From: Gammaproteobacteria bacterium
Lineage (GTDB): Bacteria; Pseudomonadota; Gammaproteobacteria; Steroidobacterales; GCA-2729495
NCBI GenBank assembly: GCA_024276095.1
Contig: JAJRXW010000266.1
Location: forward strand, 1-46,976
Reading direction: 5' to 3'
DNA length: 46,976 bases
Shown: piece by piece, positions 1 through 46,976 of the stretch
Layout: the number at the start of each line of letters is the position of its first letter
How positions within the stretch are numbered: position 1 is the stretch's first letter
Notes under the pieces: model-generated
Told to the model about the DNA's origin: nothing
Seen by the model: the letters and a program-made list of their open reading frames with translations, nothing else
The model's database searches: none
Made by a program: the position numbers and the translations under genes

Positions 1-1881
1 TACAACGATCGCGCCATTGCCTACCGCGTACACAAGGGATTCGATCATGACCTGGTCTCCCTGTCTGTAGGGGTGCAGTACATGGTACGCAGTGACCTCG
101 CCTGCAGCGGGGTCATGTTCACGCTGGATACCGAATCCGGCTTTCGCGACCTGGTATTCGTCACCGCCTCCTGGGGACTCGGGGAAACAGTCGTCCAGGG
201 CGCCGTGAATCCCGATGAATTTTACGTCTCCAAGCCTGCCCTGCGAAACGGCAACAAGGCACTGCTGCGCAAGAACCTCGGCAGCAAAGCCATCAAAATG
301 ATTTTCAGCGATCAGTCCGAGCCCGGTCAGACGGTCAGCACGGTCGAGGTAGACCCGGCCGATTCGATGGCGTTTTGCCTGAGTAACGAGGAAGTCGAGA
401 CCCTGGCCCGCTATGCAGTGATCATCGAGGATCACTACGGCCGCCCGATGGATATCGACTGGGGAAAGGACGGCAGCGACGGACTGCTTTATCTGCTTCA
501 GGCCCGGCCGGAAACCGTGGTCAGCCACAGCGGCCAGACCATCCAGAGATTTCACCTCAAAAGCCGCTCCAAGATCATCACCCAGGGCCGCAGCATCGGC
601 CAGCGAATCGGTACCGGAACGGCAAAGGTGATCCGCAGTGTCGCTGAAATGACTCGCATCCATGACGGAGACGTACTGGTAGCGGACATGACCGATCCTG
701 ACTGGGAACCGGTAATGAACCGGGCTTCGGCCATCGTCACCAACCGTGGCGGGCGCACCTGTCACGCGGCGATCCTCGCACGGGAAATGGGTGTGCCGGC
801 CGTCGTCGGCTGCGGAGACGCCACGGAGAAAATTATCGACGGAGCCGAAGTCACCGTATCGTGCGCCGAAGGTGACGAAGGCATTGTCTACGAAGGCCGC
901 CTGGACTTCGAGCAGCAGCAGATCGAGCTGGACAGCCTGCCGGATATTCCGGTCAAGATCATGCTGAACGTCGCCAATCCGGACCGTGCCTTCGATTTTT
1001 CCGGCGTCCCCAACTGCGGGGTCGGACTGGCCCGGCTGGAATTCATCATCAATCGCATGATCGGCGTTCATCCCAAAGCCCTGCTCGAATTCGACAGCCT
1101 GAGACCGGACCTGAAAAACATCATCCGGGAGCAGATCGCCGGGTATCCCGATCCGGTCGAATTTTTCGTGTCCAAGCTGGCGGAAGGCATCGCCACCATT
1201 GCCGCTGCCTTCACACCGCAACCGGTGATCGTCCGCCTGTCGGATTTCAAATCCAACGAATACGCCAACCTGATCGGTGGCGAGGCCTACGAGCCCGAAG
1301 AGGAAAACCCGATGCTGGGTTTCAGGGGGGCATCCCGATATGTAGATCCCTCTTTCAGGCCCTGTTTCGAACTGGAGTGCCGCGCCCTGAAGTATGTCCG
1401 GGAAGAGATGGGCCTCACCAATGTTCAGATCATGGTGCCATTCGTTCGCAGCGTTGCCGAAGCCCGCTCCGTGATCGAGCTGCTGGCTGAAAACGGCCTG
1501 CAGCGCGGTGAAGACGGACTGAAAGTCATCATGATGTGCGAGTTGCCGACCAACGCCCTGCTCGCGGATCAGTATCTCGAATACTTCGACGGCATGTCGA
1601 TCGGGTCGAACGATATGACCCAGCTGACGCTGGGCCTGGACCGGGATTCCGGCCTGGTTGCCTATCTGTTCGATGAACGCGACGAGGCAGTAAAAGCGAT
1701 GCTCACCATGGCCATTCAGGCCTGTCGCAAAGCCGGAAAATATATCGGGATCTGCGGCCAGGGGCCATCGGATCACCCCGACCTGGCACTGTGGCTCGTG
1801 GAACAGGGGATCGACAGCATCTCACTGAATCCGGATTCGGTGGTCGAGACCTGGCTGTTCCTGGCCGGAGAATCCGTCTAG
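1..1881 (+). CDS. ppsA: Phosphoenolpyruvate synthase (pyruvate, water dikinase), C-terminal ~626 aa; 5' end lies outside the window
   Basis: Frame 1 is open from nt 1 ([32 protein letters not shown]...). It carries the PEP-utilising phospho-histidine region ([21 protein letters not shown]) and the C-terminal PEP/pyruvate TIM-barrel motifs ([12 protein letters not shown]). Confidence 0.95.
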
Positions 1882-1922
1882 CACTCCTGCAACAGGGTGG
1901 TGGTGACGGGCCGCCGCTCAGG

Positions 1923-2612
1923 CTATAAATCGCCCCACTTGGATTTTCGTCGCCACCGAATACGGGGAATGATCAACCCGATGATCATTCCGACGATCAC
2001 CGAGCCGGCCCCGGCAAGAAACCAGCGCTGATCCGAACGACTGCCAAGTCGCGCATTTTCCGCCTTGAGCTCCTCCAGCATGCGTTCAGTCTCGATTGAT
2101 TGCTGCTTCAGACGCTTGTTCTGATCGGCGATCTGGATCGCACCGGCCGACAGCTGGCGAATTTCGTTCAACTGCTGCTGCAAATCCTGGCTGGAACCGT
2201 CCAGACGCTCAACCTGGTTCTGGAGTTCCTGGCGTTCCTGCTGCAGGCTGCGCACCTGTTGCCGAAGCTTGTCCCGATCCTGTTCGGTTTTTTGCAGCCT
2301 TGACTCGAGATCCGGCAAGCGCACCCGGGCCGGTGGAGATTTCAGCAGATACCGGTTCAGAACCCAGCCCTCGGCGCCACTTCCGGTACGCACCAGGCTG
2401 TAGCCCGCATCATTGTCGACCTCCAGCAGTTCCACGCGAGTACCGCTTTTGAGCATCCTGACAATCGACTGGCGACTGCTCTTGCCGGTGCGCATGGTAA
2501 TTTCGAACTGGTCCGACACCCATCGCCGGGTGTCCTGCGCAACTATCACTCCGGGTTGAAGAATACCGGCTAACATAATGATTACAATAATATAATTCAG
2601 CTGTCTACTCAT
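1923..2612 (-). CDS. SH3-domain / coiled-coil protein with C-terminal membrane anchor (YgiM-like)
   Basis: The ORF track gives 1923..2681. I prefer the internal ATG at 2612 (MSRQLNYIIVIIMLAGIL... signal/anchor). Bacterial SH3-like segment (RWVSDQFEITMRTGKSS...GWVLNRYL), a long Q/E/R-rich coiled coil and a C-terminal TM helix followed by RWRRKSKW. Confidence 0.6.
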   Translation of the reverse strand: MSRQLNYIIVIIMLAGILQPGVIVAQDTRRWVSDQFEITMRTGKSSRQSIVRMLKSGTRVELLEVDNDAGYSLVRTGSGAEGWVLNRYLLKSPPARVRLPDLESRLQKTEQDRDKLRQQVRSLQQERQELQNQVERLDGSSQDLQQQLNEIRQLSAGAIQIADQNKRLKQQSIETERMLEELKAENARLGSRSDQRWFLAGAGSVIVGMIIGLIIPRIRWRRKSKWGDL

Positions 2613-2677
2613 CGTTCGCAAACTCGGAAACCTGCTGCAAAATCGGGCCGTGAACTTTATCACACCAGACAGGAGGG

Positions 2678-3088
2678 TCACGAATCAGTTGAGCCGATCG
2701 GTTCCCTGTCGCTGATCCGGTGGACAGACTGTTCCCAGTTCGCGCCATCGAAAGCCACCAGTGTGACGGAGCGTATGCCCGAGGCATCCAGGCAGCGGAC
2801 GTTGACGCTCACTCCGTCGGGATGTGAGCGGGGAGTATAAAAGGCCTTGACGCCGCACTGACCGCAAAATCGATGCCTGGCTGTGCGCGTGTTGAATCGA
2901 TAGGTAATCAGGACCTCGTCGCCGGCCAGCAGCCGAAAATCCGCAGCCGGCACGATCAGGTGCTGATAACCGCATAAGCGGCAGATGGAACAATTGCAGT
3001 CATGCGCCACGAGATCTGCGCCGGCATCGACCTCGAAACGAACGGCACCGCAATGGCAGCTCCCTGAATGTGTTACCTGTTCACTCAC
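2678..3088 (-). CDS. GFA (glutathione-dependent formaldehyde-activating)/CENP-V family Cys-rich zinc protein
   Basis: Characteristic Cys pattern [10 protein letters not shown]...CNCSIC...RHRFCGQCG. The GTG start overlaps the orn stop (GTGA), suggesting translational coupling. Confidence 0.75.
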
Positions 3089-3651
3089 GCGGGCTCGCCG
3101 TTGAAATTCTCACGCAGCAGGTGTTCACGATAGTAGCGAAGCTCCGCGATGGAATCCCTGATATCCGCCAGCGCAAGATGCTCTGAGTTCTTTTTCAGCC
3201 CCTGCAGAATCGCGGGAGCCCAAAGCCCGGCGAGAATTTTCAGCGAACTGACATCCAGGTTGCGATAGTGAAAAAAGGCCTCCAACTGCGGCATTTCACG
3301 TGCCAGGAATCGACGATCCTGGCAGATGCTGTTGCCACACATCGGAGACGCTCCTTTTTCCAGGTGCCTGGAAAGAAAGTCCAGGGTCTGTGCTTCGGCC
3401 TCCGCTGCAGTCACCGAACTGGCCCGTACCCGCTCTGTCAGCCCCGAACGGGCGTGCTGACGCGTGTTCCAGTCGTCCATTCCGTCCAGCACCGTATCCG
3501 GCTGGTGAATCGCAAGTGCCGGGCCCTCTGCAATGACATCCAGGGCAGCATCGGTGATGATTGTCGCAATCTCAATGATAGAATCATTCTGTGAATCCAG
3601 CCCAGTCATCTCCAGGTCGATCCAGATCAGTCGCTCGTTATGCGTGCCCAT
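3085..3651 (-). CDS. orn: Oligoribonuclease
   Basis: DEDDh exonuclease motifs: [20 protein letters not shown] and the terminal H...DI(R)ESI region. Typical ~185 aa length, divergent from rsgA as in many gammaproteobacteria. Confidence 0.9.
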
Positions 3652-3734
3652 AGACGCTGCCTTGTATGATGTCCAGCCTGTCTATCTCACAGGCCAGCGT
3701 GAAATACGCTGCGAACGGATTCTAGCAAACCAGA

Positions 3735-4640
3735 ATGGCCACCGGGACACAAGAGCAATCCGCACTGGTAGTCGCCGCCCATGGCAGGCGGGGCCTGCTG
3801 GAATGCGGGGACGGCAGGCAAAAACCATACATGGTCAAGGGCCGCAAACTGCGCGTAGTGTGCGGTGACCGGGTACTCTGGTCACAACCCGGCGATGGCG
3901 ATGTAGCTCTGGTTACCAAAATCTGTCAACGTGACAACACCCTGAAACGCCCGTCTCCCCGTGATGGCCGGGCTGAAATCCTTGCCGCCAACCTGACGCA
4001 GATGGCGATTGTAATCGCGCCGTTGCCCGAACCCGACCTGTTCATCGTCGACCGCTACCTGTGCGCAGCGGAACTGATGGGCTGCAGAGCGATCCTGATC
4101 TTTAATAAATCGGACATGAAGTCGAAGCCCGACACCGGCAGCGATGACTACCAGGCAATCGGCTATGGCATCGTGGCAGTTTCGGCCAGGACCGGCCAGG
4201 GGCTGGACCTCCTGATCCGTGCGATGGACAGCCAGATCGCGATACTCGTGGGTCAGTCGGGAGTCGGAAAATCATCGCTGATCAATGCACTGGTTCCCGG
4301 GTCCGCGGTTGCTGTCGGTGAGGTCTCCGGCGCCACCTCGGAGGGTATTCACACTACCACGGCATCCATCATGCACACCCTGCCCAGTGGTGGCCGACTG
4401 ATCGATACACCGGGCGTCAGGGACTTCATCCCGCACATCGATGACAGCCGGCACGTCCAGGCGGGTTTCCGGGAAATCCTCGCCCTGGCCGATGAATGCC
4501 GCTTCGCCGATTGCCAGCATCTGCGCGAACCCGACTGCGCCGTAAAACGGGCCGTGGAATCCGGCACCGTCAGCATGCGCCGCTACGAAAGCTACAAACG
4601 CCTGCTGAGATCTGTTCAGGCATCCCCGCCCAACGCGTAG
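3735..4640 (+). CDS. rsgA: Ribosome small-subunit-dependent GTPase A
   Basis: Circularly permuted GTPase: NKSD precedes GQSGVGKSSLINAL and DTPG. C-terminal zinc knuckle C..FADCQHLREPDC. Confidence 0.9.
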   Translation: MATGTQEQSALVVAAHGRRGLLECGDGRQKPYMVKGRKLRVVCGDRVLWSQPGDGDVALVTKICQRDNTLKRPSPRDGRAEILAANLTQMAIVIAPLPEPDLFIVDRYLCAAELMGCRAILIFNKSDMKSKPDTGSDDYQAIGYGIVAVSARTGQGLDLLIRAMDSQIAILVGQSGVGKSSLINALVPGSAVAVGEVSGATSEGIHTTTASIMHTLPSGGRLIDTPGVRDFIPHIDDSRHVQAGFREILALADECRFADCQHLREPDCAVKRAVESGTVSMRRYESYKRLLRSVQASPPNA

Positions 4641-4684
4641 CCGGCGTCAGGGCGGCCCGGAGCTACCTGGAGCTACCCGGAGAG

Positions 4685-5287
4685 CTAACCCTCAAAAGAA
4701 GTCCGCGCCCCGATCGCCCGTGACAATGTCCCGCTGTCCACGTACTCGAGTTCTCCGCCCACCGGTACGCCATGTGCGATACGCGTAGCCGGTACATTGT
4801 GACTGTGTGCCAGCCCGGCAATAAACGCCGCCGTTGCCTCGCCTTCAACCGTTGCACTGGTCGCCAGGATAAGCTCCCTGATCTCTCCGCCGGAAAGCCG
4901 GTGCTCGAGAATTTCTACTCCGAGTTCCTCGGGTCCTATGCCGTCCAGCGGCGACAATCGGCCCAGCAGTACAAAATACACACCGCTGTAGCTGGCAGAA
5001 TCTTCGATGGCAATGACATCGGCCGGTGTCTCGACGACGCACAGTATGCTTTTGTCGCGCCTTTCGGTGGCGCAGATAGGACAAACCGAATTTTCAGCAA
5101 ACATCCTGCAGCGTTCGCACAGACCGATACCGTTTAATGCCTCGTCGAGCGCCTCCACCAGCGTACGCCCGCCGTCACGATCTTTCTCAAGCAAATGCAG
5201 CGCCATCCGCTGGGCTGTTTTCTGTCCCACACCCGGTAAACAGCTGAGTGCGGCCAGCAATCGCTGCAGCAAAGGGGTAAAACTCAC
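4685..5287 (-). CDS. recR: Recombination protein RecR
   Basis: The ORF track extends to 5422, but the GTG at 5287 gives the canonical N-terminus (V)SFTPLLQRLLAALSCLPGVGQKTAQRMA (HhH). Zinc finger CERCRMFAENSVCPIC and Toprim region follow. About 200 aa and no overlap with ybaB. Confidence 0.9.
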   Translation of the reverse strand: MSFTPLLQRLLAALSCLPGVGQKTAQRMALHLLEKDRDGGRTLVEALDEALNGIGLCERCRMFAENSVCPICATERRDKSILCVVETPADVIAIEDSASYSGVYFVLLGRLSPLDGIGPEELGVEILEHRLSGGEIRELILATSATVEGEATAAFIAGLAHSHNVPATRIAHGVPVGGELEYVDSGTLSRAIGARTSFEG

Positions 5288-5312
5288 GGCAAACGGTTCT
5301 TGCTGTCTGTGG

Positions 5313-5636
5313 TCAAAACGGCAGCTTGAAGCCACCCGGCAGCCCGGCGCCGGCAGCCATGCCCGAGTACTTCTCCTGAACAGTACTGTCGATTTTCCGG
5401 AGGGTATCGTTGAACGCCGCAATCAGGATATCTTCCAGCATGCTCCGGTCCTCTCCCAGCAATGAATCGTCGATCCGGATATCCCTGACTTCGTGTCGGC
5501 AGGTCATGGTCAGCCTGACCAGCCCTCCACCGGCCTCACCCTGAACTTCCAGGTTGGCCAACTCCTCCTGCGCCTGCGCCATCTCCGTTTGCATTCGCTG
5601 CGCCTGCTTCATTAACTGGCCTAAATCAGCTTTCAT
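5313..5636 (-). CDS. ybaB: YbaB/EbfC family nucleoid-associated protein
   Basis: 107 aa with MKQAQRMQ...E(L)...V.G.AGGGLV..T..G motif, in the conserved position between dnaX and recR. Confidence 0.9.
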   Translation of the reverse strand: MKADLGQLMKQAQRMQTEMAQAQEELANLEVQGEAGGGLVRLTMTCRHEVRDIRIDDSLLGEDRSMLEDILIAAFNDTLRKIDSTVQEKYSGMAAGAGLPGGFKLPF

Positions 5637-5665
5637 GTCTCACAATTCCTCGTTGATAGGTATGT

Positions 5666-7318
5666 TCATTTCGTATCATCGGTAGCTGCAGGCTGACGTA
5701 TGGATTCCGGAACGACTTCAGCATCAAACAGATCGACGAGCTCCCGGATATTCGGGTCCTGCTCAATCGTTTCCCGGACCTTGCGCTGCCCCTGCTCCGC
5801 TTCTTTTGCGTGGCGCGATGCAACAGTTTCGGAAACCTGTTCCCGAATATCGATTCCGACAGCAATCGCACTGCCCATTTTCTCCTTGATCAGGTCCGTC
5901 AACTGGCCTTTGAGATTGTCTGTCAGCAGATGCCGGCAGCCTGGATCGAGGCCGAGCCGCAGTTCAAACGGCGATGCCGATATCAGCCAGCAGTGTTCGG
6001 CCAGTTGACGAACGGCCCCCTTCAGCCCCAGTTTCCCGAGGAAAGAAGGCCAGTCACCGAGTTCTTCCGGTGAACTGACCGGACCCGGTTCGCCGGCCTG
6101 CTCCGTCGGCCGTGCCTCTGGCTCCGGTGCAGGCGGTGTCGGCTCGGGGCCGGCGGCAGCTTGTTTCGCCGCAGACCTTGCGCGCGGCGCCCCACTGCCG
6201 GAGTTTTCGGGCAGACCGGTTGCAGCACCGTGGGTGACCGGCCGAAATGCCAGCATCCTCAACAAAGCCATTTCAAACCCGAGCCGCGGATCCGGCGCCA
6301 GGTCGAGATCGCGGCGGCTGGTAACGACGATCTGGTAGAAAAGCTGTACCAGCTCCGCATCGAGTTCGCCGGCGAGCCGGCACAGGCTGTCCGTATCATC
6401 GTCCTCGTCCAGCACCTCGGGCCCCGCCATCTGAACGACCGCGATCCGCTGTAACAGTGTGGACAATTCATTTAGAATACTTTGATAATCGGGCGCCAGT
6501 TCGTCCAGCACCTGGATCTCCTGCAACAGTGCCCGGGCATCGCCGGCCACCAGTCCGTCCAGCAACGCGAAAACCCGCTGCGAGTCCATGGTCCCGAGCA
6601 TTTCCGCTACATCGTCGCCACGCAGAACTTCGTTACCAAAAGCCACCGCCTGATCGAGCAGGCTCAGTGCATCGCGCATACTGCCGTCTGCAGCACGAGC
6701 CAGCTGCGTCAATGCGGCCGGCTGCGTATCGATCTGTTCCTGATCGCAAATGTATGCCATGCGGGCGATGATCAGCCTGGTCGACAGGCGTTTGAGATTG
6801 AACTGCAGGCAGCGGGACAATACCGTGACCGGCAGCCTCTGCGGATCGGTGGTGGCAAACAGGAACTTCACATGCGGCGGAGGTTCTTCGAGTGTTTTCA
6901 GCAGAGCATTGAACGCCGGCTTCGACAACATGTGTACTTCATCGATCAGATAGACCTTGTAGCGCCCTACCGTCGGGCGATACTGAACATTTTCGAGAAG
7001 CTCGCGGGTATCGTCCACACCGGTACGGGAAGCGGCATCCACTTCAATCAGATCGACGAAGCGGCCTTCATCCAGTGCGATGCAGGTCTGGCATTGCCCG
7101 CAGGGCTCGGCACTGACGCCCTGCTCGCAGTTCAGGGCCTTGGCGAGTATTCGCGCTACGGTCGTTTTACCGACACCGCGCGTACCGGCAAACAGATAGG
7201 CATGGTGCACCCGCCCGGATTCGAGCGCATTGGCGAGCGCCTTGACGATATGGGGCTGTCCTGCAACATCCTCGAATTTCTGTGGGCGCCATTTACGGGC
7301 CAGTGCGAGATAATCCAT
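5666..7318 (-). CDS. dnaX: DNA polymerase III subunit gamma/tau
   Basis: I prefer the start at M26 of the track ORF (MDYLALARKWRPQKFEDVAGQ). Walker A GTRGVGKTT, zinc module CEQGVSAEPCGQCQTC, Walker B YLIDEVHML, sensor FATT. Confidence 0.95.
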   Translation of the reverse strand: MDYLALARKWRPQKFEDVAGQPHIVKALANALESGRVHHAYLFAGTRGVGKTTVARILAKALNCEQGVSAEPCGQCQTCIALDEGRFVDLIEVDAASRTGVDDTRELLENVQYRPTVGRYKVYLIDEVHMLSKPAFNALLKTLEEPPPHVKFLFATTDPQRLPVTVLSRCLQFNLKRLSTRLIIARMAYICDQEQIDTQPAALTQLARAADGSMRDALSLLDQAVAFGNEVLRGDDVAEMLGTMDSQRVFALLDGLVAGDARALLQEIQVLDELAPDYQSILNELSTLLQRIAVVQMAGPEVLDEDDDTDSLCRLAGELDAELVQLFYQIVVTSRRDLDLAPDPRLGFEMALLRMLAFRPVTHGAATGLPENSGSGAPRARSAAKQAAAGPEPTPPAPEPEARPTEQAGEPGPVSSPEELGDWPSFLGKLGLKGAVRQLAEHCWLISASPFELRLGLDPGCRHLLTDNLKGQLTDLIKEKMGSAIAVGIDIREQVSETVASRHAKEAEQGQRKVRETIEQDPNIRELVDLFDAEVVPESIRQPAATDDTK

Positions 7319-7405
7319 CGCGATGTGGGTAACCTTTGCGTCCGCTCGAAATCTGTCTGTCCACCGGCTTACCGGTCCTGTGCGCTCCGGCATCGGAAAC
7401 CGCCG

Positions 7406-7505
7406 AAAAGGCCCGCGCCAGCCACACCCCGGCGCCTGGCATCACCACTACCGCTGCTCCCTTCCGGGCCTGACGGAGTTCACGGCTAGCCACCGCGAGG
7501 GGACC
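7406..7505 (-). ncRNA. ffs: Signal recognition particle RNA (4.5S type)
   Basis: The reverse complement reads GGTCCCCTCGCGGTGGCTAGCCGTGAACTCCGTCAGGCCCGGAAGGGAGCAGCGGTAGTGGTGATGCCAGGCGCCGGGGTGTGGCTGGCGCGGGCC followed by TTTTC. It contains the conserved domain IV core (GUCAGGxCCGGAAGGxAGCAGC) and sits upstream of dnaX as in many gammaproteobacteria. End points are approximate (about +/-5 nt). Confidence 0.75.
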
Positions 7506-7628
7506 AGCGCGGACCCAACAGAAGGGTATGCTGACAGCGTTCTGCGGGCAAGGGGTAAGGCGAATATTGCCATGGAGACAGCTGCTTCTCCACATCGTGC
7601 AGGCCGTTGGTAACGACGAAACGGCTTC

Positions 7629-7657
7629 TTGCAATCGCGCAGGCCCTCCAGTATGGT
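7629..7657 (+). promoter_or_regulatory. Candidate sigma-70 promoter for the riboswitch-btuB transcript
   Basis: TTGCAA (7629-7634), a 17-nt spacer, then TATGGT (7652-7657), just upstream of the first riboswitch helix. Sequence-only prediction. Confidence 0.4.
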
Positions 7658-7659
7658 TC

Positions 7660-7885
7660 GACGCGAATTCGACAGGTGAATGTCCGGCGTTCCGCGCCGG
7701 ATGTTAAACGGGAAGACGGTGCGCCATTCAACGGCAACCCCGTCACTGCCCCCGCAACGGTAAATGAGTCAGTCGATTACTTGGCCACTGCGCAGCAATG
7801 CGTGGGAAGGCAATCGACGCAGATGTCCGAAACCTCACATCAGGCATCACTCATGAGTCCGGAGACCGGCCTGCCGATTGGTCCA
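7660..7885 (+). promoter_or_regulatory. Cobalamin (B12) riboswitch
   Basis: Conserved elements in the right order: TTAAACGGGAAGACGGTGCG, CACTGCCCCCGCAACGGTAA, GGCCACTG, TGGGAAGGC and the B12 box GAGTCCGGAGACCGGCCTGCC (7855-7875). It is followed by a TonB-dependent receptor gene. Confidence 0.85.
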
Positions 7886-7988
7886 CAGTTCGATCGCGGC
7901 GGGCGATTTCGTGGAGATCTCGAATCTCTGCCTCTGCCCCGATCGAACCGAATCGCAAGGTCCGGGGAGCCTGGCAGGAGATATTTCA

Positions 7989-9923
7989 GTGTTCAAGCTT
8001 CGATTACCGGTATTCATTTTCTGTGGATACATCAGTACCACGCCCGCTTTTGCTCAGACCGGCCAACCGTCGCCGGGTCATCCGGATACCATTGTCATCA
8101 CCGCATCGCGGTCGCCTCTGGCCAAAGCAAACATCGGCAGTTCGATCACGATCATCTCCCGCGAACAGATTGAAAGGCGCCAGGCCCGCTATGTAACGGA
8201 CTTGCTGCGTGCGGTACCCGGCTTTTCCGTCAGCCAGTCCGGCACCACGGGTTCGCAAACCCAGGTCAGGGTCAGGGGAGCCGAAGCCAACCAGGTCCTG
8301 GTACTCATTGACGGCGTCAGGGCCAACGATCCTGCGGTCGGTGACGAATTTCGCTGGGAGCTCCTCAGCACAGGCAACATCGAGCGCATCGAAATCGTCA
8401 GGGGACCGCAAAGTTCGCTATGGGGCAGCGATGCGGTAGCGGCAGTCGTGCAGATCATTACCCGCAACGGCGGAAAAACCCCCGCGCTCGGTGGATATGC
8501 CGAAAGCGGTTCATACAGTACGCTGAACGCCGGGCTGCAGGGGACAGCCGGCGGCGACCGGTGGTCCCTGGGCTTCGGGCTGGAAAAACTCGATACCGAT
8601 GGCACAAACATTTCACGTTCCGGTGGCGAGCGGGACGACTCCAGCCTGACCACGATATCCCTGTCGGGCAGGTTTCAACCGGTCGATGCGCTGGCACTCG
8701 ACCTGGGGATGCGCAGAGTGGATTCGTATTCACAGTTCGATCCGGTTGATTTTTTTACCACCGGTTTGCCAACGGATGGCGACCGTGCCACCGACTCGCG
8801 GCAAACGTACCTGTACGGCGATACCACGCTCGCCACACGGGGCGGACGCCTGGTGCATCACCTGGCTGCCCGGTATCTCGATACCACCAACAGGAACCTG
8901 GCAGACGGCGCACAGAACTCGTCCACGGGATCCGAGCGAATGACGACTACCTGGCAGTCGGATCTGCAGCTGGGCGAAAACCTCCTTTCGCTTGGGCTGG
9001 AACGCGAGCGCACACAATTCAGTCAGCGTGGTGAAATCGGTTTCGGCGACCCGAACCAGGACCAGGAGACCACCGTCAACAGCGTGTTTACCGACATTCA
9101 GGGGCGATCCATCGACCGGCTGACCTGGCTGTTAAGCGCCCGGTATGATAACTACAGCGACTTTGAGAACGCTCTCACAGGGCGGCTCTCACTGGCCTGG
9201 CGCCTGACCGATGCGACCCGGATCCGGGCCAGCATGGGGACCGGTCAAAAGACGCCGACTTTTACCGAAAGATTCGGTTTTTTCCCGGGCCAGTTCATCG
9301 GCAATCCCCGCCTGAAACCGGAAAAATCGACTTCGTTCGAGATCGGCATCGACCAGTCGATGCTCAACGATACGCTGGACGTGCAGCTGACACTGTACAA
9401 CCAGGATCTTGAAGACGAAATCAACGGCTTCGTCTTCGATCCGGATACATTTATGTTTACTGCGCAGAACATGAGCGACAGCAGCTCCCGAAAAGGTGTC
9501 GAACTGTCGGCGACACTGGAGTGGACCGAAAACCTGGAGCTCGGCGCTGCGTACACCTTCACCGATGCTGTACAGCCTGACGACCAGGGGAACGATATTA
9601 GGGAGTTCCGGCGGCCCCGGCACGCCGGCAGCCTCAGCGCCAACTACCGGTTGCTCGCGGAGCGGGCAAATATCACGCTGACAGCAGACTACGGCGGGAC
9701 CCAGACCGATATTTTCTTTCCGCCCTTTCCGGCCCCGTCCGAAATCGTGCCCCTGGACAGTTACTGGCTGGTTGACCTGACCGCGGGCTACGCTGTCAAC
9801 CGCAATATCAATGTATATGCACGGCTCACCAACCTGCTGGATGAAGACTATGAACAGGTGTACGGCTATCGAACGCCCGGCCGGTCCGGCTACTTCGGCG
9901 TGCGACTGAAATTCGGGCAGTAA
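7989..9923 (+). CDS. btuB: TonB-dependent vitamin B12/cobalamin outer-membrane receptor
   Basis: The track ORF starts at 7878, inside the riboswitch. I prefer the GTG at 7989, 8 nt after AGGAG (7976-7980), giving the signal peptide (V)FKLRLPVFIFCGYISTTPAFAQ. TonB box DTIVITASR, plug domain (RVRGAEANQVLVLIDGVR, IERIEIVRGPQSSLWG), C-terminal ...GYFGVRLKFGQ. The B12 assignment comes from the riboswitch context. Confidence 0.85.
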   Translation: MFKLRLPVFIFCGYISTTPAFAQTGQPSPGHPDTIVITASRSPLAKANIGSSITIISREQIERRQARYVTDLLRAVPGFSVSQSGTTGSQTQVRVRGAEANQVLVLIDGVRANDPAVGDEFRWELLSTGNIERIEIVRGPQSSLWGSDAVAAVVQIITRNGGKTPALGGYAESGSYSTLNAGLQGTAGGDRWSLGFGLEKLDTDGTNISRSGGERDDSSLTTISLSGRFQPVDALALDLGMRRVDSYSQFDPVDFFTTGLPTDGDRATDSRQTYLYGDTTLATRGGRLVHHLAARYLDTTNRNLADGAQNSSTGSERMTTTWQSDLQLGENLLSLGLERERTQFSQRGEIGFGDPNQDQETTVNSVFTDIQGRSIDRLTWLLSARYDNYSDFENALTGRLSLAWRLTDATRIRASMGTGQKTPTFTERFGFFPGQFIGNPRLKPEKSTSFEIGIDQSMLNDTLDVQLTLYNQDLEDEINGFVFDPDTFMFTAQNMSDSSSRKGVELSATLEWTENLELGAAYTFTDAVQPDDQGNDIREFRRPRHAGSLSANYRLLAERANITLTADYGGTQTDIFFPPFPAPSEIVPLDSYWLVDLTAGYAVNRNINVYARLTNLLDEDYEQVYGYRTPGRSGYFGVRLKFGQ

Positions 9924-9931
9924 ACGAATGC

Positions 9932-9954
9932 AGCAGGCAACCGAAACGCCTGCT
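9932..9954. terminator. Hairpin between convergent btuB and the kor-operon terminal gene
   Basis: AGCAGGC-aaccgaaac-GCCTGCT (7-bp stem) fills the 29-nt gap and overlaps the minus-strand stop codon. No clear U-tract on either side. Confidence 0.3.
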
Positions 9955-12211
9955 AGTGAAACAGTTCCGCCCGCTTGACCAGTTCATCCAGCCCGGGCTC
10001 GTCCGGATTCAGCGGCTTGCCCGGATGGATGATACAAACCTGGCAGCTTTCCGCGGCCTCGACCAGTTCGCGGAAAGTACCCGCGCTCAGGTCGGCGATG
10101 TAGGCCTGCTTGTTCTCATCGTAGGCAAACATGCGGTTATTGCGGTCCGTACACTCATCGCAAGTCGTGCATCTGGGTGTTTCGATGTAGGCCTCATCCG
10201 GGGACGGGCCTGCCGGCGACTGTTCTTCAGCCTCTTCCGTCCCGGCAGTCTGAGCCACGCCGGCCTGCCCGGCCGGCTCTTGTTCCGGTTCAGGGCCAGC
10301 CGCAACACCGGTCTGCTCCAGATCGATACTGAGCTGTTGCAGTTCCTGCGCTTTTTCCTGCTCCCAGGACGCCCGTTCACGGGCCAGCAGCGCCGCCGCG
10401 TGAGAGTTGTTGATCCCGCCCTGCTCCTGCAGCGTACGCCATTGCTCACCGCAACGCCTGGCAACACGAATCAGCGTATCGTCCACCACCAGCCGGTGCA
10501 GAATATCGTCACCGTCGACGACCAGCACATACGGCACCTTGTCGGCAGCGGCGTGCTCATCCAGTTCCAGGTAATCACTGACCGGCACCATGTCGTCGTT
10601 CCAGCTGTCGGGTGCCACGTCGGCAAAGTGCTCCGCATAACGCAGGTCGGTCACCGCGAAGTCCGCGGGCGTCATGGCGATATCGACAATGTTTCTCTGC
10701 AGTTCGTGATCTTCGTACGCCAGCTCGTGGTGTGACCAGGCCTGCTCGATCTGCGGGTTGTGCTGCACATGAAAACGCATGGCCAGGTCCTGGCCCGCAG
10801 ATGGATCGAAGCTGAAAGCAGGGAACGCCCGTGACTCCATTGCCGATGCAGCAACCAGGTAAGGCGGCAGGCCGGGAGTCATCTCCGGCGAACCTGAAAA
10901 AATACTGAACAACGACGGGCCGGTATATGTCAGCCCGGCGGCGATTTCCGCACGCAGCTGGTACAGGCCGGCGCTCACCGACTGCAGGACATAGGCACTG
11001 CCCAGCCCGGTCACGATACCTGCCAGCTGGTGGCCACGCAGGCCGTTGGGAACGTTGCGCTCGAACGGCGCTGCCTCGCCGAGCGTATCGCCAACCTGTA
11101 TCACGATATTCATCGGCAGATCGGAAGACAGTATCTCCATCAGGTCGGCCTGCGCCCGCCCGGCACAGTCCTGCTCGTGAAGACAAATCAGATAGGCGGG
11201 AAACAACGACAGATCTTTCGTCCCCAGCATCCCGGCATCGAAGCGCTGGAAAAACGGATCGTGCGCCGATTCGACATACCGGTTGTCTATCTCCAGTTCC
11301 GCGATCATCATTGCCTTGACCAGCTCGGCCATATCTTCCAGCCGTTCCCGGTAAGCTTTCAGGGCGTTGGCAACACTGCTGAAAACAAAGCGGAACTGCG
11401 TCTTGTTGCGCAGGCGCTTCGCACCGGTACTGCGGGCAGCAAAGAACTTTTGCGTCTCGAGCACCGATAAAGCCGACTGAATGCGTCGTCTGCGCCCGGC
11501 CGGCAGCATCCGTTGCGGAGTCGCCTGGTTCAGCAGCCGTGACATCAGCTCAAAATCGAACGCATCCTGGTAGCGCTCGCCCAGGGAGTTCTTGAGGTTC
11601 TGTGGCGTCCGGGCACCGGCGGCCTTGAGGTCATCGACTTTAAGAATTTCTCCGAGCTTGTGCGTCAGCAGGTCTATTCGCTCCAGGGCAGCGCGCGTCC
11701 GGCTGCTCTCCGCCATGGCCCACAGATGCTCGAACAACCGTGCCGGCAACTGTTCATCGCAGCCGACCACCGGACCATCGATATCCAGCCTGGCCCGTGC
11801 AGCCTGCAGACTGTCCCGGAGCAGCTCCCGGCCTCCGTTGCCGTCACCCGACAGCAGTGCTTTTTCGGCCTGGGCCCACAGTTTGCTCAGCGAACCCTCC
11901 GCACCGTCTGCAACCTGCTCCCGAATCGTGGTCTCAAGCCGCAAAATGTGTTCCCGGTAGCGTTTTCCGGAAATACCCGGCGGGGCAATTTCCTGCAGCA
12001 CCGCGTCGATGACATCCGACAGTGAAATGAGCGGTTCCGGACTGCCCTGCGTCACCAGCACCAGTGGAAAATCATGCCGCAGGCGCGCCAACCGGCGATA
12101 GGGGGCCAGCAAAGCGGAGCAGGTGCCCGGTGTCGCCGGGGACGGCAGCTCCGTGCCGATATGCTGCCCGGTGCGGTGAAATTCGACCATTTGCTGAAAT
12201 TCGACACTCAT
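9953..12211 (-). CDS. Large uncharacterised protein (~752 aa) with an acidic linker and a C-terminal mono-cluster [4Fe-4S]/[3Fe-4S] ferredoxin-like domain
   Basis: Long ORF co-oriented with korB, 17 nt downstream of it. I prefer the ATG at 12211 (MSVEFQQ..., preceded by GCAGG) over the track start at 12244, which overlaps korB. The C-terminus PRCTTCDECTDRNNRMFAYDENKQAYI...SCQVCIIHPGKP has the CxxCxxC...C spacing of single-cluster ferredoxins. The N-terminal ~650 aa show no motif I can name. Confidence 0.8.
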   Translation of the reverse strand: MSVEFQQMVEFHRTGQHIGTELPSPATPGTCSALLAPYRRLARLRHDFPLVLVTQGSPEPLISLSDVIDAVLQEIAPPGISGKRYREHILRLETTIREQVADGAEGSLSKLWAQAEKALLSGDGNGGRELLRDSLQAARARLDIDGPVVGCDEQLPARLFEHLWAMAESSRTRAALERIDLLTHKLGEILKVDDLKAAGARTPQNLKNSLGERYQDAFDFELMSRLLNQATPQRMLPAGRRRRIQSALSVLETQKFFAARSTGAKRLRNKTQFRFVFSSVANALKAYRERLEDMAELVKAMMIAELEIDNRYVESAHDPFFQRFDAGMLGTKDLSLFPAYLICLHEQDCAGRAQADLMEILSSDLPMNIVIQVGDTLGEAAPFERNVPNGLRGHQLAGIVTGLGSAYVLQSVSAGLYQLRAEIAAGLTYTGPSLFSIFSGSPEMTPGLPPYLVAASAMESRAFPAFSFDPSAGQDLAMRFHVQHNPQIEQAWSHHELAYEDHELQRNIVDIAMTPADFAVTDLRYAEHFADVAPDSWNDDMVPVSDYLELDEHAAADKVPYVLVVDGDDILHRLVVDDTLIRVARRCGEQWRTLQEQGGINNSHAAALLARERASWEQEKAQELQQLSIDLEQTGVAAGPEPEQEPAGQAGVAQTAGTEEAEEQSPAGPSPDEAYIETPRCTTCDECTDRNNRMFAYDENKQAYIADLSAGTFRELVEAAESCQVCIIHPGKPLNPDEPGLDELVKRAELFH

Positions 12212-12228
12212 AACCTGCTTACACCCCG

Positions 12229-13194
12229 TCAAACCATGGGCCAAATCGTAAATTTGTCCAGCTCCTCTTCCAAGCCGGCGCTGACCATTGCCGGGGTCTG
12301 CAGCTGCCTGGACCGGCGCAGGTCTTCATAACAGGGCACATCGGGATTGCGATAGAGAATGCCCACCGGAATCCGTTCGCTGGTACCGACAAGCTCCCGG
12401 GCCTGGATGAGATCCATCGGATCATGGTCTGCCGTTTGCCGGTACACGCTCGACAGCGCCGTGCTCATTTGCACGCCATCCTCGTGGGTCAATATCAGCA
12501 TCCGGTCCGGATCCTGCACCCAGGGTTCGAAATGATCGGGCAGAAATTCCGGGCAACGCTGCAAAATGCGAATAAACGAAAATCCATGGTGATGGAAAGC
12601 CAGCGAAATGATTTTGTACAGCAGCTCCGGAATCCAGTCAGCGGCCTGGGCCACGAAGGAAAGATTGGACATGCCGAGTGTCGCTATCAAAGGATCGAAT
12701 GCCGCAAGATCCGAGCCCCGTGGCGTGGTGTTGCTGCGCGTCCCCTGCGGCGAAGTCGGCGAAGCCTGTTTCTTGGTCAGACCGTAGATGTTGTTGTCGT
12801 GCATCATCACGGTCATATCCATGTTGTAACGTGCCGCATGAAGCCAGTGTGCAGCACCGATGCTGCAGCAGTCGCCATCGCCGGTATTGACGAAAACGTG
12901 TAGATCGGGCCGGCGCATCTTGATGCCCTCTGCAACAGGCAATGCCCGACCATGCAAACCGTGAAAGCCATAGGTGCCCATGTAATGGGGAAAGCGGCTG
13001 GAGCAGCCGATTCCGGACACGAAAACGACTTTCTCCAGCGGCAACTGCTCGTCGCGCAGCAGCCGCTGTACGGCGGTAAGAATTCCCAGGTCTCCGCACC
13101 CGGTGCACCACCGCGGAGCACAGCCCTCATAGTCTTCCAGGGCCAGCGCTTCTTCGGCAGAGCGCGGTAAAAAATCGACGGCACGTAACGCCAT
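12229..13194 (-). CDS. korB: 2-oxoglutarate (2-oxoacid):ferredoxin oxidoreductase beta subunit
   Basis: N-terminal Cys motif WCTGCGDLGI..., TPP-binding GDGDCCSIG...N..YG motif, typical ~320 aa, immediately downstream of the alpha subunit. Confidence 0.9.
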   Translation of the reverse strand: MALRAVDFLPRSAEEALALEDYEGCAPRWCTGCGDLGILTAVQRLLRDEQLPLEKVVFVSGIGCSSRFPHYMGTYGFHGLHGRALPVAEGIKMRRPDLHVFVNTGDGDCCSIGAAHWLHAARYNMDMTVMMHDNNIYGLTKKQASPTSPQGTRSNTTPRGSDLAAFDPLIATLGMSNLSFVAQAADWIPELLYKIISLAFHHHGFSFIRILQRCPEFLPDHFEPWVQDPDRMLILTHEDGVQMSTALSSVYRQTADHDPMDLIQARELVGTSERIPVGILYRNPDVPCYEDLRRSRQLQTPAMVSAGLEEELDKFTIWPMV

Positions 13195-13205
13195 TTCCGG
13201 TACCT

Positions 13206-15095
13206 CTATTGTTCCCGATCCAGGTGTTGGCGAATAATCCGCTCAACCGTACCGGGCTTGATCGGCTGCTCGCCGACTTCGCCCCAGCAGTCCACATCGA
13301 TCAGGTATTTTGCCCGCAGTAGCCACGCCAGGCTGGAGTAACGGCGGTTATCCTCATCGATCATCGCGTCATCCAGGCTGTCGGCCCAGTTGTTTTCAAC
13401 GGCCAGCACCCTGTCGAAGCGCTGCAGAATCTCCTTGATGCCCGAAGCCATCGGCTGCAAAAAGCGCAGGTGCAGTGCGGAAACACTGCGACCATCCGCC
13501 CGCACCCGGTCGACGGCTTCCCGAATCGCGCCTTTGGTACTGCCCCAGCCGATGACCAGCAGTTCACCTTCATCGTCACCGAATACCGGCGGCGGTTTCA
13601 GCGTCTTCTGCAGGGCAGCCAGTTTCAGGCTGCGGTGCTGGATCGCATCCCTGTTGATCTCCAGGTTATAGGCGACGCTGCTGGTGCGGTCATGGGCAAG
13701 ACCGGTCAGCGTATGCATGCCGTTGGGTTGACCGGGTATGAACCGGTTGCTCTGGCCGGTACCTGCATCCCAGTCATAGGGTTCGTCGTCATCATGTACC
13801 GGACTCTGATCGACGGGCGGGGCCAGCCACTCTTCGCTGAACTGCGGTCGCGTAAACGGCTGCTGGGCCGTTGCAAGACTCGCGTCCGACAGCAGCACGA
13901 CAACCGTATTGAAAGTTTCGGCAATCTTGCGGGCTGTAATCACCGAGTAAAAACAGTCTTCGATATCGGAGGCAGCCATCACCACCTTGGGGGCATCGCC
14001 ATGGCTGCCGAAAATAGCCGTCATCAGGTCGCCCTGCTCGGCCTTGGTGGGCTGCCCGGTAGACGGCCCGCCGCGCTGCACGTCGATCACCACCAGCGGA
14101 ATCTCCGTCATCACGGCAAGACCGATACATTCCTGTTTCAGCGAATAACCGGGGCCGGAGGTAATCGTAACCGCGCACTTGCCGGCATATGAGGCACCGA
14201 TCGCGAATGCACAGGCGGCGATTTCATCTTCCGCCTGGTGCACGACGCCGCCCACCTTCTCGAATACGTCGCTAAGATAATGTGACACGGAAGTGGCAGG
14301 CGTTATGGGATACATGGAGCACACCTCCATGCCGGATGCCATGATGCCCAGCCCCAGCGCGATGTTTCCGCTGACTACGATGTGCGCTTCTTTTGCCGGA
14401 GTGGTCGGAATCTTGTATTTAAAATCGAGATTGTTCTCGGCCCATGTCCAGCCGGCTTCCAGCAGCCGGTTGTTGGACGTTACCACCAGCTCTCCTTTCC
14501 TGCCGAAAATAAACTGGATCTGTTCTTTGGCCAGCTGCATGTCGAGACTGTAAAGGCTGCACAACAGCCCCAGGACGAACATGTTTTTCCCGCGCCGTGG
14601 GTCTGAAACGAGTTTCAGACATTCGACCTCCATCGGAACCTCGTAGACACAAAAGCCCCTGGCCAACAGGTCGTCATATACGCGGGTATAGGAGGCGACG
14701 ATCCCGGCGTCCGGACTGGTCCGCCACTTGTCCTCCAGCAAAATAATACAGCCGGGCTTGAGTTCGTTGGCCTGCAGTCTGCCCAGCAAAACCTGTTCGT
14801 TGAACGCTACGACCAGGTCCGCCTGATCACCGCCGTTCGCCACCGGATGCCCGGCAACCCTGATACGGTTACCGCTGCCTCCTTCGATGCTGCGCGCCGG
14901 GGGCTGGATTTCAGCCGGAATAATTTCCAGTGTCCAGATTCCCTTGCCCATCTTCGCAGCGATCGAGCCGAAAGACTGCCCGCACTTTTGCGCGCCCTCG
15001 CCGGAATCGCTGAGGATCTCGACAATGTGCTCGTCAATCGCCATGGCCGGTTTGCTGACCGGCGAGCGCGGAACCGATTGTTTCCTGGTGGACAT
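13206..15095 (-). CDS. korA: 2-oxoglutarate (2-oxoacid):ferredoxin oxidoreductase alpha subunit
   Basis: 629 aa. Gamma-like domain at the N-terminus (SGEGAQKCGQSFG...), then the pyrimidine-binding domain (YPITPATS...HQAEDEIAA...GASYAGKCAVTITSGPG). GGAGAA RBS 4 nt (spacer GCC) before the ATG. Confidence 0.9.
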   Translation of the reverse strand: MSTRKQSVPRSPVSKPAMAIDEHIVEILSDSGEGAQKCGQSFGSIAAKMGKGIWTLEIIPAEIQPPARSIEGGSGNRIRVAGHPVANGGDQADLVVAFNEQVLLGRLQANELKPGCIILLEDKWRTSPDAGIVASYTRVYDDLLARGFCVYEVPMEVECLKLVSDPRRGKNMFVLGLLCSLYSLDMQLAKEQIQFIFGRKGELVVTSNNRLLEAGWTWAENNLDFKYKIPTTPAKEAHIVVSGNIALGLGIMASGMEVCSMYPITPATSVSHYLSDVFEKVGGVVHQAEDEIAACAFAIGASYAGKCAVTITSGPGYSLKQECIGLAVMTEIPLVVIDVQRGGPSTGQPTKAEQGDLMTAIFGSHGDAPKVVMAASDIEDCFYSVITARKIAETFNTVVVLLSDASLATAQQPFTRPQFSEEWLAPPVDQSPVHDDDEPYDWDAGTGQSNRFIPGQPNGMHTLTGLAHDRTSSVAYNLEINRDAIQHRSLKLAALQKTLKPPPVFGDDEGELLVIGWGSTKGAIREAVDRVRADGRSVSALHLRFLQPMASGIKEILQRFDRVLAVENNWADSLDDAMIDEDNRRYSSLAWLLRAKYLIDVDCWGEVGEQPIKPGTVERIIRQHLDREQ

Positions 15096-15104
15096 GGCTT
15101 CTCC

Positions 15105-16607
15105 CTAGCCCAGCCGAACGCGCGTGAACGTCCGTTCTTCGAGACCGATGCCAAACAGCTTGCTGTCGCTGCCGGTTTGCGGCGCCTGATAGACCGTTTC
15201 CGAATCGCGTATGCCAAGGTAGGCTTTCATGCTGCGTGCCGCCTCCCGGCCGGTACCCATGGCCAGAATGACGGTCGCGGCGCCCGTTACGATGTCACCG
15301 CCGGCATAGACACCCGCCATTGACGTGGCGAAATGCTCGTCGGTCTGGATATAACCCCATTTGTTCAGCTCGATCTTCGATGTCTGGCCGATGATCGGGT
15401 TGGCATTGGTTCCAATCGCATACACCACCGTATCGATCGCAAATTCGAAATCGCTGCCCTCGATCGGTATCGGACGGCGCCGGCCGGAATCATCCGGCTC
15501 ACCCAGTTCCATACGGACGCAACGCATCGCGCGCACGTTGTTCTCGCCGTCATCCAGGATCTCGACCGGCAGCGTCAGCCACTCGAACTGGATACCTTCT
15601 TCTTCGGCATGTTCGATCTCTTCTTCGCGGGCCGGGCTCTCTTCGCGGGTGCGCCGATAGATACAATAAACCTGCTCCGCCCCGGCCCGCAGCGAAACCC
15701 GCAGTGCATCCATCGCCGTGTTGCCGGAACCGATGACGGCAACACGCTTGCCCAGACCCAGCGGCGTATCGTATTTGGGAAACTCGGTGGCACCCATCAG
15801 GTTACAGCGTGTCAGCAGTTCATTGGCAGACAACACGCCATTGAGCGATTCCCCGCCAATCCCCATGAAACTCGGATACCCGGCACCGGTACCGATGAAT
15901 ACGGCGTCGAAACCGAGTTCATCGAGCATCTGCTCGACCGTGAACAGCCGTCCGGCGAGCATATTGCATTCGATCCTGACGCCGAGGCGGGTGAGATTTT
16001 CCAGTTCGGCATCGAGCACACCGTTGGGCAGGCGAAACTCGGTAATACCGTAGCGCAGCACGCCGCCCGCTTTGTGCAGGGCTTCATAGATTGTGACATC
16101 GCAACCGGCCTTGGCCATGTCCGCCGCACAGGCCATACCGGCAGGACCTGAACCGATGATGCCCACCCTGAGCCCGTTGGGCTCGATGTATGGCGTATTG
16201 TCCCAATGCTCGTGGATTGCCGTATCGCCCACCCAGCGTTCGAGCCGCCCGATGGCCACCGGTTTGAGTTTATCGCCGACCGGGCAAACCCCCTCACACT
16301 GGTCCTCCTGCGGACATACCCTGCCGCAGATCGCCGGCAGCAAAGTGGAATCGGTGAGGATGTCGTAGGCGCCGCGAAAATCCTTTGCCGCAATCCTGGT
16401 AATAAACCCGGGAATATCGATGTTCACGGGACAGGCCGGGACACACTCCGGATTCGGACAAACGAGGCAGCGCTCGCTCTCGTTCAGTGCATCCACTTCG
16501 CGATAGCCCAAAGTCACTTCATCGAAATTGCCGACCCGCACCGCCGGGTCCTGTGTCGGTATCGAGGTCCTTTCCTGCGGAATGCTGCGAATGGTTTTCT
16601 TGCCCAT
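15105..16607 (-). CDS. GltD/NfnB/SudA-family NAD(P)H-dependent iron-sulfur flavoprotein (glutamate synthase small-subunit-like)
   Basis: ERCLVCPNPECVPACPVNIDIPGFI plus a second Cys cluster CGRVCPQEDQCEGVC, two dinucleotide folds (VGIIGSGPAGMACA and VAVIGSGNTAMDA), and GGD near the C-terminus. Its start codon abuts the upstream stop (TAGATG). Confidence 0.85.
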   Translation of the reverse strand: MGKKTIRSIPQERTSIPTQDPAVRVGNFDEVTLGYREVDALNESERCLVCPNPECVPACPVNIDIPGFITRIAAKDFRGAYDILTDSTLLPAICGRVCPQEDQCEGVCPVGDKLKPVAIGRLERWVGDTAIHEHWDNTPYIEPNGLRVGIIGSGPAGMACAADMAKAGCDVTIYEALHKAGGVLRYGITEFRLPNGVLDAELENLTRLGVRIECNMLAGRLFTVEQMLDELGFDAVFIGTGAGYPSFMGIGGESLNGVLSANELLTRCNLMGATEFPKYDTPLGLGKRVAVIGSGNTAMDALRVSLRAGAEQVYCIYRRTREESPAREEEIEHAEEEGIQFEWLTLPVEILDDGENNVRAMRCVRMELGEPDDSGRRRPIPIEGSDFEFAIDTVVYAIGTNANPIIGQTSKIELNKWGYIQTDEHFATSMAGVYAGGDIVTGAATVILAMGTGREAARSMKAYLGIRDSETVYQAPQTGSDSKLFGIGLEERTFTRVRLG

Positions 16608-17690
16608 CTACTTCGCTCCGGCGGCCGTCTTCCAGGCATCCATGGCCTGGGATTCCTGTTGTTTAAACCGCCCCAGTCGATTCATCAGATCGTCGAAATC
16701 GACCTTGTGCCCGTCAAACTCCGGGCCATCTACGCAGGCGAACTTCGTCTCGTCGCCGACAATGACGCGACAGCCCCCGCACATACCCGTGCCGTCAACA
16801 ACAATGGGGTTCATGCTGACGATGGTCTCAACCTTGTAGGGACGGGTCGTCTCCGCACAGGCTTTCATCATGATCGGCGGACCGATGGCAACCACCCGAT
16901 CGACGTCGGGATGTTTTTCCAGGGCGGCCTCTACACCGAGCGTAACGCGGCCCTTGATGCCCACCGAGCCATCGTCCGTGCAGATGATCAGCTCATCGCA
17001 ATACTGCCGGAACCGGTCTTCCCAGAAAATCAGCTGCCTGTTCCTGAAACCGACCACACCGATAACATATGCACCGCTTTGCTTGAACGCGCGCAACTGG
17101 GGAAAGATGGGCGCAACACCGAGGCCGCCACCGACACAAACGACTTTTTTGGTATCGAGATGACTGGGGAAGCCCATCGGCCCGGCGACGCTGTACAGTC
17201 GTGACCCGGCCTGACAGCGCTGCTGCATTTCCCGCGTCGACTTTCCGACCGCCTGGATAACCAGCGTGATGGTCCCGGCCACCCGATCGAAATCTGCGAT
17301 AGTCAGCGGCACACGTTCTCCGCGCTGGTGTGAAATCACGATGACGAACTGGCCCGGTTGCGCGGCCCGGGCCAGCATCGGTGCGGACACTTCCAGCAGG
17401 AAGGTGACGTCGGAGAAGTCTTTCCGGGTGACGACTTCATAACCGGTGCCCGGGGGCGGATCCACGGACGTGCTGCATGCAGTAGCAGCGGCGCGCTGCT
17501 CACGCGCCTGTCTGATTTTACTGCGGAATTCCTCAACAACTGCCTGGCGCGCAGTCTGGGCGGTTTTCAAATCACGCGTCTGGAGCGACCGGCGCAGATC
17601 ACAGCCCAGCGAATCGCGCAGCGGGCGCGGTACCGCAACCTTGACCCACCAGATCTGGTCGCGCTTGAAAAGGTATTTCGTGTCGCTCAT
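16608..17690 (-). CDS. NfnA/SudB/PyrK-like FAD/[2Fe-2S] electron-transfer subunit carrying an unusual ~80-aa basic N-terminal extension
   Basis: Residues ~85-360 match the ferredoxin-NADP reductase-like fold (GQFVIV...ERVPLTIADFD, VCVGGGLGVAPIFP) and the PyrK-type cluster motif DGTGMCGGCRV...CVDGPEF. The ATG at 17690 follows GGGGG at 7 nt. No ATG start exists near residue 80; a GTG codon at residue ~76 lacks a visible RBS. Confidence 0.8.
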   Translation of the reverse strand: MSDTKYLFKRDQIWWVKVAVPRPLRDSLGCDLRRSLQTRDLKTAQTARQAVVEEFRSKIRQAREQRAAATACSTSVDPPPGTGYEVVTRKDFSDVTFLLEVSAPMLARAAQPGQFVIVISHQRGERVPLTIADFDRVAGTITLVIQAVGKSTREMQQRCQAGSRLYSVAGPMGFPSHLDTKKVVCVGGGLGVAPIFPQLRAFKQSGAYVIGVVGFRNRQLIFWEDRFRQYCDELIICTDDGSVGIKGRVTLGVEAALEKHPDVDRVVAIGPPIMMKACAETTRPYKVETIVSMNPIVVDGTGMCGGCRVIVGDETKFACVDGPEFDGHKVDFDDLMNRLGRFKQQESQAMDAWKTAAGAK

Positions 17691-17743
17691 GGGTTAACCC
17701 CCATCGCAGCGACCCGGCCTGCGACCGGGTTGAAGCGCCAACA

Positions 17744-17879
17744 TGTACCTTCAATAATACTTATTGAATACCAGCAGGTTTTCTGTCGCTACTGTCTGTA
17801 CCTTACACCCAGCGAAAGATCTGTACCTTTTTTGTACGGAGTGCTGGTGGACAGAAAACACTGAACCTACCTGTACCTT
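17744..17879 (+). repeat. Four direct copies of TGTACCTT in the nfnA-like/ahpD-like divergent intergenic region
   Basis: Exact octamers at 17744, 17797, 17822 and 17872, spaced 53, 25 and 50 bp. Three are preceded by C (CTGTACCTT). Confidence 0.6.
17750..17768. promoter_or_regulatory. Perfect 8-3-8 palindrome TTCAATAA-TAC-TTATTGAA upstream of the kor/nfn operon
   Basis: Read directly. It lies ~60 bp upstream of the 17690 start codon and overlaps the first TGTACCTT copy. Candidate dimeric regulator site. Confidence 0.4.
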
Positions 17880-18026
17880 TAACACCTTGAACCGAATTGA
17901 GGCCATTGGAAATAGGTAGAAGCCGCAGTCGGGCAATCGGCTTTCGCCTTTCTTCGCAACCCTCGGAGTGTTAGATTCATTACACACCTTCCAGTTGCAA
18001 ATACCGATCACTCCGGGAGGGCAGTC

Positions 18027-18584
18027 ATGCCGATAACACCCCAGGAAAGAAAACTGGTTACCATTGGTGTCGCCGTTGCATGCGGTTGCAAAACCTGCAT
18101 ACGCGAAGACATGATGGCGGCGGGTTCACTCCAGGTCACCGCGCAGGAAATCTCCGACACTGTTGCCCTGGCCATCGCGATTCGCCGCGAAACCACCGAC
18201 TATATTGAAAAACTCGCACTGACAGGGCTTGACCAGGTCCTCAGTCCGGAAGCGCCTGCCGGTGAACCCGATCAGCAGCGTATTGAAACGCTGGTATCCG
18301 TAGGTGCCGCTTTTGCCCTGAACTATGCTCGTGGACTGAGAAAACACCTGGCAATCGCGAAGACACTGGAGATTCCCGACAGCGATCTTCGCGAGGTCAC
18401 CGGCTTGTCCAACTTCATGAAGTCGGTGGCGGCATCGCATGTCGAACACGCCATGTGCCCCGATGAGTACGAAGACAATTCCGATACCCTGGCCGAACTC
18501 CATACGCCGTTCGGCCCCGAGCACTGTGCATGGGCGCACCTGTGCAAACCCTATGCAGTGAGGGCCGCCGGCTCACCGGCCTGA
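18027..18584 (+). CDS. Carboxymuconolactone decarboxylase (AhpD-like) family protein, apparently two-domain
   Basis: RBS GGGAGG precedes the ATG. N-terminal KLVTIGVAVACGCKTCI (CxxC in a helical context typical of AhpD/CMD) and a second similar helical half (LVSVGAAFALNYARGL). Family call is only moderately supported. Confidence 0.5.
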   Translation: MPITPQERKLVTIGVAVACGCKTCIREDMMAAGSLQVTAQEISDTVALAIAIRRETTDYIEKLALTGLDQVLSPEAPAGEPDQQRIETLVSVGAAFALNYARGLRKHLAIAKTLEIPDSDLREVTGLSNFMKSVAASHVEHAMCPDEYEDNSDTLAELHTPFGPEHCAWAHLCKPYAVRAAGSPA

Positions 18585-18663
18585 GCAACGGCGCGGGCGA
18601 GCGTCCGGAATTGTGAATCAGGCGCGTCGATCCTGCGCCACAGGAACTGCATCCCGCCGCGGG

Positions 18664-19887
18664 CTATTCCCGGGCAGCGAGTTCCTTTTCTTTTTTGGCT
18701 GCATTCATGTAAACCACCATCGCATGCCAGTTATGCCTTGTGGCACGCGCAAGCCCGAGAAACGCCTGTCCCTTCAGGGCATGAGCAGATTGGTTTGACG
18801 GCTCGTTGGTCGTAACGATATCCAGTACCTCCAGCGCAAGCTGATATCGCTGCTGTTCGACCAGCCGCCCGGCAACCCGCAGCAACTCCTCCTCACCCCC
18901 CGCTATCTCTGCGAAAAGCCGGTCGCGCTCCTTTTTCGGCGCGGGAGAGAAACGGATCGGATCTTTGCCAAAATAGCCGGTATACCTCCTGTGCAGTCGA
19001 TTGACATACTGCTCCTTGCTGTTCAGAAACGTTTTTTCCAGGAGCGCGTTGCCCTCGAATTCCGCCGGCATTGTGACGGCTGCCTGCGTCTCCTCCAGAT
19101 CGAGCCCCTCATCGACTCTGTCCTTGATCTCTTTTACCAGGTAGCGGGTCACCTGTTTTACCGCATGCAGCGTATCCATGCCGGTATTGCTCATGAAACC
19201 GTGACCGGGCACAAAGATATCGACATCGAGGCTGTCCACCAGGTCAATTGCTTCGACCAGGCCTTCGGGATATCCCTCCGGCATGGCCGGAGATCCCAGG
19301 TTATTGTTGGTCATGTCGCCGAAAAAAAGGATCCTGTCCTGCGTAAGATAGACCAGCACGGCATCATCGGTCTCCGCCTTGATGTGAATCAGCCGGATCG
19401 TTTTGCCACCGAACTCCAGTGTCAGGCGATCCCTGAAGGTGCTGTCAGGATAAACAAGAGGCGCATCGACCAATGTCCCCAGCGCTTCCTGGTTTACCCG
19501 CTCCAGCTTCTTCAGGGTATCGAAATTTTTTACCAGGTTTTCATGAGCGATAAAAACGGTGTCGTTCTCCCTGAAAGCGCCGGCCCCGGCCACATGGTCA
19601 TAATGATAGTGGGTATAAACGACATACCTGATCGGCTTTGCGGTGACCTTGCGTATGCTGGCCAGAAACTCCCGGCCAAGCTGCGGACTCATCCCGGTAT
19701 CGATCACAAGCACGCCTTCGTCCGTGACGACAAACCCCATGTTATTGGACACATAGCCCACCCCCACATAGACGCCATCGGCAATTTCGATGGTGTCGCG
19801 GGAAGGCAGGCCCTGGGCACTAGCGTAGCCGGACAACACGCCTGCAAGAAGAAAAACACGCCAGAACCCGGAAAAAAGAAGCATCAT
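18664..19887 (-). CDS. Secreted metallo-beta-lactamase-fold hydrolase with alkyl-sulfatase-type helical dimerisation region
   Basis: The track ORF runs to 20175 and overlaps hipA. I prefer the ATG at 19887 (GGAG about 11 nt upstream), giving the signal peptide MMLLFSGFWRVFLLAGVLSGYASAQG. HxHxDH motif (YTHYHYDHVAG), later GH and D metal ligands, and a C-terminal helical region resembling alkyl-sulfatase dimerisation domains. Confidence 0.7.
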   Translation of the reverse strand: MMLLFSGFWRVFLLAGVLSGYASAQGLPSRDTIEIADGVYVGVGYVSNNMGFVVTDEGVLVIDTGMSPQLGREFLASIRKVTAKPIRYVVYTHYHYDHVAGAGAFRENDTVFIAHENLVKNFDTLKKLERVNQEALGTLVDAPLVYPDSTFRDRLTLEFGGKTIRLIHIKAETDDAVLVYLTQDRILFFGDMTNNNLGSPAMPEGYPEGLVEAIDLVDSLDVDIFVPGHGFMSNTGMDTLHAVKQVTRYLVKEIKDRVDEGLDLEETQAAVTMPAEFEGNALLEKTFLNSKEQYVNRLHRRYTGYFGKDPIRFSPAPKKERDRLFAEIAGGEEELLRVAGRLVEQQRYQLALEVLDIVTTNEPSNQSAHALKGQAFLGLARATRHNWHAMVVYMNAAKKEKELAARE

Positions 19888-19918
19888 TTCGGCTTTCGCT
19901 CCTGCGCCGTAACAGGCA

Positions 19919-21241
19919 CTACGGTTTAAGATCAGCCCGATGGCTGTTGGCAATTTTACCGATGCTGACCTCGTCAACACCCGCCTGCCGGGCAAAATCC
20001 GGCCAGGCCTCCACGGCCGCGTATACCTGCTGAATGATGCGCTTCGCGGGAGATATATTGAATCGGCCGGCAACCGCCAGAAGGTCTTCGGCCAGAAAGT
20101 CATCCTGCTTTCCGTTGATTGCCATTTGGTGTCGACTGGTCCACGCCCCGTCGGGATTGTAAGCATACGTGACATCGAATGCCGGTGAAAGACACCACTT
20201 TCCCTGTTCGTCCATCAGGAATGCAATGTTCTTCGTATGATCGTCCTGGTTTCTGGCCAGAACATTGAATACCATTCGGCGATACTGCTCGATCAGGGAA
20301 CTCATCGGCAACTGCAGCTGCTGTATGACCGAAAAAGCCTGTTCGTAACTGTGAGCGCCGGCAAGCCTGAAATCGAGATGCGATATTGCAAACAGGGATT
20401 GCATGTGAATTTTGTCGCCGTTGCTTTTCCGGTCGAAACGCCTGGTCATGAAATGAGCGCGATCGTTTTCATAGAGAAGCCTCGACGGCGTCATCTCGAT
20501 GCCGGCAGCCTTCGCCATGAGATAGTAGCCGAACTCTATTTTTCCGTATCCCCGGGGATCGGCAAGACCTTCGTAGCGATTGTCAACGCCATCGAATTTC
20601 AGCAGCCAGTACTCAAAACCCTCCGGTGCGGCAACCTGCCCGGAACGCATCTCCTGCGTGGCGGGGTTCCATGCAACGATTGCTTTCGCCCTTGCTCCAC
20701 CCGCCGACGTACCGACACGAAGAATATCGTCCAGGGCGCCGGCATCAGGTGAATCTTTTCCGGATAACCGGACATGAAGTTCCTCGCGTTGATGAATAAC
20801 GCTGTTGACCAGGTCAACCAGCTCGGCGATTTCTATCACGGCGGAAGCCCCCGGCGCGCGCCGCATCGATGGACGGTATTCGAGCGCGCCCATTCCGCGC
20901 CGTCCGATGTAGCACAACCGTTCAACAGGACTGAACCCGGCCGGATCGCGGCCCTGCCTGGCCAGCCATTCCTGGATGAGCCTGTTGCCAAAATCATCCG
21001 GTAACGAATCCGCCAGCAATCCCGGCAGGCCCAGGAAACCGGGCCCGGAAAGCTCCGGAAACGAGTAAATCTTTCTGGCCCGTAGCGGCATCATCAACGG
21101 CGCAGGCTCGATACCGGTTCTTGCAAATTCCTCGGTGTACTCGAACGACGCCACCCCGCGCCGCTCATCCCAGGATACCGCGCCGAGCGAACGCCCCCAC
21201 AGGTCGATCTCGGCAACGTCAACACGCTTGCCTGTTATCAC
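19919..21241 (-). CDS. hipA: Type II toxin-antitoxin toxin HipA (Ser/Thr kinase)
   Basis: 440 aa. N-terminal coupling domain (VAEIDLWGRSLGAVSWD...FEY), kinase core with SAGGARAKA and NQDDHTKNIAFL motifs. Directly downstream of an XRE-type antitoxin gene. Confidence 0.9.
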   Translation of the reverse strand: MITGKRVDVAEIDLWGRSLGAVSWDERRGVASFEYTEEFARTGIEPAPLMMPLRARKIYSFPELSGPGFLGLPGLLADSLPDDFGNRLIQEWLARQGRDPAGFSPVERLCYIGRRGMGALEYRPSMRRAPGASAVIEIAELVDLVNSVIHQREELHVRLSGKDSPDAGALDDILRVGTSAGGARAKAIVAWNPATQEMRSGQVAAPEGFEYWLLKFDGVDNRYEGLADPRGYGKIEFGYYLMAKAAGIEMTPSRLLYENDRAHFMTRRFDRKSNGDKIHMQSLFAISHLDFRLAGAHSYEQAFSVIQQLQLPMSSLIEQYRRMVFNVLARNQDDHTKNIAFLMDEQGKWCLSPAFDVTYAYNPDGAWTSRHQMAINGKQDDFLAEDLLAVAGRFNISPAKRIIQQVYAAVEAWPDFARQAGVDEVSIGKIANSHRADLKP

Positions 21242-21251
21242 CCTGCAACAC

Positions 21252-21575
21252 TCACTGTGCTGCTTTCCCGCGGGCCCGGGAACCGGTTGCGCGCTGGCGG
21301 ACTCTGCCCCTGAGTTTTGCCAGCTGCACCGGGCTGAGTCCAGGATCCGGAAGAAAATTTTCCAGTTGGTTGATCAGGCCCAGTCCGCGCAGCATGCGAA
21401 CCAGGGTTTCCACTGAAAAATTGCGCCCGTCCTCGGCGTTCTGGATGGTTTTCAGCGCAAGACCCGTTTGTCCCGCCAGCTCTTTCTGGGCCAGGTTCGC
21501 GTTGAGACGCTCACGGCGCAAACGCTGACCCAGTTCAGCCAATATGGCCTGATCGCTCATCTGTGCAAAATTCAT
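21252..21575 (-). CDS. hipB: HipB-like XRE-family antitoxin / transcriptional repressor
   Basis: 107 aa with an HTH (LGQRLRRERLNANLAQKELAGQTGLALKTIQNAEDG), 10 nt upstream of hipA. Confidence 0.8.
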   Translation of the reverse strand: MNFAQMSDQAILAELGQRLRRERLNANLAQKELAGQTGLALKTIQNAEDGRNFSVETLVRMLRGLGLINQLENFLPDPGLSPVQLAKLRGRVRQRATGSRARGKAAQ

Positions 21576-21745
21576 AACACGTATCTTAATACATAAAAAT
21601 GGCAGATATAAGGATAAAAGGTAATATATTATTTCTTATGTGCATTCTATTATTGATTATTATAAGTAGTATACTACTTATTATCAATGAGTTCCTTATA
21701 TTATCAGTAATATATTACTTTTTATCATTAATCATGTCTGGCAAA
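21576..21745. promoter_or_regulatory. AT-rich hipBA promoter/operator region containing several palindromes
   Basis: About 170 bp of very low GC in a ~60% GC context. Contents: a perfect 20-bp palindrome ATAAGTAGTATACTACTTAT (21662-21681); a perfect 12-bp palindrome GTAATATATTAC (21707-21718) with a near copy GTAATATATTAT (21621-21632); and an inverted pair ATATAAGGA (21607-21615) / TCCTTATAT (21693-21701). Confidence 0.55.
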
Positions 21746-21764
21746 TGAGCTAAACGGGACCGGC

Positions 21765-22085
21765 GGGCATCCGAATACCTGTATTTGCGCTGCGGCGAAA
21801 CCCGGCGGTAACCGCGGCCGATACGCAAGCTTATCGCGAGGCCTTCGACAGGCTGGAATTACTGGTGGTCATCGATGTCGCGATGACTGAAACTGCACAG
21901 CAGGCTCACTATGTATTACCGGCCGCATCCCAGTTTGAAAAGTGGGAAGCCACCTTTTTTAATCTGGACTTCCCGGTAAACGGCTTTCACCTGCGAAAAC
22001 CCCTGTTCGCGCCTGCCTCCGGCACCCTGCCGGAGCCTGAAATCTATCACCGGCTGGCGGTTGCCACAGGTGCAAAACACTGCAA
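21765..22085 (+). pseudogene. Internal fragment (~105 codons) of a molybdopterin (bis-MGD) oxidoreductase
   Basis: The frame of track ORF 21865..22200, extended upstream, reads ...NPAVTAADTQAYREAFDRLELLVVIDVAMTETAQQAHYVLPAASQFEKWEATFFN...LPEPEIYHRL. This is the typical mid-protein region of COG0243-type molybdoenzymes, which are ~700 aa or more. There is no N-terminal cluster/MGD domain upstream (the AT-rich region and hipB lie there), and similarity is lost before it runs into the convergent KdsC-like gene. End points are approximate. Confidence 0.65.
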
Positions 22086-22124
22086 TCCGGTCAGACACCC
22101 TTTCATAAATACGTGCCGGTGCGG

Positions 22125-22850
22125 CTACTGGCGATTGACGATGTCGCCTCCGACCTCTGAAAAGCAGCGCGTGGTTACTGCCTGGCGCATCGCCAGATAG
22201 GCCCCATAATCATGATCACTGGCCGCGCGGGATGAAACCACCTCGTCATACCGCCCGATCAGCCCGAGAAAAAGCTCGCATACCTCGCGCACGGCGTGTG
22301 CTCCTCCCGTCTTGCCCGTCACATAGTCACAAAGCGCCTGCCGGCGAACATGGCTGGAGAACAGCGGGCTCGCATCCCGCCGGATCATAAAACGCAAACC
22401 GCAACTCGCTGCCATCGGCAAATCGTTGATGTCGTCAAACACGCAGGCGATCCGGTCTGCATCCAGACCTTCCGTTTTGCACAGGTGATCGATGATCCGG
22501 CCCTTGTTGCCAACGCAAAGATAGACCTCGGAGAAATGCTCGCGCTTGGCAAACTCATCGGCATTCGCATTGGCGGCACCACTGATGACTGCGGCGAACG
22601 GCAAGGCGCCCGACTGCCTCCAGAGCCCGTAACGAAGCATGTTGGTGCCCATGGAATCCGGTTCACTGAACCGGCTCGCCTGCCCGTTGCCCTTGCAGCC
22701 GTTATTGAACACGCCATCCCAGTCAAACACCAGCGCCCGGCACTGCCGGGCGCGCGCCGCCATTTCACCCGCCGGTGTCGCGAACTCACCGCCCAGCGCC
22801 TCGAAACAGGCGGCCAGTTTCGTCAGGTCCTGCCCCGCGTGATCGGCCAC
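22125..22850 (-). CDS. HAD-IIIA phosphatase related to KDO-8-phosphate phosphatase (KdsC/YrbI-like), with N- and C-terminal extensions
   Basis: Motif I FDWDGVFNNG and motif IV VFDDINDLPMAASCG resemble KdsC (FDVDGV..., GDD.ND.P). At 241 aa it is longer than the ~180-aa KdsC. The GTG start shares one base with the upstream stop (TAGTG). Confidence 0.65.
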   Translation of the reverse strand: MADHAGQDLTKLAACFEALGGEFATPAGEMAARARQCRALVFDWDGVFNNGCKGNGQASRFSEPDSMGTNMLRYGLWRQSGALPFAAVISGAANANADEFAKREHFSEVYLCVGNKGRIIDHLCKTEGLDADRIACVFDDINDLPMAASCGLRFMIRRDASPLFSSHVRRQALCDYVTGKTGGAHAVREVCELFLGLIGRYDEVVSSRAASDHDYGAYLAMRQAVTTRCFSEVGGDIVNRQ

Positions 22851-23881
22851 TAGTCGTGCCCGATAATGCCCAGCTTGACGATATCCTGGATGTCCAGAAT
22901 ACCCACCGGCTTGCCCTCCTCGAGGACGACAATCGAATCGATCTGGCTGCTTTCGAATTTGGCCATCGCGTCATACAGCAGGGCATCCGATGAAATACCG
23001 ATCGGGTCGGCCGTAAAGCCGAGCTCTGCCAATGTCTGGGAGAGAATGCCCGAGCCATCCTCCTGCAGTTTCCGCCGCAGATCGCCATCGGTAAACACGC
23101 CGATCGCACCGCCATCGTCTCCTGTAATGGTGAGTGCGCCCAGGCCGGACTCTGTCATCTTGACCATGGCATCGGCAACGGTATCCGAAACCGTGCAACA
23201 CGGATTCATCTCACGAATCACCTGGCCCACCCGAACGGTCATCAGCTGAGTGTGCTCGACAAACTGATTGGTACCGACCGTCGTCAATGCATTCTGGGTC
23301 AGACGTTTCATGACACCCCAGGGCACGGTACATACGTGAACACCCGAAAGAAGGGCGGTACGCACATGCTCCGGATGGCGGACAGATGAGAACATGATTT
23401 TGGTGGGATAACTGTAATTCTCAACAACGTCCACACAATGCTCGTATAAAGAGATTGCATCGTGCCCCTCATCCTGGAGCCGGCCCGCCAACGGGCAGAC
23501 ATAGGCTGCACCGGCGGCCATCGCCATGTATGCCTGGCTCAGGGTATAGATCAGGTGCACATTGACCTTGTGCCCCTCATCGGTCAGCGTCTTGCAGGCC
23601 CGCACGCCGATATTCGAGATCGGCACCTTGAAGACAGGTTCGATCTCCAGCGGCAGGGTCAACAGCCTGTGCGCTTCGTCGATAATCTCCTCGTAGGTAT
23701 TACCGAGCGCTTCGACCTGAAGCTCGGGCACCATTTTGGACAACTCGACGATGGCACCGTCAATATCGGTAATACCGTGCCGGTGCATGAAGGTCGGCGT
23801 CGTCGTGAGGCCCTTGACAAATCCGAGCTGAAAAGCTTCTTCGATCTCTTCAAAATTGACTGAATCGAGATATAAATCCAT
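22850..23881 (-). CDS. Fusion protein: transaldolase/fructose-6-phosphate-aldolase-like TIM barrel (N-terminal) + KdsD/KpsF-type tandem CBS pair (C-terminal)
   Basis: N-terminal ~215 aa: MDLYLDSVNFEEIEE...GLTTTPT... and VFKVPIS, aligning by eye with the Schiff-base Lys region (...VKIP) of TalC/FSA-type enzymes. C-terminal ~125 aa: two CBS repeats including GVFTDGDLRRKL, a near copy of the KdsD motif GIFTDGDLRR. No SIS domain is present. Confidence 0.75.
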   Translation of the reverse strand: MDLYLDSVNFEEIEEAFQLGFVKGLTTTPTFMHRHGITDIDGAIVELSKMVPELQVEALGNTYEEIIDEAHRLLTLPLEIEPVFKVPISNIGVRACKTLTDEGHKVNVHLIYTLSQAYMAMAAGAAYVCPLAGRLQDEGHDAISLYEHCVDVVENYSYPTKIMFSSVRHPEHVRTALLSGVHVCTVPWGVMKRLTQNALTTVGTNQFVEHTQLMTVRVGQVIREMNPCCTVSDTVADAMVKMTESGLGALTITGDDGGAIGVFTDGDLRRKLQEDGSGILSQTLAELGFTADPIGISSDALLYDAMAKFESSQIDSIVVLEEGKPVGILDIQDIVKLGIIGHD

Positions 23882-23897
23882 GGTCTATTCCTTCGAT

Positions 23898-24734
23898 TTA
23901 CTGTAGTTGTTGTCGAGCAAGGTGATGAATATCCAGAAGCGGCTTCAGGAATTCTTCCAGGTCGTCGAGATAGTACTGGCTGGCGGCATCGCACAGCGCA
24001 TCCGGCGGGTTCGGGTGCGCTTCAACGAAAATCCCGTCAACCCCGGCCGCAACCCCGGCGCGTGACAGAACGGAGAGGTACTGACGCATTCCACCACGAG
24101 GATCCTTGCTGGGAATACCGTACTTGCGAATCGTGTGGGTAATGTCGAAAACGACCGGGTAGCCGATCTCGCGCAACATGAGAAAACTCCGCGGGTCGAC
24201 GATCAGATCGTTGTAGCCAAAGGTATAGCCGCGCTCGGTAAGAATGATCTTCCCGCCGCCGCTGTCTTCGATCTTCCTGACGGGTTTGGACATGCCGTCC
24301 GGCGCGATGAATTGCCCGTGTTTGAGATTGACCACCGCACCTGTCTTGGCAGCCGCGACAACCAGCTCGGTTTGCATGCAAAGATAGGCGGGTATCTGAA
24401 CGATGTCGACCACCTCCGCTGCCGGCGCTGCCTGGGACGGGTAATGAATATCGGTCAGCAGCGGAAGATCGAACTCGGCCTTGATTTTCTCCAGCAGTTT
24501 CAGGCCCTCATCCAGGCCCGGCCCCTGGAAATAATCCAGCGAACTGCGATTGTCCTTGCTGAACGAGGATTTGAAAACCAGCGGCAAATCGAGCTTCCGG
24601 GAAATCTCCTTCAGCCGCTCTGCGGTTTTCATCATCAGCGACTCGGCTTCGATAACGCAGGGCCCGGAAATCAGGAACATATCGTCTGATCCGCAGTCGA
24701 TGCCGGCCACGTCTACATGTTTAACATCGGTCAT
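23898..24734 (-). CDS. kdsA: 3-deoxy-8-phosphooctulonate (KDO-8-P) synthase
   Basis: 278 aa with LISGPCVIE, PLVFKSSFSKDNRSS, QIPAYLCMQTELV, NLKHGQF and DITH motifs typical of KdsA. Confidence 0.9.
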   Translation of the reverse strand: MTDVKHVDVAGIDCGSDDMFLISGPCVIEAESLMMKTAERLKEISRKLDLPLVFKSSFSKDNRSSLDYFQGPGLDEGLKLLEKIKAEFDLPLLTDIHYPSQAAPAAEVVDIVQIPAYLCMQTELVVAAAKTGAVVNLKHGQFIAPDGMSKPVRKIEDSGGGKIILTERGYTFGYNDLIVDPRSFLMLREIGYPVVFDITHTIRKYGIPSKDPRGGMRQYLSVLSRAGVAAGVDGIFVEAHPNPPDALCDAASQYYLDDLEEFLKPLLDIHHLARQQLQ

Positions 24735-24936
24735 ATATTGCTCGCATTTCCTCGCACAGAATTGCCGCTATTCTCCGTGCCCGGACCCCGCCAGGCAAGC
24801 AGCTCAATTGGAAAGTCAGCTGCATTCTACAGGTACGGCGCGGCTTTGAGTACGCCGGGCCTGTCATCTGCCGCATAACGGCGTATGCTGCTCAATCGGA
24901 TCGAATGTACGTAATAACAATCAGGGGAGCACAATA

Positions 24937-25701
24937 ATGAACAATATCTTCAAAACAGCCATTTTCTCTGGAATCATCGCTGTCGCCGGTATGGGCAATG
25001 TTCTGGCTCAGGAAGGCGACGAACCTTCTGTTTTTCCTATGGAAACCTTCACCTGTAACTACAAGGAAGGAAAAGATGCGGATGACATCGCCAAGGTCAA
25101 TAAAAAATGGAATGCATGGACGGACAAGAGCGCGGTACCGGAATACGCTGCCTGGATGATCGAGCCATATTTTGTCAGCGGGGACATAGAATTCGACCTT
25201 GGCTGGATCGGCGGCTGGCCTGACGGCAACGCGATGGGAAAAAGCCTCCAGGAGTGGGCCGACAAGGGCTCGGAGCTGTCCGCAGCGTACGGCGAAGTTC
25301 TGGATTGCAACAGTCACTCGAACTTCGCCGCCATGGTGATCAAACCGGCCGAAGCAATCAATGACACCAGTCTGGTGGCCTTTTCCGACTGCAAGGTTGC
25401 GGAAGGGCACACTATGGATCAGACCGTGATGGCATTGTCCGAGTGGGGGCAATACCTCGCAGAGACGGGGCACGACGGCGGTGCAGTCATACTTTTCCCG
25501 GCATTTGGCGTGGGCGACATCGACTACGATTTCAAATGGATGCGCACCTATGACTCATTCGAGACCTTCGGCAAGGCCTACGAGCAGTTCGGCAATGGCG
25601 GTGGCTATCAGAAATCCAGTGCCATGCTGGATGGCCTGATGTCCTGTGACGTGAGCCGCCTGTACACGGTTGAAGTCGTCAGGAATGTTCCGGAGAATTG
25701 A
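24937..25701 (+). CDS. Secreted protein of unknown function built from two homologous ~105-aa halves
   Basis: RBS AGGGGAG. Signal peptide MNNIFKTAIFSGIIAVAGMGNVLAQE. The halves align by eye (FTCNYKEGKDADD...WNAW...W..PYF...DLGW.. versus FSDCKVAEGHTMDQ...WGQY...FPAF...DFKW..). Confidence 0.6.
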   Translation: MNNIFKTAIFSGIIAVAGMGNVLAQEGDEPSVFPMETFTCNYKEGKDADDIAKVNKKWNAWTDKSAVPEYAAWMIEPYFVSGDIEFDLGWIGGWPDGNAMGKSLQEWADKGSELSAAYGEVLDCNSHSNFAAMVIKPAEAINDTSLVAFSDCKVAEGHTMDQTVMALSEWGQYLAETGHDGGAVILFPAFGVGDIDYDFKWMRTYDSFETFGKAYEQFGNGGGYQKSSAMLDGLMSCDVSRLYTVEVVRNVPEN

Positions 25702-25724
25702 TAAGGACAGACAGTACGAAATAC

Positions 25725-25758
25725 CAACCGGGCTCGAACGGAGCTTCGGGCCCGGTTG
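25725..25758 (+). terminator. Stem-loop downstream of the secreted duplicated-domain gene
   Basis: CAACCGGGC ... GCCCGGTTG (9-bp perfect stem, 16-nt loop with an internal GCTC/GAGC sub-stem). No U-tract, so function is uncertain. Confidence 0.3.
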
Positions 25759-25799
25759 ACTGCCCGGCTGGCTGACAGCCTGCGATACGGAGACAGACC

Positions 25800-26837
25800 T
25801 TGGCCAGATGGAAAAACATGTGCCCCGGCAGCTGGTTCGCATCGATTCTGCTGGCCCTGGCTGCCTGGCCGGCCACCGGCCAGGAGGTGGTTGTACTCAG
25901 TAACCTGGATGAGGCGATTGGCTGGCTGGAATCGGAGAACTGGTGGGGCGCAGAAAAGCACGAGCAGCAACTCCAGGTTCCGTACGCAATGATCACGGGC
26001 ATATCGCCGCGCTGGCAAAACACCGCGCAGCAAATTCCGGTGACGCAGAAAAAGGAAGTCTTCTACCGGTTCATGCTGCCGTTGATCATGCATGCCAACA
26101 GCATGGTGCTGGATCGACGCGCGCGACTGACGCGCATCAGAGATACGATGGCCAGCGGCCACCGCCTGGAGCCCGAAGACCTGGACTGGCTGCACCGGAC
26201 CCTGGTCGTGTTGCGCATCGCTGACGAGGATTCTGTCACGAAACTTTCCGGGTCGATCGCCGATTTGTATGAATCGGTCAATCAGGCCCTGTACCGGCTC
26301 GACGTCATTCCGGCCGGGCTGGCTCTCGGTCAGGCAGCTTATGAAAGCGGTTACGGAACATCACGATTTGCTGCGCAGGGTAATGCTCTGTTCGGGCAGT
26401 GGACTTTCGGCGGCAAGGGACTGGTGCCGGAACAGCAACGCAGCAGCCTGGGCGACCACCGGATTGCAAGTTTCCGCTGGCCTTTCGACAGCGTGCGCGC
26501 TTACTTCCTGAATCTGAGCGCCCATCCGGCCTACGAGGATTTTCGCCGCTTGCGGGCCAATCTCAAGGCGGCGGGCAAGCCGGTGACTTCGCTCGCACTG
26601 GCAGACGGACTGATCCGTTACTCGGAGCGCGGTCAGGAATATGTCGATACCCTGAAAAGCATCATTCGCGTGAACGGCCTGGATATTGCCGATCACGCGG
26701 TATTCCGCGATGAGCCCATGCGCTTTCTGGTCGCCACGGAAAATGAAGCAGATGCGGACATTCTGCGCGACCGGATCGAAGCGATGCGGTCATCGGGTGA
26801 ACTCGAGGGCATCATTGCGCGCATGCGCCTGGACTAG
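25800..26837 (+). CDS. Bax-like secreted glucosaminidase-domain protein (peptidoglycan hydrolase family)
   Basis: Signal peptide ...SWFASILLALAAWPATGQ. FlgJ/Bax-type glucosaminidase motif GLALGQAAYESGYGTSRFAAQGNALFGQW. The start could instead be the ATG 18 nt downstream. Confidence 0.7.
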   Translation: MARWKNMCPGSWFASILLALAAWPATGQEVVVLSNLDEAIGWLESENWWGAEKHEQQLQVPYAMITGISPRWQNTAQQIPVTQKKEVFYRFMLPLIMHANSMVLDRRARLTRIRDTMASGHRLEPEDLDWLHRTLVVLRIADEDSVTKLSGSIADLYESVNQALYRLDVIPAGLALGQAAYESGYGTSRFAAQGNALFGQWTFGGKGLVPEQQRSSLGDHRIASFRWPFDSVRAYFLNLSAHPAYEDFRRLRANLKAAGKPVTSLALADGLIRYSERGQEYVDTLKSIIRVNGLDIADHAVFRDEPMRFLVATENEADADILRDRIEAMRSSGELEGIIARMRLD

Positions 26838-26870
26838 CAGCCGGCATTCGCGCCCCGAGCTGCCGGCTGC
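26837..26870. terminator. Perfect 10-bp-stem hairpin between convergent genes
   Basis: GCAGCCGGCA-(14 nt)-TGCCGGCTGC exactly fills the 33-nt gap between the two stop codons. Possible bidirectional terminator, but no U-tract. Confidence 0.35.
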
Positions 26871-27860
26871 TCAGACCGTCACGACGATCTTGCCCTTCTG
26901 CCGGTTGGACTCCATGTACCGGTGCGCATCGGCAATCGCCTTCAATGGAAAAGTGCTGTCAATGACCGGGCTTAACGCGCCGGATTCAAGGCCTGCATAT
27001 ACATACTCCTTGCCACGAGCAAACCGCCCGGCATCGCTTACGATTTCGAACAATGTATAGCCCCGGATGATCAACCCTTTCTGCAGCGCAGGCAGCACGG
27101 GAAAGATCGTCGGTGCCTGCGACAGTGCTCCGTACTCAAAAATGGTTGCACCGGAAGCAGCAGCATTGGCGAGCGTCGTCAGCAAAGCGCCGCCGACAGG
27201 ATCGAAAACAAGCCCGGCTCCTTTCCCGGATGTACCGGCCATCACACGCTCAACCAGGTCTTCCTCATCGGTCACGATCACCTGATCGGCACCCGCATCG
27301 AGTAAAAACTGCTTTTTATCGGCGCCGCGTGTTGTGGCAACAGCCGTTGCGCCGGCCGCCCTGGCGATCTGGATCGCGGCCAGCCCGACACTGCTGCTCG
27401 CAGCGGTGATAACAACGGTGTCATTCCGGTTCAACTGCCCGATATCGACAAGCGCCCCATACGCAGTCAGGTATTGCATCCAGATCGATGCGCCTTCGGC
27501 TGCCGACAGCTGGTCGGGGTAACGAGCCACGGCGTGTCCGGGCACAATGGCACTCTCCCCATAGACGCCGTACTGGCCCATTGAGAAAGAAGGAATCGTG
27601 CTGACCCGGTCGCCCACCTGAATATCGCGAACACCGGGTCCGGTCGCATCGACGATTCCGGCAGCTTCGTAACCGAGCCGTGACGGCAGTTCGGGCGGCT
27701 CCAGGTACTGCCCCATCCGGAACATGACCTCGGCGCGGTTAAGACCGATCGCCTCTACTTTCAGGCGCACCTCTCCCTCCCCCGGTTCCTTCAGCGGCAG
27801 GTCCTCAAGTTTGAGCACGTCGGCACTTCCCGTTTCGTGAAAGCGAACTATCTGGGGCAT
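26871..27860 (-). CDS. NADPH:quinone oxidoreductase / zinc-type alcohol dehydrogenase superfamily protein
   Basis: I prefer the ATG at 27860 (AGGAG 7 nt upstream) over the track start at 28049. MPQIVRFHETGSADVLKLEDLPLKEPGEGEVRLKVEAIGLNRAE, Rossmann AASSSVGLAAIQIA, C-terminal ...HRYMESNRQKGKIVVTV. Confidence 0.85.
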   Translation of the reverse strand: MPQIVRFHETGSADVLKLEDLPLKEPGEGEVRLKVEAIGLNRAEVMFRMGQYLEPPELPSRLGYEAAGIVDATGPGVRDIQVGDRVSTIPSFSMGQYGVYGESAIVPGHAVARYPDQLSAAEGASIWMQYLTAYGALVDIGQLNRNDTVVITAASSSVGLAAIQIARAAGATAVATTRGADKKQFLLDAGADQVIVTDEEDLVERVMAGTSGKGAGLVFDPVGGALLTTLANAAASGATIFEYGALSQAPTIFPVLPALQKGLIIRGYTLFEIVSDAGRFARGKEYVYAGLESGALSPVIDSTFPLKAIADAHRYMESNRQKGKIVVTV

Positions 27861-28186
27861 GTCAAATCTCCTGCCGGGTTTCAATAATCGAAGACGGGGC
27901 GATCCGGATACTGCGACCGGTATCCGTACTGTATCGCGGCAGGCGGTCAACGACCACCTGTTGTCGCAGCCGGACAAACCGAAGAATCGGATTTGCCTAT
28001 TCCGCCATAGCTGATACATTGTGGTTGCCTGGAAGTTCCAGGCCGGCACCCGGTGCAGGCCTGCTTTTCCCGACAGTACCTATCAGGCCAACACGTGATC
28101 TGGATCACACTTTCTTGCCGCATGCTGCAGCATAGTTTTGCGCACAACGCCTGCCGTTCTTCCTCCATGAATAATCCGGAATCAGC

Positions 28187-30106
28187 ATGAACAAAATTCA
28201 GAGTTTTGGTGCGGTTTTTGCCCTGTTCGTCTGGTGCTACGGCGCCAATGCAGCCATTTTCCAGGCCAATCCCGGCAACTACCGGAGTCTGCTCAGCAAT
28301 CTTCAGGCCGGAGATATCCTTGAGCTTGAAGCAGGCACCTACCCGGATGGCCTGCCCATCTCGGGCAGGAACGGTACCGCGGGCAACCGGATCATTATTC
28401 GTGGCCCTGCCAGCGGCAACCCGGCCGTACTGACGGGCAGGGCCTGCTGCAACACCATCCAGATCGAAGACTCGTCCTATATCGATATCAGTAATCTGAA
28501 AATTGACGGGCAAAGCATTGCCGGTATCGATGGCGTCAACAGCCGGGGCATCACACACCATATTACGCTTTCCGACCTGCTGATCGTCGGCCACGGATTC
28601 GACCAAAGCGACGTGGGTATTTCAACCAAAGGAACGGCGTGGAACTGGATCATCAGGCGGTGCCGAATAATTGCGGCAGGTACCGGCATGTACCTGGGCA
28701 ACTCGCCCGGTAATTTTCCGTTTGTCGCCGGCCTGATTGAGAACAACCTGATCCTCGATACCATTGGTTACAACATCCAGATCAAGCAACAGAACCCCCG
28801 CCCGACGAATATCGGCCTGCCGACGGGAGTCAACCGAACGATCATCCGGAACAACGTATTCTCAAAGAAAAACAATGCTTCTTCCGGTGCTGCATCCCGG
28901 CCGAACCTGCTGGTCGGGCATCTCCCCCTGTCGGGTGACGGGCAGGATGACGTCTACGATATCTACGGAAACTTCTTCTACGAAAACCCCAGCGAATCGC
29001 TGTTCCAAGGCGAAGGCAATATCGGACTGTACGGCAATCTGTTTGTCACCTCATCCGGCAATGCCATCAGCATTCGCCCGCATAAGGATGTCCCGCGCGA
29101 GGTACTGGTGTTTCAGAATACCGTTGTCGCATCGGGCACCGGAATCAGGATCACCGGGGGCAACAGCGCTTTCAGCCAGCGCGCCGTCGGCAATGCGGTC
29201 TTTGCGGCCACCCCTGTCAACGCTGCAGACCAGGCCGACAACATCACGGATGGCTACAGCGCAGCGAATAACTACCTGACCGCGCCATTCGCTGCGATCG
29301 GACAACTCGACCTGTACCCGCTGGCCGGTACGCTGAACGGCCAAAGCCTGGTCACCACCAGCTTTACCGGTTACACCGACTGGGAGCTGGATTTTGACGG
29401 CCAGACGCGCGATCAAACGATCCGTGGTGCCTACGGTACCGATGGGCAGAATCCGGGCTGGCAACTTGCCCTCGACATCAAACCGGCAAACGGCTCGGGC
29501 AGCGCTCCGATCGTTACGCTCTCGGCATCGCCGGCAAGCGTCACCACCGGCGGCAATGTGACGCTGAGCTGGTCTTCTCCTGCCGCAGATTCATGTGTGG
29601 CCAGTGGCGACTGGAGCGGCAACAAGGCGATCTCCGGCAGCGAATCGACCGGCCCGCTCACCCAGGTGTCGGCCTACACACTGACCTGCAGCAATTCCTT
29701 CGGCAGCGATTTCAAAACCGTGACCATCCAGGTCAATCCCGTCGACCCGGCGCCCACCATCGACTTCCAGGCGAACCCGGATACCGTCGCCTATGATGGC
29801 TTCACGACTCTGAGCTGGACCGCAAGCAATGCCACCTCGTGCACGGCCAGCGGCGACTGGAGCGGCAATAAAAATGTCATTGACAGCGAGTCTGTCGGCC
29901 CGCTGCAAACCAACAGCAGTTTCACGCAGACCTGTACAGGTGCGGGCGGGCAATCCTCCCGGACCCTGATGGTAACCGTGCAGGACCCGCCGGGGCCCGC
30001 ACCTGCGCCTCCTCCTGCGGCCGGGAGCGGTGGCGGCGGCTCCGGGTTGAGTCTGCTGCTGCTGTTACTTGGAGTAACGGGTTGGGCACAGACCAGACCC
30101 GCGTAG
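28187..30106 (+). CDS. Secreted right-handed parallel beta-helix protein with two Ig-like repeat modules and a GlyGly-CTERM-like tail
   Basis: Signal peptide. Beta-helix repeats (NTIQIEDSSYIDISNLKIDG..., ITLSDLLIVGHG..., GLIENNLILDT...). Two homologous ~85-aa modules (...TLSWSSPAADSCVASGDWSGNKAISGSESTGPL... and ...TLSWTASNATSCTASGDWSGNKNVIDSESVGPL...). Pro/Ala linker, then GSGGGGSGLSLLLLLLGVTGWAQTRPA. Confidence 0.75.
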   Translation: MNKIQSFGAVFALFVWCYGANAAIFQANPGNYRSLLSNLQAGDILELEAGTYPDGLPISGRNGTAGNRIIIRGPASGNPAVLTGRACCNTIQIEDSSYIDISNLKIDGQSIAGIDGVNSRGITHHITLSDLLIVGHGFDQSDVGISTKGTAWNWIIRRCRIIAAGTGMYLGNSPGNFPFVAGLIENNLILDTIGYNIQIKQQNPRPTNIGLPTGVNRTIIRNNVFSKKNNASSGAASRPNLLVGHLPLSGDGQDDVYDIYGNFFYENPSESLFQGEGNIGLYGNLFVTSSGNAISIRPHKDVPREVLVFQNTVVASGTGIRITGGNSAFSQRAVGNAVFAATPVNAADQADNITDGYSAANNYLTAPFAAIGQLDLYPLAGTLNGQSLVTTSFTGYTDWELDFDGQTRDQTIRGAYGTDGQNPGWQLALDIKPANGSGSAPIVTLSASPASVTTGGNVTLSWSSPAADSCVASGDWSGNKAISGSESTGPLTQVSAYTLTCSNSFGSDFKTVTIQVNPVDPAPTIDFQANPDTVAYDGFTTLSWTASNATSCTASGDWSGNKNVIDSESVGPLQTNSSFTQTCTGAGGQSSRTLMVTVQDPPGPAPAPPPAAGSGGGGSGLSLLLLLLGVTGWAQTRPA

Positions 30107-30145
30107 CTGCAAACCGTCTAGTTCAGCGTATTTCGAAAGCCGGAA

Positions 30146-30192
30146 TCCAAAACCAGGTCTCATATAATCCGCTAAAATATTTCCAAAACCAG
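30146..30192 (+). repeat. Direct repeat TCCAAAACCAG x2 flanking a TATAAT hexamer upstream of the histidine kinase gene
   Basis: Exact 11-mers at 30146-30156 and 30182-30192 (36-bp period), with TATAAT at 30163-30168 between them. Confidence 0.45.
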
Positions 30193-30306
30193 ACTGTTAC
30201 AGGCCTTTCTTCATCTCGTATCTGATATTGTTAGGGGCAGATTCCCCTGGCACAGAGGAAAAATAAACCTGGTATTTCAGGCTTGTCTCCGTGAGATAAC
30301 GGCACC

Positions 30307-31683
30307 GTGACGCAGAAAAACAGTATCTATCTCCGCCTGGTCATCCCCCTGGGTGTGACGCTGCTGGTTGCGATGCTGGCCGCCTGGGCCATCGCAGCCT
30401 ATCTCCTGACCCGCGTCATGGAACAAAGACTTGACGAGCAGCTCGGCAATGCGACCTCCATCCTGGCACAGGGCACCTTTCCGCTGACCCCGGATCTCAT
30501 CGCCCGGCTCGATTCACTGATCAGGGCGCGCATCGCCCTGCTTGACTCATCCGGCAGGATCGGCCTGTCTACTGCGCAGGGGCAAGCGGACCCCGCCCTT
30601 GCATCCCTGGTCAATCGCCTGCACGAATTCAGTCAGGCACCGGTGGTATTCCTGACCGAAGAAGCCTCCGGTATCTCCTATCGAATCGCCGTTCGCCCGC
30701 TTGCCGAGGCACGGGACCAGCGCTTCCGGTTCGTGGCAGCCGCCGCCCCGCTTTCGGCGATCCGCGAGGCCTCCGGCAAAGCGGCGCTGCTGCTTGGAGC
30801 AGCGATGCTGTTCGCGACGTTGCTCCTTGCATGGTTCGGAAGCTATTTCACCCGCACGATCACGCGACCGGTAGGCGATCTTGCACAGATGGCCGGACGC
30901 ATCGCCGAGGGTGAGCGGGAGATCGAGAGCGACATCACCGAAGGAAACGAAATCGGCGTGCTGGCGAAGGCATTGAATGACATGACCGTACGGCTCGGTC
31001 GCTACGAGACCGAACTGGCCCGCCAGAGCAGGTTGTCGGGGCTCGGCGATCTCGCTGCCCGCATGGCACATGAGGTCCGTAATCCACTGACAGCAATAAA
31101 AATGCAGCTGCAGCTGCTGGAGGAACGCGCCGGCGACGATGACAGCAGACTGGTGCATGGTCTGCTCGACGAAATTCGCAGACTCGAGATGATCGTTGAA
31201 TCGACTCTTGCGCTGGGCGGTCCAATGAAACTCAACTGTCAGGACCTGAAGCCGGACCGGATCATCGACGAAGTCGTCGAACTGCTTCGGCCAAGCCTCG
31301 AACACCGTGGCATCGATGTGACGATCGAAACAAAGCAGAGCAAACTGGTAAACGCAGACCCTCACAGGCTGAAACAGGTGCTGCTGAACCTGATCAACAA
31401 TGCGGCCGACGAGCTGGGCGACGGTGGAAAAATCCGCATCGGCACGGAGCTTGCCGATGACGGGGATATGCAAATCATCACCGTCGAGGACTCGGGCCCG
31501 GGATTACCGGATGAGGCAGACGGCACTCAAACCTCCAAGCCTTTCGGACTGGGCCTGGGGCTCACCATCTGTCACGAGATCATCCAGCAGCACGGCGGGA
31601 CACTGGAAAAGGGGAGCAGTCCGGCACTGGGCGGTGCAAAATTCACGCTGCGCCTGCCCGCGCTTATAATCGGGACTTCCTGA
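30307..31683 (+). CDS. Membrane sensor histidine kinase (periplasmic sensor-HAMP-HisKA-HATPase)
   Basis: GTG start. Two TM helices flank a ~130-aa periplasmic region. HAMP (TITRPVGDLAQMAGRIAEGE), H-box MAHEVRNPLTAI, N/G boxes (LINNAADE, DSGPGL, GLGLGLTICHEI). Confidence 0.85.
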   Translation: MTQKNSIYLRLVIPLGVTLLVAMLAAWAIAAYLLTRVMEQRLDEQLGNATSILAQGTFPLTPDLIARLDSLIRARIALLDSSGRIGLSTAQGQADPALASLVNRLHEFSQAPVVFLTEEASGISYRIAVRPLAEARDQRFRFVAAAAPLSAIREASGKAALLLGAAMLFATLLLAWFGSYFTRTITRPVGDLAQMAGRIAEGEREIESDITEGNEIGVLAKALNDMTVRLGRYETELARQSRLSGLGDLAARMAHEVRNPLTAIKMQLQLLEERAGDDDSRLVHGLLDEIRRLEMIVESTLALGGPMKLNCQDLKPDRIIDEVVELLRPSLEHRGIDVTIETKQSKLVNADPHRLKQVLLNLINNAADELGDGGKIRIGTELADDGDMQIITVEDSGPGLPDEADGTQTSKPFGLGLGLTICHEIIQQHGGTLEKGSSPALGGAKFTLRLPALIIGTS

Positions 31684-31699
31684 ACAGAGCAATCAAGCC

Positions 31700-33097
31700 A
31701 TGGCCAAGATACTCGTCGCCGACGATGAATACGGAATCTGCGAAGCCTTCTCGGTGCTGTTGACCGCCGAGGGGCACACACCGCTGCTGGCATCGAACGG
31801 CAAAGAAGCCGTTCGCATGGTTCGCGACGAAAAACCTGCCCTGGTATTCATGGATGCGCGGATGCCGGGTGGTGACGGCCTTGATGCGCTGATGGAAATC
31901 CATGCTCTTTCACCCGGGCTGCCGGTCATCATCATGACCGCATTCGGCACACTCGAGACCGCCCGAAAAGCGATGGACCTTGGCGCATTCGACTACCTGG
32001 GCAAGCCCGTCGATCTGGCCAAGGTTCGCGAACTGCTGGCGCAGGGGTTGCATAAACCTGCGTCAGCATCGGCTACGGTGACCGCACACGATGAGACCGG
32101 TAAACCGGCCCTGCTGGGCCAAAGTGCCGCCATGCAGACCCTGTTCAAGCAGATGGCTCTGCTGACGGACAACGAACTGTCCATCCTGATTACCGGTGAA
32201 AGCGGGGTCGGCAAGGAACTGGTCGCACGGGGCATCCATGAACTCGGTCCGCGTGCCGATGACGCCTTCGTTGCCGTTAACTGCGCTGCGATACCGGAAA
32301 CGCTGATCGAAGCAGAACTTTTCGGGCACGAAGCAGGCGCCTTCACCGATGCAAAATCAAGGCGCATCGGCCGTTTCGAGGCAGCCGGTGTTGGCACGCT
32401 GTTCCTGGACGAAATCTCCGAGTTGCCGTTTCATCTCCAGAGCAAGCTTTTGCGTGTACTGCAGGAACGAACTTTTGAGCGCTTGGGCAGTGTCAAGCCC
32501 ATCGACTTTACCGCCCGGCTGATTGCTGCAAGCAATCGTGATCTCGAAGCAGAGATCGCGGCCGGCCGGTTTCGCGAAGATCTCTATCACCGTCTGAATC
32601 TCGCCACGCTGCTGGTTCCTACACTGCGTGACCGGGAGGACGATATCGAACTGCTGGTAACGCACTTTCTTCGCGTGGCCAACGAGGACATCGGCAAAGA
32701 AGTCACCGGTGTCGAGCCCGCTGTCTTCACCCGGCTCCGGGAACACCCCTGGCCCGGTAACGTCCGCGAACTGGAACACTGCATCAAACGCAGCGTACTG
32801 GCCACACGCGGTACCACGCTGACCGTTCACGACCTTGACCTGCCGCCACCGGTCGACAACGCGGGTAGTGACACGAGCCTGAGGAAACTGCTGGCACAGC
32901 AAGCGGCGAAAATAGTGAGGAATCCCGGAGATTACGGCGGCGAAGGAGGTGTCTACTCCCACCTCATTGATGCAGCCGGTCACGAACTCATTCAGGCGGC
33001 CTTGGAGTTGACCGGAGGCAACCAGGTCGCTGCGGCAAAGCTGCTGGGGATCAACCGGACAACATTGAGAAAGCGATTGAGCGAGCCCGGCGCTTAA
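31700..33097 (+). CDS. Sigma-54-dependent response regulator (REC-AAA+-Fis HTH, NtrC family)
   Basis: REC domain (ILVADDE...MDARMPGGDG), AAA+ Walker A GESGVGKE, GAFTDA loop motif, ELFGHE, LFLDEI, and a C-terminal Fis-type HTH (GNQVAAAKLLGINRTTLRKRL). Confidence 0.9.
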   Translation: MAKILVADDEYGICEAFSVLLTAEGHTPLLASNGKEAVRMVRDEKPALVFMDARMPGGDGLDALMEIHALSPGLPVIIMTAFGTLETARKAMDLGAFDYLGKPVDLAKVRELLAQGLHKPASASATVTAHDETGKPALLGQSAAMQTLFKQMALLTDNELSILITGESGVGKELVARGIHELGPRADDAFVAVNCAAIPETLIEAELFGHEAGAFTDAKSRRIGRFEAAGVGTLFLDEISELPFHLQSKLLRVLQERTFERLGSVKPIDFTARLIAASNRDLEAEIAAGRFREDLYHRLNLATLLVPTLRDREDDIELLVTHFLRVANEDIGKEVTGVEPAVFTRLREHPWPGNVRELEHCIKRSVLATRGTTLTVHDLDLPPPVDNAGSDTSLRKLLAQQAAKIVRNPGDYGGEGGVYSHLIDAAGHELIQAALELTGGNQVAAAKLLGINRTTLRKRLSEPGA

Positions 33098-33179
33098 GCC
33101 CGGTTTGCAGCACCGGCGGAAAAAAGACGCCACGACCGGCAGCTGTTACCCTCGATCTGCGGATCATTTATGCACTACA

Positions 33180-33196
33180 TGTACACAATCTGTACA
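33180..33196. promoter_or_regulatory. Tandem TGTACA palindromes: candidate enhancer (UAS) for the sigma-54 activator
   Basis: TGTACA at 33180-33185 and 33191-33196 (11-bp period), about 90 bp upstream of the sigma-54 promoter. An AT-rich tract (33245-33270) lies between them and could bend DNA or bind IHF. Confidence 0.4.
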
Positions 33197-33277
33197 ATAT
33201 TCGCGCAGCACCGACCGAAAAATGCCAGGCGCCGTTGTAGGTCATTGATTTATATATGCTTAATATTATCGTGATGT

Positions 33278-33293
33278 TGGCACGAATCCTGCT
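33278..33293 (+). promoter_or_regulatory. Sigma-54 (-24/-12) promoter
   Basis: TGGCACGAATCCTGCT compared with the consensus TGGCACG-N4-TTGCW: GG and GC are exactly 12 nt apart and only one core mismatch (T to C). It lies just downstream of a sigma-54 activator gene and upstream of a long co-directional operon. Confidence 0.65.
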
Positions 33294-33445
33294 TTATAGA
33301 AGTCGGATACTGTCGACTATGCGCTTCCCATACGATCTGGTGTCCCCACCAAGTTTGCACCGTATCGTAGCGGGCAGGATCTGGCCCCTCCAGGCCCTGC
33401 CGCGACAGAGTCCATGCAGTGGCACCCAGCGCATTTGCACTGGGG

Positions 33446-33469
33446 AAGCGCGTTCGATTGAACGCGCTT
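33446..33469 (+). other. Perfect 10-bp hairpin in the leader of the sigma-54 operon
   Basis: AAGCGCGTTC-gatt-GAACGCGCTT followed by TTG. It lies ~140 nt after the predicted start site and ~125 nt before the first credible start codon. Possible attenuator or processing/stability element. Confidence 0.35.
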
Positions 33470-33594
33470 TTGCCCTGCCTATCCGGACAGAGAATCCCGA
33501 TAACACTGCCGGAGACAAGATCAGGCAAAGGAAAAGCACCATTTGGAAGATAAGCGGGAAACGGCGGATCGGCTCCGGCGGCGCGTACCGGGAA

Positions 33595-34272
33595 ATGCTG
33601 CCGATTACGCTGATCTTCCTGACCCTGCTTATGTCAAAGTTTCTCTTCGTAATCCCCGAAGGGCCTGCCTATCCGGCCTTATCGACACTGGTTCTCGCGG
33701 CGAGTACCTGGTTCGCAGGGATACTGTTTCTACCCCCGGCCGATCACCCTCGACAGGCTGGCCACGGAACTCTGGCGGTTTTGATCTGGTGCCTCAAGCT
33801 GGTGTTCGTATTTCTGGCGCTGGCAGTCCTGGATCCTGCCAGCCGGTCGATACTCCCGCTGCTTCCGCGGGTGGCAGCGACATTGTTTCTCCTGCTGTCG
33901 CTGAGCCTGTTACTTACAACCAGGATTACCGCGCGATTTACCGACAGCCGGCAGGTCGTCGCCGGAATCGCTGCGGCACTCGCCGCCCTGCCTGTCTGGC
34001 TGGGTCCGTTGGTGGAATTTTCCGGCAATGCGCCTTTGCTGACCAATACCCTGGTCGGCGCGAGTCCCATCACCGTCTTTGCCGTTGCGCTGGACCTGGA
34101 CTACCTGCGAACGACCTGGTTCTATGCCCACAGCGCACTCGGTTCGCTCCGCTATGATTATCTATCCTGGTCAGCCTATGCCACGGGTTTCGTTATTGTC
34201 ATTGCCGGACTTGTTCTGGCAGCATTGCGAGCAGACAACAGGCCCGTTTTCATTTCATCAGAAAAAGAGTAA
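33595..34272 (+). CDS. Polytopic inner-membrane protein, unknown family (first gene of the sigma-54 operon)
   Basis: The track ORF opens at 33256, but its first ~113 codons have non-protein-like composition and include the promoter. From M114 (MLPITLIFLTLLMSKFLFV...) the product is ~225 aa with about 6-7 hydrophobic helices. The start is uncertain. Confidence 0.5.
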   Translation: MLPITLIFLTLLMSKFLFVIPEGPAYPALSTLVLAASTWFAGILFLPPADHPRQAGHGTLAVLIWCLKLVFVFLALAVLDPASRSILPLLPRVAATLFLLLSLSLLLTTRITARFTDSRQVVAGIAAALAALPVWLGPLVEFSGNAPLLTNTLVGASPITVFAVALDLDYLRTTWFYAHSALGSLRYDYLSWSAYATGFVIVIAGLVLAALRADNRPVFISSEKE

Positions 34273-34279
34273 GCGCCCC

Positions 34280-35368
34280 ATGAAACATAAAATACTTCCT
34301 TTTGTTCTGTTTTCTCTTTTATTAAGCGCCGTCAGCACCGGTCTCCTGGCAGACAGCAACGGCATGGACCCGGAGATCAGGAGTAAAGCCAAGCGTGCAG
34401 TGGATGCCGGGCTGCATTACCTGCGCACCCATCAGCAGGAAAACGGTTCCCTGTCGAACTCGGTCGGCGTCACCGCACTGGGACTGCGGGCGTTTTTGCA
34501 AAGCCACCGTGGCTACAAGGAAAGTGACGGCGCGTTCATTACCCGGCCGATCCAGTTTCTCCTGGAACATGTCAACGACGATGGCTCTATCAGTGAAACC
34601 AACCAGAATCGAAATTACAACACAGCCGTCTGCATGACTGCGCTGGCCGCGACCAATAATGACCGGTATGCCGAGGTACTGGCCGGTGCGCGTAATTTCC
34701 TCAAGGGTCTGCAGATCGATGAAGGTGACGGCTACGAAAGCGATCACGCATATTATGGCGGCATCGGCTATGGCGGCGATGAACGCCCGGACCTGTCGAA
34801 TGCATACATGGCACTCGAGGGCCTGAGGGCCAGTGCGACCGATCCCGATGACCCGGTGTGGAAAAAGGCATTGATCTTTGTCAGCCGGTCGCAGAATCGC
34901 AGCGAAAGCAACGACCAGGAATGGGCCGCCAACGACGGGGGGTTCACCTATATGCCGGGTTTCAGCCCGAATGGCGGCACAGCATCCTATGGCGGAATGA
35001 CATCGGCGGGCCTGTTGAGCCTGCTTTTTGCCGGCGTGGACAAAGAAGACCCCAGGGTCCAGGCAGCCTACGACTGGATTCGGGCGAATTACACCCTGGA
35101 GTACAACCCGGGTTCCGAGGGAGGAACGCAGGGCCTCTACTACTATTACAACGTGTTCGCCAAGGCGATGTCTGCCTATGGTGCCGATATGGTAGTCGAC
35201 AGCGACGGCACGGCGCACAACTGGCGCAATGAGATCGCAACCAAGCTGATGGACCTGCAGAACGACGACGGTTCCTGGGTCAACCCCGATTCGCCACGCT
35301 GGTGGGAAGGCAACAAAGACCTGGTCACTGCATGGAGCGTGATCGCGCTGAACGCGGCGATCAATTGA
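34280..35368 (+). CDS. Secreted prenyltransferase/squalene-oxidase-repeat (alpha/alpha-toroid) protein
   Basis: I prefer the ATG at 34280, 7 nt after the upstream stop. Signal peptide MKHKILPFVLFSLLLSAVSTGLLA. Repeated QW-type motifs (QQENGSLSNS, VNDDGSISE, QNDDGSWVNPDS) and aromatic-rich helices typical of terpenoid-cyclase/prenyltransferase beta-subunit-like repeats. Confidence 0.7.
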   Translation: MKHKILPFVLFSLLLSAVSTGLLADSNGMDPEIRSKAKRAVDAGLHYLRTHQQENGSLSNSVGVTALGLRAFLQSHRGYKESDGAFITRPIQFLLEHVNDDGSISETNQNRNYNTAVCMTALAATNNDRYAEVLAGARNFLKGLQIDEGDGYESDHAYYGGIGYGGDERPDLSNAYMALEGLRASATDPDDPVWKKALIFVSRSQNRSESNDQEWAANDGGFTYMPGFSPNGGTASYGGMTSAGLLSLLFAGVDKEDPRVQAAYDWIRANYTLEYNPGSEGGTQGLYYYYNVFAKAMSAYGADMVVDSDGTAHNWRNEIATKLMDLQNDDGSWVNPDSPRWWEGNKDLVTAWSVIALNAAIN

Positions 35369-35372
35369 CCAG

Positions 35373-36881
35373 GTGCTGTTCATACCCGGTGTCCTCGCCA
35401 CAGGCATCATGCTTGGTCTGGCGATGTCCGGCCCGGGTCTGGCCAGCGAAAACCTGACCGTAGACGCCCGCACTGCATTCGATACAGGCATCTCGACGAA
35501 ACAGATTTCCGAACTCGGGCTTCATATCCTGAGCGCCCGGGGTGGGGAACTGGAACTGCGCGTCACCGGTGTGCTTCCTGAAGTCACTACGACCCGGTAC
35601 CTGAGACCCGGCGAACCCATGGATATGTGGCTGCCGGTCGGGCAGGCCGCTCCCGGACAAACGCCGGTACTGACCGTGCGGATGGGAGAGGAACGGCCCG
35701 TAACCTATCCGTTGCCGGGCGCTTCGCCCGCCGTTGCCGTGCTGTCAGGCGAGACAGCCATACAACTGCTCGGCGATCTTTTCGGTACGGTTGCCGTTGC
35801 CGGTGAGCGCCTGCCCCGTTATGCACCTGCCTATGCGCAAATCCCGGCCGTGGTACTGGACAGGGAGTCGTTGACCAGGCTCGACGAATTCCAGCTGCGT
35901 GCCTTACTGGACTTTGCAGGCACCTGTGGCCGGCTGATGCTGATCGATGCACCTGACAAGGCGAAACAGGTCTTCGCCAACCGCGCCGCCTGTAGCGGAC
36001 GGTTCCTGAGCACACTGGAAAGCAAGAATATGCAGTCGCCACAGGCCGTGGCAAAAGCATTCAGGACACTTGTCGACAAACCCGGCCGCCAGTTTCTTTC
36101 TCAGGAATCGCTGCGCACACTGCTGCCACAGTCAGTGGCCGGCATCGGCAATCTGTCAGTGCCCGGACTCTTTCTGGCCGGATACCTGCTTGTTTTCACC
36201 ATCCTGGTCGCGCTGGAACAAACACGGCTGGCGAGCCTCGCTTTTTGCGTCATCGGGGTGCTGCTTGCATTGCTGATCTGGCAACCGGGTGCCGGCCGCT
36301 CATTTGTTGCCTGGGCGGAAATGGACGCCGGTGATCGTGTCGCTCGCTACGCCGGCATAGAAGGGTTTTTCTCTACCGGTCGCGGCACCCTCAGCGTTCC
36401 GTCACACAGCTTCGGCAGCTATCCGGTTCAGATCATCGGCGACAATACGGTTTTGCAATGGGGCAGACATGCCGATGAAAGGCAGCTTCGCTGGCGTGCT
36501 GCTCTGCTGAGCCGAATGTACCTGAACAGCCGGGGCAGCTTCCCGGTAGACCCCAACCTCCGGGCACAGGCCAACGACAGGTATGCCAGCGTCTGTAATC
36601 ACGGCGCTGCTGTGACCCAACCCGCGCTGCTGTACTGGCGGGGCTCGGCTTATGCGATCCCCGCGCTCGAGCCGGGCGCGGCATGGTCGACTGACGAGCA
36701 GCCAATCCTGTCGGGCGCGGCCTCCCGGAGGCCCGAGATCCGGCTGCTCAGAACGAGAGCTGCCCCGTCACCTCTGGCCCTGCTGCAGTCCCTGCCGATA
36801 TCCACCGGCGGTGAAAACGATCGGGCCTGGCTGCTCCAGGTTGAGCCGTCACCGGGCGGAGAGAAACCATGCAACGGCTGA
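35373..36881 (+). CDS. Hypothetical 502-aa exported/membrane protein, no recognisable domain
   Basis: GTG start 4 nt after the upstream stop. Signal-like N-terminus (LFIPGVLATGIMLGLAMSGPGLASE) and two central hydrophobic helices (PGLFLAGYLLVFTILVAL, LAFCVIGVLLALLIW). Coding-like composition. The start codon is uncertain. Confidence 0.6.
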   Translation: MLFIPGVLATGIMLGLAMSGPGLASENLTVDARTAFDTGISTKQISELGLHILSARGGELELRVTGVLPEVTTTRYLRPGEPMDMWLPVGQAAPGQTPVLTVRMGEERPVTYPLPGASPAVAVLSGETAIQLLGDLFGTVAVAGERLPRYAPAYAQIPAVVLDRESLTRLDEFQLRALLDFAGTCGRLMLIDAPDKAKQVFANRAACSGRFLSTLESKNMQSPQAVAKAFRTLVDKPGRQFLSQESLRTLLPQSVAGIGNLSVPGLFLAGYLLVFTILVALEQTRLASLAFCVIGVLLALLIWQPGAGRSFVAWAEMDAGDRVARYAGIEGFFSTGRGTLSVPSHSFGSYPVQIIGDNTVLQWGRHADERQLRWRAALLSRMYLNSRGSFPVDPNLRAQANDRYASVCNHGAAVTQPALLYWRGSAYAIPALEPGAAWSTDEQPILSGAASRRPEIRLLRTRAAPSPLALLQSLPISTGGENDRAWLLQVEPSPGGEKPCNG

Positions 36882-37378
36882 GTGCGGTACCCGGTTTTAT
36901 TGCGGTGTTGTGTATTTTTCCCGTATGCAGCTGGTGGCTGCTGCAGGTGCTGGTGGTACTGGAAAGCGGCGGGCCCGGTATCGGTGCCGCCAGCCTGCTG
37001 GCAATAGAAGCGCTGCTGTTACTGCAGCTATTGAGTATCGGGCTGTTTTCGGCCCAGTGGGCGCAACCCTGCGGTGTCGAATCACAGCGTGCGAATGCTG
37101 TTGTCCGCTTTGCGGCACGTCTGTGCACTACGATCATTCCGGCGTGGCCTGCATTGGCTGTTCTGTGGCTCGCCAGCGAGACATCGGCAACTGAACTGGT
37201 TCTGGCAGAAATACTGGCATTAGGCGCAGGCCTCACGGTCGGGCTGATATCGTACGGACTCCGGTTGTCAGGATTCTCGGCTCAAACCATGCAGCAATCC
37301 CGGGTTTTTATCGGCGTCGCCGCAGTGTGCGCGATATGGCTCGGGCATAACGCATATTTCAGCTGGTTGATTACATGA
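36869..37378 (+). CDS. Hypothetical 169-aa polytopic membrane protein
   Basis: The ATG is preceded by GGAGAG and overlaps the upstream gene by 13 nt. Four to five hydrophobic helices. Confidence 0.55.
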   Translation: MQRLSAVPGFIAVLCIFPVCSWWLLQVLVVLESGGPGIGAASLLAIEALLLLQLLSIGLFSAQWAQPCGVESQRANAVVRFAARLCTTIIPAWPALAVLWLASETSATELVLAEILALGAGLTVGLISYGLRLSGFSAQTMQQSRVFIGVAAVCAIWLGHNAYFSWLIT

Positions 37379-38457
37379 CACATTCCGCGCTGAATGCTTT
37401 TCTCGCAGCCGTACGAACGCGGTTATGGGCAGAACAAATCCTCTATGCGGTACGCAAAATGATCTGGCTGACGAGTGTTCTGCTGCTGTTGTTTTCCGGG
37501 GTGCATCTTTTCCGTTCGCCGCCGCATCCATGGCTGATGTTGACCGTAGTGCTGATTGCCGGCCTGGCCGTGCTGATCCCTGCCCTTCTGCGCAGGCCCG
37601 ATGCTGCCGCTGCTGCGCGCCGCGCCGACCGGGTGTTCGCAGGCAGGACGCTGCTGACAACAGCCGAAGAATGCCTGCGAACCCCGGGCTGGCAGCAACG
37701 GGCATCCGGGCAGATCGTGTTGCAGCAGGCAGAAACCGCCGCTCTTGCCTGGCGGCCAATGCTCGGCAATAGCTGGCAACCACCGCGCGCAACAGGGTTC
37801 GCGCTGGCGACGATACCTTTCTTTGTCGCCATGCTGCTGTTTTCTCTGCCTGGCGCCGGCCACAATTCCGGTACCGGCGAAACCGGTACTGGCGAAACCG
37901 GGCTGCATCCTGGATCAGCAGTGGCCAGGCCCGCGACCTCCCCGGGCAACGAACGTGACGATGTCGAACGACTGCGCGAAGCATTGACCGCTGCAGCGGT
38001 GCAGCCGGAACCCGGCGCCGTGAAGACAGCCCCTGCGGATACTGACCTTCGCCCGCAGATGGGCGGGGAGATGCCTGTCGATGCACCGGAACAGGCAGTT
38101 TCTTTTGCGGCCGACCCCGGTGCTGTTCCTGGTTTTGCAGCCGACTCCACCGCTGCCGAAGATCGGGCCGGCAGTGCCAGATCCCGTCCGGCATCGGCAG
38201 ACGGGGATCCGTTTGCACCGGACCACCGTTTTCAATCGGTCACGCGCATGGACATCCGCAGAACCGGCAGGACGATATCGACCCGCACCGATGCCGGCGA
38301 TTATTCGGGTAATACAGACCTCGGCCCAGGGCAACGCGTCAATACCGCCCTGCCCGCTTCCCCACCGCAATCACGACCGCACTGGACCATACTGAGCCCG
38401 GCAGTGGCCGCATATGCCAGAAACTTTCTCGACCGCACGGATAAGCCGAATGAATGA
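37375..38457 (+). CDS. Hypothetical 360-aa membrane protein with a long Pro/Ala/Gly/Asp-rich low-complexity region
   Basis: ATGA start/stop overlap with the upstream gene. Two N-terminal TM helices (MIWLTSVLLLLFSGV, LMLTVVLIAGLAVLIPALL) and a third (FALATIPFFVAMLLFSL), followed by ~190 aa that look disordered. Confidence 0.55.
   Translation: MTHSALNAFLAAVRTRLWAEQILYAVRKMIWLTSVLLLLFSGVHLFRSPPHPWLMLTVVLIAGLAVLIPALLRRPDAAAAARRADRVFAGRTLLTTAEECLRTPGWQQRASGQIVLQQAETAALAWRPMLGNSWQPPRATGFALATIPFFVAMLLFSLPGAGHNSGTGETGTGETGLHPGSAVARPATSPGNERDDVERLREALTAAAVQPEPGAVKTAPADTDLRPQMGGEMPVDAPEQAVSFAADPGAVPGFAADSTAAEDRAGSARSRPASADGDPFAPDHRFQSVTRMDIRRTGRTISTRTDAGDYSGNTDLGPGQRVNTALPASPPQSRPHWTILSPAVAAYARNFLDRTDKPNE
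37870..37899 (+). repeat. 15-bp tandem duplication inside the 360-aa gene (encodes GTGET-GTGET)
   Basis: GGTACCGGCGAAACC / GGTACTGGCGAAACC, one mismatch, in frame. Confidence 0.7.
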
Positions 38458-39448
38458 TCTCAACACCAAACTCGAAAATGCCGCCGGCGACCTGGCGCAA
38501 CTGCAGGCGGTTCTGGGCGACGTCATCGTCGGTCAGGAAAAATTGATCAACGAACTGCTGATCGCGATATTTGCCGGAGGCCATGTTCTGCTGGAAGGCC
38601 TGCCGGGACTCGGCAAGACCCACCTGGCGAAAGCCCTGGCCGCATCGCTGGGCGTGCGGCTGGGGCGGGTCCAGTGTACGCCGGACCTACTGCCTGCAGA
38701 CATTACCGGCAGCGAAATACTGCGGGGCAGCGGTACGCTCGCCGATTCGATGCAGTTTCGGCCCGGGCCGATTTTTGCCAACCTGGTGTTGATTGACGAA
38801 ATCAACCGGGCGACACCGCGCACCCAGTCCGCACTGCTGGAAGCCATGCAGGAACGGCAGGTCACCTACGGTGGTCAGCATCATGCGCTGCCTGAACCGT
38901 TCTGGGTAATTGCAACGCAGAACCCGATCGAACTGGAAGGCACATTCCCGTTGCCGGAGGCACAGCTCGACCGCTTCTTGTTCAAACTGTCTGTCCCCTA
39001 CCCGGGAGCCGAAAGCCTGAATCGCTTGCTGGATGTCTCCCTCGACCGAGAACCTGCCGACCGGCTGTCCGAGCTGCTGGATGTCGAGCGCATCAACGAA
39101 ATCAGGGCGATCAGCCGGGAAGTGCTGCTCGCGGAACCGGTCAGGAAATCCGCTGTCAGCCTGGTATTGAGCACCCAACCCGACAGCGGGCATGCGACCG
39201 GCGTTGCCCGCGAACATATCCGCTACGGCGCCAGCCCCAGGGCACTGCAGGCCATCGTACGCGCGGCACGGGTGCGGGCATTGTTCGAGCGCCGCGCCCA
39301 CGTCTCTCATGAGGACCTGGCCGCAGTCGCGCTTCCGGCGCTTCGTCACCGCATACTGCTGCGCACTTCCAGCGAACTGGACGGGCTGACGGCAGGCTCG
39401 ATACTGCGCGACATACTCACCGGGTGGCAACAGGCTCACGCCGGTTAG
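38450..39448 (+). CDS. MoxR-family AAA+ ATPase
   Basis: I prefer the ATG at 38450 (8-nt overlap with the upstream gene). Walker A GLPGLGKTHLAKALA, Walker B LIDEINRATPRTQSALLEAMQE, VIATQNP.E..GT.PLPEAQLDRF, and the C-terminal lid ...GASPRA. Confidence 0.9.
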   Translation: MNDLNTKLENAAGDLAQLQAVLGDVIVGQEKLINELLIAIFAGGHVLLEGLPGLGKTHLAKALAASLGVRLGRVQCTPDLLPADITGSEILRGSGTLADSMQFRPGPIFANLVLIDEINRATPRTQSALLEAMQERQVTYGGQHHALPEPFWVIATQNPIELEGTFPLPEAQLDRFLFKLSVPYPGAESLNRLLDVSLDREPADRLSELLDVERINEIRAISREVLLAEPVRKSAVSLVLSTQPDSGHATGVAREHIRYGASPRALQAIVRAARVRALFERRAHVSHEDLAAVALPALRHRILLRTSSELDGLTAGSILRDILTGWQQAHAG

Positions 39449-39450
39449 TC

Positions 39451-40338
39451 ATGGACAACGAAACCGTCATTGATGAAGCCAGGCTGCGGCGCTTCGCCAG
39501 GCTCGCCGCACCGCTGTTGCGCGGCCATGTCGCCCAGGGACCTGGGCCACATGCCGCAAGGAATCGTCCGGGTCCGGGCCTCGAGTTTCTGGACCTGCGC
39601 AACTATGCGCCGGGTGACGATATCCGCCATATCGACTGGCATCAGTCGTCACGCCGGCAACAGCCGATGATTCGACGCTATCGTGACGAATCCGCGGCAG
39701 ACTGGTTTCTGTGCCTCGATGGCAGTGCGTCGATGATTTCCGGTGACGGCAAGTGGACCCTCGCTGCACACCTGACCGCGGCACTGGCATACAGCCTGCT
39801 GCATGCAGGACACCGGGTCGCACTCATCATTTTCGCTAATCAGATCGCCGGCTTCTGCCGGCTGGGCCGTGGAGCACACCAGCTGGCAAAGCTGATCAAG
39901 CTGATGCGTGCGCACGACCCGGAAAAATTCGGCGGAACAGACGCCATGAACGGCTCAAACCTGGGCCTCTGCCAGGACGCGCTTTCCCCGATGGCCAACG
40001 CATTTATCGTCAGCGATTTCCTGACCCCCGATGCGATGGAAAAAGATCTCAAAGCCCTGCGTGCGCGCGCCTCTTCTCTCAGCGCAATCCAGGTATTCGC
40101 AGCAGACGAAGCCGCGGTACCCGGGCGCGGACTGGCCACGCTGTACGATATGGAGACCGGTAAAGCGCGTCGGGTCGACCTTTCGTCGCAATCCCGGGCA
40201 CAGGCGTCCGCAACGCTCCAACGGCACAGAAAAAAACTGCAACACATCTGCCGGTCGCTGGCGGTCCGATGGACGAACTGTACTGCAGGCCAGGACTGGG
40301 AACGTATCCTTCTCGATCACCTGCACACAGCCCGCTGA
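39451..40338 (+). CDS. DUF58-family (vWA-fold, MoxR-associated) protein
   Basis: ATG 2 nt after the MoxR stop. Signature ...EFLDLRNYAPGDDIRHIDWHQSSRRQQPMIRRYRDE..., then a degenerate vWA-like block (FLCLDGSASM). Confidence 0.85.
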   Translation: MDNETVIDEARLRRFARLAAPLLRGHVAQGPGPHAARNRPGPGLEFLDLRNYAPGDDIRHIDWHQSSRRQQPMIRRYRDESAADWFLCLDGSASMISGDGKWTLAAHLTAALAYSLLHAGHRVALIIFANQIAGFCRLGRGAHQLAKLIKLMRAHDPEKFGGTDAMNGSNLGLCQDALSPMANAFIVSDFLTPDAMEKDLKALRARASSLSAIQVFAADEAAVPGRGLATLYDMETGKARRVDLSSQSRAQASATLQRHRKKLQHICRSLAVRWTNCTAGQDWERILLDHLHTAR

Positions 40339-40340
40339 AC

Positions 40341-42023
40341 ATGGCGGGCTTTTTCAACCCGCTCTGGTTGCTGGCACTGGCACTGTTGCCGCTGGTACGC
40401 TGGCTGCATCGCTGGCATGCACCGCTGTCTTCCTGGCCGGTAGCGGCGATTTTCATCTGGCGTGAAACCAGTGCCGATGCGGCGGCAGGAGAAACGAAGC
40501 GCAAGCCCGACCCGGCCTGGCGCCGTCGTGCCGTAATCGTTGCCCTGCTTGTCATCGCACTGGCGGGGCCGTACCGGCAAAGTGAGTTGAGCGATCTGAC
40601 GGTCTGGATCGATGACTCGCTCAGCATGTACAGCACCGAGAACGACACCACACGGCTGGCTCTCGGCATGAATGCGCTGGCGCTTGAACTCAGCGAGGAA
40701 ACATCCGGACCGGACCGGGTCAGCTTGCGTTCCCTGACCAACCCGGGTCGATCGCAACTTCTGCATGACCGGCGCCGGATTGCCGTACCGGACTGGCCGC
40801 CCTCTCCATCGGATCGCACATCGGCAGGTGCGGGCACGACGATGGACCTGCCACCGCCGGCTCTTCTGTCCACGGACAGCATTCACTGGCTGGTAACCGA
40901 TAGCGCCAGCGATGCCGTACGACAGTGGGCAACGCGCGCTGCGCTGGCCCGTATCATTCAGGTTGGAAAGAACACGGAGAATGCCGGCGTCTTTCGCCTG
41001 GCCGCCGGGCGCAACCTGCAACAATCCGACCAGGTCGATGTACTGGTCGGAGTCGTGAACCAGGGCCTCAGGACGATCTCACGGGACCTGCAGCTGCACG
41101 ATGGAAACCGGCTGCTTGGGCACAAGCCGCTGTTACTGGAGCCCGGACAGGAGACCTATCTGCGGTTCCAGGTGCCCATCGCTCCGGAAACTGCCGCCCT
41201 CCGGGCCCGAATGAGCCCACCAGACACATTGAGTGCAGATGACGAACTGGGCCTCGACATCCGCCCTCTGCAGCCGCTCCCGACCCGGCTGGGCAAAAAC
41301 TGCGGCGAGGCTCTTTACCGGGCCATCGATACCCACCCGGCACTCATGCTGACCGGAAAGGTCAGGCCTGAACTCACCATCGAATGCATGACAAGCACCG
41401 CGCCGGCCGGCCTCCCGGTGGCCCCCGCAGACCCTGCGCCCGTTGTTTCCACCCTCCCCGCGTGGCTGCCTGTCGCTGGTTCTGCGCAGGATATTTCGCT
41501 GCAAAAACCATGGATCGCCGTGACCGGCGGTTCGCGAATCCTTTTTACAGCAGCACAAACAGAAACCCATGCGCCGGATCAAAAACAGGATACAGCTACT
41601 TTTGACAGCCGTTTACAGCCTGCGCTTGCCGGGGCAGACCAGGTACTGCTCCGGGCAGGTGAGGTACCGCTGGTAGTCAGGCGAATTACCGGCGAGGATC
41701 GCCCGGTTGTCGTCGAGACGAACATCGACATGACTCGCCCCGCGTTCACCCGTCAACCGGAGTTTGCAGCGTTTGTCGCCGCGCTGGTCGACCTTACGGT
41801 CGGGCACCACCTTCTGGAAGAGACCGTGAGTACTGCCCGCAACCCGGAGGCTTCGATTATCGCACCGGCATCGATTCCGCCCGGTGAGAAACACCAGGCC
41901 ATGCCGGTTGCCGGCAAAACAGCCGGCTCGCTGTCGACGCTGTTCCTGATTGCCGCTTTGCTGCTGCTGGCGGCTGATACGATTCTGCTCTGGCGCGCCC
42001 AGCAAGGTGCACATCGTGCCTAG
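40341..42023 (+). CDS. BatA-N (N-terminal double-transmembrane, TIGR02226-like) protein with a degenerate vWA/MIDAS block and a C-terminal TM anchor
   Basis: ATG 2 nt after the DUF58 stop. MAGFFNPLWLLALALLPLVRWLH... matches the aerotolerance-regulator N-terminal pattern. DxSxS in VWIDDSLSM. C-terminal helix LSTLFLIAALLLLAADTILLW. Confidence 0.7.
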   Translation: MAGFFNPLWLLALALLPLVRWLHRWHAPLSSWPVAAIFIWRETSADAAAGETKRKPDPAWRRRAVIVALLVIALAGPYRQSELSDLTVWIDDSLSMYSTENDTTRLALGMNALALELSEETSGPDRVSLRSLTNPGRSQLLHDRRRIAVPDWPPSPSDRTSAGAGTTMDLPPPALLSTDSIHWLVTDSASDAVRQWATRAALARIIQVGKNTENAGVFRLAAGRNLQQSDQVDVLVGVVNQGLRTISRDLQLHDGNRLLGHKPLLLEPGQETYLRFQVPIAPETAALRARMSPPDTLSADDELGLDIRPLQPLPTRLGKNCGEALYRAIDTHPALMLTGKVRPELTIECMTSTAPAGLPVAPADPAPVVSTLPAWLPVAGSAQDISLQKPWIAVTGGSRILFTAAQTETHAPDQKQDTATFDSRLQPALAGADQVLLRAGEVPLVVRRITGEDRPVVVETNIDMTRPAFTRQPEFAAFVAALVDLTVGHHLLEETVSTARNPEASIIAPASIPPGEKHQAMPVAGKTAGSLSTLFLIAALLLLAADTILLWRAQQGAHRA

Positions 42024-44433
42024 ACCGCGCACAGGTCTTGCCGGTCGCACAGGAATGGCCGGAATCGTACTGCTCGCCATGCTGACCGGCGCACCGGAGG
42101 ATCAGAAAAGGCCCATTCACACTACCGTTCTGGCTGACGAGTCTGCAAGCGTCGCCGCCGGACAGATCGAGCCCGTACTTTCCGGGCTGGATACAATCGT
42201 TTCTGAATTGCCCTCATCGTCTGGAATCAGTATCGCGACCTTCGGTACGAGCGCCGCACCATCGATCCTGACCATGAACGCCACGATTGATACGGCAAAC
42301 GACAGCCTGAGCCGGACCTTGCGGCGTGCCATGTGGGACCTCCAGCCGGCATCCCGCAACGCAATCCTTATCGCATCCGACGGATACTGGCAGCCGGAAG
42401 CACACGACGCGCTGGCGGAGGCCAGACAGGCCGGTCTGCCTGTTTTCTGGTTACCGCTGGAGCCGGTGGAACCGGCGCCGGCAATCAGGGATATCGTGGC
42501 CCCGGCCCGGGCACGCCCGGGCCAGCAAATCAGTATCGCAGTCGAAACGCTGCCAGGCGGTGCAGAGGAAACGGAGATCGTTTTATTTGCCGGCCAGCAC
42601 CCGGTCGCGCGCTCCGGGGCGTCGCCCGGTGGAACAACCGTACTGTCGGTCACCGCACCCGGGCAGGGTCCGCTGATACTCGGTGCGGAACTCCGTACCC
42701 GGCCCGGCGGCGCACTGCTCGATCAGTACCGCGCGGCTGCACTGGTCAATATCACGACAGTCCCGAACATCCTGCTGGTCTCGCCCGGTCCTTCCGCTAT
42801 CGGCCAAAGCCTGCGCGCAGGCGGCTGGCCGCTGCGCGCGGTCACACCGCAGCAGTTTTCGACACAGGCCGACAGGCTGCAGTCGTTCGCAAGTGTGATT
42901 CTCGACGATGTGGCGATCAGCGATATTCCGGAGGCGGCGTGGAAGAAGCTCGCAACTGCGGTTCGCAACCAGGCCCTCGGCCTGCTGGTACTGGGCGGCC
43001 CGAATTCCTTCGGCCGCGGAGGATATCGAAACTCGCAACTGGAAACCGTGTTGCCGCTCGTTTCAGAACCGCCCGGAGACGAGGCACTGGCAGATATTCT
43101 CTTTCTCATCGATGTGTCGGGCAGCATGCAGGGCGCAAATGAAAAAGCCGATCGGTTGCGCATTGCAAAGAGCTCGGTACTTGCCGCCAGCGATGTGCTG
43201 CGACCGACAGACCGCGTCGGCCTGATCACGTTCGATGTCGGGGTACGGACAGTTTTACCGCTCAAGGGGCGGGCCGATCACCGGGCGACAATCAATAAAG
43301 TGTGGCCCGGCCGGGCCAGCGGCGGCACCAGCATCATGCCCGCATTCGAACGGGCAACCGCCATCCTGAATCAGGACCTGCAACCGTCGAACCCGAAAGA
43401 TGCCCGGCAGAAAATCCTGATGCTGGTGACGGACGGTTTTTTTACCTCCGGCGATCTGACACGACTCGATACCACACTGGAGGGCTCGGATATCGAACTG
43501 GTCGTGCTACTCATCAATAAGACCGAATCTTCCGACATCAGCGGACTTGCGCGCATCGTTGCCACCCACGGCGGCACAGTCATGCAGGTAAACGAGATCC
43601 TCGACCTGCCCGCGCTGATGAAAAACGAACTGCAATCCCGCCGTCCTGCGTTGATACAGGAGTCCGTCCGCCCGGTCAGTTCCTCCCCCGCCGCGTGGTT
43701 TCCTGAAAACGCCGAATGGCCGGCGATCCATGGCTATCTTTTGACCCGCCCGAAAGCCGACGCCCAGGTCTACCTGGTTTCTCCCCGGGGCGATGCGCTG
43801 ATCGCCGGAATCAGCGCCGGAGCCGGGAAGGTAATCGCGATTACCAACGGTCTGTCCGGCTGGAGCCGCCAATGGCTCAATTGGGAGCAATGGCCCGACC
43901 TGGTTGCCGCTCTGATCAACCATATCAGCGTCCAGGATAGCGGAGGTATCCGCATCTCGACCCGGGCGGAACCGGGCGGCATGGTCGCGATTGCAGTCGA
44001 GACCAGCGCGGAACGCCCGGAAGCCCGGGATCTCAAGGCATCGTTAATCGCACCTGCCGGTACGCTCATCCGCCTCGATCTCAAGCCGGAAGCAGCGCAT
44101 CGATATCGGGCCACGGCACCCGTCGATGGTTTTGGACAATTCACGGTAATCGTTGAAGACGGGCCGGTAACCGCCCGCCAACGATTCCTGCATCAGCCCG
44201 TCAATGAACCGGCGCCCCAGGGTCGGCCGCTGGCGGAACAATGGCTCGGGGACGGACTGGTGCGTCTCTGGGCACCGGATTCACTGCAGACACTCGCACA
44301 GGCAGGCCATTGGCGCGAATGGCTGATCGCTCTGGCACTGCTCGGATTTCTGCTGGTTCTGGTTCTCGAACGCCTGCCCGCAGGCGCCCTGCAGCTGCGC
44401 GCCCGCAGGACAAAGACGCGACAGGCCGTCTAG
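42016..44433 (+). CDS. Large double-vWA-domain membrane protein (BatB-like)
   Basis: Start is ambiguous: GTG at 42016 (AAGG 8 nt upstream, overlapping the upstream stop) or ATG at 42055. First DxSxS in VLADESASV. The second is a canonical MIDAS vWA (ILFLIDVSGSMQG...GGTSI...LVTDG). C-terminal TM helix WLIALALLGFLLVLVL. Confidence 0.8.
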   Translation: MPRPRTGLAGRTGMAGIVLLAMLTGAPEDQKRPIHTTVLADESASVAAGQIEPVLSGLDTIVSELPSSSGISIATFGTSAAPSILTMNATIDTANDSLSRTLRRAMWDLQPASRNAILIASDGYWQPEAHDALAEARQAGLPVFWLPLEPVEPAPAIRDIVAPARARPGQQISIAVETLPGGAEETEIVLFAGQHPVARSGASPGGTTVLSVTAPGQGPLILGAELRTRPGGALLDQYRAAALVNITTVPNILLVSPGPSAIGQSLRAGGWPLRAVTPQQFSTQADRLQSFASVILDDVAISDIPEAAWKKLATAVRNQALGLLVLGGPNSFGRGGYRNSQLETVLPLVSEPPGDEALADILFLIDVSGSMQGANEKADRLRIAKSSVLAASDVLRPTDRVGLITFDVGVRTVLPLKGRADHRATINKVWPGRASGGTSIMPAFERATAILNQDLQPSNPKDARQKILMLVTDGFFTSGDLTRLDTTLEGSDIELVVLLINKTESSDISGLARIVATHGGTVMQVNEILDLPALMKNELQSRRPALIQESVRPVSSSPAAWFPENAEWPAIHGYLLTRPKADAQVYLVSPRGDALIAGISAGAGKVIAITNGLSGWSRQWLNWEQWPDLVAALINHISVQDSGGIRISTRAEPGGMVAIAVETSAERPEARDLKASLIAPAGTLIRLDLKPEAAHRYRATAPVDGFGQFTVIVEDGPVTARQRFLHQPVNEPAPQGRPLAEQWLGDGLVRLWAPDSLQTLAQAGHWREWLIALALLGFLLVLVLERLPAGALQLRARRTKTRQAV

Positions 44434-46394
44434 AACCGGAACCTCAGGCCCAGACGTCCGCGGCGCCCCGCCGACGGAAACCCGATCGCTTCATAGTAGT
44501 TTTTGTCGAGAATATTATCGATTGCCAGCACCAGGTCGAGGCTTGCCATCGGGCTCCAGGTCGCGGTCGCATCGACACGGTGATATGAATCCAGGAACAG
44601 GTCACCGGTCGGAATGGCAGAATCGAATGTTTCATCGACATACAGCCAGGATGCATTCAGCAGCCACTGCTGTACCGGCGCCCAGCGAACGGAAACGCTG
44701 CCGCGCCAATCCGGCATTTGCCGCAGTGGTACGCTGCTGTTTTTTACGCTGACATCCAGGTAGGTAGCCTGCACATACAAATTGAGGTTCTCGTCGATTG
44801 AATAGTCCATCTCCATCTCGACGCCTTTGGTCGTCACCTCGTCGCGATTCAACATCCTGAACTGAACGGAATCGAAATCGATCAGGTCAGTGTACTCGTT
44901 GCGAAACGCGGTAACCGTCGCGCTGAGCCCCTTGTCCATAAACCGGTGGGTAATACCGACATCCACGCTTTTGCTCTTCTCCGGACGAAGATCCGGATTG
45001 CCTACCAGCGGACTCGACAGGGCGAAAAACCCGGGCAACTTGAACCCTTCACCCCAGTTGGCTCGAATCGTGGTTCGCTGGTCATTAAAATCGTACAGCA
45101 AACCCAGCTTGCCGGTCGTTTCGCCGGACTCGTCTGTTGGATTGTCGGTAGGATCGTCCCTGCGAAGGCTGCCCAGCAATGTCAGACCGGTGGCACTCTG
45201 GTAACGCACCTCACCAAAATAACCGACCAGCGTACGATCGAACTTGTACGCATTCGGGATGACGAATCCCGGAAAAAATTCCACGAAGCCGTCGGAAAAC
45301 CCGTCTTCCTTGTAATAATCGGCACCGAAAGTTGCGATGATCGAATCACCGATGTCGACGACTGCGTTGGCGGCCAGGTTGGTTCGCTTCAGATTGGCGT
45401 CGGCGCCATTGGGCGGCACACCATCCCGCACGCCGGGCGCTGCGCCGGGCGAGAAAAAGGTGGTGTCATGATCGTACCAGGTAGCGAGCAGATTCAGGTC
45501 CCAGTTCTCGCTCAAGGCGACTCCCCCGTTCATCCCGACGCTCACATCCCTGGACGTCCGCCGGTCGGTGTCCCTGATCACTGCCAGATCAAAACCACCG
45601 CTGTCCTCCGGAAATGCAGTACCTTCGTTATCCGAGTAACGGCCGAACAGGCGCAGGTCCCATTTTTCCTCTTCGGCGAAAGCGATCTTGCCGGCCACCG
45701 AATCGCTCTTGAACGTCGTCCCGTCGACCGGTTCACCGTCATCCAGCGTGGCTGCCCTGAGGGAGAAATCACCCGAATCGCCAACCGGACCGGAAAACTC
45801 CAGGGCACCGCGATAGAAACTCTCGGTACCGCTCTCCAGCTGTACGGTACCGCCTATCTCGTCCGCCCTGCCCTTGCTGATCACGTTAATGACGCCGGCA
45901 AGTGCATCGGACCCGTAGACGGCAGACTGAGGACCACGAACGATCTCGATGCGTTCGATATCATTCGTGTTCAACGTGGAAAAATCGAATGCGCTGCCGC
46001 GGGTATCGTTGGGATCGTTCACCCTGATGCCGTCAAGCAGGATCATGGTCAGTTCCTGAGCGCCGCCGCGAATGAACAATCGGGCCACACCACCCTGCCC
46101 GGAAGGCTGAACCACATGTACACCGGGCAGATTGCGCAACAGATCGATCACGCCGGCATCACCGCGTGCTTCGATATCTTCCAGCTGGATGACCGTGGTC
46201 GAATTCGGGATATCGCTCATGGTCTCGCTGATGCGCGTACCGGTGACAATAATATTATCGAGCGCCGACCCGTCAGCGGTGCTGTCCTTTGCTGCTGCCG
46301 TGCCGGACACTGTCAATACCAGTACTGCCGCGCAGCCTGCGAGATACCCAAAGCGTCCGCTGTCGATTCCGGTTTTTGATTCTGAGAGTTTCAT
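44430..46394 (-). CDS. TonB-dependent outer-membrane receptor (substrate unknown)
   Basis: Signal peptide, TonB box DNIIVTGTR, plug motifs (FIRGGAQELTMILLDGIRVNDP, IERIEIVRGPQSAVYGSDA), barrel ending ...GRLGLRFRF. Confidence 0.9.
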   Translation of the reverse strand: MKLSESKTGIDSGRFGYLAGCAAVLVLTVSGTAAAKDSTADGSALDNIIVTGTRISETMSDIPNSTTVIQLEDIEARGDAGVIDLLRNLPGVHVVQPSGQGGVARLFIRGGAQELTMILLDGIRVNDPNDTRGSAFDFSTLNTNDIERIEIVRGPQSAVYGSDALAGVINVISKGRADEIGGTVQLESGTESFYRGALEFSGPVGDSGDFSLRAATLDDGEPVDGTTFKSDSVAGKIAFAEEEKWDLRLFGRYSDNEGTAFPEDSGGFDLAVIRDTDRRTSRDVSVGMNGGVALSENWDLNLLATWYDHDTTFFSPGAAPGVRDGVPPNGADANLKRTNLAANAVVDIGDSIIATFGADYYKEDGFSDGFVEFFPGFVIPNAYKFDRTLVGYFGEVRYQSATGLTLLGSLRRDDPTDNPTDESGETTGKLGLLYDFNDQRTTIRANWGEGFKLPGFFALSSPLVGNPDLRPEKSKSVDVGITHRFMDKGLSATVTAFRNEYTDLIDFDSVQFRMLNRDEVTTKGVEMEMDYSIDENLNLYVQATYLDVSVKNSSVPLRQMPDWRGSVSVRWAPVQQWLLNASWLYVDETFDSAIPTGDLFLDSYHRVDATATWSPMASLDLVLAIDNILDKNYYEAIGFPSAGRRGRLGLRFRF

Positions 46395-46424
46395 AATTAT
46401 GCTACCTGGCCCGTGGACGAAGAA

Positions 46425-46443
46425 TGCCGCCTCATGGGCGGCA
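46425..46443 (-). other. Hairpin in the 5' leader of the TonB-dependent receptor gene
   Basis: On the minus strand: TGCCGCC-catga-GGCGGCA followed by TTCTTCG, ~30 nt upstream of the ATG and downstream of an AT-rich promoter-like tract (46470-46500). Confidence 0.3.
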
Positions 46444-46633
46444 CAATCGTGGTCTTGCGATAAGTCCTTCGGCTATTTTTTTTGTTATGTATTTTATCCG
46501 TGCAGGCTTCGCGCAACAGCGCTAAGCCATTGATTGATATGGTATGGCAACCGCCCCGATCATGCAATTTTAATTTAAGCAGCACGTGTCCGCGCACCCA
46601 TCGCACAATCGAAGCGTATCGCCCGAAATCAAC

Positions 46634-46976
46634 TCAGGTCTGCCAGAAAAGAGACAGCAACAGATTGCGCCCGGGTTCGTTCAGACCCGAACCATGGACG
46701 CGATAGTCCTCATCAAACAGGTTCTCCAGCGATACCGAAAGTCCGATCTTGTCCGAGATCTCCCATCCGCCTCTGATCGTAATAACCGAATATCCCGGTG
46801 TACCGCCGGGCGGAATGCGATCGGTATCGGCAGCATCACGCGTCGACAGATCATCCTGCTTGCCGACAACAGTCGCCAGCCCTTCCAGCCAGTAAGGCAG
46901 GCTCGGCGGCTCCCAGCGGGCCCCCAGGTACAGGGTGACCGGCATCAGCCGATCCAGCGGCTCGCGTACCGAGACA
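46634..46976 (-). CDS. TonB-dependent receptor, C-terminal ~113 aa; 5' end outside the window
   Basis: The frame stays open to the window edge (…VSVREPLDRLMPVTLYLGARW…). It shows the terminal barrel-strand motif NLFDEDYRVHGSGLNEPGRNLLLSLFWQT. Confidence 0.8.
   Translation of the reverse strand, partial: VSVREPLDRLMPVTLYLGARWEPPSLPYWLEGLATVVGKQDDLSTRDAADTDRIPPGGTPGYSVITIRGGWEISDKIGLSVSLENLFDEDYRVHGSGLNEPGRNLLLSLFWQT

Follow-up and report, generated by a model that had tools for sequence, protein, structure and literature searches.

Gene content of the locus

Whether five tightly packed genes could together encode a KorAB-type OFOR with its own ferredoxin and its own connection to NAD(P)H is the question raised by one locus in the window, i.e., the whole 46,976-nt stretch of Gammaproteobacteria DNA that was analysed. 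The five ORFs form one uninterrupted co-directional block on the minus strand, with spacers of 0, 9, 11 and 17 nt in operon order. A sequence-only reading had described five packed minus-strand genes with 0-17 nt spacers, and both the ORFs and the spacing were confirmed. Judged by their strong family matches, none of the five is a chance ORF, and the identities first given to them (NfnA-like, NfnB-like, KorA, KorB and a protein of 752 aa, here called Big, with a ferredoxin at its C-terminal end) were right. The features are listed below in operon order.

17744..17879, minus strand: four same-orientation AAGGTACA repeats (17744-51, 17797-804, 17822-29 and 17872-79), putative operator
16608-17690, minus strand: NfnA-like ORF, 360 aa
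17442..17690, minus strand: DUF6538 extension of the NfnA-like protein, 83 residues, integrase N-terminal type (Pfam PF20172)
16608..17441, minus strand: NfnA/SudB/PyrK-like core with FAD/NAD(H)-binding domain and [2Fe-2S] site (D299, C304, C307 and C319)
15105-16607, minus strand: NfnB-like ORF, 500 aa; NfnB/GltD-like large subunit with two [4Fe-4S] sites and FAD and NADPH folds
13206-15095, minus strand: KorA ORF, 629 aa; KorA-type OFOR alpha subunit, domains III-I-II
12229-13194, minus strand: KorB ORF, 321 aa; OFOR beta subunit of the KorB type, its thiamine-diphosphate motif intact, with four Cys to hold one [4Fe-4S]
9953-12211, minus strand: Big ORF, 752 aa from ATG
11798..12211, minus strand: Big residues 1-138, family-specific N-terminal domain with invariant R45, D47, P49, E93 and R97
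10406..11797, minus strand: Big residues 139-602, degenerate PFOR domain VI (beta-subunit fold; Foldseek, blastp and hhalign)
10208..10405, minus strand: Big residues 603-668, long helix, then a disordered linker rich in Ala, Glu and Pro (AF2)
9953..10207, minus strand: Big residues 669-752 and stop codon, single-[4Fe-4S] ferredoxin module (C681, C684, C687 and C723)
9931..9955, minus strand: terminator-like hairpin with a nine-pair stem, purely a pattern match from a consensus scan, overlapping the Big stop codon

An alternative TTG start at 12244 would extend Big to 763 aa.

KorAB and the NfnAB-like pair

KorA matched PF01558, PF01855 and PF17147 (POR, POR_N and PFOR_II) and scored 503 bits against TIGR03710 (cutoff: 482.75), identifying it as an OFOR alpha subunit. 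Its closest solved structure is the Magnetococcus OGOR (6n2n_A, 276 bits), and this match, the one clue to the substrate, suggests 2-oxoglutarate. KorB matched PF02775, PF12367 and TIGR02177 in the profile search and contains CxxC at position 30, GIGCSS at 61, GDGD at 105, HDNN at 132 and RCPE at 212. Specifically, C30/C33, C64, C214 and GDGD...HDNN align to 5b48_B, as in an OFOR beta subunit. The closest match of KorB was the broad-specificity Sulfolobus OFOR (179 bits), slightly above the OGOR score. KorB has no delta/ferredoxin domain, and KorAB-type enzymes lack an internal ferredoxin domain in the published domain scheme (PMC12337175); a built-in carrier would therefore fill a real gap.

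The NfnA-like protein scored 372 bits against NF004862, matched PF10418 in the profile search and aligned to 5jca_S, the small subunit of P. furiosus NfnI (309 bits), the cluster motif included. Its [2Fe-2S] motif, DGTGMCGGCRV...C (residues 299-319), provides the Asp and three Cys of an NfnAB small subunit. The NfnB-like protein has the eight N-terminal Cys (residues 47-108) and two dinucleotide folds of an NfnAB large subunit. It matched PF14691 and PF07992, exceeded the cutoff of TIGR01316 with 558 bits, and scored 517 bits against T. maritima NfnB (4ylf_B) and 481 bits against P. furiosus NfnI (5jca_L). Both subunits and all canonical cofactor sites are kept in the pair, at ~55-60% identity to proven bifurcating enzymes. 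The P. furiosus paralogue 5vj7 was also a strong match for both proteins.

Big is a degenerate PFOR domain with a tethered ferredoxin

No Pfam or NCBIfam model matched Big, whose family comprises >2,000 clusters. Pfam, NCBIfam and the PDB gave no match for residues 1-138, and no relatives of this domain were detectable outside the family; it is kept in a Calditrichota orthologue and in long forms of 1,330-1,460 aa.

For the central region, the best Foldseek matches were the Moorella PFOR (6ciq) and OFOR/OOR beta subunits (including 5exe_F). Residues 139-752 are homologous to residues 1004-1710 (domain VI plus C-terminal tail) of an intact 1,710-aa PFOR (blastp E 1e-45; hhalign probability 100%, E 6e-60), the domain VI of which aligns to 6cin. 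The thiamine-diphosphate/Mg motif GDG...N is lost in Big, with HEQD and VGDTLGE at the aligned positions, and three of the four proximal-cluster Cys are gone, leaving only the invariant C151. Additionally, PFOR domains I, II and III are absent (no Pfam or NCBIfam match, and residues 1-138 bear no relationship to them). Together with the absence of domain V, these losses make catalysis by Big impossible. Conservation within the family is high in both the N-terminal domain and the degenerate domain VI.

In the AF2 model, a helix (603-633) leads into a stretch with pLDDT <50 (635-668). Among 61 homologues, this linker measures 22-59 residues and consists of 27% A, 17% E and 16% P. It is followed by the motif C681-x2-C684-x2-C687...C723, the four Cys of which are invariant in the same 61 homologues; with CxxCxxC...C(P) ligands in a ~60-residue module, this is the pattern of a single-cluster ferredoxin. 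The module matched D. africanus ferredoxin I (1dax) with E 1.3e-3 as a single sequence and 8.8e-5 as a family profile. PF13370 (Fer4_13) is recorded on many Big homologues, the window protein being under the Pfam reporting threshold. The built-in ferredoxin proposed earlier for the large protein was thus borne out, and it sits on a flexible tether. Judged from its sequence, Big is a cofactor-less copy of the OFOR catalytic domain that carries a tethered ferredoxin.

Gene order is conserved in six phyla

The order NfnA-NfnB-KorA-KorB-Big was found in all 30 genome loci with enough flanking sequence, and 7 further truncated loci were also consistent with it. The hosts belong to six phyla, listed as Pseudomonadota (alpha, beta and gamma), 'Deltaproteobacteria', Actinomycetota, Chloroflexota, Spirochaetota and Acidobacteriota; they include Photobacterium, Acidimicrobiia, Burkholderiales and Chloroflexia, and many are aerobic or facultative. 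Among 80 metagenome loci searched from KorB, Big was located downstream in 70 of 70, NfnB was present in 41 of 41 and NfnA in 38 of 38, each denominator counting the loci with enough flanking sequence for that gene. The linkage had been claimed from the window, with non-conservation in relatives named as the test against it; the order proved invariant over ~100 independent loci and is not a product of chance. The genes flanking the operon differ between genomes, which indicates that the five genes move together as one module.

All examined members of the Big family are encoded immediately downstream of korAB, and none was seen away from it. In lineages lacking NfnAB, KorAB-Big adjoins RnfB-like, RnfC-like or Rnf genes, or else a giant PFOR that is intact and has the same ferredoxin as its tail. 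These neighbours can be read as other ferredoxin-docking, NAD(H)-linked modules, which fits a pyridine-nucleotide-linked OFOR.

An integrase-type extension and upstream repeats

The N-terminal extension of the NfnA-like protein exceeded the gathering score of PF20172 (E 6e-10; 39 bits vs. a cutoff of 27), and in tblastn it matched the N-terminal end of a tyrosine-recombinase ORF (504 aa) carried by an Azospirillum replicon. It is kept in frame in 12 genome loci, with differences favouring the third codon position. AF2 predicted a beta-beta-beta-helix topology (pLDDT 83), for which Foldseek gave no significant match to solved folds, DNA-binding ones included.

The four AAGGTACA copies, located 54-190 nt upstream of the nfnA-like ATG, are all those present in the 47-kb window, where 0.34 would be expected; no Rfam family matched the repeat region. 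AAGGTACA is the consensus of GGTACA repeats that accompany the extension in other genomes. Upstream GGTACA occurs in 29 of 29 operons with the extension (at least two forward copies within 300 nt in 28 of them), and 40 of the 41 operons without the extension carry none. The density of GGTACA is 8.1 per kb upstream vs. 0.027 per kb elsewhere, and the same-strand orientation prevails by 75:1. Where korA is the first gene, DUF6538 is fused to KorA instead, and GGTACA repeats are again found upstream. This co-occurrence suggests that the product of the first gene may autoregulate the operon through binding of its extension to the AAGGTACA repeats; the same-strand orientation would also fit a signal at the RNA level. 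In the NfnB+KorA tree, the operons with the extension form one clade, so the co-occurrence of domain and repeats counts as few independent events.

A proposed electron chain and its alternatives

We give about an even chance to the reading that the operon encodes a single soluble system dedicated to electron transfer, namely an oxidoreductase/synthase that works between NAD(P)+ and a 2-oxoacid, probably 2-oxoglutarate. In this system, electrons would pass from KorAB to the tethered ferredoxin and on to NfnAB within a putative physical complex. The probable role of the operon is to connect NAD(P)H directly with the chemistry of 2-oxoacids and CO2. KorAB, with its single [4Fe-4S] cluster, would oxidise the 2-oxoacid with CoA or, in reverse, carboxylate the acyl-CoA, either of which could be the physiological direction. 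The C-terminal [4Fe-4S] ferredoxin of Big would carry the low-potential electrons of KorAB singly, swinging on its Ala/Glu/Pro-rich tether of ~35 residues, while the body of Big, a cofactor-less paralogue of PFOR domain VI, would serve as the anchor. The iron-sulfur chain of NfnB would be the electron acceptor/donor for this ferredoxin, and NfnAB would couple ferredoxin-level electrons to NADPH and NADH. Should NfnAB act like canonical Nfn, the overall reaction would be 2-oxoacid + CoA + NADH + 2 NADP+ <-> acyl-CoA + CO2 + NAD+ + 2 NADPH.

The same chain might operate without bifurcation, with the NfnAB-like pair as a simple ferredoxin:NADP+ (or NAD+) reductase and the whole as a plain 2-oxoacid:NADP+ oxidoreductase like the Azoarcus KorABC. 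Some Nfn homologues lack Nfn activity, bifurcation not being universal among them (PMC9973337), the Azoarcus enzyme needs no more than one subunit, placed in the GltD/NfnB family (PMC10134865), to couple to NADP+, and the alternative RnfB/RnfC-like partners are not bifurcating modules. We consider this rather unlikely, given the identity to proven bifurcators, the full set of cofactor sites and the retention of NfnA at every locus scored for it, although a simple reductase needs no NfnA. In another reading, Big is a pseudo-subunit of KorAB with a role in structure, assembly, oxygen shielding or regulation, and free cellular ferredoxin connects KorAB to NfnAB and other enzymes. Approximately 90% of Big is indeed non-ferredoxin and strongly conserved in both domains, and cluster shielding would matter in the many aerobic or facultative hosts. 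However, the invariance of the ferredoxin Cys in 61 of 61 aligned homologues, a flexible linker that varies as is usual for mobile carrier domains, and the presence of the same tail on an intact PFOR, where a catalytic domain is already in place, make this reading improbable.

The operon might also be read as the 2-oxoglutarate synthase of an autotrophic reductive TCA cycle; the sequence-only reading had called the locus relevant to CO2 fixation of the reductive TCA type and pointed to ppsA in the window. The closest solved KorA is an rTCA OGOR, and NADPH could in principle power carboxylation through a system coupled to Nfn, but the link found no support: ATP-citrate lyase and other rTCA genes are absent from the window, ppsA is a truncated gene 8 kb away with housekeeping genes between, and the range of hosts, from Photobacterium to Chloroflexia, and the varying flanks make this role very improbable. 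Finally, the genes might be co-located for co-regulation while their products act separately as a general Nfn transhydrogenase, a general KorAB and an unrelated iron-sulfur protein. Invariant order and tight spacing across six phyla amid changing flanks, together with the strict attachment of Big to korAB, render separate action scarcely credible.

The dedicated KorAB-Big-NfnAB chain remains our preferred reading. In its most far-reaching form, which is possible but which we doubt, the operon would encode a widespread five-subunit machine, not found described in the literature searched. Its swinging ferredoxin, held by a catalytically dead PFOR domain, would connect an OFOR of the KorAB type with an NfnAB that bifurcates. 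Oxygen-respiring and facultative bacteria could then draw directly on their NADH/NADPH pools for 2-oxoacid oxidation or reductive carboxylation and would need no free low-potential ferredoxin. In one clade, the first subunit would also be its own transcription factor through an integrase-derived DNA-binding domain recognising AAGGTACA repeats.

Comparison with known systems

A three-subunit 2-oxoglutarate:NADP+ oxidoreductase, KorABC, was reportedly described in Azoarcus evansii by Ebenau-Jehle et al. in 2003. Its third subunit has been placed in the GltD/NfnB family (PMC10134865), consistent with the GltD-like third subunit named in the sequence-only reading. In both systems, a two-subunit KorAB-type OFOR appears to be made pyridine-nucleotide dependent by a flavo-iron-sulfur subunit of this family. 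The Azoarcus enzyme lacks an NfnA-type subunit and a large ferredoxin-bearing protein, whereas the operon described here has five genes, which include a complete NfnAB pair, most similar to bifurcating Nfn, and supply a ferredoxin on a tether. It is KorABC-like in working principle and not a KorABC member.

With canonical NfnAB, the operon shares both subunits, all cofactor motifs (517 and 309 bits) and ferredoxin as the expected partner. Canonical Nfn is free-standing and uses soluble ferredoxin; here, the pair is operon-bound with a presumed ferredoxin and a ferredoxin-reducing OFOR, and NfnA of the subclade in the window has the additional integrase-type N-terminal domain. The Magnetococcus marinus OGOR (6n2n) and the Sulfolobus tokodaii OFOR (5b46/5b48) resemble KorAB in the alpha domain order III-I-II, in the cofactors of the beta subunit (thiamine diphosphate and a single [4Fe-4S]) and in lacking ferredoxin domain V. 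They differ in relying on free ferredoxin and in the absence of a beta-like pseudo-subunit as a third component. Single-chain PFORs (Moorella 6cin and D. africanus 1b0p) have the domain VI fold in common with Big, and the 1,710-aa Gemmatimonadota PFOR-like protein (L050) shares its entire C-terminal tail (extra beta-domain, long helix, linker and ferredoxin); Big differs from PFORs in the losses of domains, thiamine-diphosphate motif and cluster Cys described above.

PutA is an enzyme-borne repressor, and by analogy the extended NfnA would resemble it as a redox enzyme with its own nucleic-acid-binding domain, although the putative DNA-binding domain here is of the integrase N-terminal type (DUF6538). 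The lipoyl domains of 2-oxoacid dehydrogenase E2 are swinging-arm carriers. Again by analogy only, Big would resemble them in shuttling a carrier between active sites on an Ala/Pro-rich flexible linker, the carrier in Big being a [4Fe-4S] ferredoxin.

Gene organization and identity

The five ORFs of the operon are co-directional and separated by intergenic spacers of 0, 9, 11 and 17 nt.

Genes of the operon, from first to last
16608-17690, minus strand: NfnA/SudB/PyrK-type protein, 360 aa (NF004862, 372 bits)
15105-16607, minus strand: NfnB/GltD-type protein, 500 aa (TIGR01316, 558 bits, above cutoff)
13206-15095, minus strand: KorA-type alpha subunit of a 2-oxoacid:ferredoxin oxidoreductase (OFOR), 629 aa (TIGR03710, 503 bits, above cutoff)
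12229-13194, minus strand: KorB-type beta subunit, 321 aa (profile searches)
9953-12211, minus strand: Big, 752 aa counted from the ATG

Judged by profile searches, the first four genes were identified without ambiguity. Among solved structures, NfnB matched Thermotoga maritima NfnB (4ylf_B, 517 bits) and NfnA matched the small subunit of Pyrococcus furiosus NfnI (5jca_S, 309 bits), and the nearest structures to KorA and KorB were Magnetococcus 2-oxoglutarate:ferredoxin oxidoreductase (6n2n_A, 276 bits) and the Sulfolobus OFOR beta subunit (5b48_B, 179 bits), respectively. The Asp/Cys3 [2Fe-2S] site of NfnA, the eight Cys for two [4Fe-4S] clusters in NfnB, and the CxxC, GCSS, GDGD...HDNN and RCPE motifs of KorB were all intact. 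NfnAB and KorAB are each ordinary members of their own families. The final 70 residues of Big matched Desulfovibrio africanus ferredoxin I. The five minus-strand genes, their tight spacing and the identities given to them by the sequence-only reading were thus borne out in every detail by the ORFs, profiles and cofactor motifs. Additionally, a pattern scan placed a terminator-like hairpin over the last stop codon, and a simple scan for promoters gave no sigma-70-like site on the operon strand.

Conservation of the gene linkage

One genome per species was searched for relatives of Big, and the other four proteins were placed by tblastn. Among loci with Big at least 37% identical and sufficient flanking DNA, the one-strand order NfnA-NfnB-KorA-KorB-Big was found in all 30 complete loci, and seven truncated loci were consistent with it. 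The gammaproteobacterial carriers included Woeseiaceae and the cultured species Photobacterium lipolyticum and P. sagamiensis; other hosts were Beta- and Alphaproteobacteria, a 'Deltaproteobacteria' MAG, Acidimicrobiia, Thermoleophilia, Chloroflexia, Spirochaetia and Acidobacteria. A metagenome survey started from KorB (80 contig loci, KorB at least 65% identical) located Big directly 3' of korB in 70 of the 70 loci with room for it, a count that takes in one locus flagged by the script through a scoring artefact, in which Big is present. NfnB and NfnA were found in 41/41 and 38/38 loci, respectively. The linkage in relatives, on which the sequence-only reading had staked its proposal, is therefore conserved. 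Because the genes flanking the operon are unrelated between the window and Photobacterium while the internal order is constant, the five genes behave as one transferable unit.

The same reading had also connected the operon with reductive TCA-type CO2 fixation, citing ppsA in the window. Such a context was rejected, as only housekeeping genes were seen in the window. Besides the operon, it encodes RNase T, RsgA, RecR, DnaX, TonB receptors, a HipA kinase, transaldolase, a DAHP-synthase-family enzyme, a two-component system and MoxR/VWA proteins. Moreover, the ppsA gene lies at the edge of the window and is truncated, and the hosts are mostly heterotrophs, which leaves the suggestion unsupported. 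Just 5' of the operon and unrelated to it, the HipA-family kinase gene (19919-21241, minus strand) and the start region of a metallo-beta-lactamase/alkylsulfatase-like gene (18664-20175, minus strand) overlap.

Big is a decayed PFOR domain VI carrying a ferredoxin

Big belongs to a large family, with at least 505 full-length homologues in a word-indexed search and 2,114 clusters at 50% identity in an exhaustive search (E <= 1e-3; 843 with E <= 1e-30). Sequence searches of Pfam, NCBIfam and PDB with Big and its family profile returned nothing beyond the ferredoxin, and no Pfam or NCBIfam model matched Big itself in profile searches, so that a family of more than 2,000 clusters is without a model in either database.

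A confident AlphaFold model built with 61 homologues (pLDDT 83, pTM 0.74) most resembled in structure Moorella pyruvate:ferredoxin oxidoreductase (PFOR), along with beta subunits from OFORs and from oxalate oxidoreductase. Specifically, residues 139-752 of Big aligned with residues 1004-1710 of a 1,710-aa PFOR (blastp E 1e-45; hhalign 100%, E 6e-60). This Gemmatimonadota protein is a single chain with POR_N, PFOR_II, POR, Fer4, TPP_enzyme_C and a C-terminal Fer4_13; its C-terminal 700 residues are the segment matching Big, and its domain VI aligns with Moorella PFOR with every catalytic motif intact. Big apparently descends from a protein of this type. Aligning the Big family with the window's own KorB by hhalign gave no match; the homology to domain VI is visible only via the fold and the 1,710-aa intermediate.

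Catalytic motifs of PFOR and the corresponding residues of Big
GACMGCGE in PFOR: GPVVGCDE in Big (one Cys remains, C151, invariant)
TGCSS in PFOR: no Cys in Big
GGDG in PFOR: HEQD in Big
NTGGQ in PFOR: DTLGEA in Big
TPCP in PFOR: SGSP in Big

Since these motifs are lost in the alignment, Big is predicted to be unable to bind either thiamine diphosphate or the proximal cluster, and its sequence marks it as a domain VI (beta-subunit) paralogue deprived of both. C151 (codon 11759-11761 of the window) derives from the former proximal-cluster CxxC pair and is invariant in 61/61 homologues, the other three ligands being lost. The tail retains an extra beta-rich subdomain, and the model shows a 30-residue helix at residues 603-633. 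The linker is disordered, 22-59 residues long (median 37) and rich in Ala, Glu and Pro, and the four ferredoxin Cys are invariant. Residues 1-138 are conserved across the family, with no relatives detected outside it. In Big, a catalytic domain has clearly been reused to anchor a tethered electron carrier.

Longer forms of 1,330-1,460 aa were also observed (P0207, P0216, P0231, P0250 and P0264; at 8001-12383 in the related locus L161), in which about 650 residues precede a full Big. This front part retains a weak PFOR_II signal and nothing else of PFOR, and these proteins appear to be entire PFORs decayed to pseudo-enzymes, still encoded directly after korAB.

Relatives of the operon without NfnAB

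In most Gemmatimonadota the order was KorA-KorB, an unknown gene, an RnfB-like gene, a ferredoxin-tailed giant PFOR and RnfD. At the Gemmatimonadales locus L050, the 1,710-aa PFOR (6974-12106) lies between the RnfB-like gene and RnfD, 2 kb past korAB, and carries an extra tethered ferredoxin at its C-terminus. The 337-aa protein encoded there between korB and the RnfB-like gene was considered as a relative of Big and ruled out as unrelated. In L161, the long form of Big sits between KorA-KorB and an RnfB-like gene, and the Woeseiaceae-like contig L165 has the order KorA-KorB-Big-RnfB-like-giant PFOR. The Calditrichota locus L036 reads RnfC-like, BMC shell protein, KorA, KorB, Big, RnfB-like iron-sulfur protein, 1,345-aa Fer4 protein and RnfC; in this MAG, the BMC shell-domain protein (5942-6490) and a permuted RnfC-like gene are immediately 5' of korAB-Big. 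Among the loci examined, Big was never seen apart from korAB, and the changing partner of korAB-Big is in every case a module for ferredoxin docking and NAD(P)H handling.

A DUF6538 domain on NfnA and upstream repeats

NfnA carries an N-terminal extension of the integrase type, and direct repeats lie just upstream of its start codon.

Features at the 5' end of the operon
17442-17690, minus strand: DUF6538 extension of NfnA, 83 residues (Pfam E 6e-10, above cutoff)
17744-17879, minus strand: four same-orientation AAGGTACA direct repeats, just upstream of the nfnA ATG

By tblastn, a 504-aa tyrosine recombinase on an Azospirillum replicon has DUF6538 as its N-terminal domain as well. The reading frame of the extension is preserved in 12 genome loci, among them loci from Gammaproteobacteria, Acidimicrobiia and Spirochaetales, and its changes are biased to third codon positions, indicating that it is translated. 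Conservation in frame with this bias across phyla rules out an integrase remnant or a mis-called start. AlphaFold predicted three strands and a long helix (pLDDT 83), for which Foldseek returned no significant match; a PHROG search with the domain gave no match either.

The AAGGTACA repeat is absent elsewhere in the 47-kb window (4 found vs 0.34 expected). Within 300 nt upstream of operons with the NfnA extension, at least two forward GGTACA were present in 28/29 and at least one in 29/29; in those without the extension, GGTACA was absent from 40/41. The consensus is (G/C)(A/T)AAGGTACA(G), with 75 forward copies to 1 reverse, and the density of the 8-mer in these 300 nt is about 300 times that of the remaining locus sequence. 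Outside the repeats, the upstream region is unalignable between phyla. In a neighbour-joining tree of NfnB+KorA, the extension-bearing operons group as one clade, so few independent events are represented.

Where korA is the first gene, DUF6538 is fused to KorA, and one such locus has three GGTACA upstream. This second operon type, KorA-KorB-Big-RnfB-like-giant PFOR, was seen at L163 (2880-3437) and L165 (14-10427), with DUF6538 fused to or directly before KorA and GGTACA upstream. The domain seems to accompany whichever gene comes first in the operon. A signal acting at the RNA level would also fit the strand bias of the repeats, and no Rfam family was matched in the upstream region. The most economical reading of these sequences is autoregulation by an enzyme-borne, putative nucleic-acid-binding domain. 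The pairing of domain and repeat points to a new candidate specificity of DUF6538 for DNA, and may mark a new 'trigger enzyme'.

Upstream of the repeats, the GACTGCGGCTTCTACCTATTTCCAATGG block (17903-17930, minus strand) recurs nearly identically before the DUF6538-KorA operon of L163 (about 2833-2860), and looser versions (CGG..T....TAT.T.CAA) occur in other Woeseiaceae-like loci. Its role may be that of a promoter or of an additional operator. In P. lipolyticum (L015), where NfnA is without DUF6538, a Crp/Fnr-type regulator gene (2157-2843) lies 1.5 kb upstream, and the operon there may be regulated by a separate factor.

Proposed electron chain and comparison with known systems

From the parts, motifs, synteny, homology and tether observed here, we infer complex formation and the route, bifurcation, substrate and direction of an electron chain. 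KorAB-type OFORs have the proximal cluster only and lack domain V (domain scheme in PMC12337175) and therefore need an external one-electron carrier. Big would be the source of this carrier. Anchored by its dead domain VI and N-terminal domain, it would let its ferredoxin, tethered by the linker, swing back and forth between the cluster of KorB and the iron-sulfur chain of NfnB, and the electrons would then be exchanged with NADPH and NADH by NfnAB. With canonical Nfn stoichiometry, one OFOR turnover equals one Nfn cycle. The overall reaction would be 2-oxoacid + CoA + NADH + 2 NADP+ <-> acyl-CoA + CO2 + NAD+ + 2 NADPH, for which 2-oxoglutarate is a plausible candidate substrate. NADPH would be made in the oxidative direction; in reverse, reductive carboxylation without free low-potential ferredoxin could be powered by high ratios of NADPH to NADP+ and of NAD+ to NADH. 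We give an even chance to a dedicated chain through the tethered ferredoxin and a bifurcating Nfn; the same chain with a non-bifurcating Nfn is unlikely.

OFORs operate at about -500 mV, making and breaking C-C bonds with CO2. How electrons are supplied or disposed of without an abundant pool of low-potential ferredoxin, especially in aerobes, is a practical question. A self-contained OFOR-ferredoxin-Nfn unit, if true, would be a compact, transferable solution and a natural template for modules that fix CO2 with NADPH. Because the operon is present in the cultured and tractable P. lipolyticum DSM 16190, the idea is directly testable.

What is new is how the genes are combined, together with the family of Big and the fusion of DUF6538, and a full-text literature search, with subscription journals outside its coverage, found no description of the five-gene cluster or of Big. 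The nearest comparison is Azoarcus KorABC, which has a subunit classified in the GltD/NfnB family (PMC10134865). The two are alike in principle, in that an OFOR is made NADP-dependent through a GltD/NfnB-family subunit. Unlike KorABC, the operon described here has a complete NfnAB pair and a tethered-ferredoxin pseudo-subunit, and therefore it is not a KorABC-type member.

Follow-up and report, generated by a model that had tools for sequence, protein, structure and literature searches.

A transaldolase-like barrel family adjoining Kdo8P synthase genes in hundreds of bacteria points to an undescribed route to an essential sugar precursor

The window, i.e. the whole 46,976-nt stretch of gammaproteobacterial DNA analysed here (contig JAJRXW010000266.1), carries a three-gene Kdo operon on the minus strand, which runs from kdsA through a gene for a TAL_FSA-CBS fusion protein to a gene for a KdsC-like HAD phosphatase. 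The first gene, kdsA (23898..24734), encodes a Kdo8P synthase of 278 aa, as identified by profile matches (Pfam, NCBIfam). It scores 208.8 bits with Pfam DAHP_synth_1 and lies above both KDO8P synthase equivalog cut-offs (NF003543, 337.2 vs 242; TIGR01362, 326.7 vs 314). The Cys within its 'GPCVIE' motif presumably indicates the metal-dependent class, and we take its 'KDNRS' motif to be a match to the KANRS arabinose-5-phosphate (A5P) loop. A 16-nt spacer, atcgaaggaatagacc, separates kdsA from the fusion gene (22850..23881, minus strand), an ORF of 343 aa encoding a TAL_FSA barrel and a KdsD-type CBS pair by profile. The fusion gene ends in a TAG whose last base is also the first base of the GTG that starts the HAD gene (TAGTG), and the start of the HAD gene is translationally coupled to this stop. 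A consensus scan of the window for promoters and terminators gave nothing interpretable for the operon. The ORFs, the gap and the overlap all agree with a first-pass annotation of this DNA, which had also placed the fusion gene between kdsA and a kdsC-like gene, a pattern now found to be common in other phyla. The surroundings of the cassette in the window are ordinary chromosomal housekeeping genes.

The third gene (22125..22850, minus strand) encodes a HAD-superfamily phosphatase of 241 aa. BLASTP aligns it with E. coli KdsC over 185 aa (28% identity, E 2e-14), and the alignment includes the DxDGV and DD motifs. It falls below the cut-offs of the NCBIfam KdsC models (48.9 vs 208; 41.4 vs 106.95) and has extra segments at the N- and C-terminus relative to KdsC. 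It is a divergent KdsC (YrbI) homologue and the presumed Kdo8P phosphatase.

The fusion protein begins with a (beta/alpha)8 barrel (aa 1-212; 23246..23881, minus strand), delimited by Pfam TAL_FSA, AF2/Foldseek and residue mapping. Pfam TAL_FSA matches residues 3-203 (112.5 bits, cut-off 27; E 3e-32), the closest PDB sequences are 1VPX, 3R8R and 3S0C, and the AF2 model (pLDDT 86) gives Foldseek TMt values, normalised by target length, of 0.85-0.90 to 1VPX and 3R8R. By profile and fold the barrel is a member of the transaldolase/FSA superfamily (Pfam PF00923), and JGI names the protein 'TalC/MipB family fructose-6-phosphate aldolase' or 'transaldolase'. The C-terminus (aa about 216-343; 22853..23236, minus strand) holds two CBS stretches (Pfam, 59.1 bits against a cut-off of 24), presumed to be a regulatory module, and a Pfam search found no SIS domain in the fusion protein, as had been claimed. 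The best NCBIfam matches of this part are KpsF/GutQ, KdsD and GutQ, through their C-terminal CBS part only (profile positions 155-267 of 268 and 214-328 of 328), and the fusion reaches 44-50 bits with the kpsF/KdsD/GutQ models against cut-offs of 204-505. The pair aligns with residues 217-328 of E. coli KdsD (27% identity, E 2e-10; motif GVFTDGDLRR) and contains the KdsD/KpsF hallmark GVFTDGDLRRKL. The top Foldseek matches of a CBS-only AF2 model are the arabinose-5-phosphate isomerase CBS pairs 3K2V, 4O9K and 3FNA, which together with the NCBIfam and E. coli KdsD matches bears out the earlier assignment of the tandem CBS to the KdsD type. The protein thus resembles KdsD/KpsF/GutQ in its pathway position, its operon logic (kdsA, kdsC, kdsB, waaA), its homologous CBS pair with G(I/V)FTDGDLRR and its length (343 vs 328 aa), but their SIS domain is replaced by an unrelated class-I-aldolase barrel, and its reaction may not be an isomerisation.

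The residues expected for Schiff-base chemistry are kept in the barrel, namely Asp6, Glu57, Lys85 (on strand 4; codon at 23629-23627), Asn107, Arg134, Ser166 and Arg168; their roles are carried over from transaldolase/FSA structures by alignment. In alignments to T. acidophilum transaldolase and to FsaA, Lys85, Asp6, Arg134, Ser166 and Arg168 all have their counterparts, in agreement with the presumptive Schiff-base lysine noticed in the first-pass annotation. All seven are invariant across 36 close homologues, and among 76 divergent barrels D6, E57, K85, R134, S166 and R168 are each present in 72-76 and N107 in 67. The motifs MDLYLDS, GLTTTPT, VFKVPIS and GVFTDGDLRRKL were all found as listed there, but the Asn-to-Thr change in GLTTTPT does not define the family, as position 28 is Asn in 55/76 and Thr in 21/76 divergent members.

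What sets the barrel apart is the remainder of the active site. His109 (codon at 23557-23555), Cys129 and Leu131 are invariant in the divergent (76/76) and the close (36/36) barrels, C129 and L131 lying outside the search pattern used to collect the 76, and position 55 is His or Gln in 73 of the 76. Transaldolases have Thr/Ser/Phe in place of His109/Cys129/Leu131, and FSA has Thr/Ala/Tyr. The barrel therefore lacks the constellation of a bona fide transaldolase (Glu is kept, but Thr is changed to His109, Ser to Cys129 and Phe to Leu131) as well as the Gln59, the acid/base Tyr131 and the hydrophobic Ala129 pocket of FSA, having Glu57, Leu131 and Cys129 there. It scores below the NCBIfam transaldolase/FSA cut-offs (TIGR00875, 150.8 vs 245.95; TIGR02134, 61.1 vs 281.95; TIGR00874, 33.2 vs 396.2), every FSA model included. 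The description of the barrel as TalC/FSA-like consequently stands for its fold and lysine but not for its acid/base positions, which follow neither type.

The closest known proteins are the small (subfamily 5) transaldolases (T. maritima 1VPX, B. subtilis 3R8R, T. acidophilum 3S0C; cyanophage TalC), with 32-35% identity. Their Asp6, Glu60, Lys86, Asn108, Arg135, Ser167 and Arg169 are all conserved in the barrel, whereas their Ser58/Thr110/Ser130/Phe132 become Gln/His, His, Cys and Leu in the clade, which lies on the other side of a tree split and in a Kdo rather than a pentose phosphate pathway context. E. coli FsaA/FsaB (TalC/MipB) share the fold, the phosphate site and, in pairwise alignment, the identical numbering of Asp6/Lys85/Arg134/Ser166. 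However, identity is 23%, FSA Gln59/Thr109/Ala129/Tyr131 correspond to Glu57/His109/Cys129/Leu131, and the fusion lacks the Tyr acid/base and has a CBS pair, while FSA has no Kdo linkage. FSA is documented to make A5P from glycolaldehyde and GAP (PMC9947464). The sulfofructose transaldolase BmSF-TAL (8BC3/8C4I), also among the PDB matches, offers a precedent for a barrel of the small transaldolase type being taken over by a new sugar pathway, but it keeps transaldolase chemistry on a ketose and has neither a CBS pair nor a Kdo link.

In an NJ tree, a single split separates canonical Tal/FSA from the His/Cys/Leu clade; only this unrooted split is claimed, because the midpoint root fell inside the clade. 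Relatives without Lys85 and His109 do not adjoin Kdo genes, and a sister group of Tal-CBS proteins without the catalytic Lys has Peptidase_M61 genes as neighbours. Cyanophage TalC was considered as a clade member and rejected, since TalC of S-SSM5 is canonical (Thr/Ser/Phe) and lies away from Kdo genes; the idea had arisen from a weak phage clamp-loader match beside P0184.

A genome-collection scan found the TAL_FSA-CBS fusion in 208 GTDB species, with carriers in Gammaproteobacteria, Desulfobacterales, Bacteroidota, Nitrospira and Leptospiraceae. The survey of Tal-CBS proteins beside kdsA and kdsC proposed earlier thus reveals a widespread architecture: kdsA lies directly upstream on the same strand in 54/73 close-family loci, and a KdsC-like HAD gene directly downstream in 52/76 related loci. 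Recurring at this frequency in several phyla, the gene arrangement goes far beyond what chance would give. Roughly one in four close-family loci, mostly from Bacteroidota, has no adjoining kdsA or HAD gene. Within 10 kb, the 81 loci examined include genes for WaaA (34), KdsB (14), Kdo kinase (8), heptosyltransferase (18) and LpxL-like proteins (16), and several Desulfobacterales loci read waaA-kdsB-kdsA-fusion-HAD, i.e. all Kdo steps bar KdsD. Across phyla, the module is conserved at 62-84% identity for KdsA and 57-82% for the fusion. A cluster of 309-aa proteins at position -1 was rejected, as tblastn showed antisense ORFs over GC-rich kdsA.

The linkage extends to divergent barrels (30-60% identity) in an independent metagenome sample, where a KdsA-like gene lies within 3 kb in 69/75 loci and within 300 nt in 55/75, and is present in 30 of the 31 loci whose flanks reach 3 kb or more on each side. 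The linkage persists in relatives of 30-40% identity. In 36 of the 75 loci a CMP-sugar synthetase gene is also found within 3 kb, and HAD or mini-HAD phosphatases occur too. Canonical small transaldolase controls (n=2) had no Kdo neighbours. Stand-alone barrels without CBS have the same Kdo neighbours; it is the barrel that bears the Kdo link, and not the CBS fusion. These CBS-less barrels parallel the single-domain A5P isomerases (Bacteroides fragilis, PDB 3ETN), the catalytic domain occurring with or without CBS in both cases, although the fold is SIS in one and transaldolase in the other. No SIS isomerase was found in 1.32 Mb of loci (up to 10 kb around each gene), and residues 1-205 of E. 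coli KdsD matched nothing in the window or any locus.

Taken together, the comparative genomics makes it highly probable that the 343-aa protein takes the place of KdsD/KpsF without being its orthologue, and provides A5P to the adjacent Kdo8P synthase. The proposal that it supplies KdsA with A5P or another aldose phosphate is accordingly well supported by linkage. The HAD phosphatase would dephosphorylate the Kdo8P made by KdsA, and the three genes would form a self-contained cassette leading from central metabolites to Kdo. The CBS pair of KdsD binds CMP-Kdo, the end product of the pathway, and the CBS pair of the fusion would most likely keep this regulatory input. Schiff-base chemistry is proposed for the barrel because the Lys85/Asp6/Glu57/Asn107 set and the Arg134/Ser166/Arg168 phosphate site are kept; taken by itself, this chemistry has about even odds. 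The A5P-supplying role and Schiff-base chemistry jointly form our preferred reading, with a probability of roughly 0.55.

Under the preferred reading, an aldopentose phosphate would be held as a C1 aldimine on Lys85 while the C2-C3 bond is made or broken, and a Lys85-bound glycolaldehyde enamine would react with glyceraldehyde-3-phosphate to give the (2S,3R) arabino product. The two-carbon unit could be free glycolaldehyde, or could come from ribose-5-phosphate cleaved in the same site, which would amount to a net 2-epimerisation of ribose-5-phosphate to A5P by a retro-aldol and a re-aldol step. The replacements of Thr by His109, Ser/Ala by Cys129, Phe/Tyr by Leu131 and Ser by His/Gln55 would remodel the donor/C1 pocket and the site of proton transfer, the region that would need to change for a transaldolase specific to ketoses to accept an aldose. 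FsaA converts glycolaldehyde and glyceraldehyde-3-phosphate specifically to Ara5P, and TalB F178Y yields both Ara5P and Ribo5P (PMC9947464; also PMC6900487, PMC8208507), so both C2 epimers are within the reach of a transaldolase site. The ribose-5-phosphate route fits better because the operon encodes no glycolaldehyde source, and no gene for such a source recurs in the cassette neighbourhoods, which weakens the free-glycolaldehyde route. No precedent for a ribose-5-phosphate 2-epimerase was found in the full-text literature.

The same role could be filled by other chemistry, the barrel being a true A5P isomerase that converts ribulose-5-phosphate to A5P, as KdsD does in net terms, through acid/base catalysis in which no productive Schiff base is formed. 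Cys129, at the site of the transaldolase C1-OH, would then take the C1 proton; proton shuttling or opening of the furanose ring would fall to His109 (and His55), and the enediolate would be stabilised by Lys85, much as in TIM or RpiB. An invariant Cys at the ketose-C1 pocket and new His residues would suit a base-catalysed ribulose-5-phosphate isomerase, and the conservation of Cys129, His109 and Leu131 in 76/76 and 36/36 barrels, with His/Gln55 in 73/76, is in keeping with it; for Cys129, such strictness suggests catalysis over pocket filling. Non-orthologous displacement, moreover, usually preserves the reaction, in which case the CBS swap would leave the pathway logic unchanged, and the operon would need nothing beyond a pentose-phosphate-pathway intermediate. 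Nevertheless, we consider an isomerase unlikely. The full Schiff-base set is kept and is lost only in relatives without Kdo linkage, and, on chemical reasoning, a ribulose-5-phosphate ketimine tends to a dead-end Heyns product. With C2 at Lys85, the spacing to the phosphate site fits a chain one carbon longer, and we know of no isomerase in the transaldolase fold.

Alternatively, the cassette could be accessory rather than a replacement for KdsD, the barrel feeding a KdsA-type synthase with another aldose phosphate, or serving a second Kdo or Kdo-like pathway (capsule, O-antigen or a modified ulosonic acid) beside a canonical kdsD, in some or all clades. Divergent members do occur in polysaccharide-type clusters with Wzy, glycosyltransferases, radical SAM/SPASM proteins, methyltransferases, GFO/IDH/MocA oxidoreductases, aminotransferases and MptE/Maf-like transferases, and the cross-phylum conservation of the module given above is unusual and suggests horizontal spread as a unit. 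The close family, however, lies amid waaA, kdsB, Kdo kinase, lpxL-like and heptosyltransferase genes, which belong to the LPS inner core and not to capsule. The KdsA of the window, with its KxNRS loop, exceeds both KDO8P synthase equivalog cut-offs, and its cassette sits among housekeeping genes. Either version, another aldose phosphate or an accessory pathway, is rather improbable.

It is less probable still that the protein is an ordinary pentose phosphate pathway transaldolase or F6P aldolase with CBS domains, whose adjacency to kdsA merely coordinates pentose-phosphate supply with envelope synthesis. The small-transaldolase fold, the Schiff-base residues and the JGI names would agree with this, but the protein is below every NCBIfam Tal/FSA cut-off (TIGR00875, 150.8 vs 245.95), and Thr110/Phe132/Ser130 of Tal (TacTal numbering) and Gln59/Tyr131 of FSA are invariantly replaced. 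Canonical small Tal, including cyanophage TalC, keep Thr/Ser/Phe, the controls examined lie away from kdsA, and KdsA-like linkage in about 92% of divergent loci is unlike that of a housekeeping pentose-phosphate enzyme. A non-catalytic sugar-phosphate sensor, in which a pseudo-enzyme barrel and the CBS pair modulate KdsA or KdsC, is scarcely credible: CBS pairs are regulatory modules and a Tal-CBS sister group has lost the catalytic Lys, but that group adjoins Peptidase_M61 and not Kdo genes, CBS-less barrels stay linked, and the catalytic Lys/Asp/Glu and phosphate site show essentially no variation among the Kdo-linked members.

In line with the earlier suggestion that the domain swap is new, no description of a Tal-CBS protein or of a KdsD substitute was found in the full-text literature (subscription-only papers lay outside the search). 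The literature matches were synthetic-pathway uses of FSA and KdsD only. An Ara5P aldolase with high affinity for glycolaldehyde has been explicitly called for (PMC9947464), and if the barrel is a glycolaldehyde-dependent A5P aldolase, it would be the natural counterpart of the enzyme missing from synthetic glycolaldehyde/ethylene-glycol assimilation pathways.

A family adjoining Kdo8P synthase genes in hundreds of bacteria points to an undescribed route to an essential sugar precursor. Kdo is needed for lipopolysaccharide in nearly all Gram-negative bacteria and, to our knowledge, KdsD is regarded as supplying its precursor universally and is considered a drug target. The broader claim is that His109/Cys129/Leu131 barrels are an unrecognised family which makes A5P by class-I chemistry, either as a natural A5P aldolase using glycolaldehyde and GAP or as a ribose-5-phosphate 2-epimerase with retro-aldol and re-aldol steps, and which replaces KdsD/KpsF at the first committed step towards Kdo and Kdo-like ulosonic acids in hundreds of species spanning five phyla or more. 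This claim is tentative, at slightly less than even odds. If true, the transaldolase family would gain a new type of reaction, and the His109/Cys129/Leu131 signature would give a simple rule to tell these enzymes from housekeeping transaldolases. Thousands of entries named 'CBS domain-containing protein', 'transaldolase' or 'F6P aldolase' would need re-annotation, and the seeming lack of KdsD from metabolic reconstructions for Woeseiaceae, Desulfobacterales, Cytophagales and other groups would be accounted for. It would also be a clear non-orthologous displacement within an essential pathway, and would provide a second, mechanistically unrelated entry into Gram-negative envelope synthesis.

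On the minus strand of the window, three genes lie head to tail: kdsA (278 aa, 24734-23898), a gene for a 343-aa fusion protein (23881-22850) and a HAD phosphatase gene (241 aa, 22850-22125). A 16-nt spacer separates kdsA from the fusion gene, and the GTG start of the HAD gene shares one base with the TAG stop of the fusion gene. The kdsA product passes both NCBIfam equivalog cut-offs for KDO8P synthase, with scores of 337.2 (cut-off 242) and 326.7 (cut-off 314). The fusion carries a Pfam TAL_FSA domain (residues 3-203, 112.5 bits, E 3e-32) and, C-terminal to this barrel, two CBS stretches. No SIS domain was found in its 343 residues by Pfam and NCBIfam domain searches, and its NCBIfam matches to KpsF/GutQ, KdsD and GutQ are confined to the CBS segment at the C-terminus of each model. 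The HAD protein is a KdsC homologue by alignment (28% identity to the E. coli enzyme, E 2e-14), although its score falls far below the KdsC model cut-offs. ORFs, junctions and domains agree exactly with the first-pass annotation, which had described kdsA, a Tal/FSA-CBS fusion without SIS and a KdsC-like HAD gene. Long plus-strand ORFs at 24135-24689, 22296-22853 and 22866-23249 are antisense to the kdsA, HAD and fusion genes, respectively, and a 309-aa ORF 'family' that overlies kdsA in six related loci of high GC content was also rejected as an antisense artefact.

Outside this cassette the window is ordinary chromosome, encoding a PEP-utilising enzyme, RNase T, RsgA, RecR, DnaX, a TonB receptor, a 2-oxoacid:ferredoxin oxidoreductase, HipBA, an NtrBC-like pair and a MoxR/BatA operon; no further LPS genes or SIS proteins occur elsewhere in it. 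Directly 3' of the HAD gene (19919-22200 region), a 111-aa ORF overlapping the HAD 3' end weakly matches the C-terminal part of molybdopterin oxidoreductase (E 5e-4) and is probably a gene remnant, and is followed by a HipB-HipA toxin-antitoxin pair (21575-21252 and 21241-19919). In the locus of the closest relative (L001, 82% identity) waaA follows the HAD gene in place of the remnant and HipB-HipA, which suggests a local rearrangement or insertion in the window genome downstream of HAD. Unrelated to the Kdo finding, the oxidoreductase region (12229-17690) comprises POR_N/POR and TPP_enzyme_C subunits, a Fer4_20/Pyr_redox_2 protein and a DHODB_Fe-S_bind protein with a DUF6538 match at its N-terminus. 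Genes for a MoxR AAA ATPase, DUF58, BatA and VWA-domain proteins (38414-44433) form a Bat/aerotolerance-like operon, ahead of which (33256-38457) several ORFs have no Pfam match.

The two halves of the fusion have different relatives. The solved sequences nearest to the barrel are small transaldolases (1VPX, 3R8R, 1WX0 and 3S0C; E 1e-32 to 1e-39), with FSA farther away in the same PDB comparison. An AlphaFold model (pLDDT 86) gave target-normalised TM-scores of 0.85-0.90 to 1VPX/3R8R over about 210 residues, and a structure search with it returned no PDB entry in which this barrel is joined to a CBS pair. When the CBS pair was modelled by itself (pLDDT 87.7), its top structural matches were the corresponding pairs in arabinose-5-phosphate isomerases (3K2V, 4O9K and 3FNA), and it is 27% identical to E. 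coli KdsD residues 217-328, GIFTDGDLRR included. Because the barrel matches transaldolases and the CBS pair matches KdsD, the earlier proposal of a KdsD whose SIS domain has been exchanged for a transaldolase barrel is an accurate description.

The active site was mapped by alignment to Thermoplasma acidophilum transaldolase (TacTal) and E. coli FsaA, the barrel numbering coinciding with that of FSA. Asp6 (Asp6 in both), the Schiff-base Lys85 (TacTal Lys86, FSA Lys85) and the phosphate site Arg134/Ser166/Arg168 (TacTal Arg135/Ser167/Arg169, FSA Arg134/Ser166/Lys168) are kept, and Glu57 (TacTal Glu60, FSA Gln59) and Asn107 (TacTal Asn108, FSA Leu107) are as in transaldolase. Four positions are replaced: Gln55 (TacTal Ser58, FSA Phe57), His109 (Thr110, Thr109), Cys129 (Ser130, Ala129) and Leu131 (Phe132, Tyr131). 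In transaldolase and FSA, Thr110 and Glu60 (TacTal) hold the catalytic water, Ser130 (TalB Ser176) binds the C1-OH of the ketose donor, and Phe132 versus Tyr131 decides between transferase and lyase; these roles are carried to the fusion by alignment. PDB titles (TacTal E60Q/F132Y and K86A, FSA Q59E) confirm that these positions have been studied mechanistically. The mapped residues are invariant in 36 close homologues. The Asn28-to-Thr change (TTTPT) in the first-pass annotation is not general among divergent members. Among 104 full-length barrels from a 50%-clustered protein library, 28 are His/Cys/Leu at positions 109/129/131, 61 are Thr/Ser/Phe as in canonical small transaldolases and three are FSA-like; the first two groups fall on opposite sides of one split in a neighbour-joining tree. 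The fusion is a Tal/FSA superfamily member, but it scores below every curated NCBIfam Tal/FSA cut-off and lacks the defining catalytic constellation of either enzyme.

A large protein database returned thousands of matches, the best 120 of which (69-100% identity) all combine PF00923 with PF00571 and are called, where named, 'CBS domain-containing protein', 'TalC/MipB family fructose-6-phosphate aldolase' or 'transaldolase'. A relative is encoded by 208 stretches of species-representative genomes. The 80 best of these (57-82% identity) divide into 19 from Gammaproteobacteria (Woeseiaceae, Acidiferrobacterales, Chromatiales and Thiotrichaceae), 24 from Desulfobacterales/'Deltaproteobacteria', 32 from Bacteroidota (cultured carriers include Thermonema rossianum, Thermoflexibacter ruber and Raineya orbicola), three from other Proteobacteria MAGs and one each from Nitrospira and Leptospiraceae. 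Neighbours were counted by tblastn on these loci plus the window (81 loci), adjacency being scored only where there was room. The survey proposed earlier, of Tal-CBS genes beside kdsA and kdsC, gave kdsA directly upstream and in the same orientation in 54 of 73 loci and a KdsC-like HAD gene directly downstream in 52 of 76; about a quarter of the loci, mostly from Bacteroidota, lack an adjacent kdsA. Within 10 kb of the fusion (n = 81) lie genes for WaaA (34 loci), KdsB (14), Kdo kinase (8), heptosyltransferase (18) and an LpxL-like acyltransferase (16), with WaaA, KdsB, KdkA and heptosyltransferase II above NCBIfam cut-offs. No second CBS or Tal match was found in any of the 81 loci, and the E. 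coli KdsD SIS domain as query found nothing in 1.32 Mb. In several Desulfobacterales loci the order is waaA-kdsB-kdsA-fusion-HAD, which on gene content would provide every step in making and transferring CMP-Kdo, the fusion taking KdsD's place.

The association extends to distant relatives. Genes for Tal-CBS proteins of 29-39% identity that keep Lys/His/Cys/Leu have CMP-sugar synthetase and KdsA-like genes (the latter 46-50% identical to the window KdsA) as neighbours. The polysaccharide clusters in which they lie also encode methyltransferases, radical SAM/SPASM enzymes, glycosyltransferases and Wzy. His/Cys/Leu barrels that stand alone, with no CBS pair, share these KdsA-like and cytidylyltransferase surroundings, in the orders CTP_transf_3, 96-aa 'mini-HAD', DAHP_synth_1, barrel or barrel, DAHP_synth_1, CTP_transf_3. 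A metagenome scan seeded with the His motif alone found 379 relatives, of which 80 loci were analysed. A KdsA-like gene lies within 3 kb of the barrel in 69 of the 75 loci with room (within 300 nt in 55), and in 30 of the 31 whose flanks reach 3 kb or more on each side; 36 of 75 have a cytidylyltransferase gene within 3 kb, and SIS matches were absent from all 80. Every one of 76 barrels has Cys129 and Leu131, residues outside the search pattern. The controls, two canonical small transaldolases and cyanophage TalC (L180 3986-4666), are Thr/Ser/Phe and have no KdsA-like genes alongside. Other recurring neighbours of divergent barrels are sugar-modifying enzymes, and neither a pentose-phosphate enzyme nor an evident glycolaldehyde source recurs there. 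Linkage to KdsA is a property of the barrel itself, and an ancient one.

Several side groups were seen. In divergent clusters (L100-L179, L084, L085, L091, L095), radical SAM/SPASM (24 loci), GFO/IDH/MocA oxidoreductase (18), MptE/Maf-like (14), short-chain dehydrogenase (14) and methyltransferase genes recur beside KdsA-like and cytidylyltransferase genes, which suggests that these clusters make modified Kdo-like ulosonic acids. The mini-HAD (MIYAIDIDGVLC...), with no Pfam match on record, adjoins a KdsA-like gene and a His/Cys/Leu barrel (L084 4231-4521, L091 3902-4192), occurs also in L092, L093 and about 20 of L100-L179, is 74% identical between two unrelated contigs and seems to stand in for KdsC in these divergent clusters. 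A Tal-CBS sister group of 29-39% identity (P0128, P0129, P0137, P0157; L081 1434-2438, L082, L086 and the P0137 contig) has Arg or Ser in place of the Schiff-base Lys, lacks His109, Cys129 and the residues of the phosphate site, keeps TDGDLRR in its CBS pair, and in both informative contigs comes after a Peptidase_M61 gene with Kdo genes absent nearby; its members may be pseudo-enzymes or serve another function. P0184 (L094 1-1234), a stand-alone His/Cys/Leu barrel with Lys for Arg134, follows an ORF weakly matching the phage T4 gp44 clamp-loader lid domain (E 8e-4) and may be phage-borne.

Judged by its residues and gene contexts, a catalytically intact but remodelled class-I-aldolase barrel is the constant partner of KdsA-type synthases, filling the KdsD/KpsF slot, often along with a phosphatase and a cytidylyltransferase. 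We infer, with a probability of about 0.8, that it supplies the aldose phosphate for PEP condensation, arabinose-5-phosphate (A5P) in the LPS-type operon. As to the chemistry, we give even odds to C2-C3 bond formation from a glycolaldehyde enamine on Lys85 and glyceraldehyde-3-phosphate (GAP). An aldopentose-5-phosphate could be held on Lys85 as a C1 aldimine, which fits because the Schiff-base apparatus is kept and the phosphate site unchanged; C1 to the C5-phosphate has the same span as C2 to the C6-phosphate of fructose-6-phosphate. The arabino configuration follows from the native stereochemistry of the Tal/FSA site, and FsaA converts glycolaldehyde and GAP to A5P, while TalB F178Y yields both A5P and ribose-5-phosphate (PMC9947464). 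Together these points favour the bond-forming route. The enamine might come from free glycolaldehyde or from ribose-5-phosphate cleaved in the same site, a net 2-epimerisation that would be more economical for a self-contained operon. The new His residues could assist furanose ring opening and proton movement at C2, and Cys129 and Leu131 would remodel the pocket in which the ketose C1 hydroxymethyl group otherwise sits.

The main rival, a Cys/His-based ribulose-5-phosphate isomerase, would reproduce the net reaction of KdsD but leaves retention of the full Schiff-base set unexplained, and we consider it unlikely. Production of a different aldose phosphate, or an accessory cassette, is less likely still. 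An ordinary transaldolase or FSA is improbable, as both are defined by a catalytic constellation and curated thresholds that the fusion falls outside, and a non-catalytic sensor, in a barrel that keeps its Schiff-base Lys, is the least probable of all.

Lacking the SIS catalytic domain of the KdsD/KpsF enzymes, the fusion stands outside that family, though it keeps the homologous CBS pair and would work in that family's place. No published description of such a protein was found in full-text searches of the openly accessible literature. Supplying A5P or a related aldose phosphate from this barrel would put an unrelated enzyme at the entry of a known pathway and add a new functional clade to a known fold.

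Follow-up and report, generated by a model that had tools for sequence, protein, structure and literature searches.

The window analyzed here, the whole 46,976-nt stretch of a gammaproteobacterial contig (JAJRXW010000266.1), contains at 33595-44433, on the forward strand, a genuine nine-gene operon predicted to be under the control of its own sensor pair. Reading along the DNA, a histidine kinase and a response regulator are followed by the promoter, by five genes denoted A-B-C-D-E, and by genes for a MoxR ATPase (F), a DUF58 protein (G), a BatA_N protein (H), and a vWA protein (I). The first-pass annotation had described nine co-directional genes with tight junctions, and indeed, all nine open reading frames were found with identical spacings, namely, from A to I, +7, +4, -13, -4 (ATGA), -8, +2, +2, and -8 nt, values that presuppose the most plausible start codons. 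The title of that annotation put MoxR first and has to be corrected: the MoxR module occupies the distal (3') half, and coordinate 33278 marks the promoter, with no gene starting there. The cassette consists of two separable modules, A-D and E-I, under one sigma-54 promoter, the former being a new module and the latter a Bat-like MoxR/DUF58/vWA set without BatB-E. All nine products were scanned with Pfam, and B and C were also subjected to AF2 modeling and Foldseek searches. The domains recognized earlier by eye, AAA_3, DUF58, BatA, VWA_2, and SQHop_cyclase_C, were all matched by Pfam; for A, C, D, and E, the scan, which included many orthologues, yielded no family.

The sensor histidine kinase (30307-31683, +; Pfam) combines two transmembrane (TM) segments and a predicted periplasmic loop with HAMP, HisKA, and HATPase_c domains. 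Its partner (31700-33097, +) is an NtrC-type sigma-54 activator composed of a receiver, an AAA+ domain, and a Fis-type HTH (Pfam Sigma54_activat, 3.3e-66; Response_reg; HTH_8), with the GAFTDA loop visible in the translation; against the NCBIfam ntrC-like model, it scores 434 bits, under the equivalog cut-off. These domains confirm the claim that such a pair lies directly upstream of the operon. Kinase orthologues precede the cassette in 13 loci according to HMM searches and in L025 and L027 according to Pfam; in L024, the kinase is placed divergently relative to the cassette. The -24/-12 (sigma-54) promoter, TGGCACGAATCCTGCT (33278-33293, +), also anticipated by the earlier annotation, is the sole match within the window and, taken alone, is weak, the chance expectation being 0.14, with at least one match in 13 of 100 shuffles. 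What makes it convincing is that 12 related loci with the regulator (L001, L005, L006, L008, L010, L011, L012, L013, L015, L016, L019, and L025) have an equivalent motif at the corresponding position. The motif is missing in L020 and L026, both of which are devoid of the regulator, and across the loci, promoter presence tracks activator presence. An inverted repeat, TGTACA-N5-TGTACA (33180-33196, no strand assigned), lies some 98 nt 5' of the promoter and is only suggestive as a candidate binding site of the activator; the same repeat occurs at -104 in L006, and single TGTACA or TGT..ACA-like elements are found at about -100 in L010, L013, L005, and L001. Between the promoter and gene A, the alignment (A10, RNAalifold) shows a structured, covarying 5' leader RNA (33300-33490, +; 190 nt, 6 helices, 36 pairs), with 87% of the cells paired, compared with 36-46% in slid controls, and 16 compensatory pairs, compared with 3-6. 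The covariance model derived from this leader matched 8 loci at 106-154 bits, exclusively at the promoter-to-gene-A position, and comparison with Rfam produced no match at gathering score and three sub-threshold ones with E about 2.

The promoter-distal module is built mostly from recognizable parts. F (38450-39448, +) is a MoxR-type AAA+ ATPase with AAA_3 and AAA_lid_2 domains (Pfam, 4.8e-59), predicted to be cytoplasmic, and G (39451-40338, +) is a vWA-like DUF58 protein (Pfam, 1e-37) with a conserved DxSxS and no TM segment, in which the MIDAS is kept in 17 of 17 orthologues. H (40341-42023, +; Pfam, TM prediction) carries a BatA_N double-TM anchor, a degenerate vWA domain with DDSLS, and a C-terminal TM segment; it matches PF07584 (BatA) over the cut-off (28.7 bits, 1.8e-6), one orthologue gives a weak DUF7407 match, and the MIDAS is kept in most orthologues. 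I (42016-44433, +; Pfam) is an 805-aa protein with two vWA domains (VWA_2, 8e-19), a GATase1_like-type region, the match to which is weak and seen in orthologues only, and a C-terminal TM anchor; of its two MIDAS motifs, the second never varies, and several orthologues have a degenerate first one. The three MIDAS DxSxS motifs listed at the outset are present, but the total is four because the DUF58 protein adds DGSAS. E (37375-38457, +), a 360-aa membrane protein by TM prediction, has an N-terminal TM hairpin, a third TM segment, a long low-complexity region rich in Ala, Pro, and Gly, and, at the C-terminus, a conserved stretch of 25 aa.

In the promoter-proximal module, A (33595-34272, +; TM prediction) is a 225-aa polytopic inner-membrane protein with 6-7 TM segments and a conserved C-terminal motif, D.DYLR..WFY.HS.LG.LRY; its orthologues span 225-264 aa, and the automatic call of 317 aa would run into the leader RNA. 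C (35373-36881, +; AF2 model, family search) is a 502-aa bitopic membrane protein that consists of an N-terminal beta-sandwich, an alpha/beta domain with two invariant Cys residues, a TM hairpin, and C-terminal beta-sandwiches, and starts either at GTG 35373, which yields a signal peptide, or at ATG 35409, as called by the gene caller. Its AF2 model (pLDDT 92.5), in which the hairpin separates two extramembrane parts, gave domain-level Foldseek matches only, to CARDB/macroglobulin-type sandwiches. With 344 clusters at 50% identity among 1.84e9 representatives and no Pfam match in the 61 members scanned, C represents a new family. D (36869-37378, +; TM prediction), a 169-aa membrane protein with 4-5 TM segments, is invariably encoded 3' of C, even in L009 and L023, which lack the MoxR module. 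The A-B fusions (P0254, P0257) and A-C fusions (P0041, P0163) found in other lineages imply that these proteins form a physical complex.

B (34280-35368, +; Pfam, AF2) is a secreted protein made up of a single (alpha/alpha)6 toroid domain; it belongs to the terpene-cyclase/prenyltransferase superfamily and matches PF13243 (SQHop_cyclase_C) over the cut-off (30.9 bits, 1.9e-7), with a signal peptide predicted in all orthologues. Judging by identity across loci (62-82% for B, 48-72% for MoxR, and 20-41% for C, D, E, H, and I), no other protein of the cassette is as conserved as B, MoxR included. With its six QW/GGF-type repeats and (alpha/alpha)6 barrel, B resembles class II terpene cyclases and prenyltransferase beta-subunits (squalene-hopene cyclase superfamily), but unlike them, it is exported, comprises a single domain, and lacks the DxDD motif. 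Its sequence matches to solved cyclases are confined to the repeats (E about 1e-6), and in the AF2 model (pLDDT 78.7), the most conserved loop (residues 205-240) is modeled at low confidence. Foldseek retrieved monodomain SHC-like proteins, AprG, TED domains, and GH76 at TM-scores of about 0.5-0.6, the best matches being the monodomain SHC-like 8PAK/8PAJ and AprG; these structural matches are generic. Cyclization by B acting as a periplasmic enzyme is unlikely.

The same order, from the kinase and response regulator through the promoter and A-E to the MoxR, DUF58, BatA_N, and vWA genes, recurs in more than 20 loci of Gammaproteobacteria (Woeseiaceae, Methylomonas, a tubeworm symbiont, and the cultured Lentisalinibacter salinarum) and Myxococcota, such that the toroid, C, D, and E genes co-occur with MoxR/DUF58 beyond the present locus. 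The A-D module is also found without E-I (L023, L009); hence, the two modules need not share one target. Downstream, a BtuB/heme-receptor-like TonB-dependent receptor (44430-46394, -; Pfam Plug and beta-barrel) is convergent with gene I, the stop codons of the two overlapping, and on account of this orientation lies outside the nine-gene transcript. Orthologues of the receptor adjoin gene I in L006/L007 (42%, co-directional), L014 (57%), and L016 (62%), and TonB receptors adjoin the cassette in L023 and L024 as well; the linkage holds in six lineages, in any orientation. A receptor of this type is part of the conserved neighborhood. Searches of the literature and of curated libraries did not place the nine genes in a characterized system, in line with the first-pass expectation. 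Given its own regulation, the four undescribed families, and the recurrence in many marine bacteria, the cassette is a conserved envelope system, so far undescribed, in which a known but poorly understood MoxR/vWA module is joined to these four families.

We tentatively favor, at slightly less than an even chance, an inducible trans-envelope machine, encoded by one conserved two-module cassette, that would handle a cyclitol- or lipid-derived small molecule. MoxR-class ATPases stand beside MIDAS vWA partners also in the pairs BchI/BchD, CobS/CobT, NorQ/NorD, CoxD/CoxE, and RavA/ViaA, for which chaperone-like, ATP-driven remodeling is the accepted general model. Unlike the metal-insertion pairs of this kind, H and I carry membrane anchors and have a predicted periplasmic location, and the operon encodes no obvious client metalloenzyme. 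A chelatase-like motor is at the heart of an alternative that we consider improbable, namely, TonB-dependent uptake of a metal chelate or a tetrapyrrole/corrinoid-like nutrient, whereby the BtuB-like receptor would import the ligand, B would be its binding protein in the periplasm, A and D would provide inner-membrane passage, and MoxR, DUF58, and vWA proteins would load or strip metal in the manner of BchI/BchD or CobS/CobT. The best models for the receptor are indeed the B12 and heme receptor families, its link to the cassette holds in six lineages, MoxR weakly matches cobaltochelatase and Mg-chelatase models, a neighboring O-methyltransferase in related loci is weakly BchU-like, and uptake loci are typically under inducible two-component control. 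However, there is no CobN/BchH-type large subunit, ABC transporter, or TonB/ExbBD gene, the receptor scores 236 bits against the TonB-B12 model, far under the BtuB cut-off of 599.7, the single cobalamin riboswitch in the window (7657-7888) is not near the receptor, transcobalamin-type structures do not figure among the 50 best fold matches of B, and the in-operon inositol-phosphate synthase of related loci is left unexplained.

Doubtful, too, is the possibility of a plain Bat (Bacteroides aerotolerance)/RL3499-RL3502-type envelope-integrity or oxidative-stress operon, in which the five upstream genes would be lineage-specific passengers with no shared function. The Rhizobium leguminosarum RL3499-RL3502 envelope-integrity operon reportedly consists of MoxR, DUF58, and two large membrane proteins; it is not known to be sigma-54 controlled. 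In domain content, it reportedly has the same layout as the F-G-H-I core (MoxR, DUF58, a BatA_N-anchored protein, and a large vWA membrane protein), and it is described without a toroid or A/C/D/E-like genes. In the Bacteroides fragilis BatI operon and its spirochaete homologues (Borrelia BB0170-BB0176; MoxR, DUF58, BatA-E), MoxR (AAA_3) is followed by DUF58, as here, and both include a BatA_N double-TM protein together with vWA membrane proteins that bear MIDAS motifs; in the present operon, these genes stand in the classical order. The Borrelia BatA-type vWA protein BB0173 is inner-membrane-anchored with a periplasmic vWA domain, matching the predicted arrangement of H and I (PMC5700661), envelope or aerotolerance phenotypes are published for Bat and Rhizobium operons (PMC5700661, PMC3557215), and A-D can exist without E-I. 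The cassette, however, lacks the TPR proteins (BatB C-terminus, BatC, BatE) and BatD, the vWA domain of its H is degenerate, its I carries two vWA domains and the GATase1_like-type region, and it adds A-E upstream, the linked TonB receptor, and dedicated sigma-54 two-component control, which is unreported for classical Bat operons in the literature examined. Moreover, A-E are no passengers, as their order and their coupling to the MoxR genes are preserved all the way from Gammaproteobacteria to Myxococcota, and B is conserved above MoxR. As had been surmised, the Bat layout does not account for the additional genes, the exported toroid, or the dedicated control. A MoxR-vWA-type conflict system directed against phages or competitors is very improbable and already disfavored: MoxR reaches 48 bits against the bpMoxR model of MoxR-vWA-beta-propeller ternary systems and weakly matches PADLOC ATPases in the P-loop only, but its AAA_3 match is much stronger (198 bits), the other eight proteins have no PADLOC match, beta-propeller, effector, and nuclease domains are absent, and the periplasm-facing layout, stable chromosomal synteny, and partnership with a TonB receptor and biosynthetic genes do not fit.

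For the favored trans-envelope machine, with sidedness taken from a positive-inside reading of the TM segments, A and D would be polytopic inner-membrane subunits, and C would be anchored by its TM hairpin, with the beta-sandwich/alpha-beta domain and the second beta-sandwich domain facing the periplasm. B would be a soluble periplasmic toroid docking on A and C, as suggested by the A-B and A-C fusions elsewhere. H and I would be anchored in the inner membrane, their MIDAS vWA domains turned to the periplasm, whereas MoxR and its DUF58 partner would remain cytoplasmic. The TM segments, the flanking charges, the signal peptides of B, and the published vWA orientation (PMC5700661) all fit the inner-membrane-anchored periplasmic machine originally envisaged, for which a role in assembly or maturation may be inferred. 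An extracytoplasmic cue would activate the kinase, and the phosphorylated activator would open the sigma-54 promoter; the MoxR hexamer, acting via DUF58 and the cytoplasmic ends of E, H, and I, would then spend ATP on assembling or remodeling the periplasm-facing complex. In this complex, which would cooperate with the adjoining BtuB-like outer-membrane receptor, toroid B might be the ligand-binding or catalytic core.

The substrate, we suggest with low confidence, could be a cyclitol- or inositol-lipid-derived molecule that is small and either polar or amphipathic. This guess rests on other genomes since the 47-kb window contains no Ino1, radical SAM, O-methyltransferase, YdjY, or VTT gene. 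It comes from related loci, where such genes lie within the operon or next to it: Ino1 (inositol-phosphate synthase) is the first gene of the operon in L005, L020, L025, and L026, (variant) radical SAM, O-methyltransferase, or YdjY genes are found in 11 loci, and VTT/DedA genes in 9, and from a phospholipid head-group operon, in which an A-C fusion and D are encoded in one gene string with a CDP-alcohol phosphatidyltransferase, an aminotransferase, PgpA, and a sulfotransferase.

The nine-gene cassette in this window, uncharacterised as a whole, couples a Bat-like MoxR/vWA module to a new four-gene module that is predicted to face the periplasm. The ORF map, combined with inspection of the start codons, yields nine co-directional genes on the forward strand, here called A to I in 5' to 3' order, and reproduces every junction proposed in the first-pass annotation (+7, +4, -13, -4, -8, +2, +2 and -8 nt). 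The nine-gene layout is real and the interpretation offered there was largely right, but the gene order suggested by its title was misleading: the MoxR, DUF58, BatA_N and vWA genes are the last four of the operon. The leading module consists of A (33595-34272, 225 aa), a predicted polytopic membrane protein, B (34280-35368, 362 aa), a secreted toroid, C (35373-36881, 502 aa, or 490 aa if translation starts at the ATG at 35409), a bitopic membrane protein, and D (36869-37378, 169 aa), another membrane protein. It is followed by E (37375-38457, 360 aa), a membrane protein with a low-complexity tail, F (38450-39448, 332 aa), the MoxR protein, G (39451-40338, 295 aa), the DUF58 protein, H (40341-42023, 560 aa), the BatA_N protein, and I (42016-44433, 805 aa), which carries two vWA domains.

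Pfam searches identified AAA_3 in F (PF07726, 4.8e-59) and then DUF58 in G (PF01882, 1e-37), the BatA N-terminal domain in H (PF07584, 28.7 bits against a cut-off of 25.9), VWA_2/VWA in I, and SQHop_cyclase_C in B (PF13243, 30.9 bits against a cut-off of 26.1); an NCBIfam scan of the operon proteins contributed nothing specific beyond these. No Pfam or NCBIfam family covers A, C, D or E, a result that held when 61 orthologues of C and 18 of A, D and E were scanned singly, and permissive thresholds applied to many orthologues of these four proteins produced isolated chance-level matches only; the suspicion that E is a DUF4175-type protein found no support in any search result. The relatives of A are annotated as hypothetical throughout. 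The annotated version of A itself (P0290, 33319-34272) is 317 aa long and starts inside the structured leader RNA discussed below; because its extra N-terminus shows no conservation as protein and the orthologues measure 225-264 aa, this start is probably wrong and the 317-aa version too long.

The cassette is by no means peculiar to this genome. A word-indexed search for relatives of C recovered only four, and HMMER, run with a small C alignment against 1.84 billion representatives, recovered 344 clusters at E <=1e-3, 177 of these at <=1e-30, nearly all of them 470-510 aa long. When the C alignment served as query, no species genome gave a match and the metagenomes gave a single locus; 14 named loci in species genomes were recovered with a four-sequence alignment of A. 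Throughout the close and distant members and these 14 loci, the order A-I is constant, usually with the kinase and activator genes in front. The hosts include Woeseiaceae and other gammaproteobacterial MAGs, a Methylomonas MAG, a Chromatiales MAG and a Lamellibrachia tubeworm endosymbiont, as well as an alphaproteobacterial MAG, a Myxococcota MAG and the cultured Lentisalinibacter salinarum X77. Judged from these sequences, at least two phyla share the cassette as a conserved unit, and the question raised in the first-pass annotation, whether the extra genes accompany MoxR and DUF58 in other genomes, is answered in the affirmative. Two loci expose the seam within it. In a Pseudomonadales MAG (L023, 9545-15485), the kinase, activator, A, B, C and D genes are followed directly by a TonB receptor gene, with no MoxR genes and no E-I, and locus L009 encodes only an A-C fusion (10001-12265) and D, again without MoxR genes. 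Thus, A-D stands as a separate module, E-I being the Bat-like one, and the L023 arrangement ties A-D to the TonB receptor independently of MoxR.

The resemblance of the second module to Bat operons lies in the succession of a MoxR AAA_3 protein and a DUF58 protein, and in the BatA-type protein H with its PF07584 double-TM anchor and MIDAS vWA; the difference is that none of the nine proteins or their orthologues contains the TPR, SH3 or BatD families (BatB/BatC/BatE/BatD). By domain content, the MoxR-DUF58-BatA_N-vWA core would also fit the RL3499-RL3502-type operon, the large membrane protein of which is of the vWA/GATase1_like kind; GATase1_like was matched weakly, in orthologues only (E 4e-4 to 0.02). 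No described layout that we found in curated libraries or in the literature includes the A-D half, the sigma-54 control, the receptor or the leader; the Tenderiales preprint deals with the classical BatABD, not with this cassette layout. A MoxR-vWA-beta-propeller conflict or defence system can be dismissed: PADLOC reported weak P-loop matches to MoxR only, and no propeller or effector domain is present.

The most strongly conserved component is the toroid. B, which has a signal peptide in all orthologues, is 62-82% identical to its counterpart in every locus, compared with 48-72% for MoxR, 33-54% for DUF58 and 20-41% for C, D, E, H and I. With a pLDDT of 78.7, it is modelled as an (alpha/alpha)6 barrel containing QW repeats, for which Foldseek returned monodomain SHC-like proteins, AprG, thioester domains and GH76 at TM 0.5-0.6, with a probability of 1.0 to 8PAK, 8PAJ and 2SQC. 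The SQHop_cyclase_C match and these structural neighbours would fit a class II terpene cyclase, a reading that we reject on three grounds: the DxDD(TA) catalytic motif is absent from B and from an alignment of 25 orthologues; B is a single 340-aa domain rather than the two-domain beta-gamma architecture; and it is exported. The NCBIfam cyclase models score B at 22-28 bits against cut-offs of 322-851, a PDB sequence search with the single B sequence returned nothing, and in a PDB profile search the similarity to solved cyclases is confined to the QW repeats.

The AlphaFold model of C, built on 61 sequences (pLDDT 92.5, pTM 0.89), comprises an N-terminal beta-sandwich, an alpha/beta domain in which the two invariant cysteines sit, a TM hairpin at 250-290 and C-terminal beta-sandwiches; Foldseek found no whole-chain relative, only matches to beta-sandwich domains of the CARDB/macroglobulin type. 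P0254 and P0257 are fusions of A with B, and P0041, P0163 and L009 provide fusions of A with C; these argue for a complex of A, B and C and for a periplasm-facing C-terminus of A. From hydropathy-based TM segments and the positive-inside rule, we infer that A and D are polytopic, that E has an N-terminal hairpin, a third TM segment and a long tail that is rich in Ala, Pro and Gly and conserved at its end, that H combines the BatA_N double anchor with a C-terminal TM segment, and that I has a C-terminal TM segment. The bulk of C, H and I is predicted to be periplasmic, a placement with which the experimental topology of the BatA-type protein BB0173 agrees (PMC5700661). The MoxR and DUF58 proteins have no TM segment. 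In protein I, the second vWA domain has a conserved DxSxS MIDAS motif and the first is degenerate in several genomes; G also conserves the motif. Most H orthologues keep it as DDSLS, and no Pfam vWA model matches H, so its vWA domain is degenerate.

Immediately upstream of gene A lie, on the forward strand, genes for a HAMP/HisKA/HATPase_c histidine kinase (30307-31683) and for an activator (31700-33097) consisting of Response_reg, Sigma54_activat (PF00158, 3.3e-66) and HTH_8 domains in Pfam, the translation of which contains GAFTDA, a GAFTGA-type loop. A promoter with -24 GG and -12 GC elements at the correct spacing, TGGCACGAATCCTGCT (33278-33293, +), precedes the first gene and is the sole -24/-12 match in the window; with a chance expectation of 0.14, and at least one match in 13 of 100 shuffles, a single match is not rare. 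The decisive evidence for the promoter is comparative conservation: in 12 related loci (L001, L005, L006, L008, L010, L011, L012, L013, L015, L016, L019 and L025), the interval from the activator gene to the first gene of the operon contains a -24/-12 motif that agrees with the consensus at 9-11 of 11 positions, and the motif is missing from L020 and L026, where no activator gene is nearby. The inverted repeat TGTACA-N5-TGTACA, located 98 nt upstream of the promoter here and 104 nt upstream in L006, is a plausible candidate for the activator site; other loci have half-sites or looser TGTACA-type repeats only. A second sigma-54-like site around 33419 (TGGCACCC...TTTGCA) was discarded, the GG-GC spacing, judged by eye, being wrong.

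Approximately 300 nt separate the promoter from gene A, and the first 190 nt of this stretch (33300-33490, +) can be aligned with seven related loci and folded into a putative structured leader RNA with six helices. In the named structure, 87% of the alignment cells are paired, compared with 36-46% when the partners are slid by 1-3 columns, and none of 500 shuffles reached the observed 87%; 16 pairs show compensatory change, compared with 3-6 when slid, and one of 500 shuffles reached the observed 16. A covariance model detects the leader once per locus, at a constant position and with 106-154 bits, and misses the more distant loci L005, L006, L008, L019, L023 and L024, so that the leader is, by this measure, limited to the Woeseiaceae-like clade of the cassette. 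Rfam has no credible match in the region between the promoter and gene A, either for the window at the gathering score or for the leader at E <=5. The hairpin at 33448-33466 was considered as an attenuator or sRNA terminator; its U-tract is not conserved in the orthologues, and hence, it is counted as part of the structured leader, which we regard as a candidate clade-specific cis-regulatory element.

At its other end, the cassette converges with a TonB receptor gene (44430-46394, -), orthologues of which adjoin gene I in L006/L007 (co-directional, 42%), L014 (57%) and L016 (62%); in L023 and L024, too, the cassette is bordered by TonB receptors. Gene I and the receptor gene have stop codons that overlap by 4 nt (44430-44433), leaving no room for a terminator between them, and the nearest terminator-like hairpin on the forward strand (44723-44737) is inside the receptor gene. 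The B12 and heme receptor families supply the best models for this receptor, which scores well short of their cut-offs (TIGR01779, 236 bits against 599.7). An assignment as BtuB, which the B12 models might favour, fails at this equivalog cut-off, and no cobalamin riboswitch lies upstream: the only one in the window (7657-7888, 99 bits) precedes a different receptor. That second TonB-dependent receptor gene (7878-9923, +), directly behind the riboswitch, rather than the neighbour of the cassette, probably encodes the genuine B12 uptake receptor.

Further partners recur in related loci. Any of three genes, for a variant radical SAM protein (NF045502), a plant-type Methyltransf_2 O-methyltransferase or a YdjY-domain protein, occurs in 11 loci (L006, L008, L010, L013, L016, L018, L020, L021, L023, L024 and L026). 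A VTT/DedA protein is encoded in nine (L008, L010, L012, L013, L016, L022, L023, L024 and L026), directly upstream of A in L024 and L022 and directly downstream of I in L026, and inositol-phosphate synthase (Ino1) is the first operon gene in four (L005, L020, L025 and L026). In L009, the A-C fusion and D are encoded in a closely packed run of genes together with a CDP-alcohol phosphatidyltransferase, an aminotransferase, PgpA and a sulfotransferase. In our 47-kb window, tblastn found no homologue of the radical SAM, O-methyltransferase, YdjY, VTT or Ino1 proteins; it is in the other genomes that the recurring partners seem to indicate cyclitol or phospholipid head-group chemistry.

Taken together, these observations lead us to favour a scheme in which sigma-54 induction would bring about the assembly of an inner-membrane complex that is remodelled by MoxR, with the toroid B as its ligand-handling core, and that would cooperate with the TonB receptor, probably acting on a cyclitol- or lipid-derived molecule. 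We consider this scheme, as a whole, a serious contender that falls slightly short of being the expected outcome; the proposed substrate is a much more tentative element of it. A more specific possibility, which we deem unlikely, is that A-I, the receptor and the accessory genes (for inositol-phosphate synthase, DedA/VTT, YdjY, O-methyltransferase and variant radical SAM) constitute an unrecognised trans-envelope pathway that would produce, transport or recover a cyclitol-derived lipid or exometabolite, with the toroid as the binding or catalytic centre and, in the Woeseiaceae-like clade, a riboswitch-like leader that would layer ligand control over sigma-54 control. If this is true, a MoxR-DUF58-BatA-type module would, for the first time, have a concrete substrate and a client.

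Few bacterial gene sets that lack a known molecular function are as widespread as MoxR-DUF58-BatA/vWA modules, and the cassette, while overturning nothing, presents an unusually tractable entry to the question of their role. Several of its features are missing from classical Bat operons. The cassette comes with an on-switch, namely, its own kinase, sigma-54 activator and promoter, and with a linked outer-membrane receptor. The hyper-conserved soluble periplasmic toroid is a candidate core that could be purified and screened for ligands, the gene fusions suggest that A, B and C are defined partners, and the biosynthetic neighbours in sister genomes would narrow the chemistry to cyclitol or lipid metabolism. 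Lentisalinibacter salinarum X77, in which the cassette occupies about 155.8-176.3 kb of NZ_JAPDRH010000004, is a cultured host, and Methylomonas, where the cassette is found in a MAG, is a cultivable genus; the hosts, among them Woeseiaceae-like sediment bacteria, methanotrophs and tubeworm symbionts, are ecologically abundant. With the cassette come four protein families that Pfam does not contain and a covarying leader RNA that has no Rfam entry.

Several other features of the window deserve mention. Upstream of the kinase gene, 28187-30106 (+) encodes a 639-aa secreted protein of no Pfam or NCBIfam family, for which tblastn found no homologue in the related loci; its C-terminal part contains two similar repeats of about 90 aa, a stretch rich in Pro and Gly and a hydrophobic tail with arginine after it, reminiscent of GlyGly-CTERM/PEP-CTERM-like sorting signals. 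A signal recognition particle RNA is encoded at 7413-7509 (-, 64.5 bits), and a 763-aa ORF of no Pfam family (9953-12244, -) adjoins a 2-oxoacid:ferredoxin oxidoreductase gene set (12229-17690). Finally, a HipA-type toxin kinase gene with HipA_C and Couple_hipA domains (19919-21241, -) is possibly part of a toxin-antitoxin pair.
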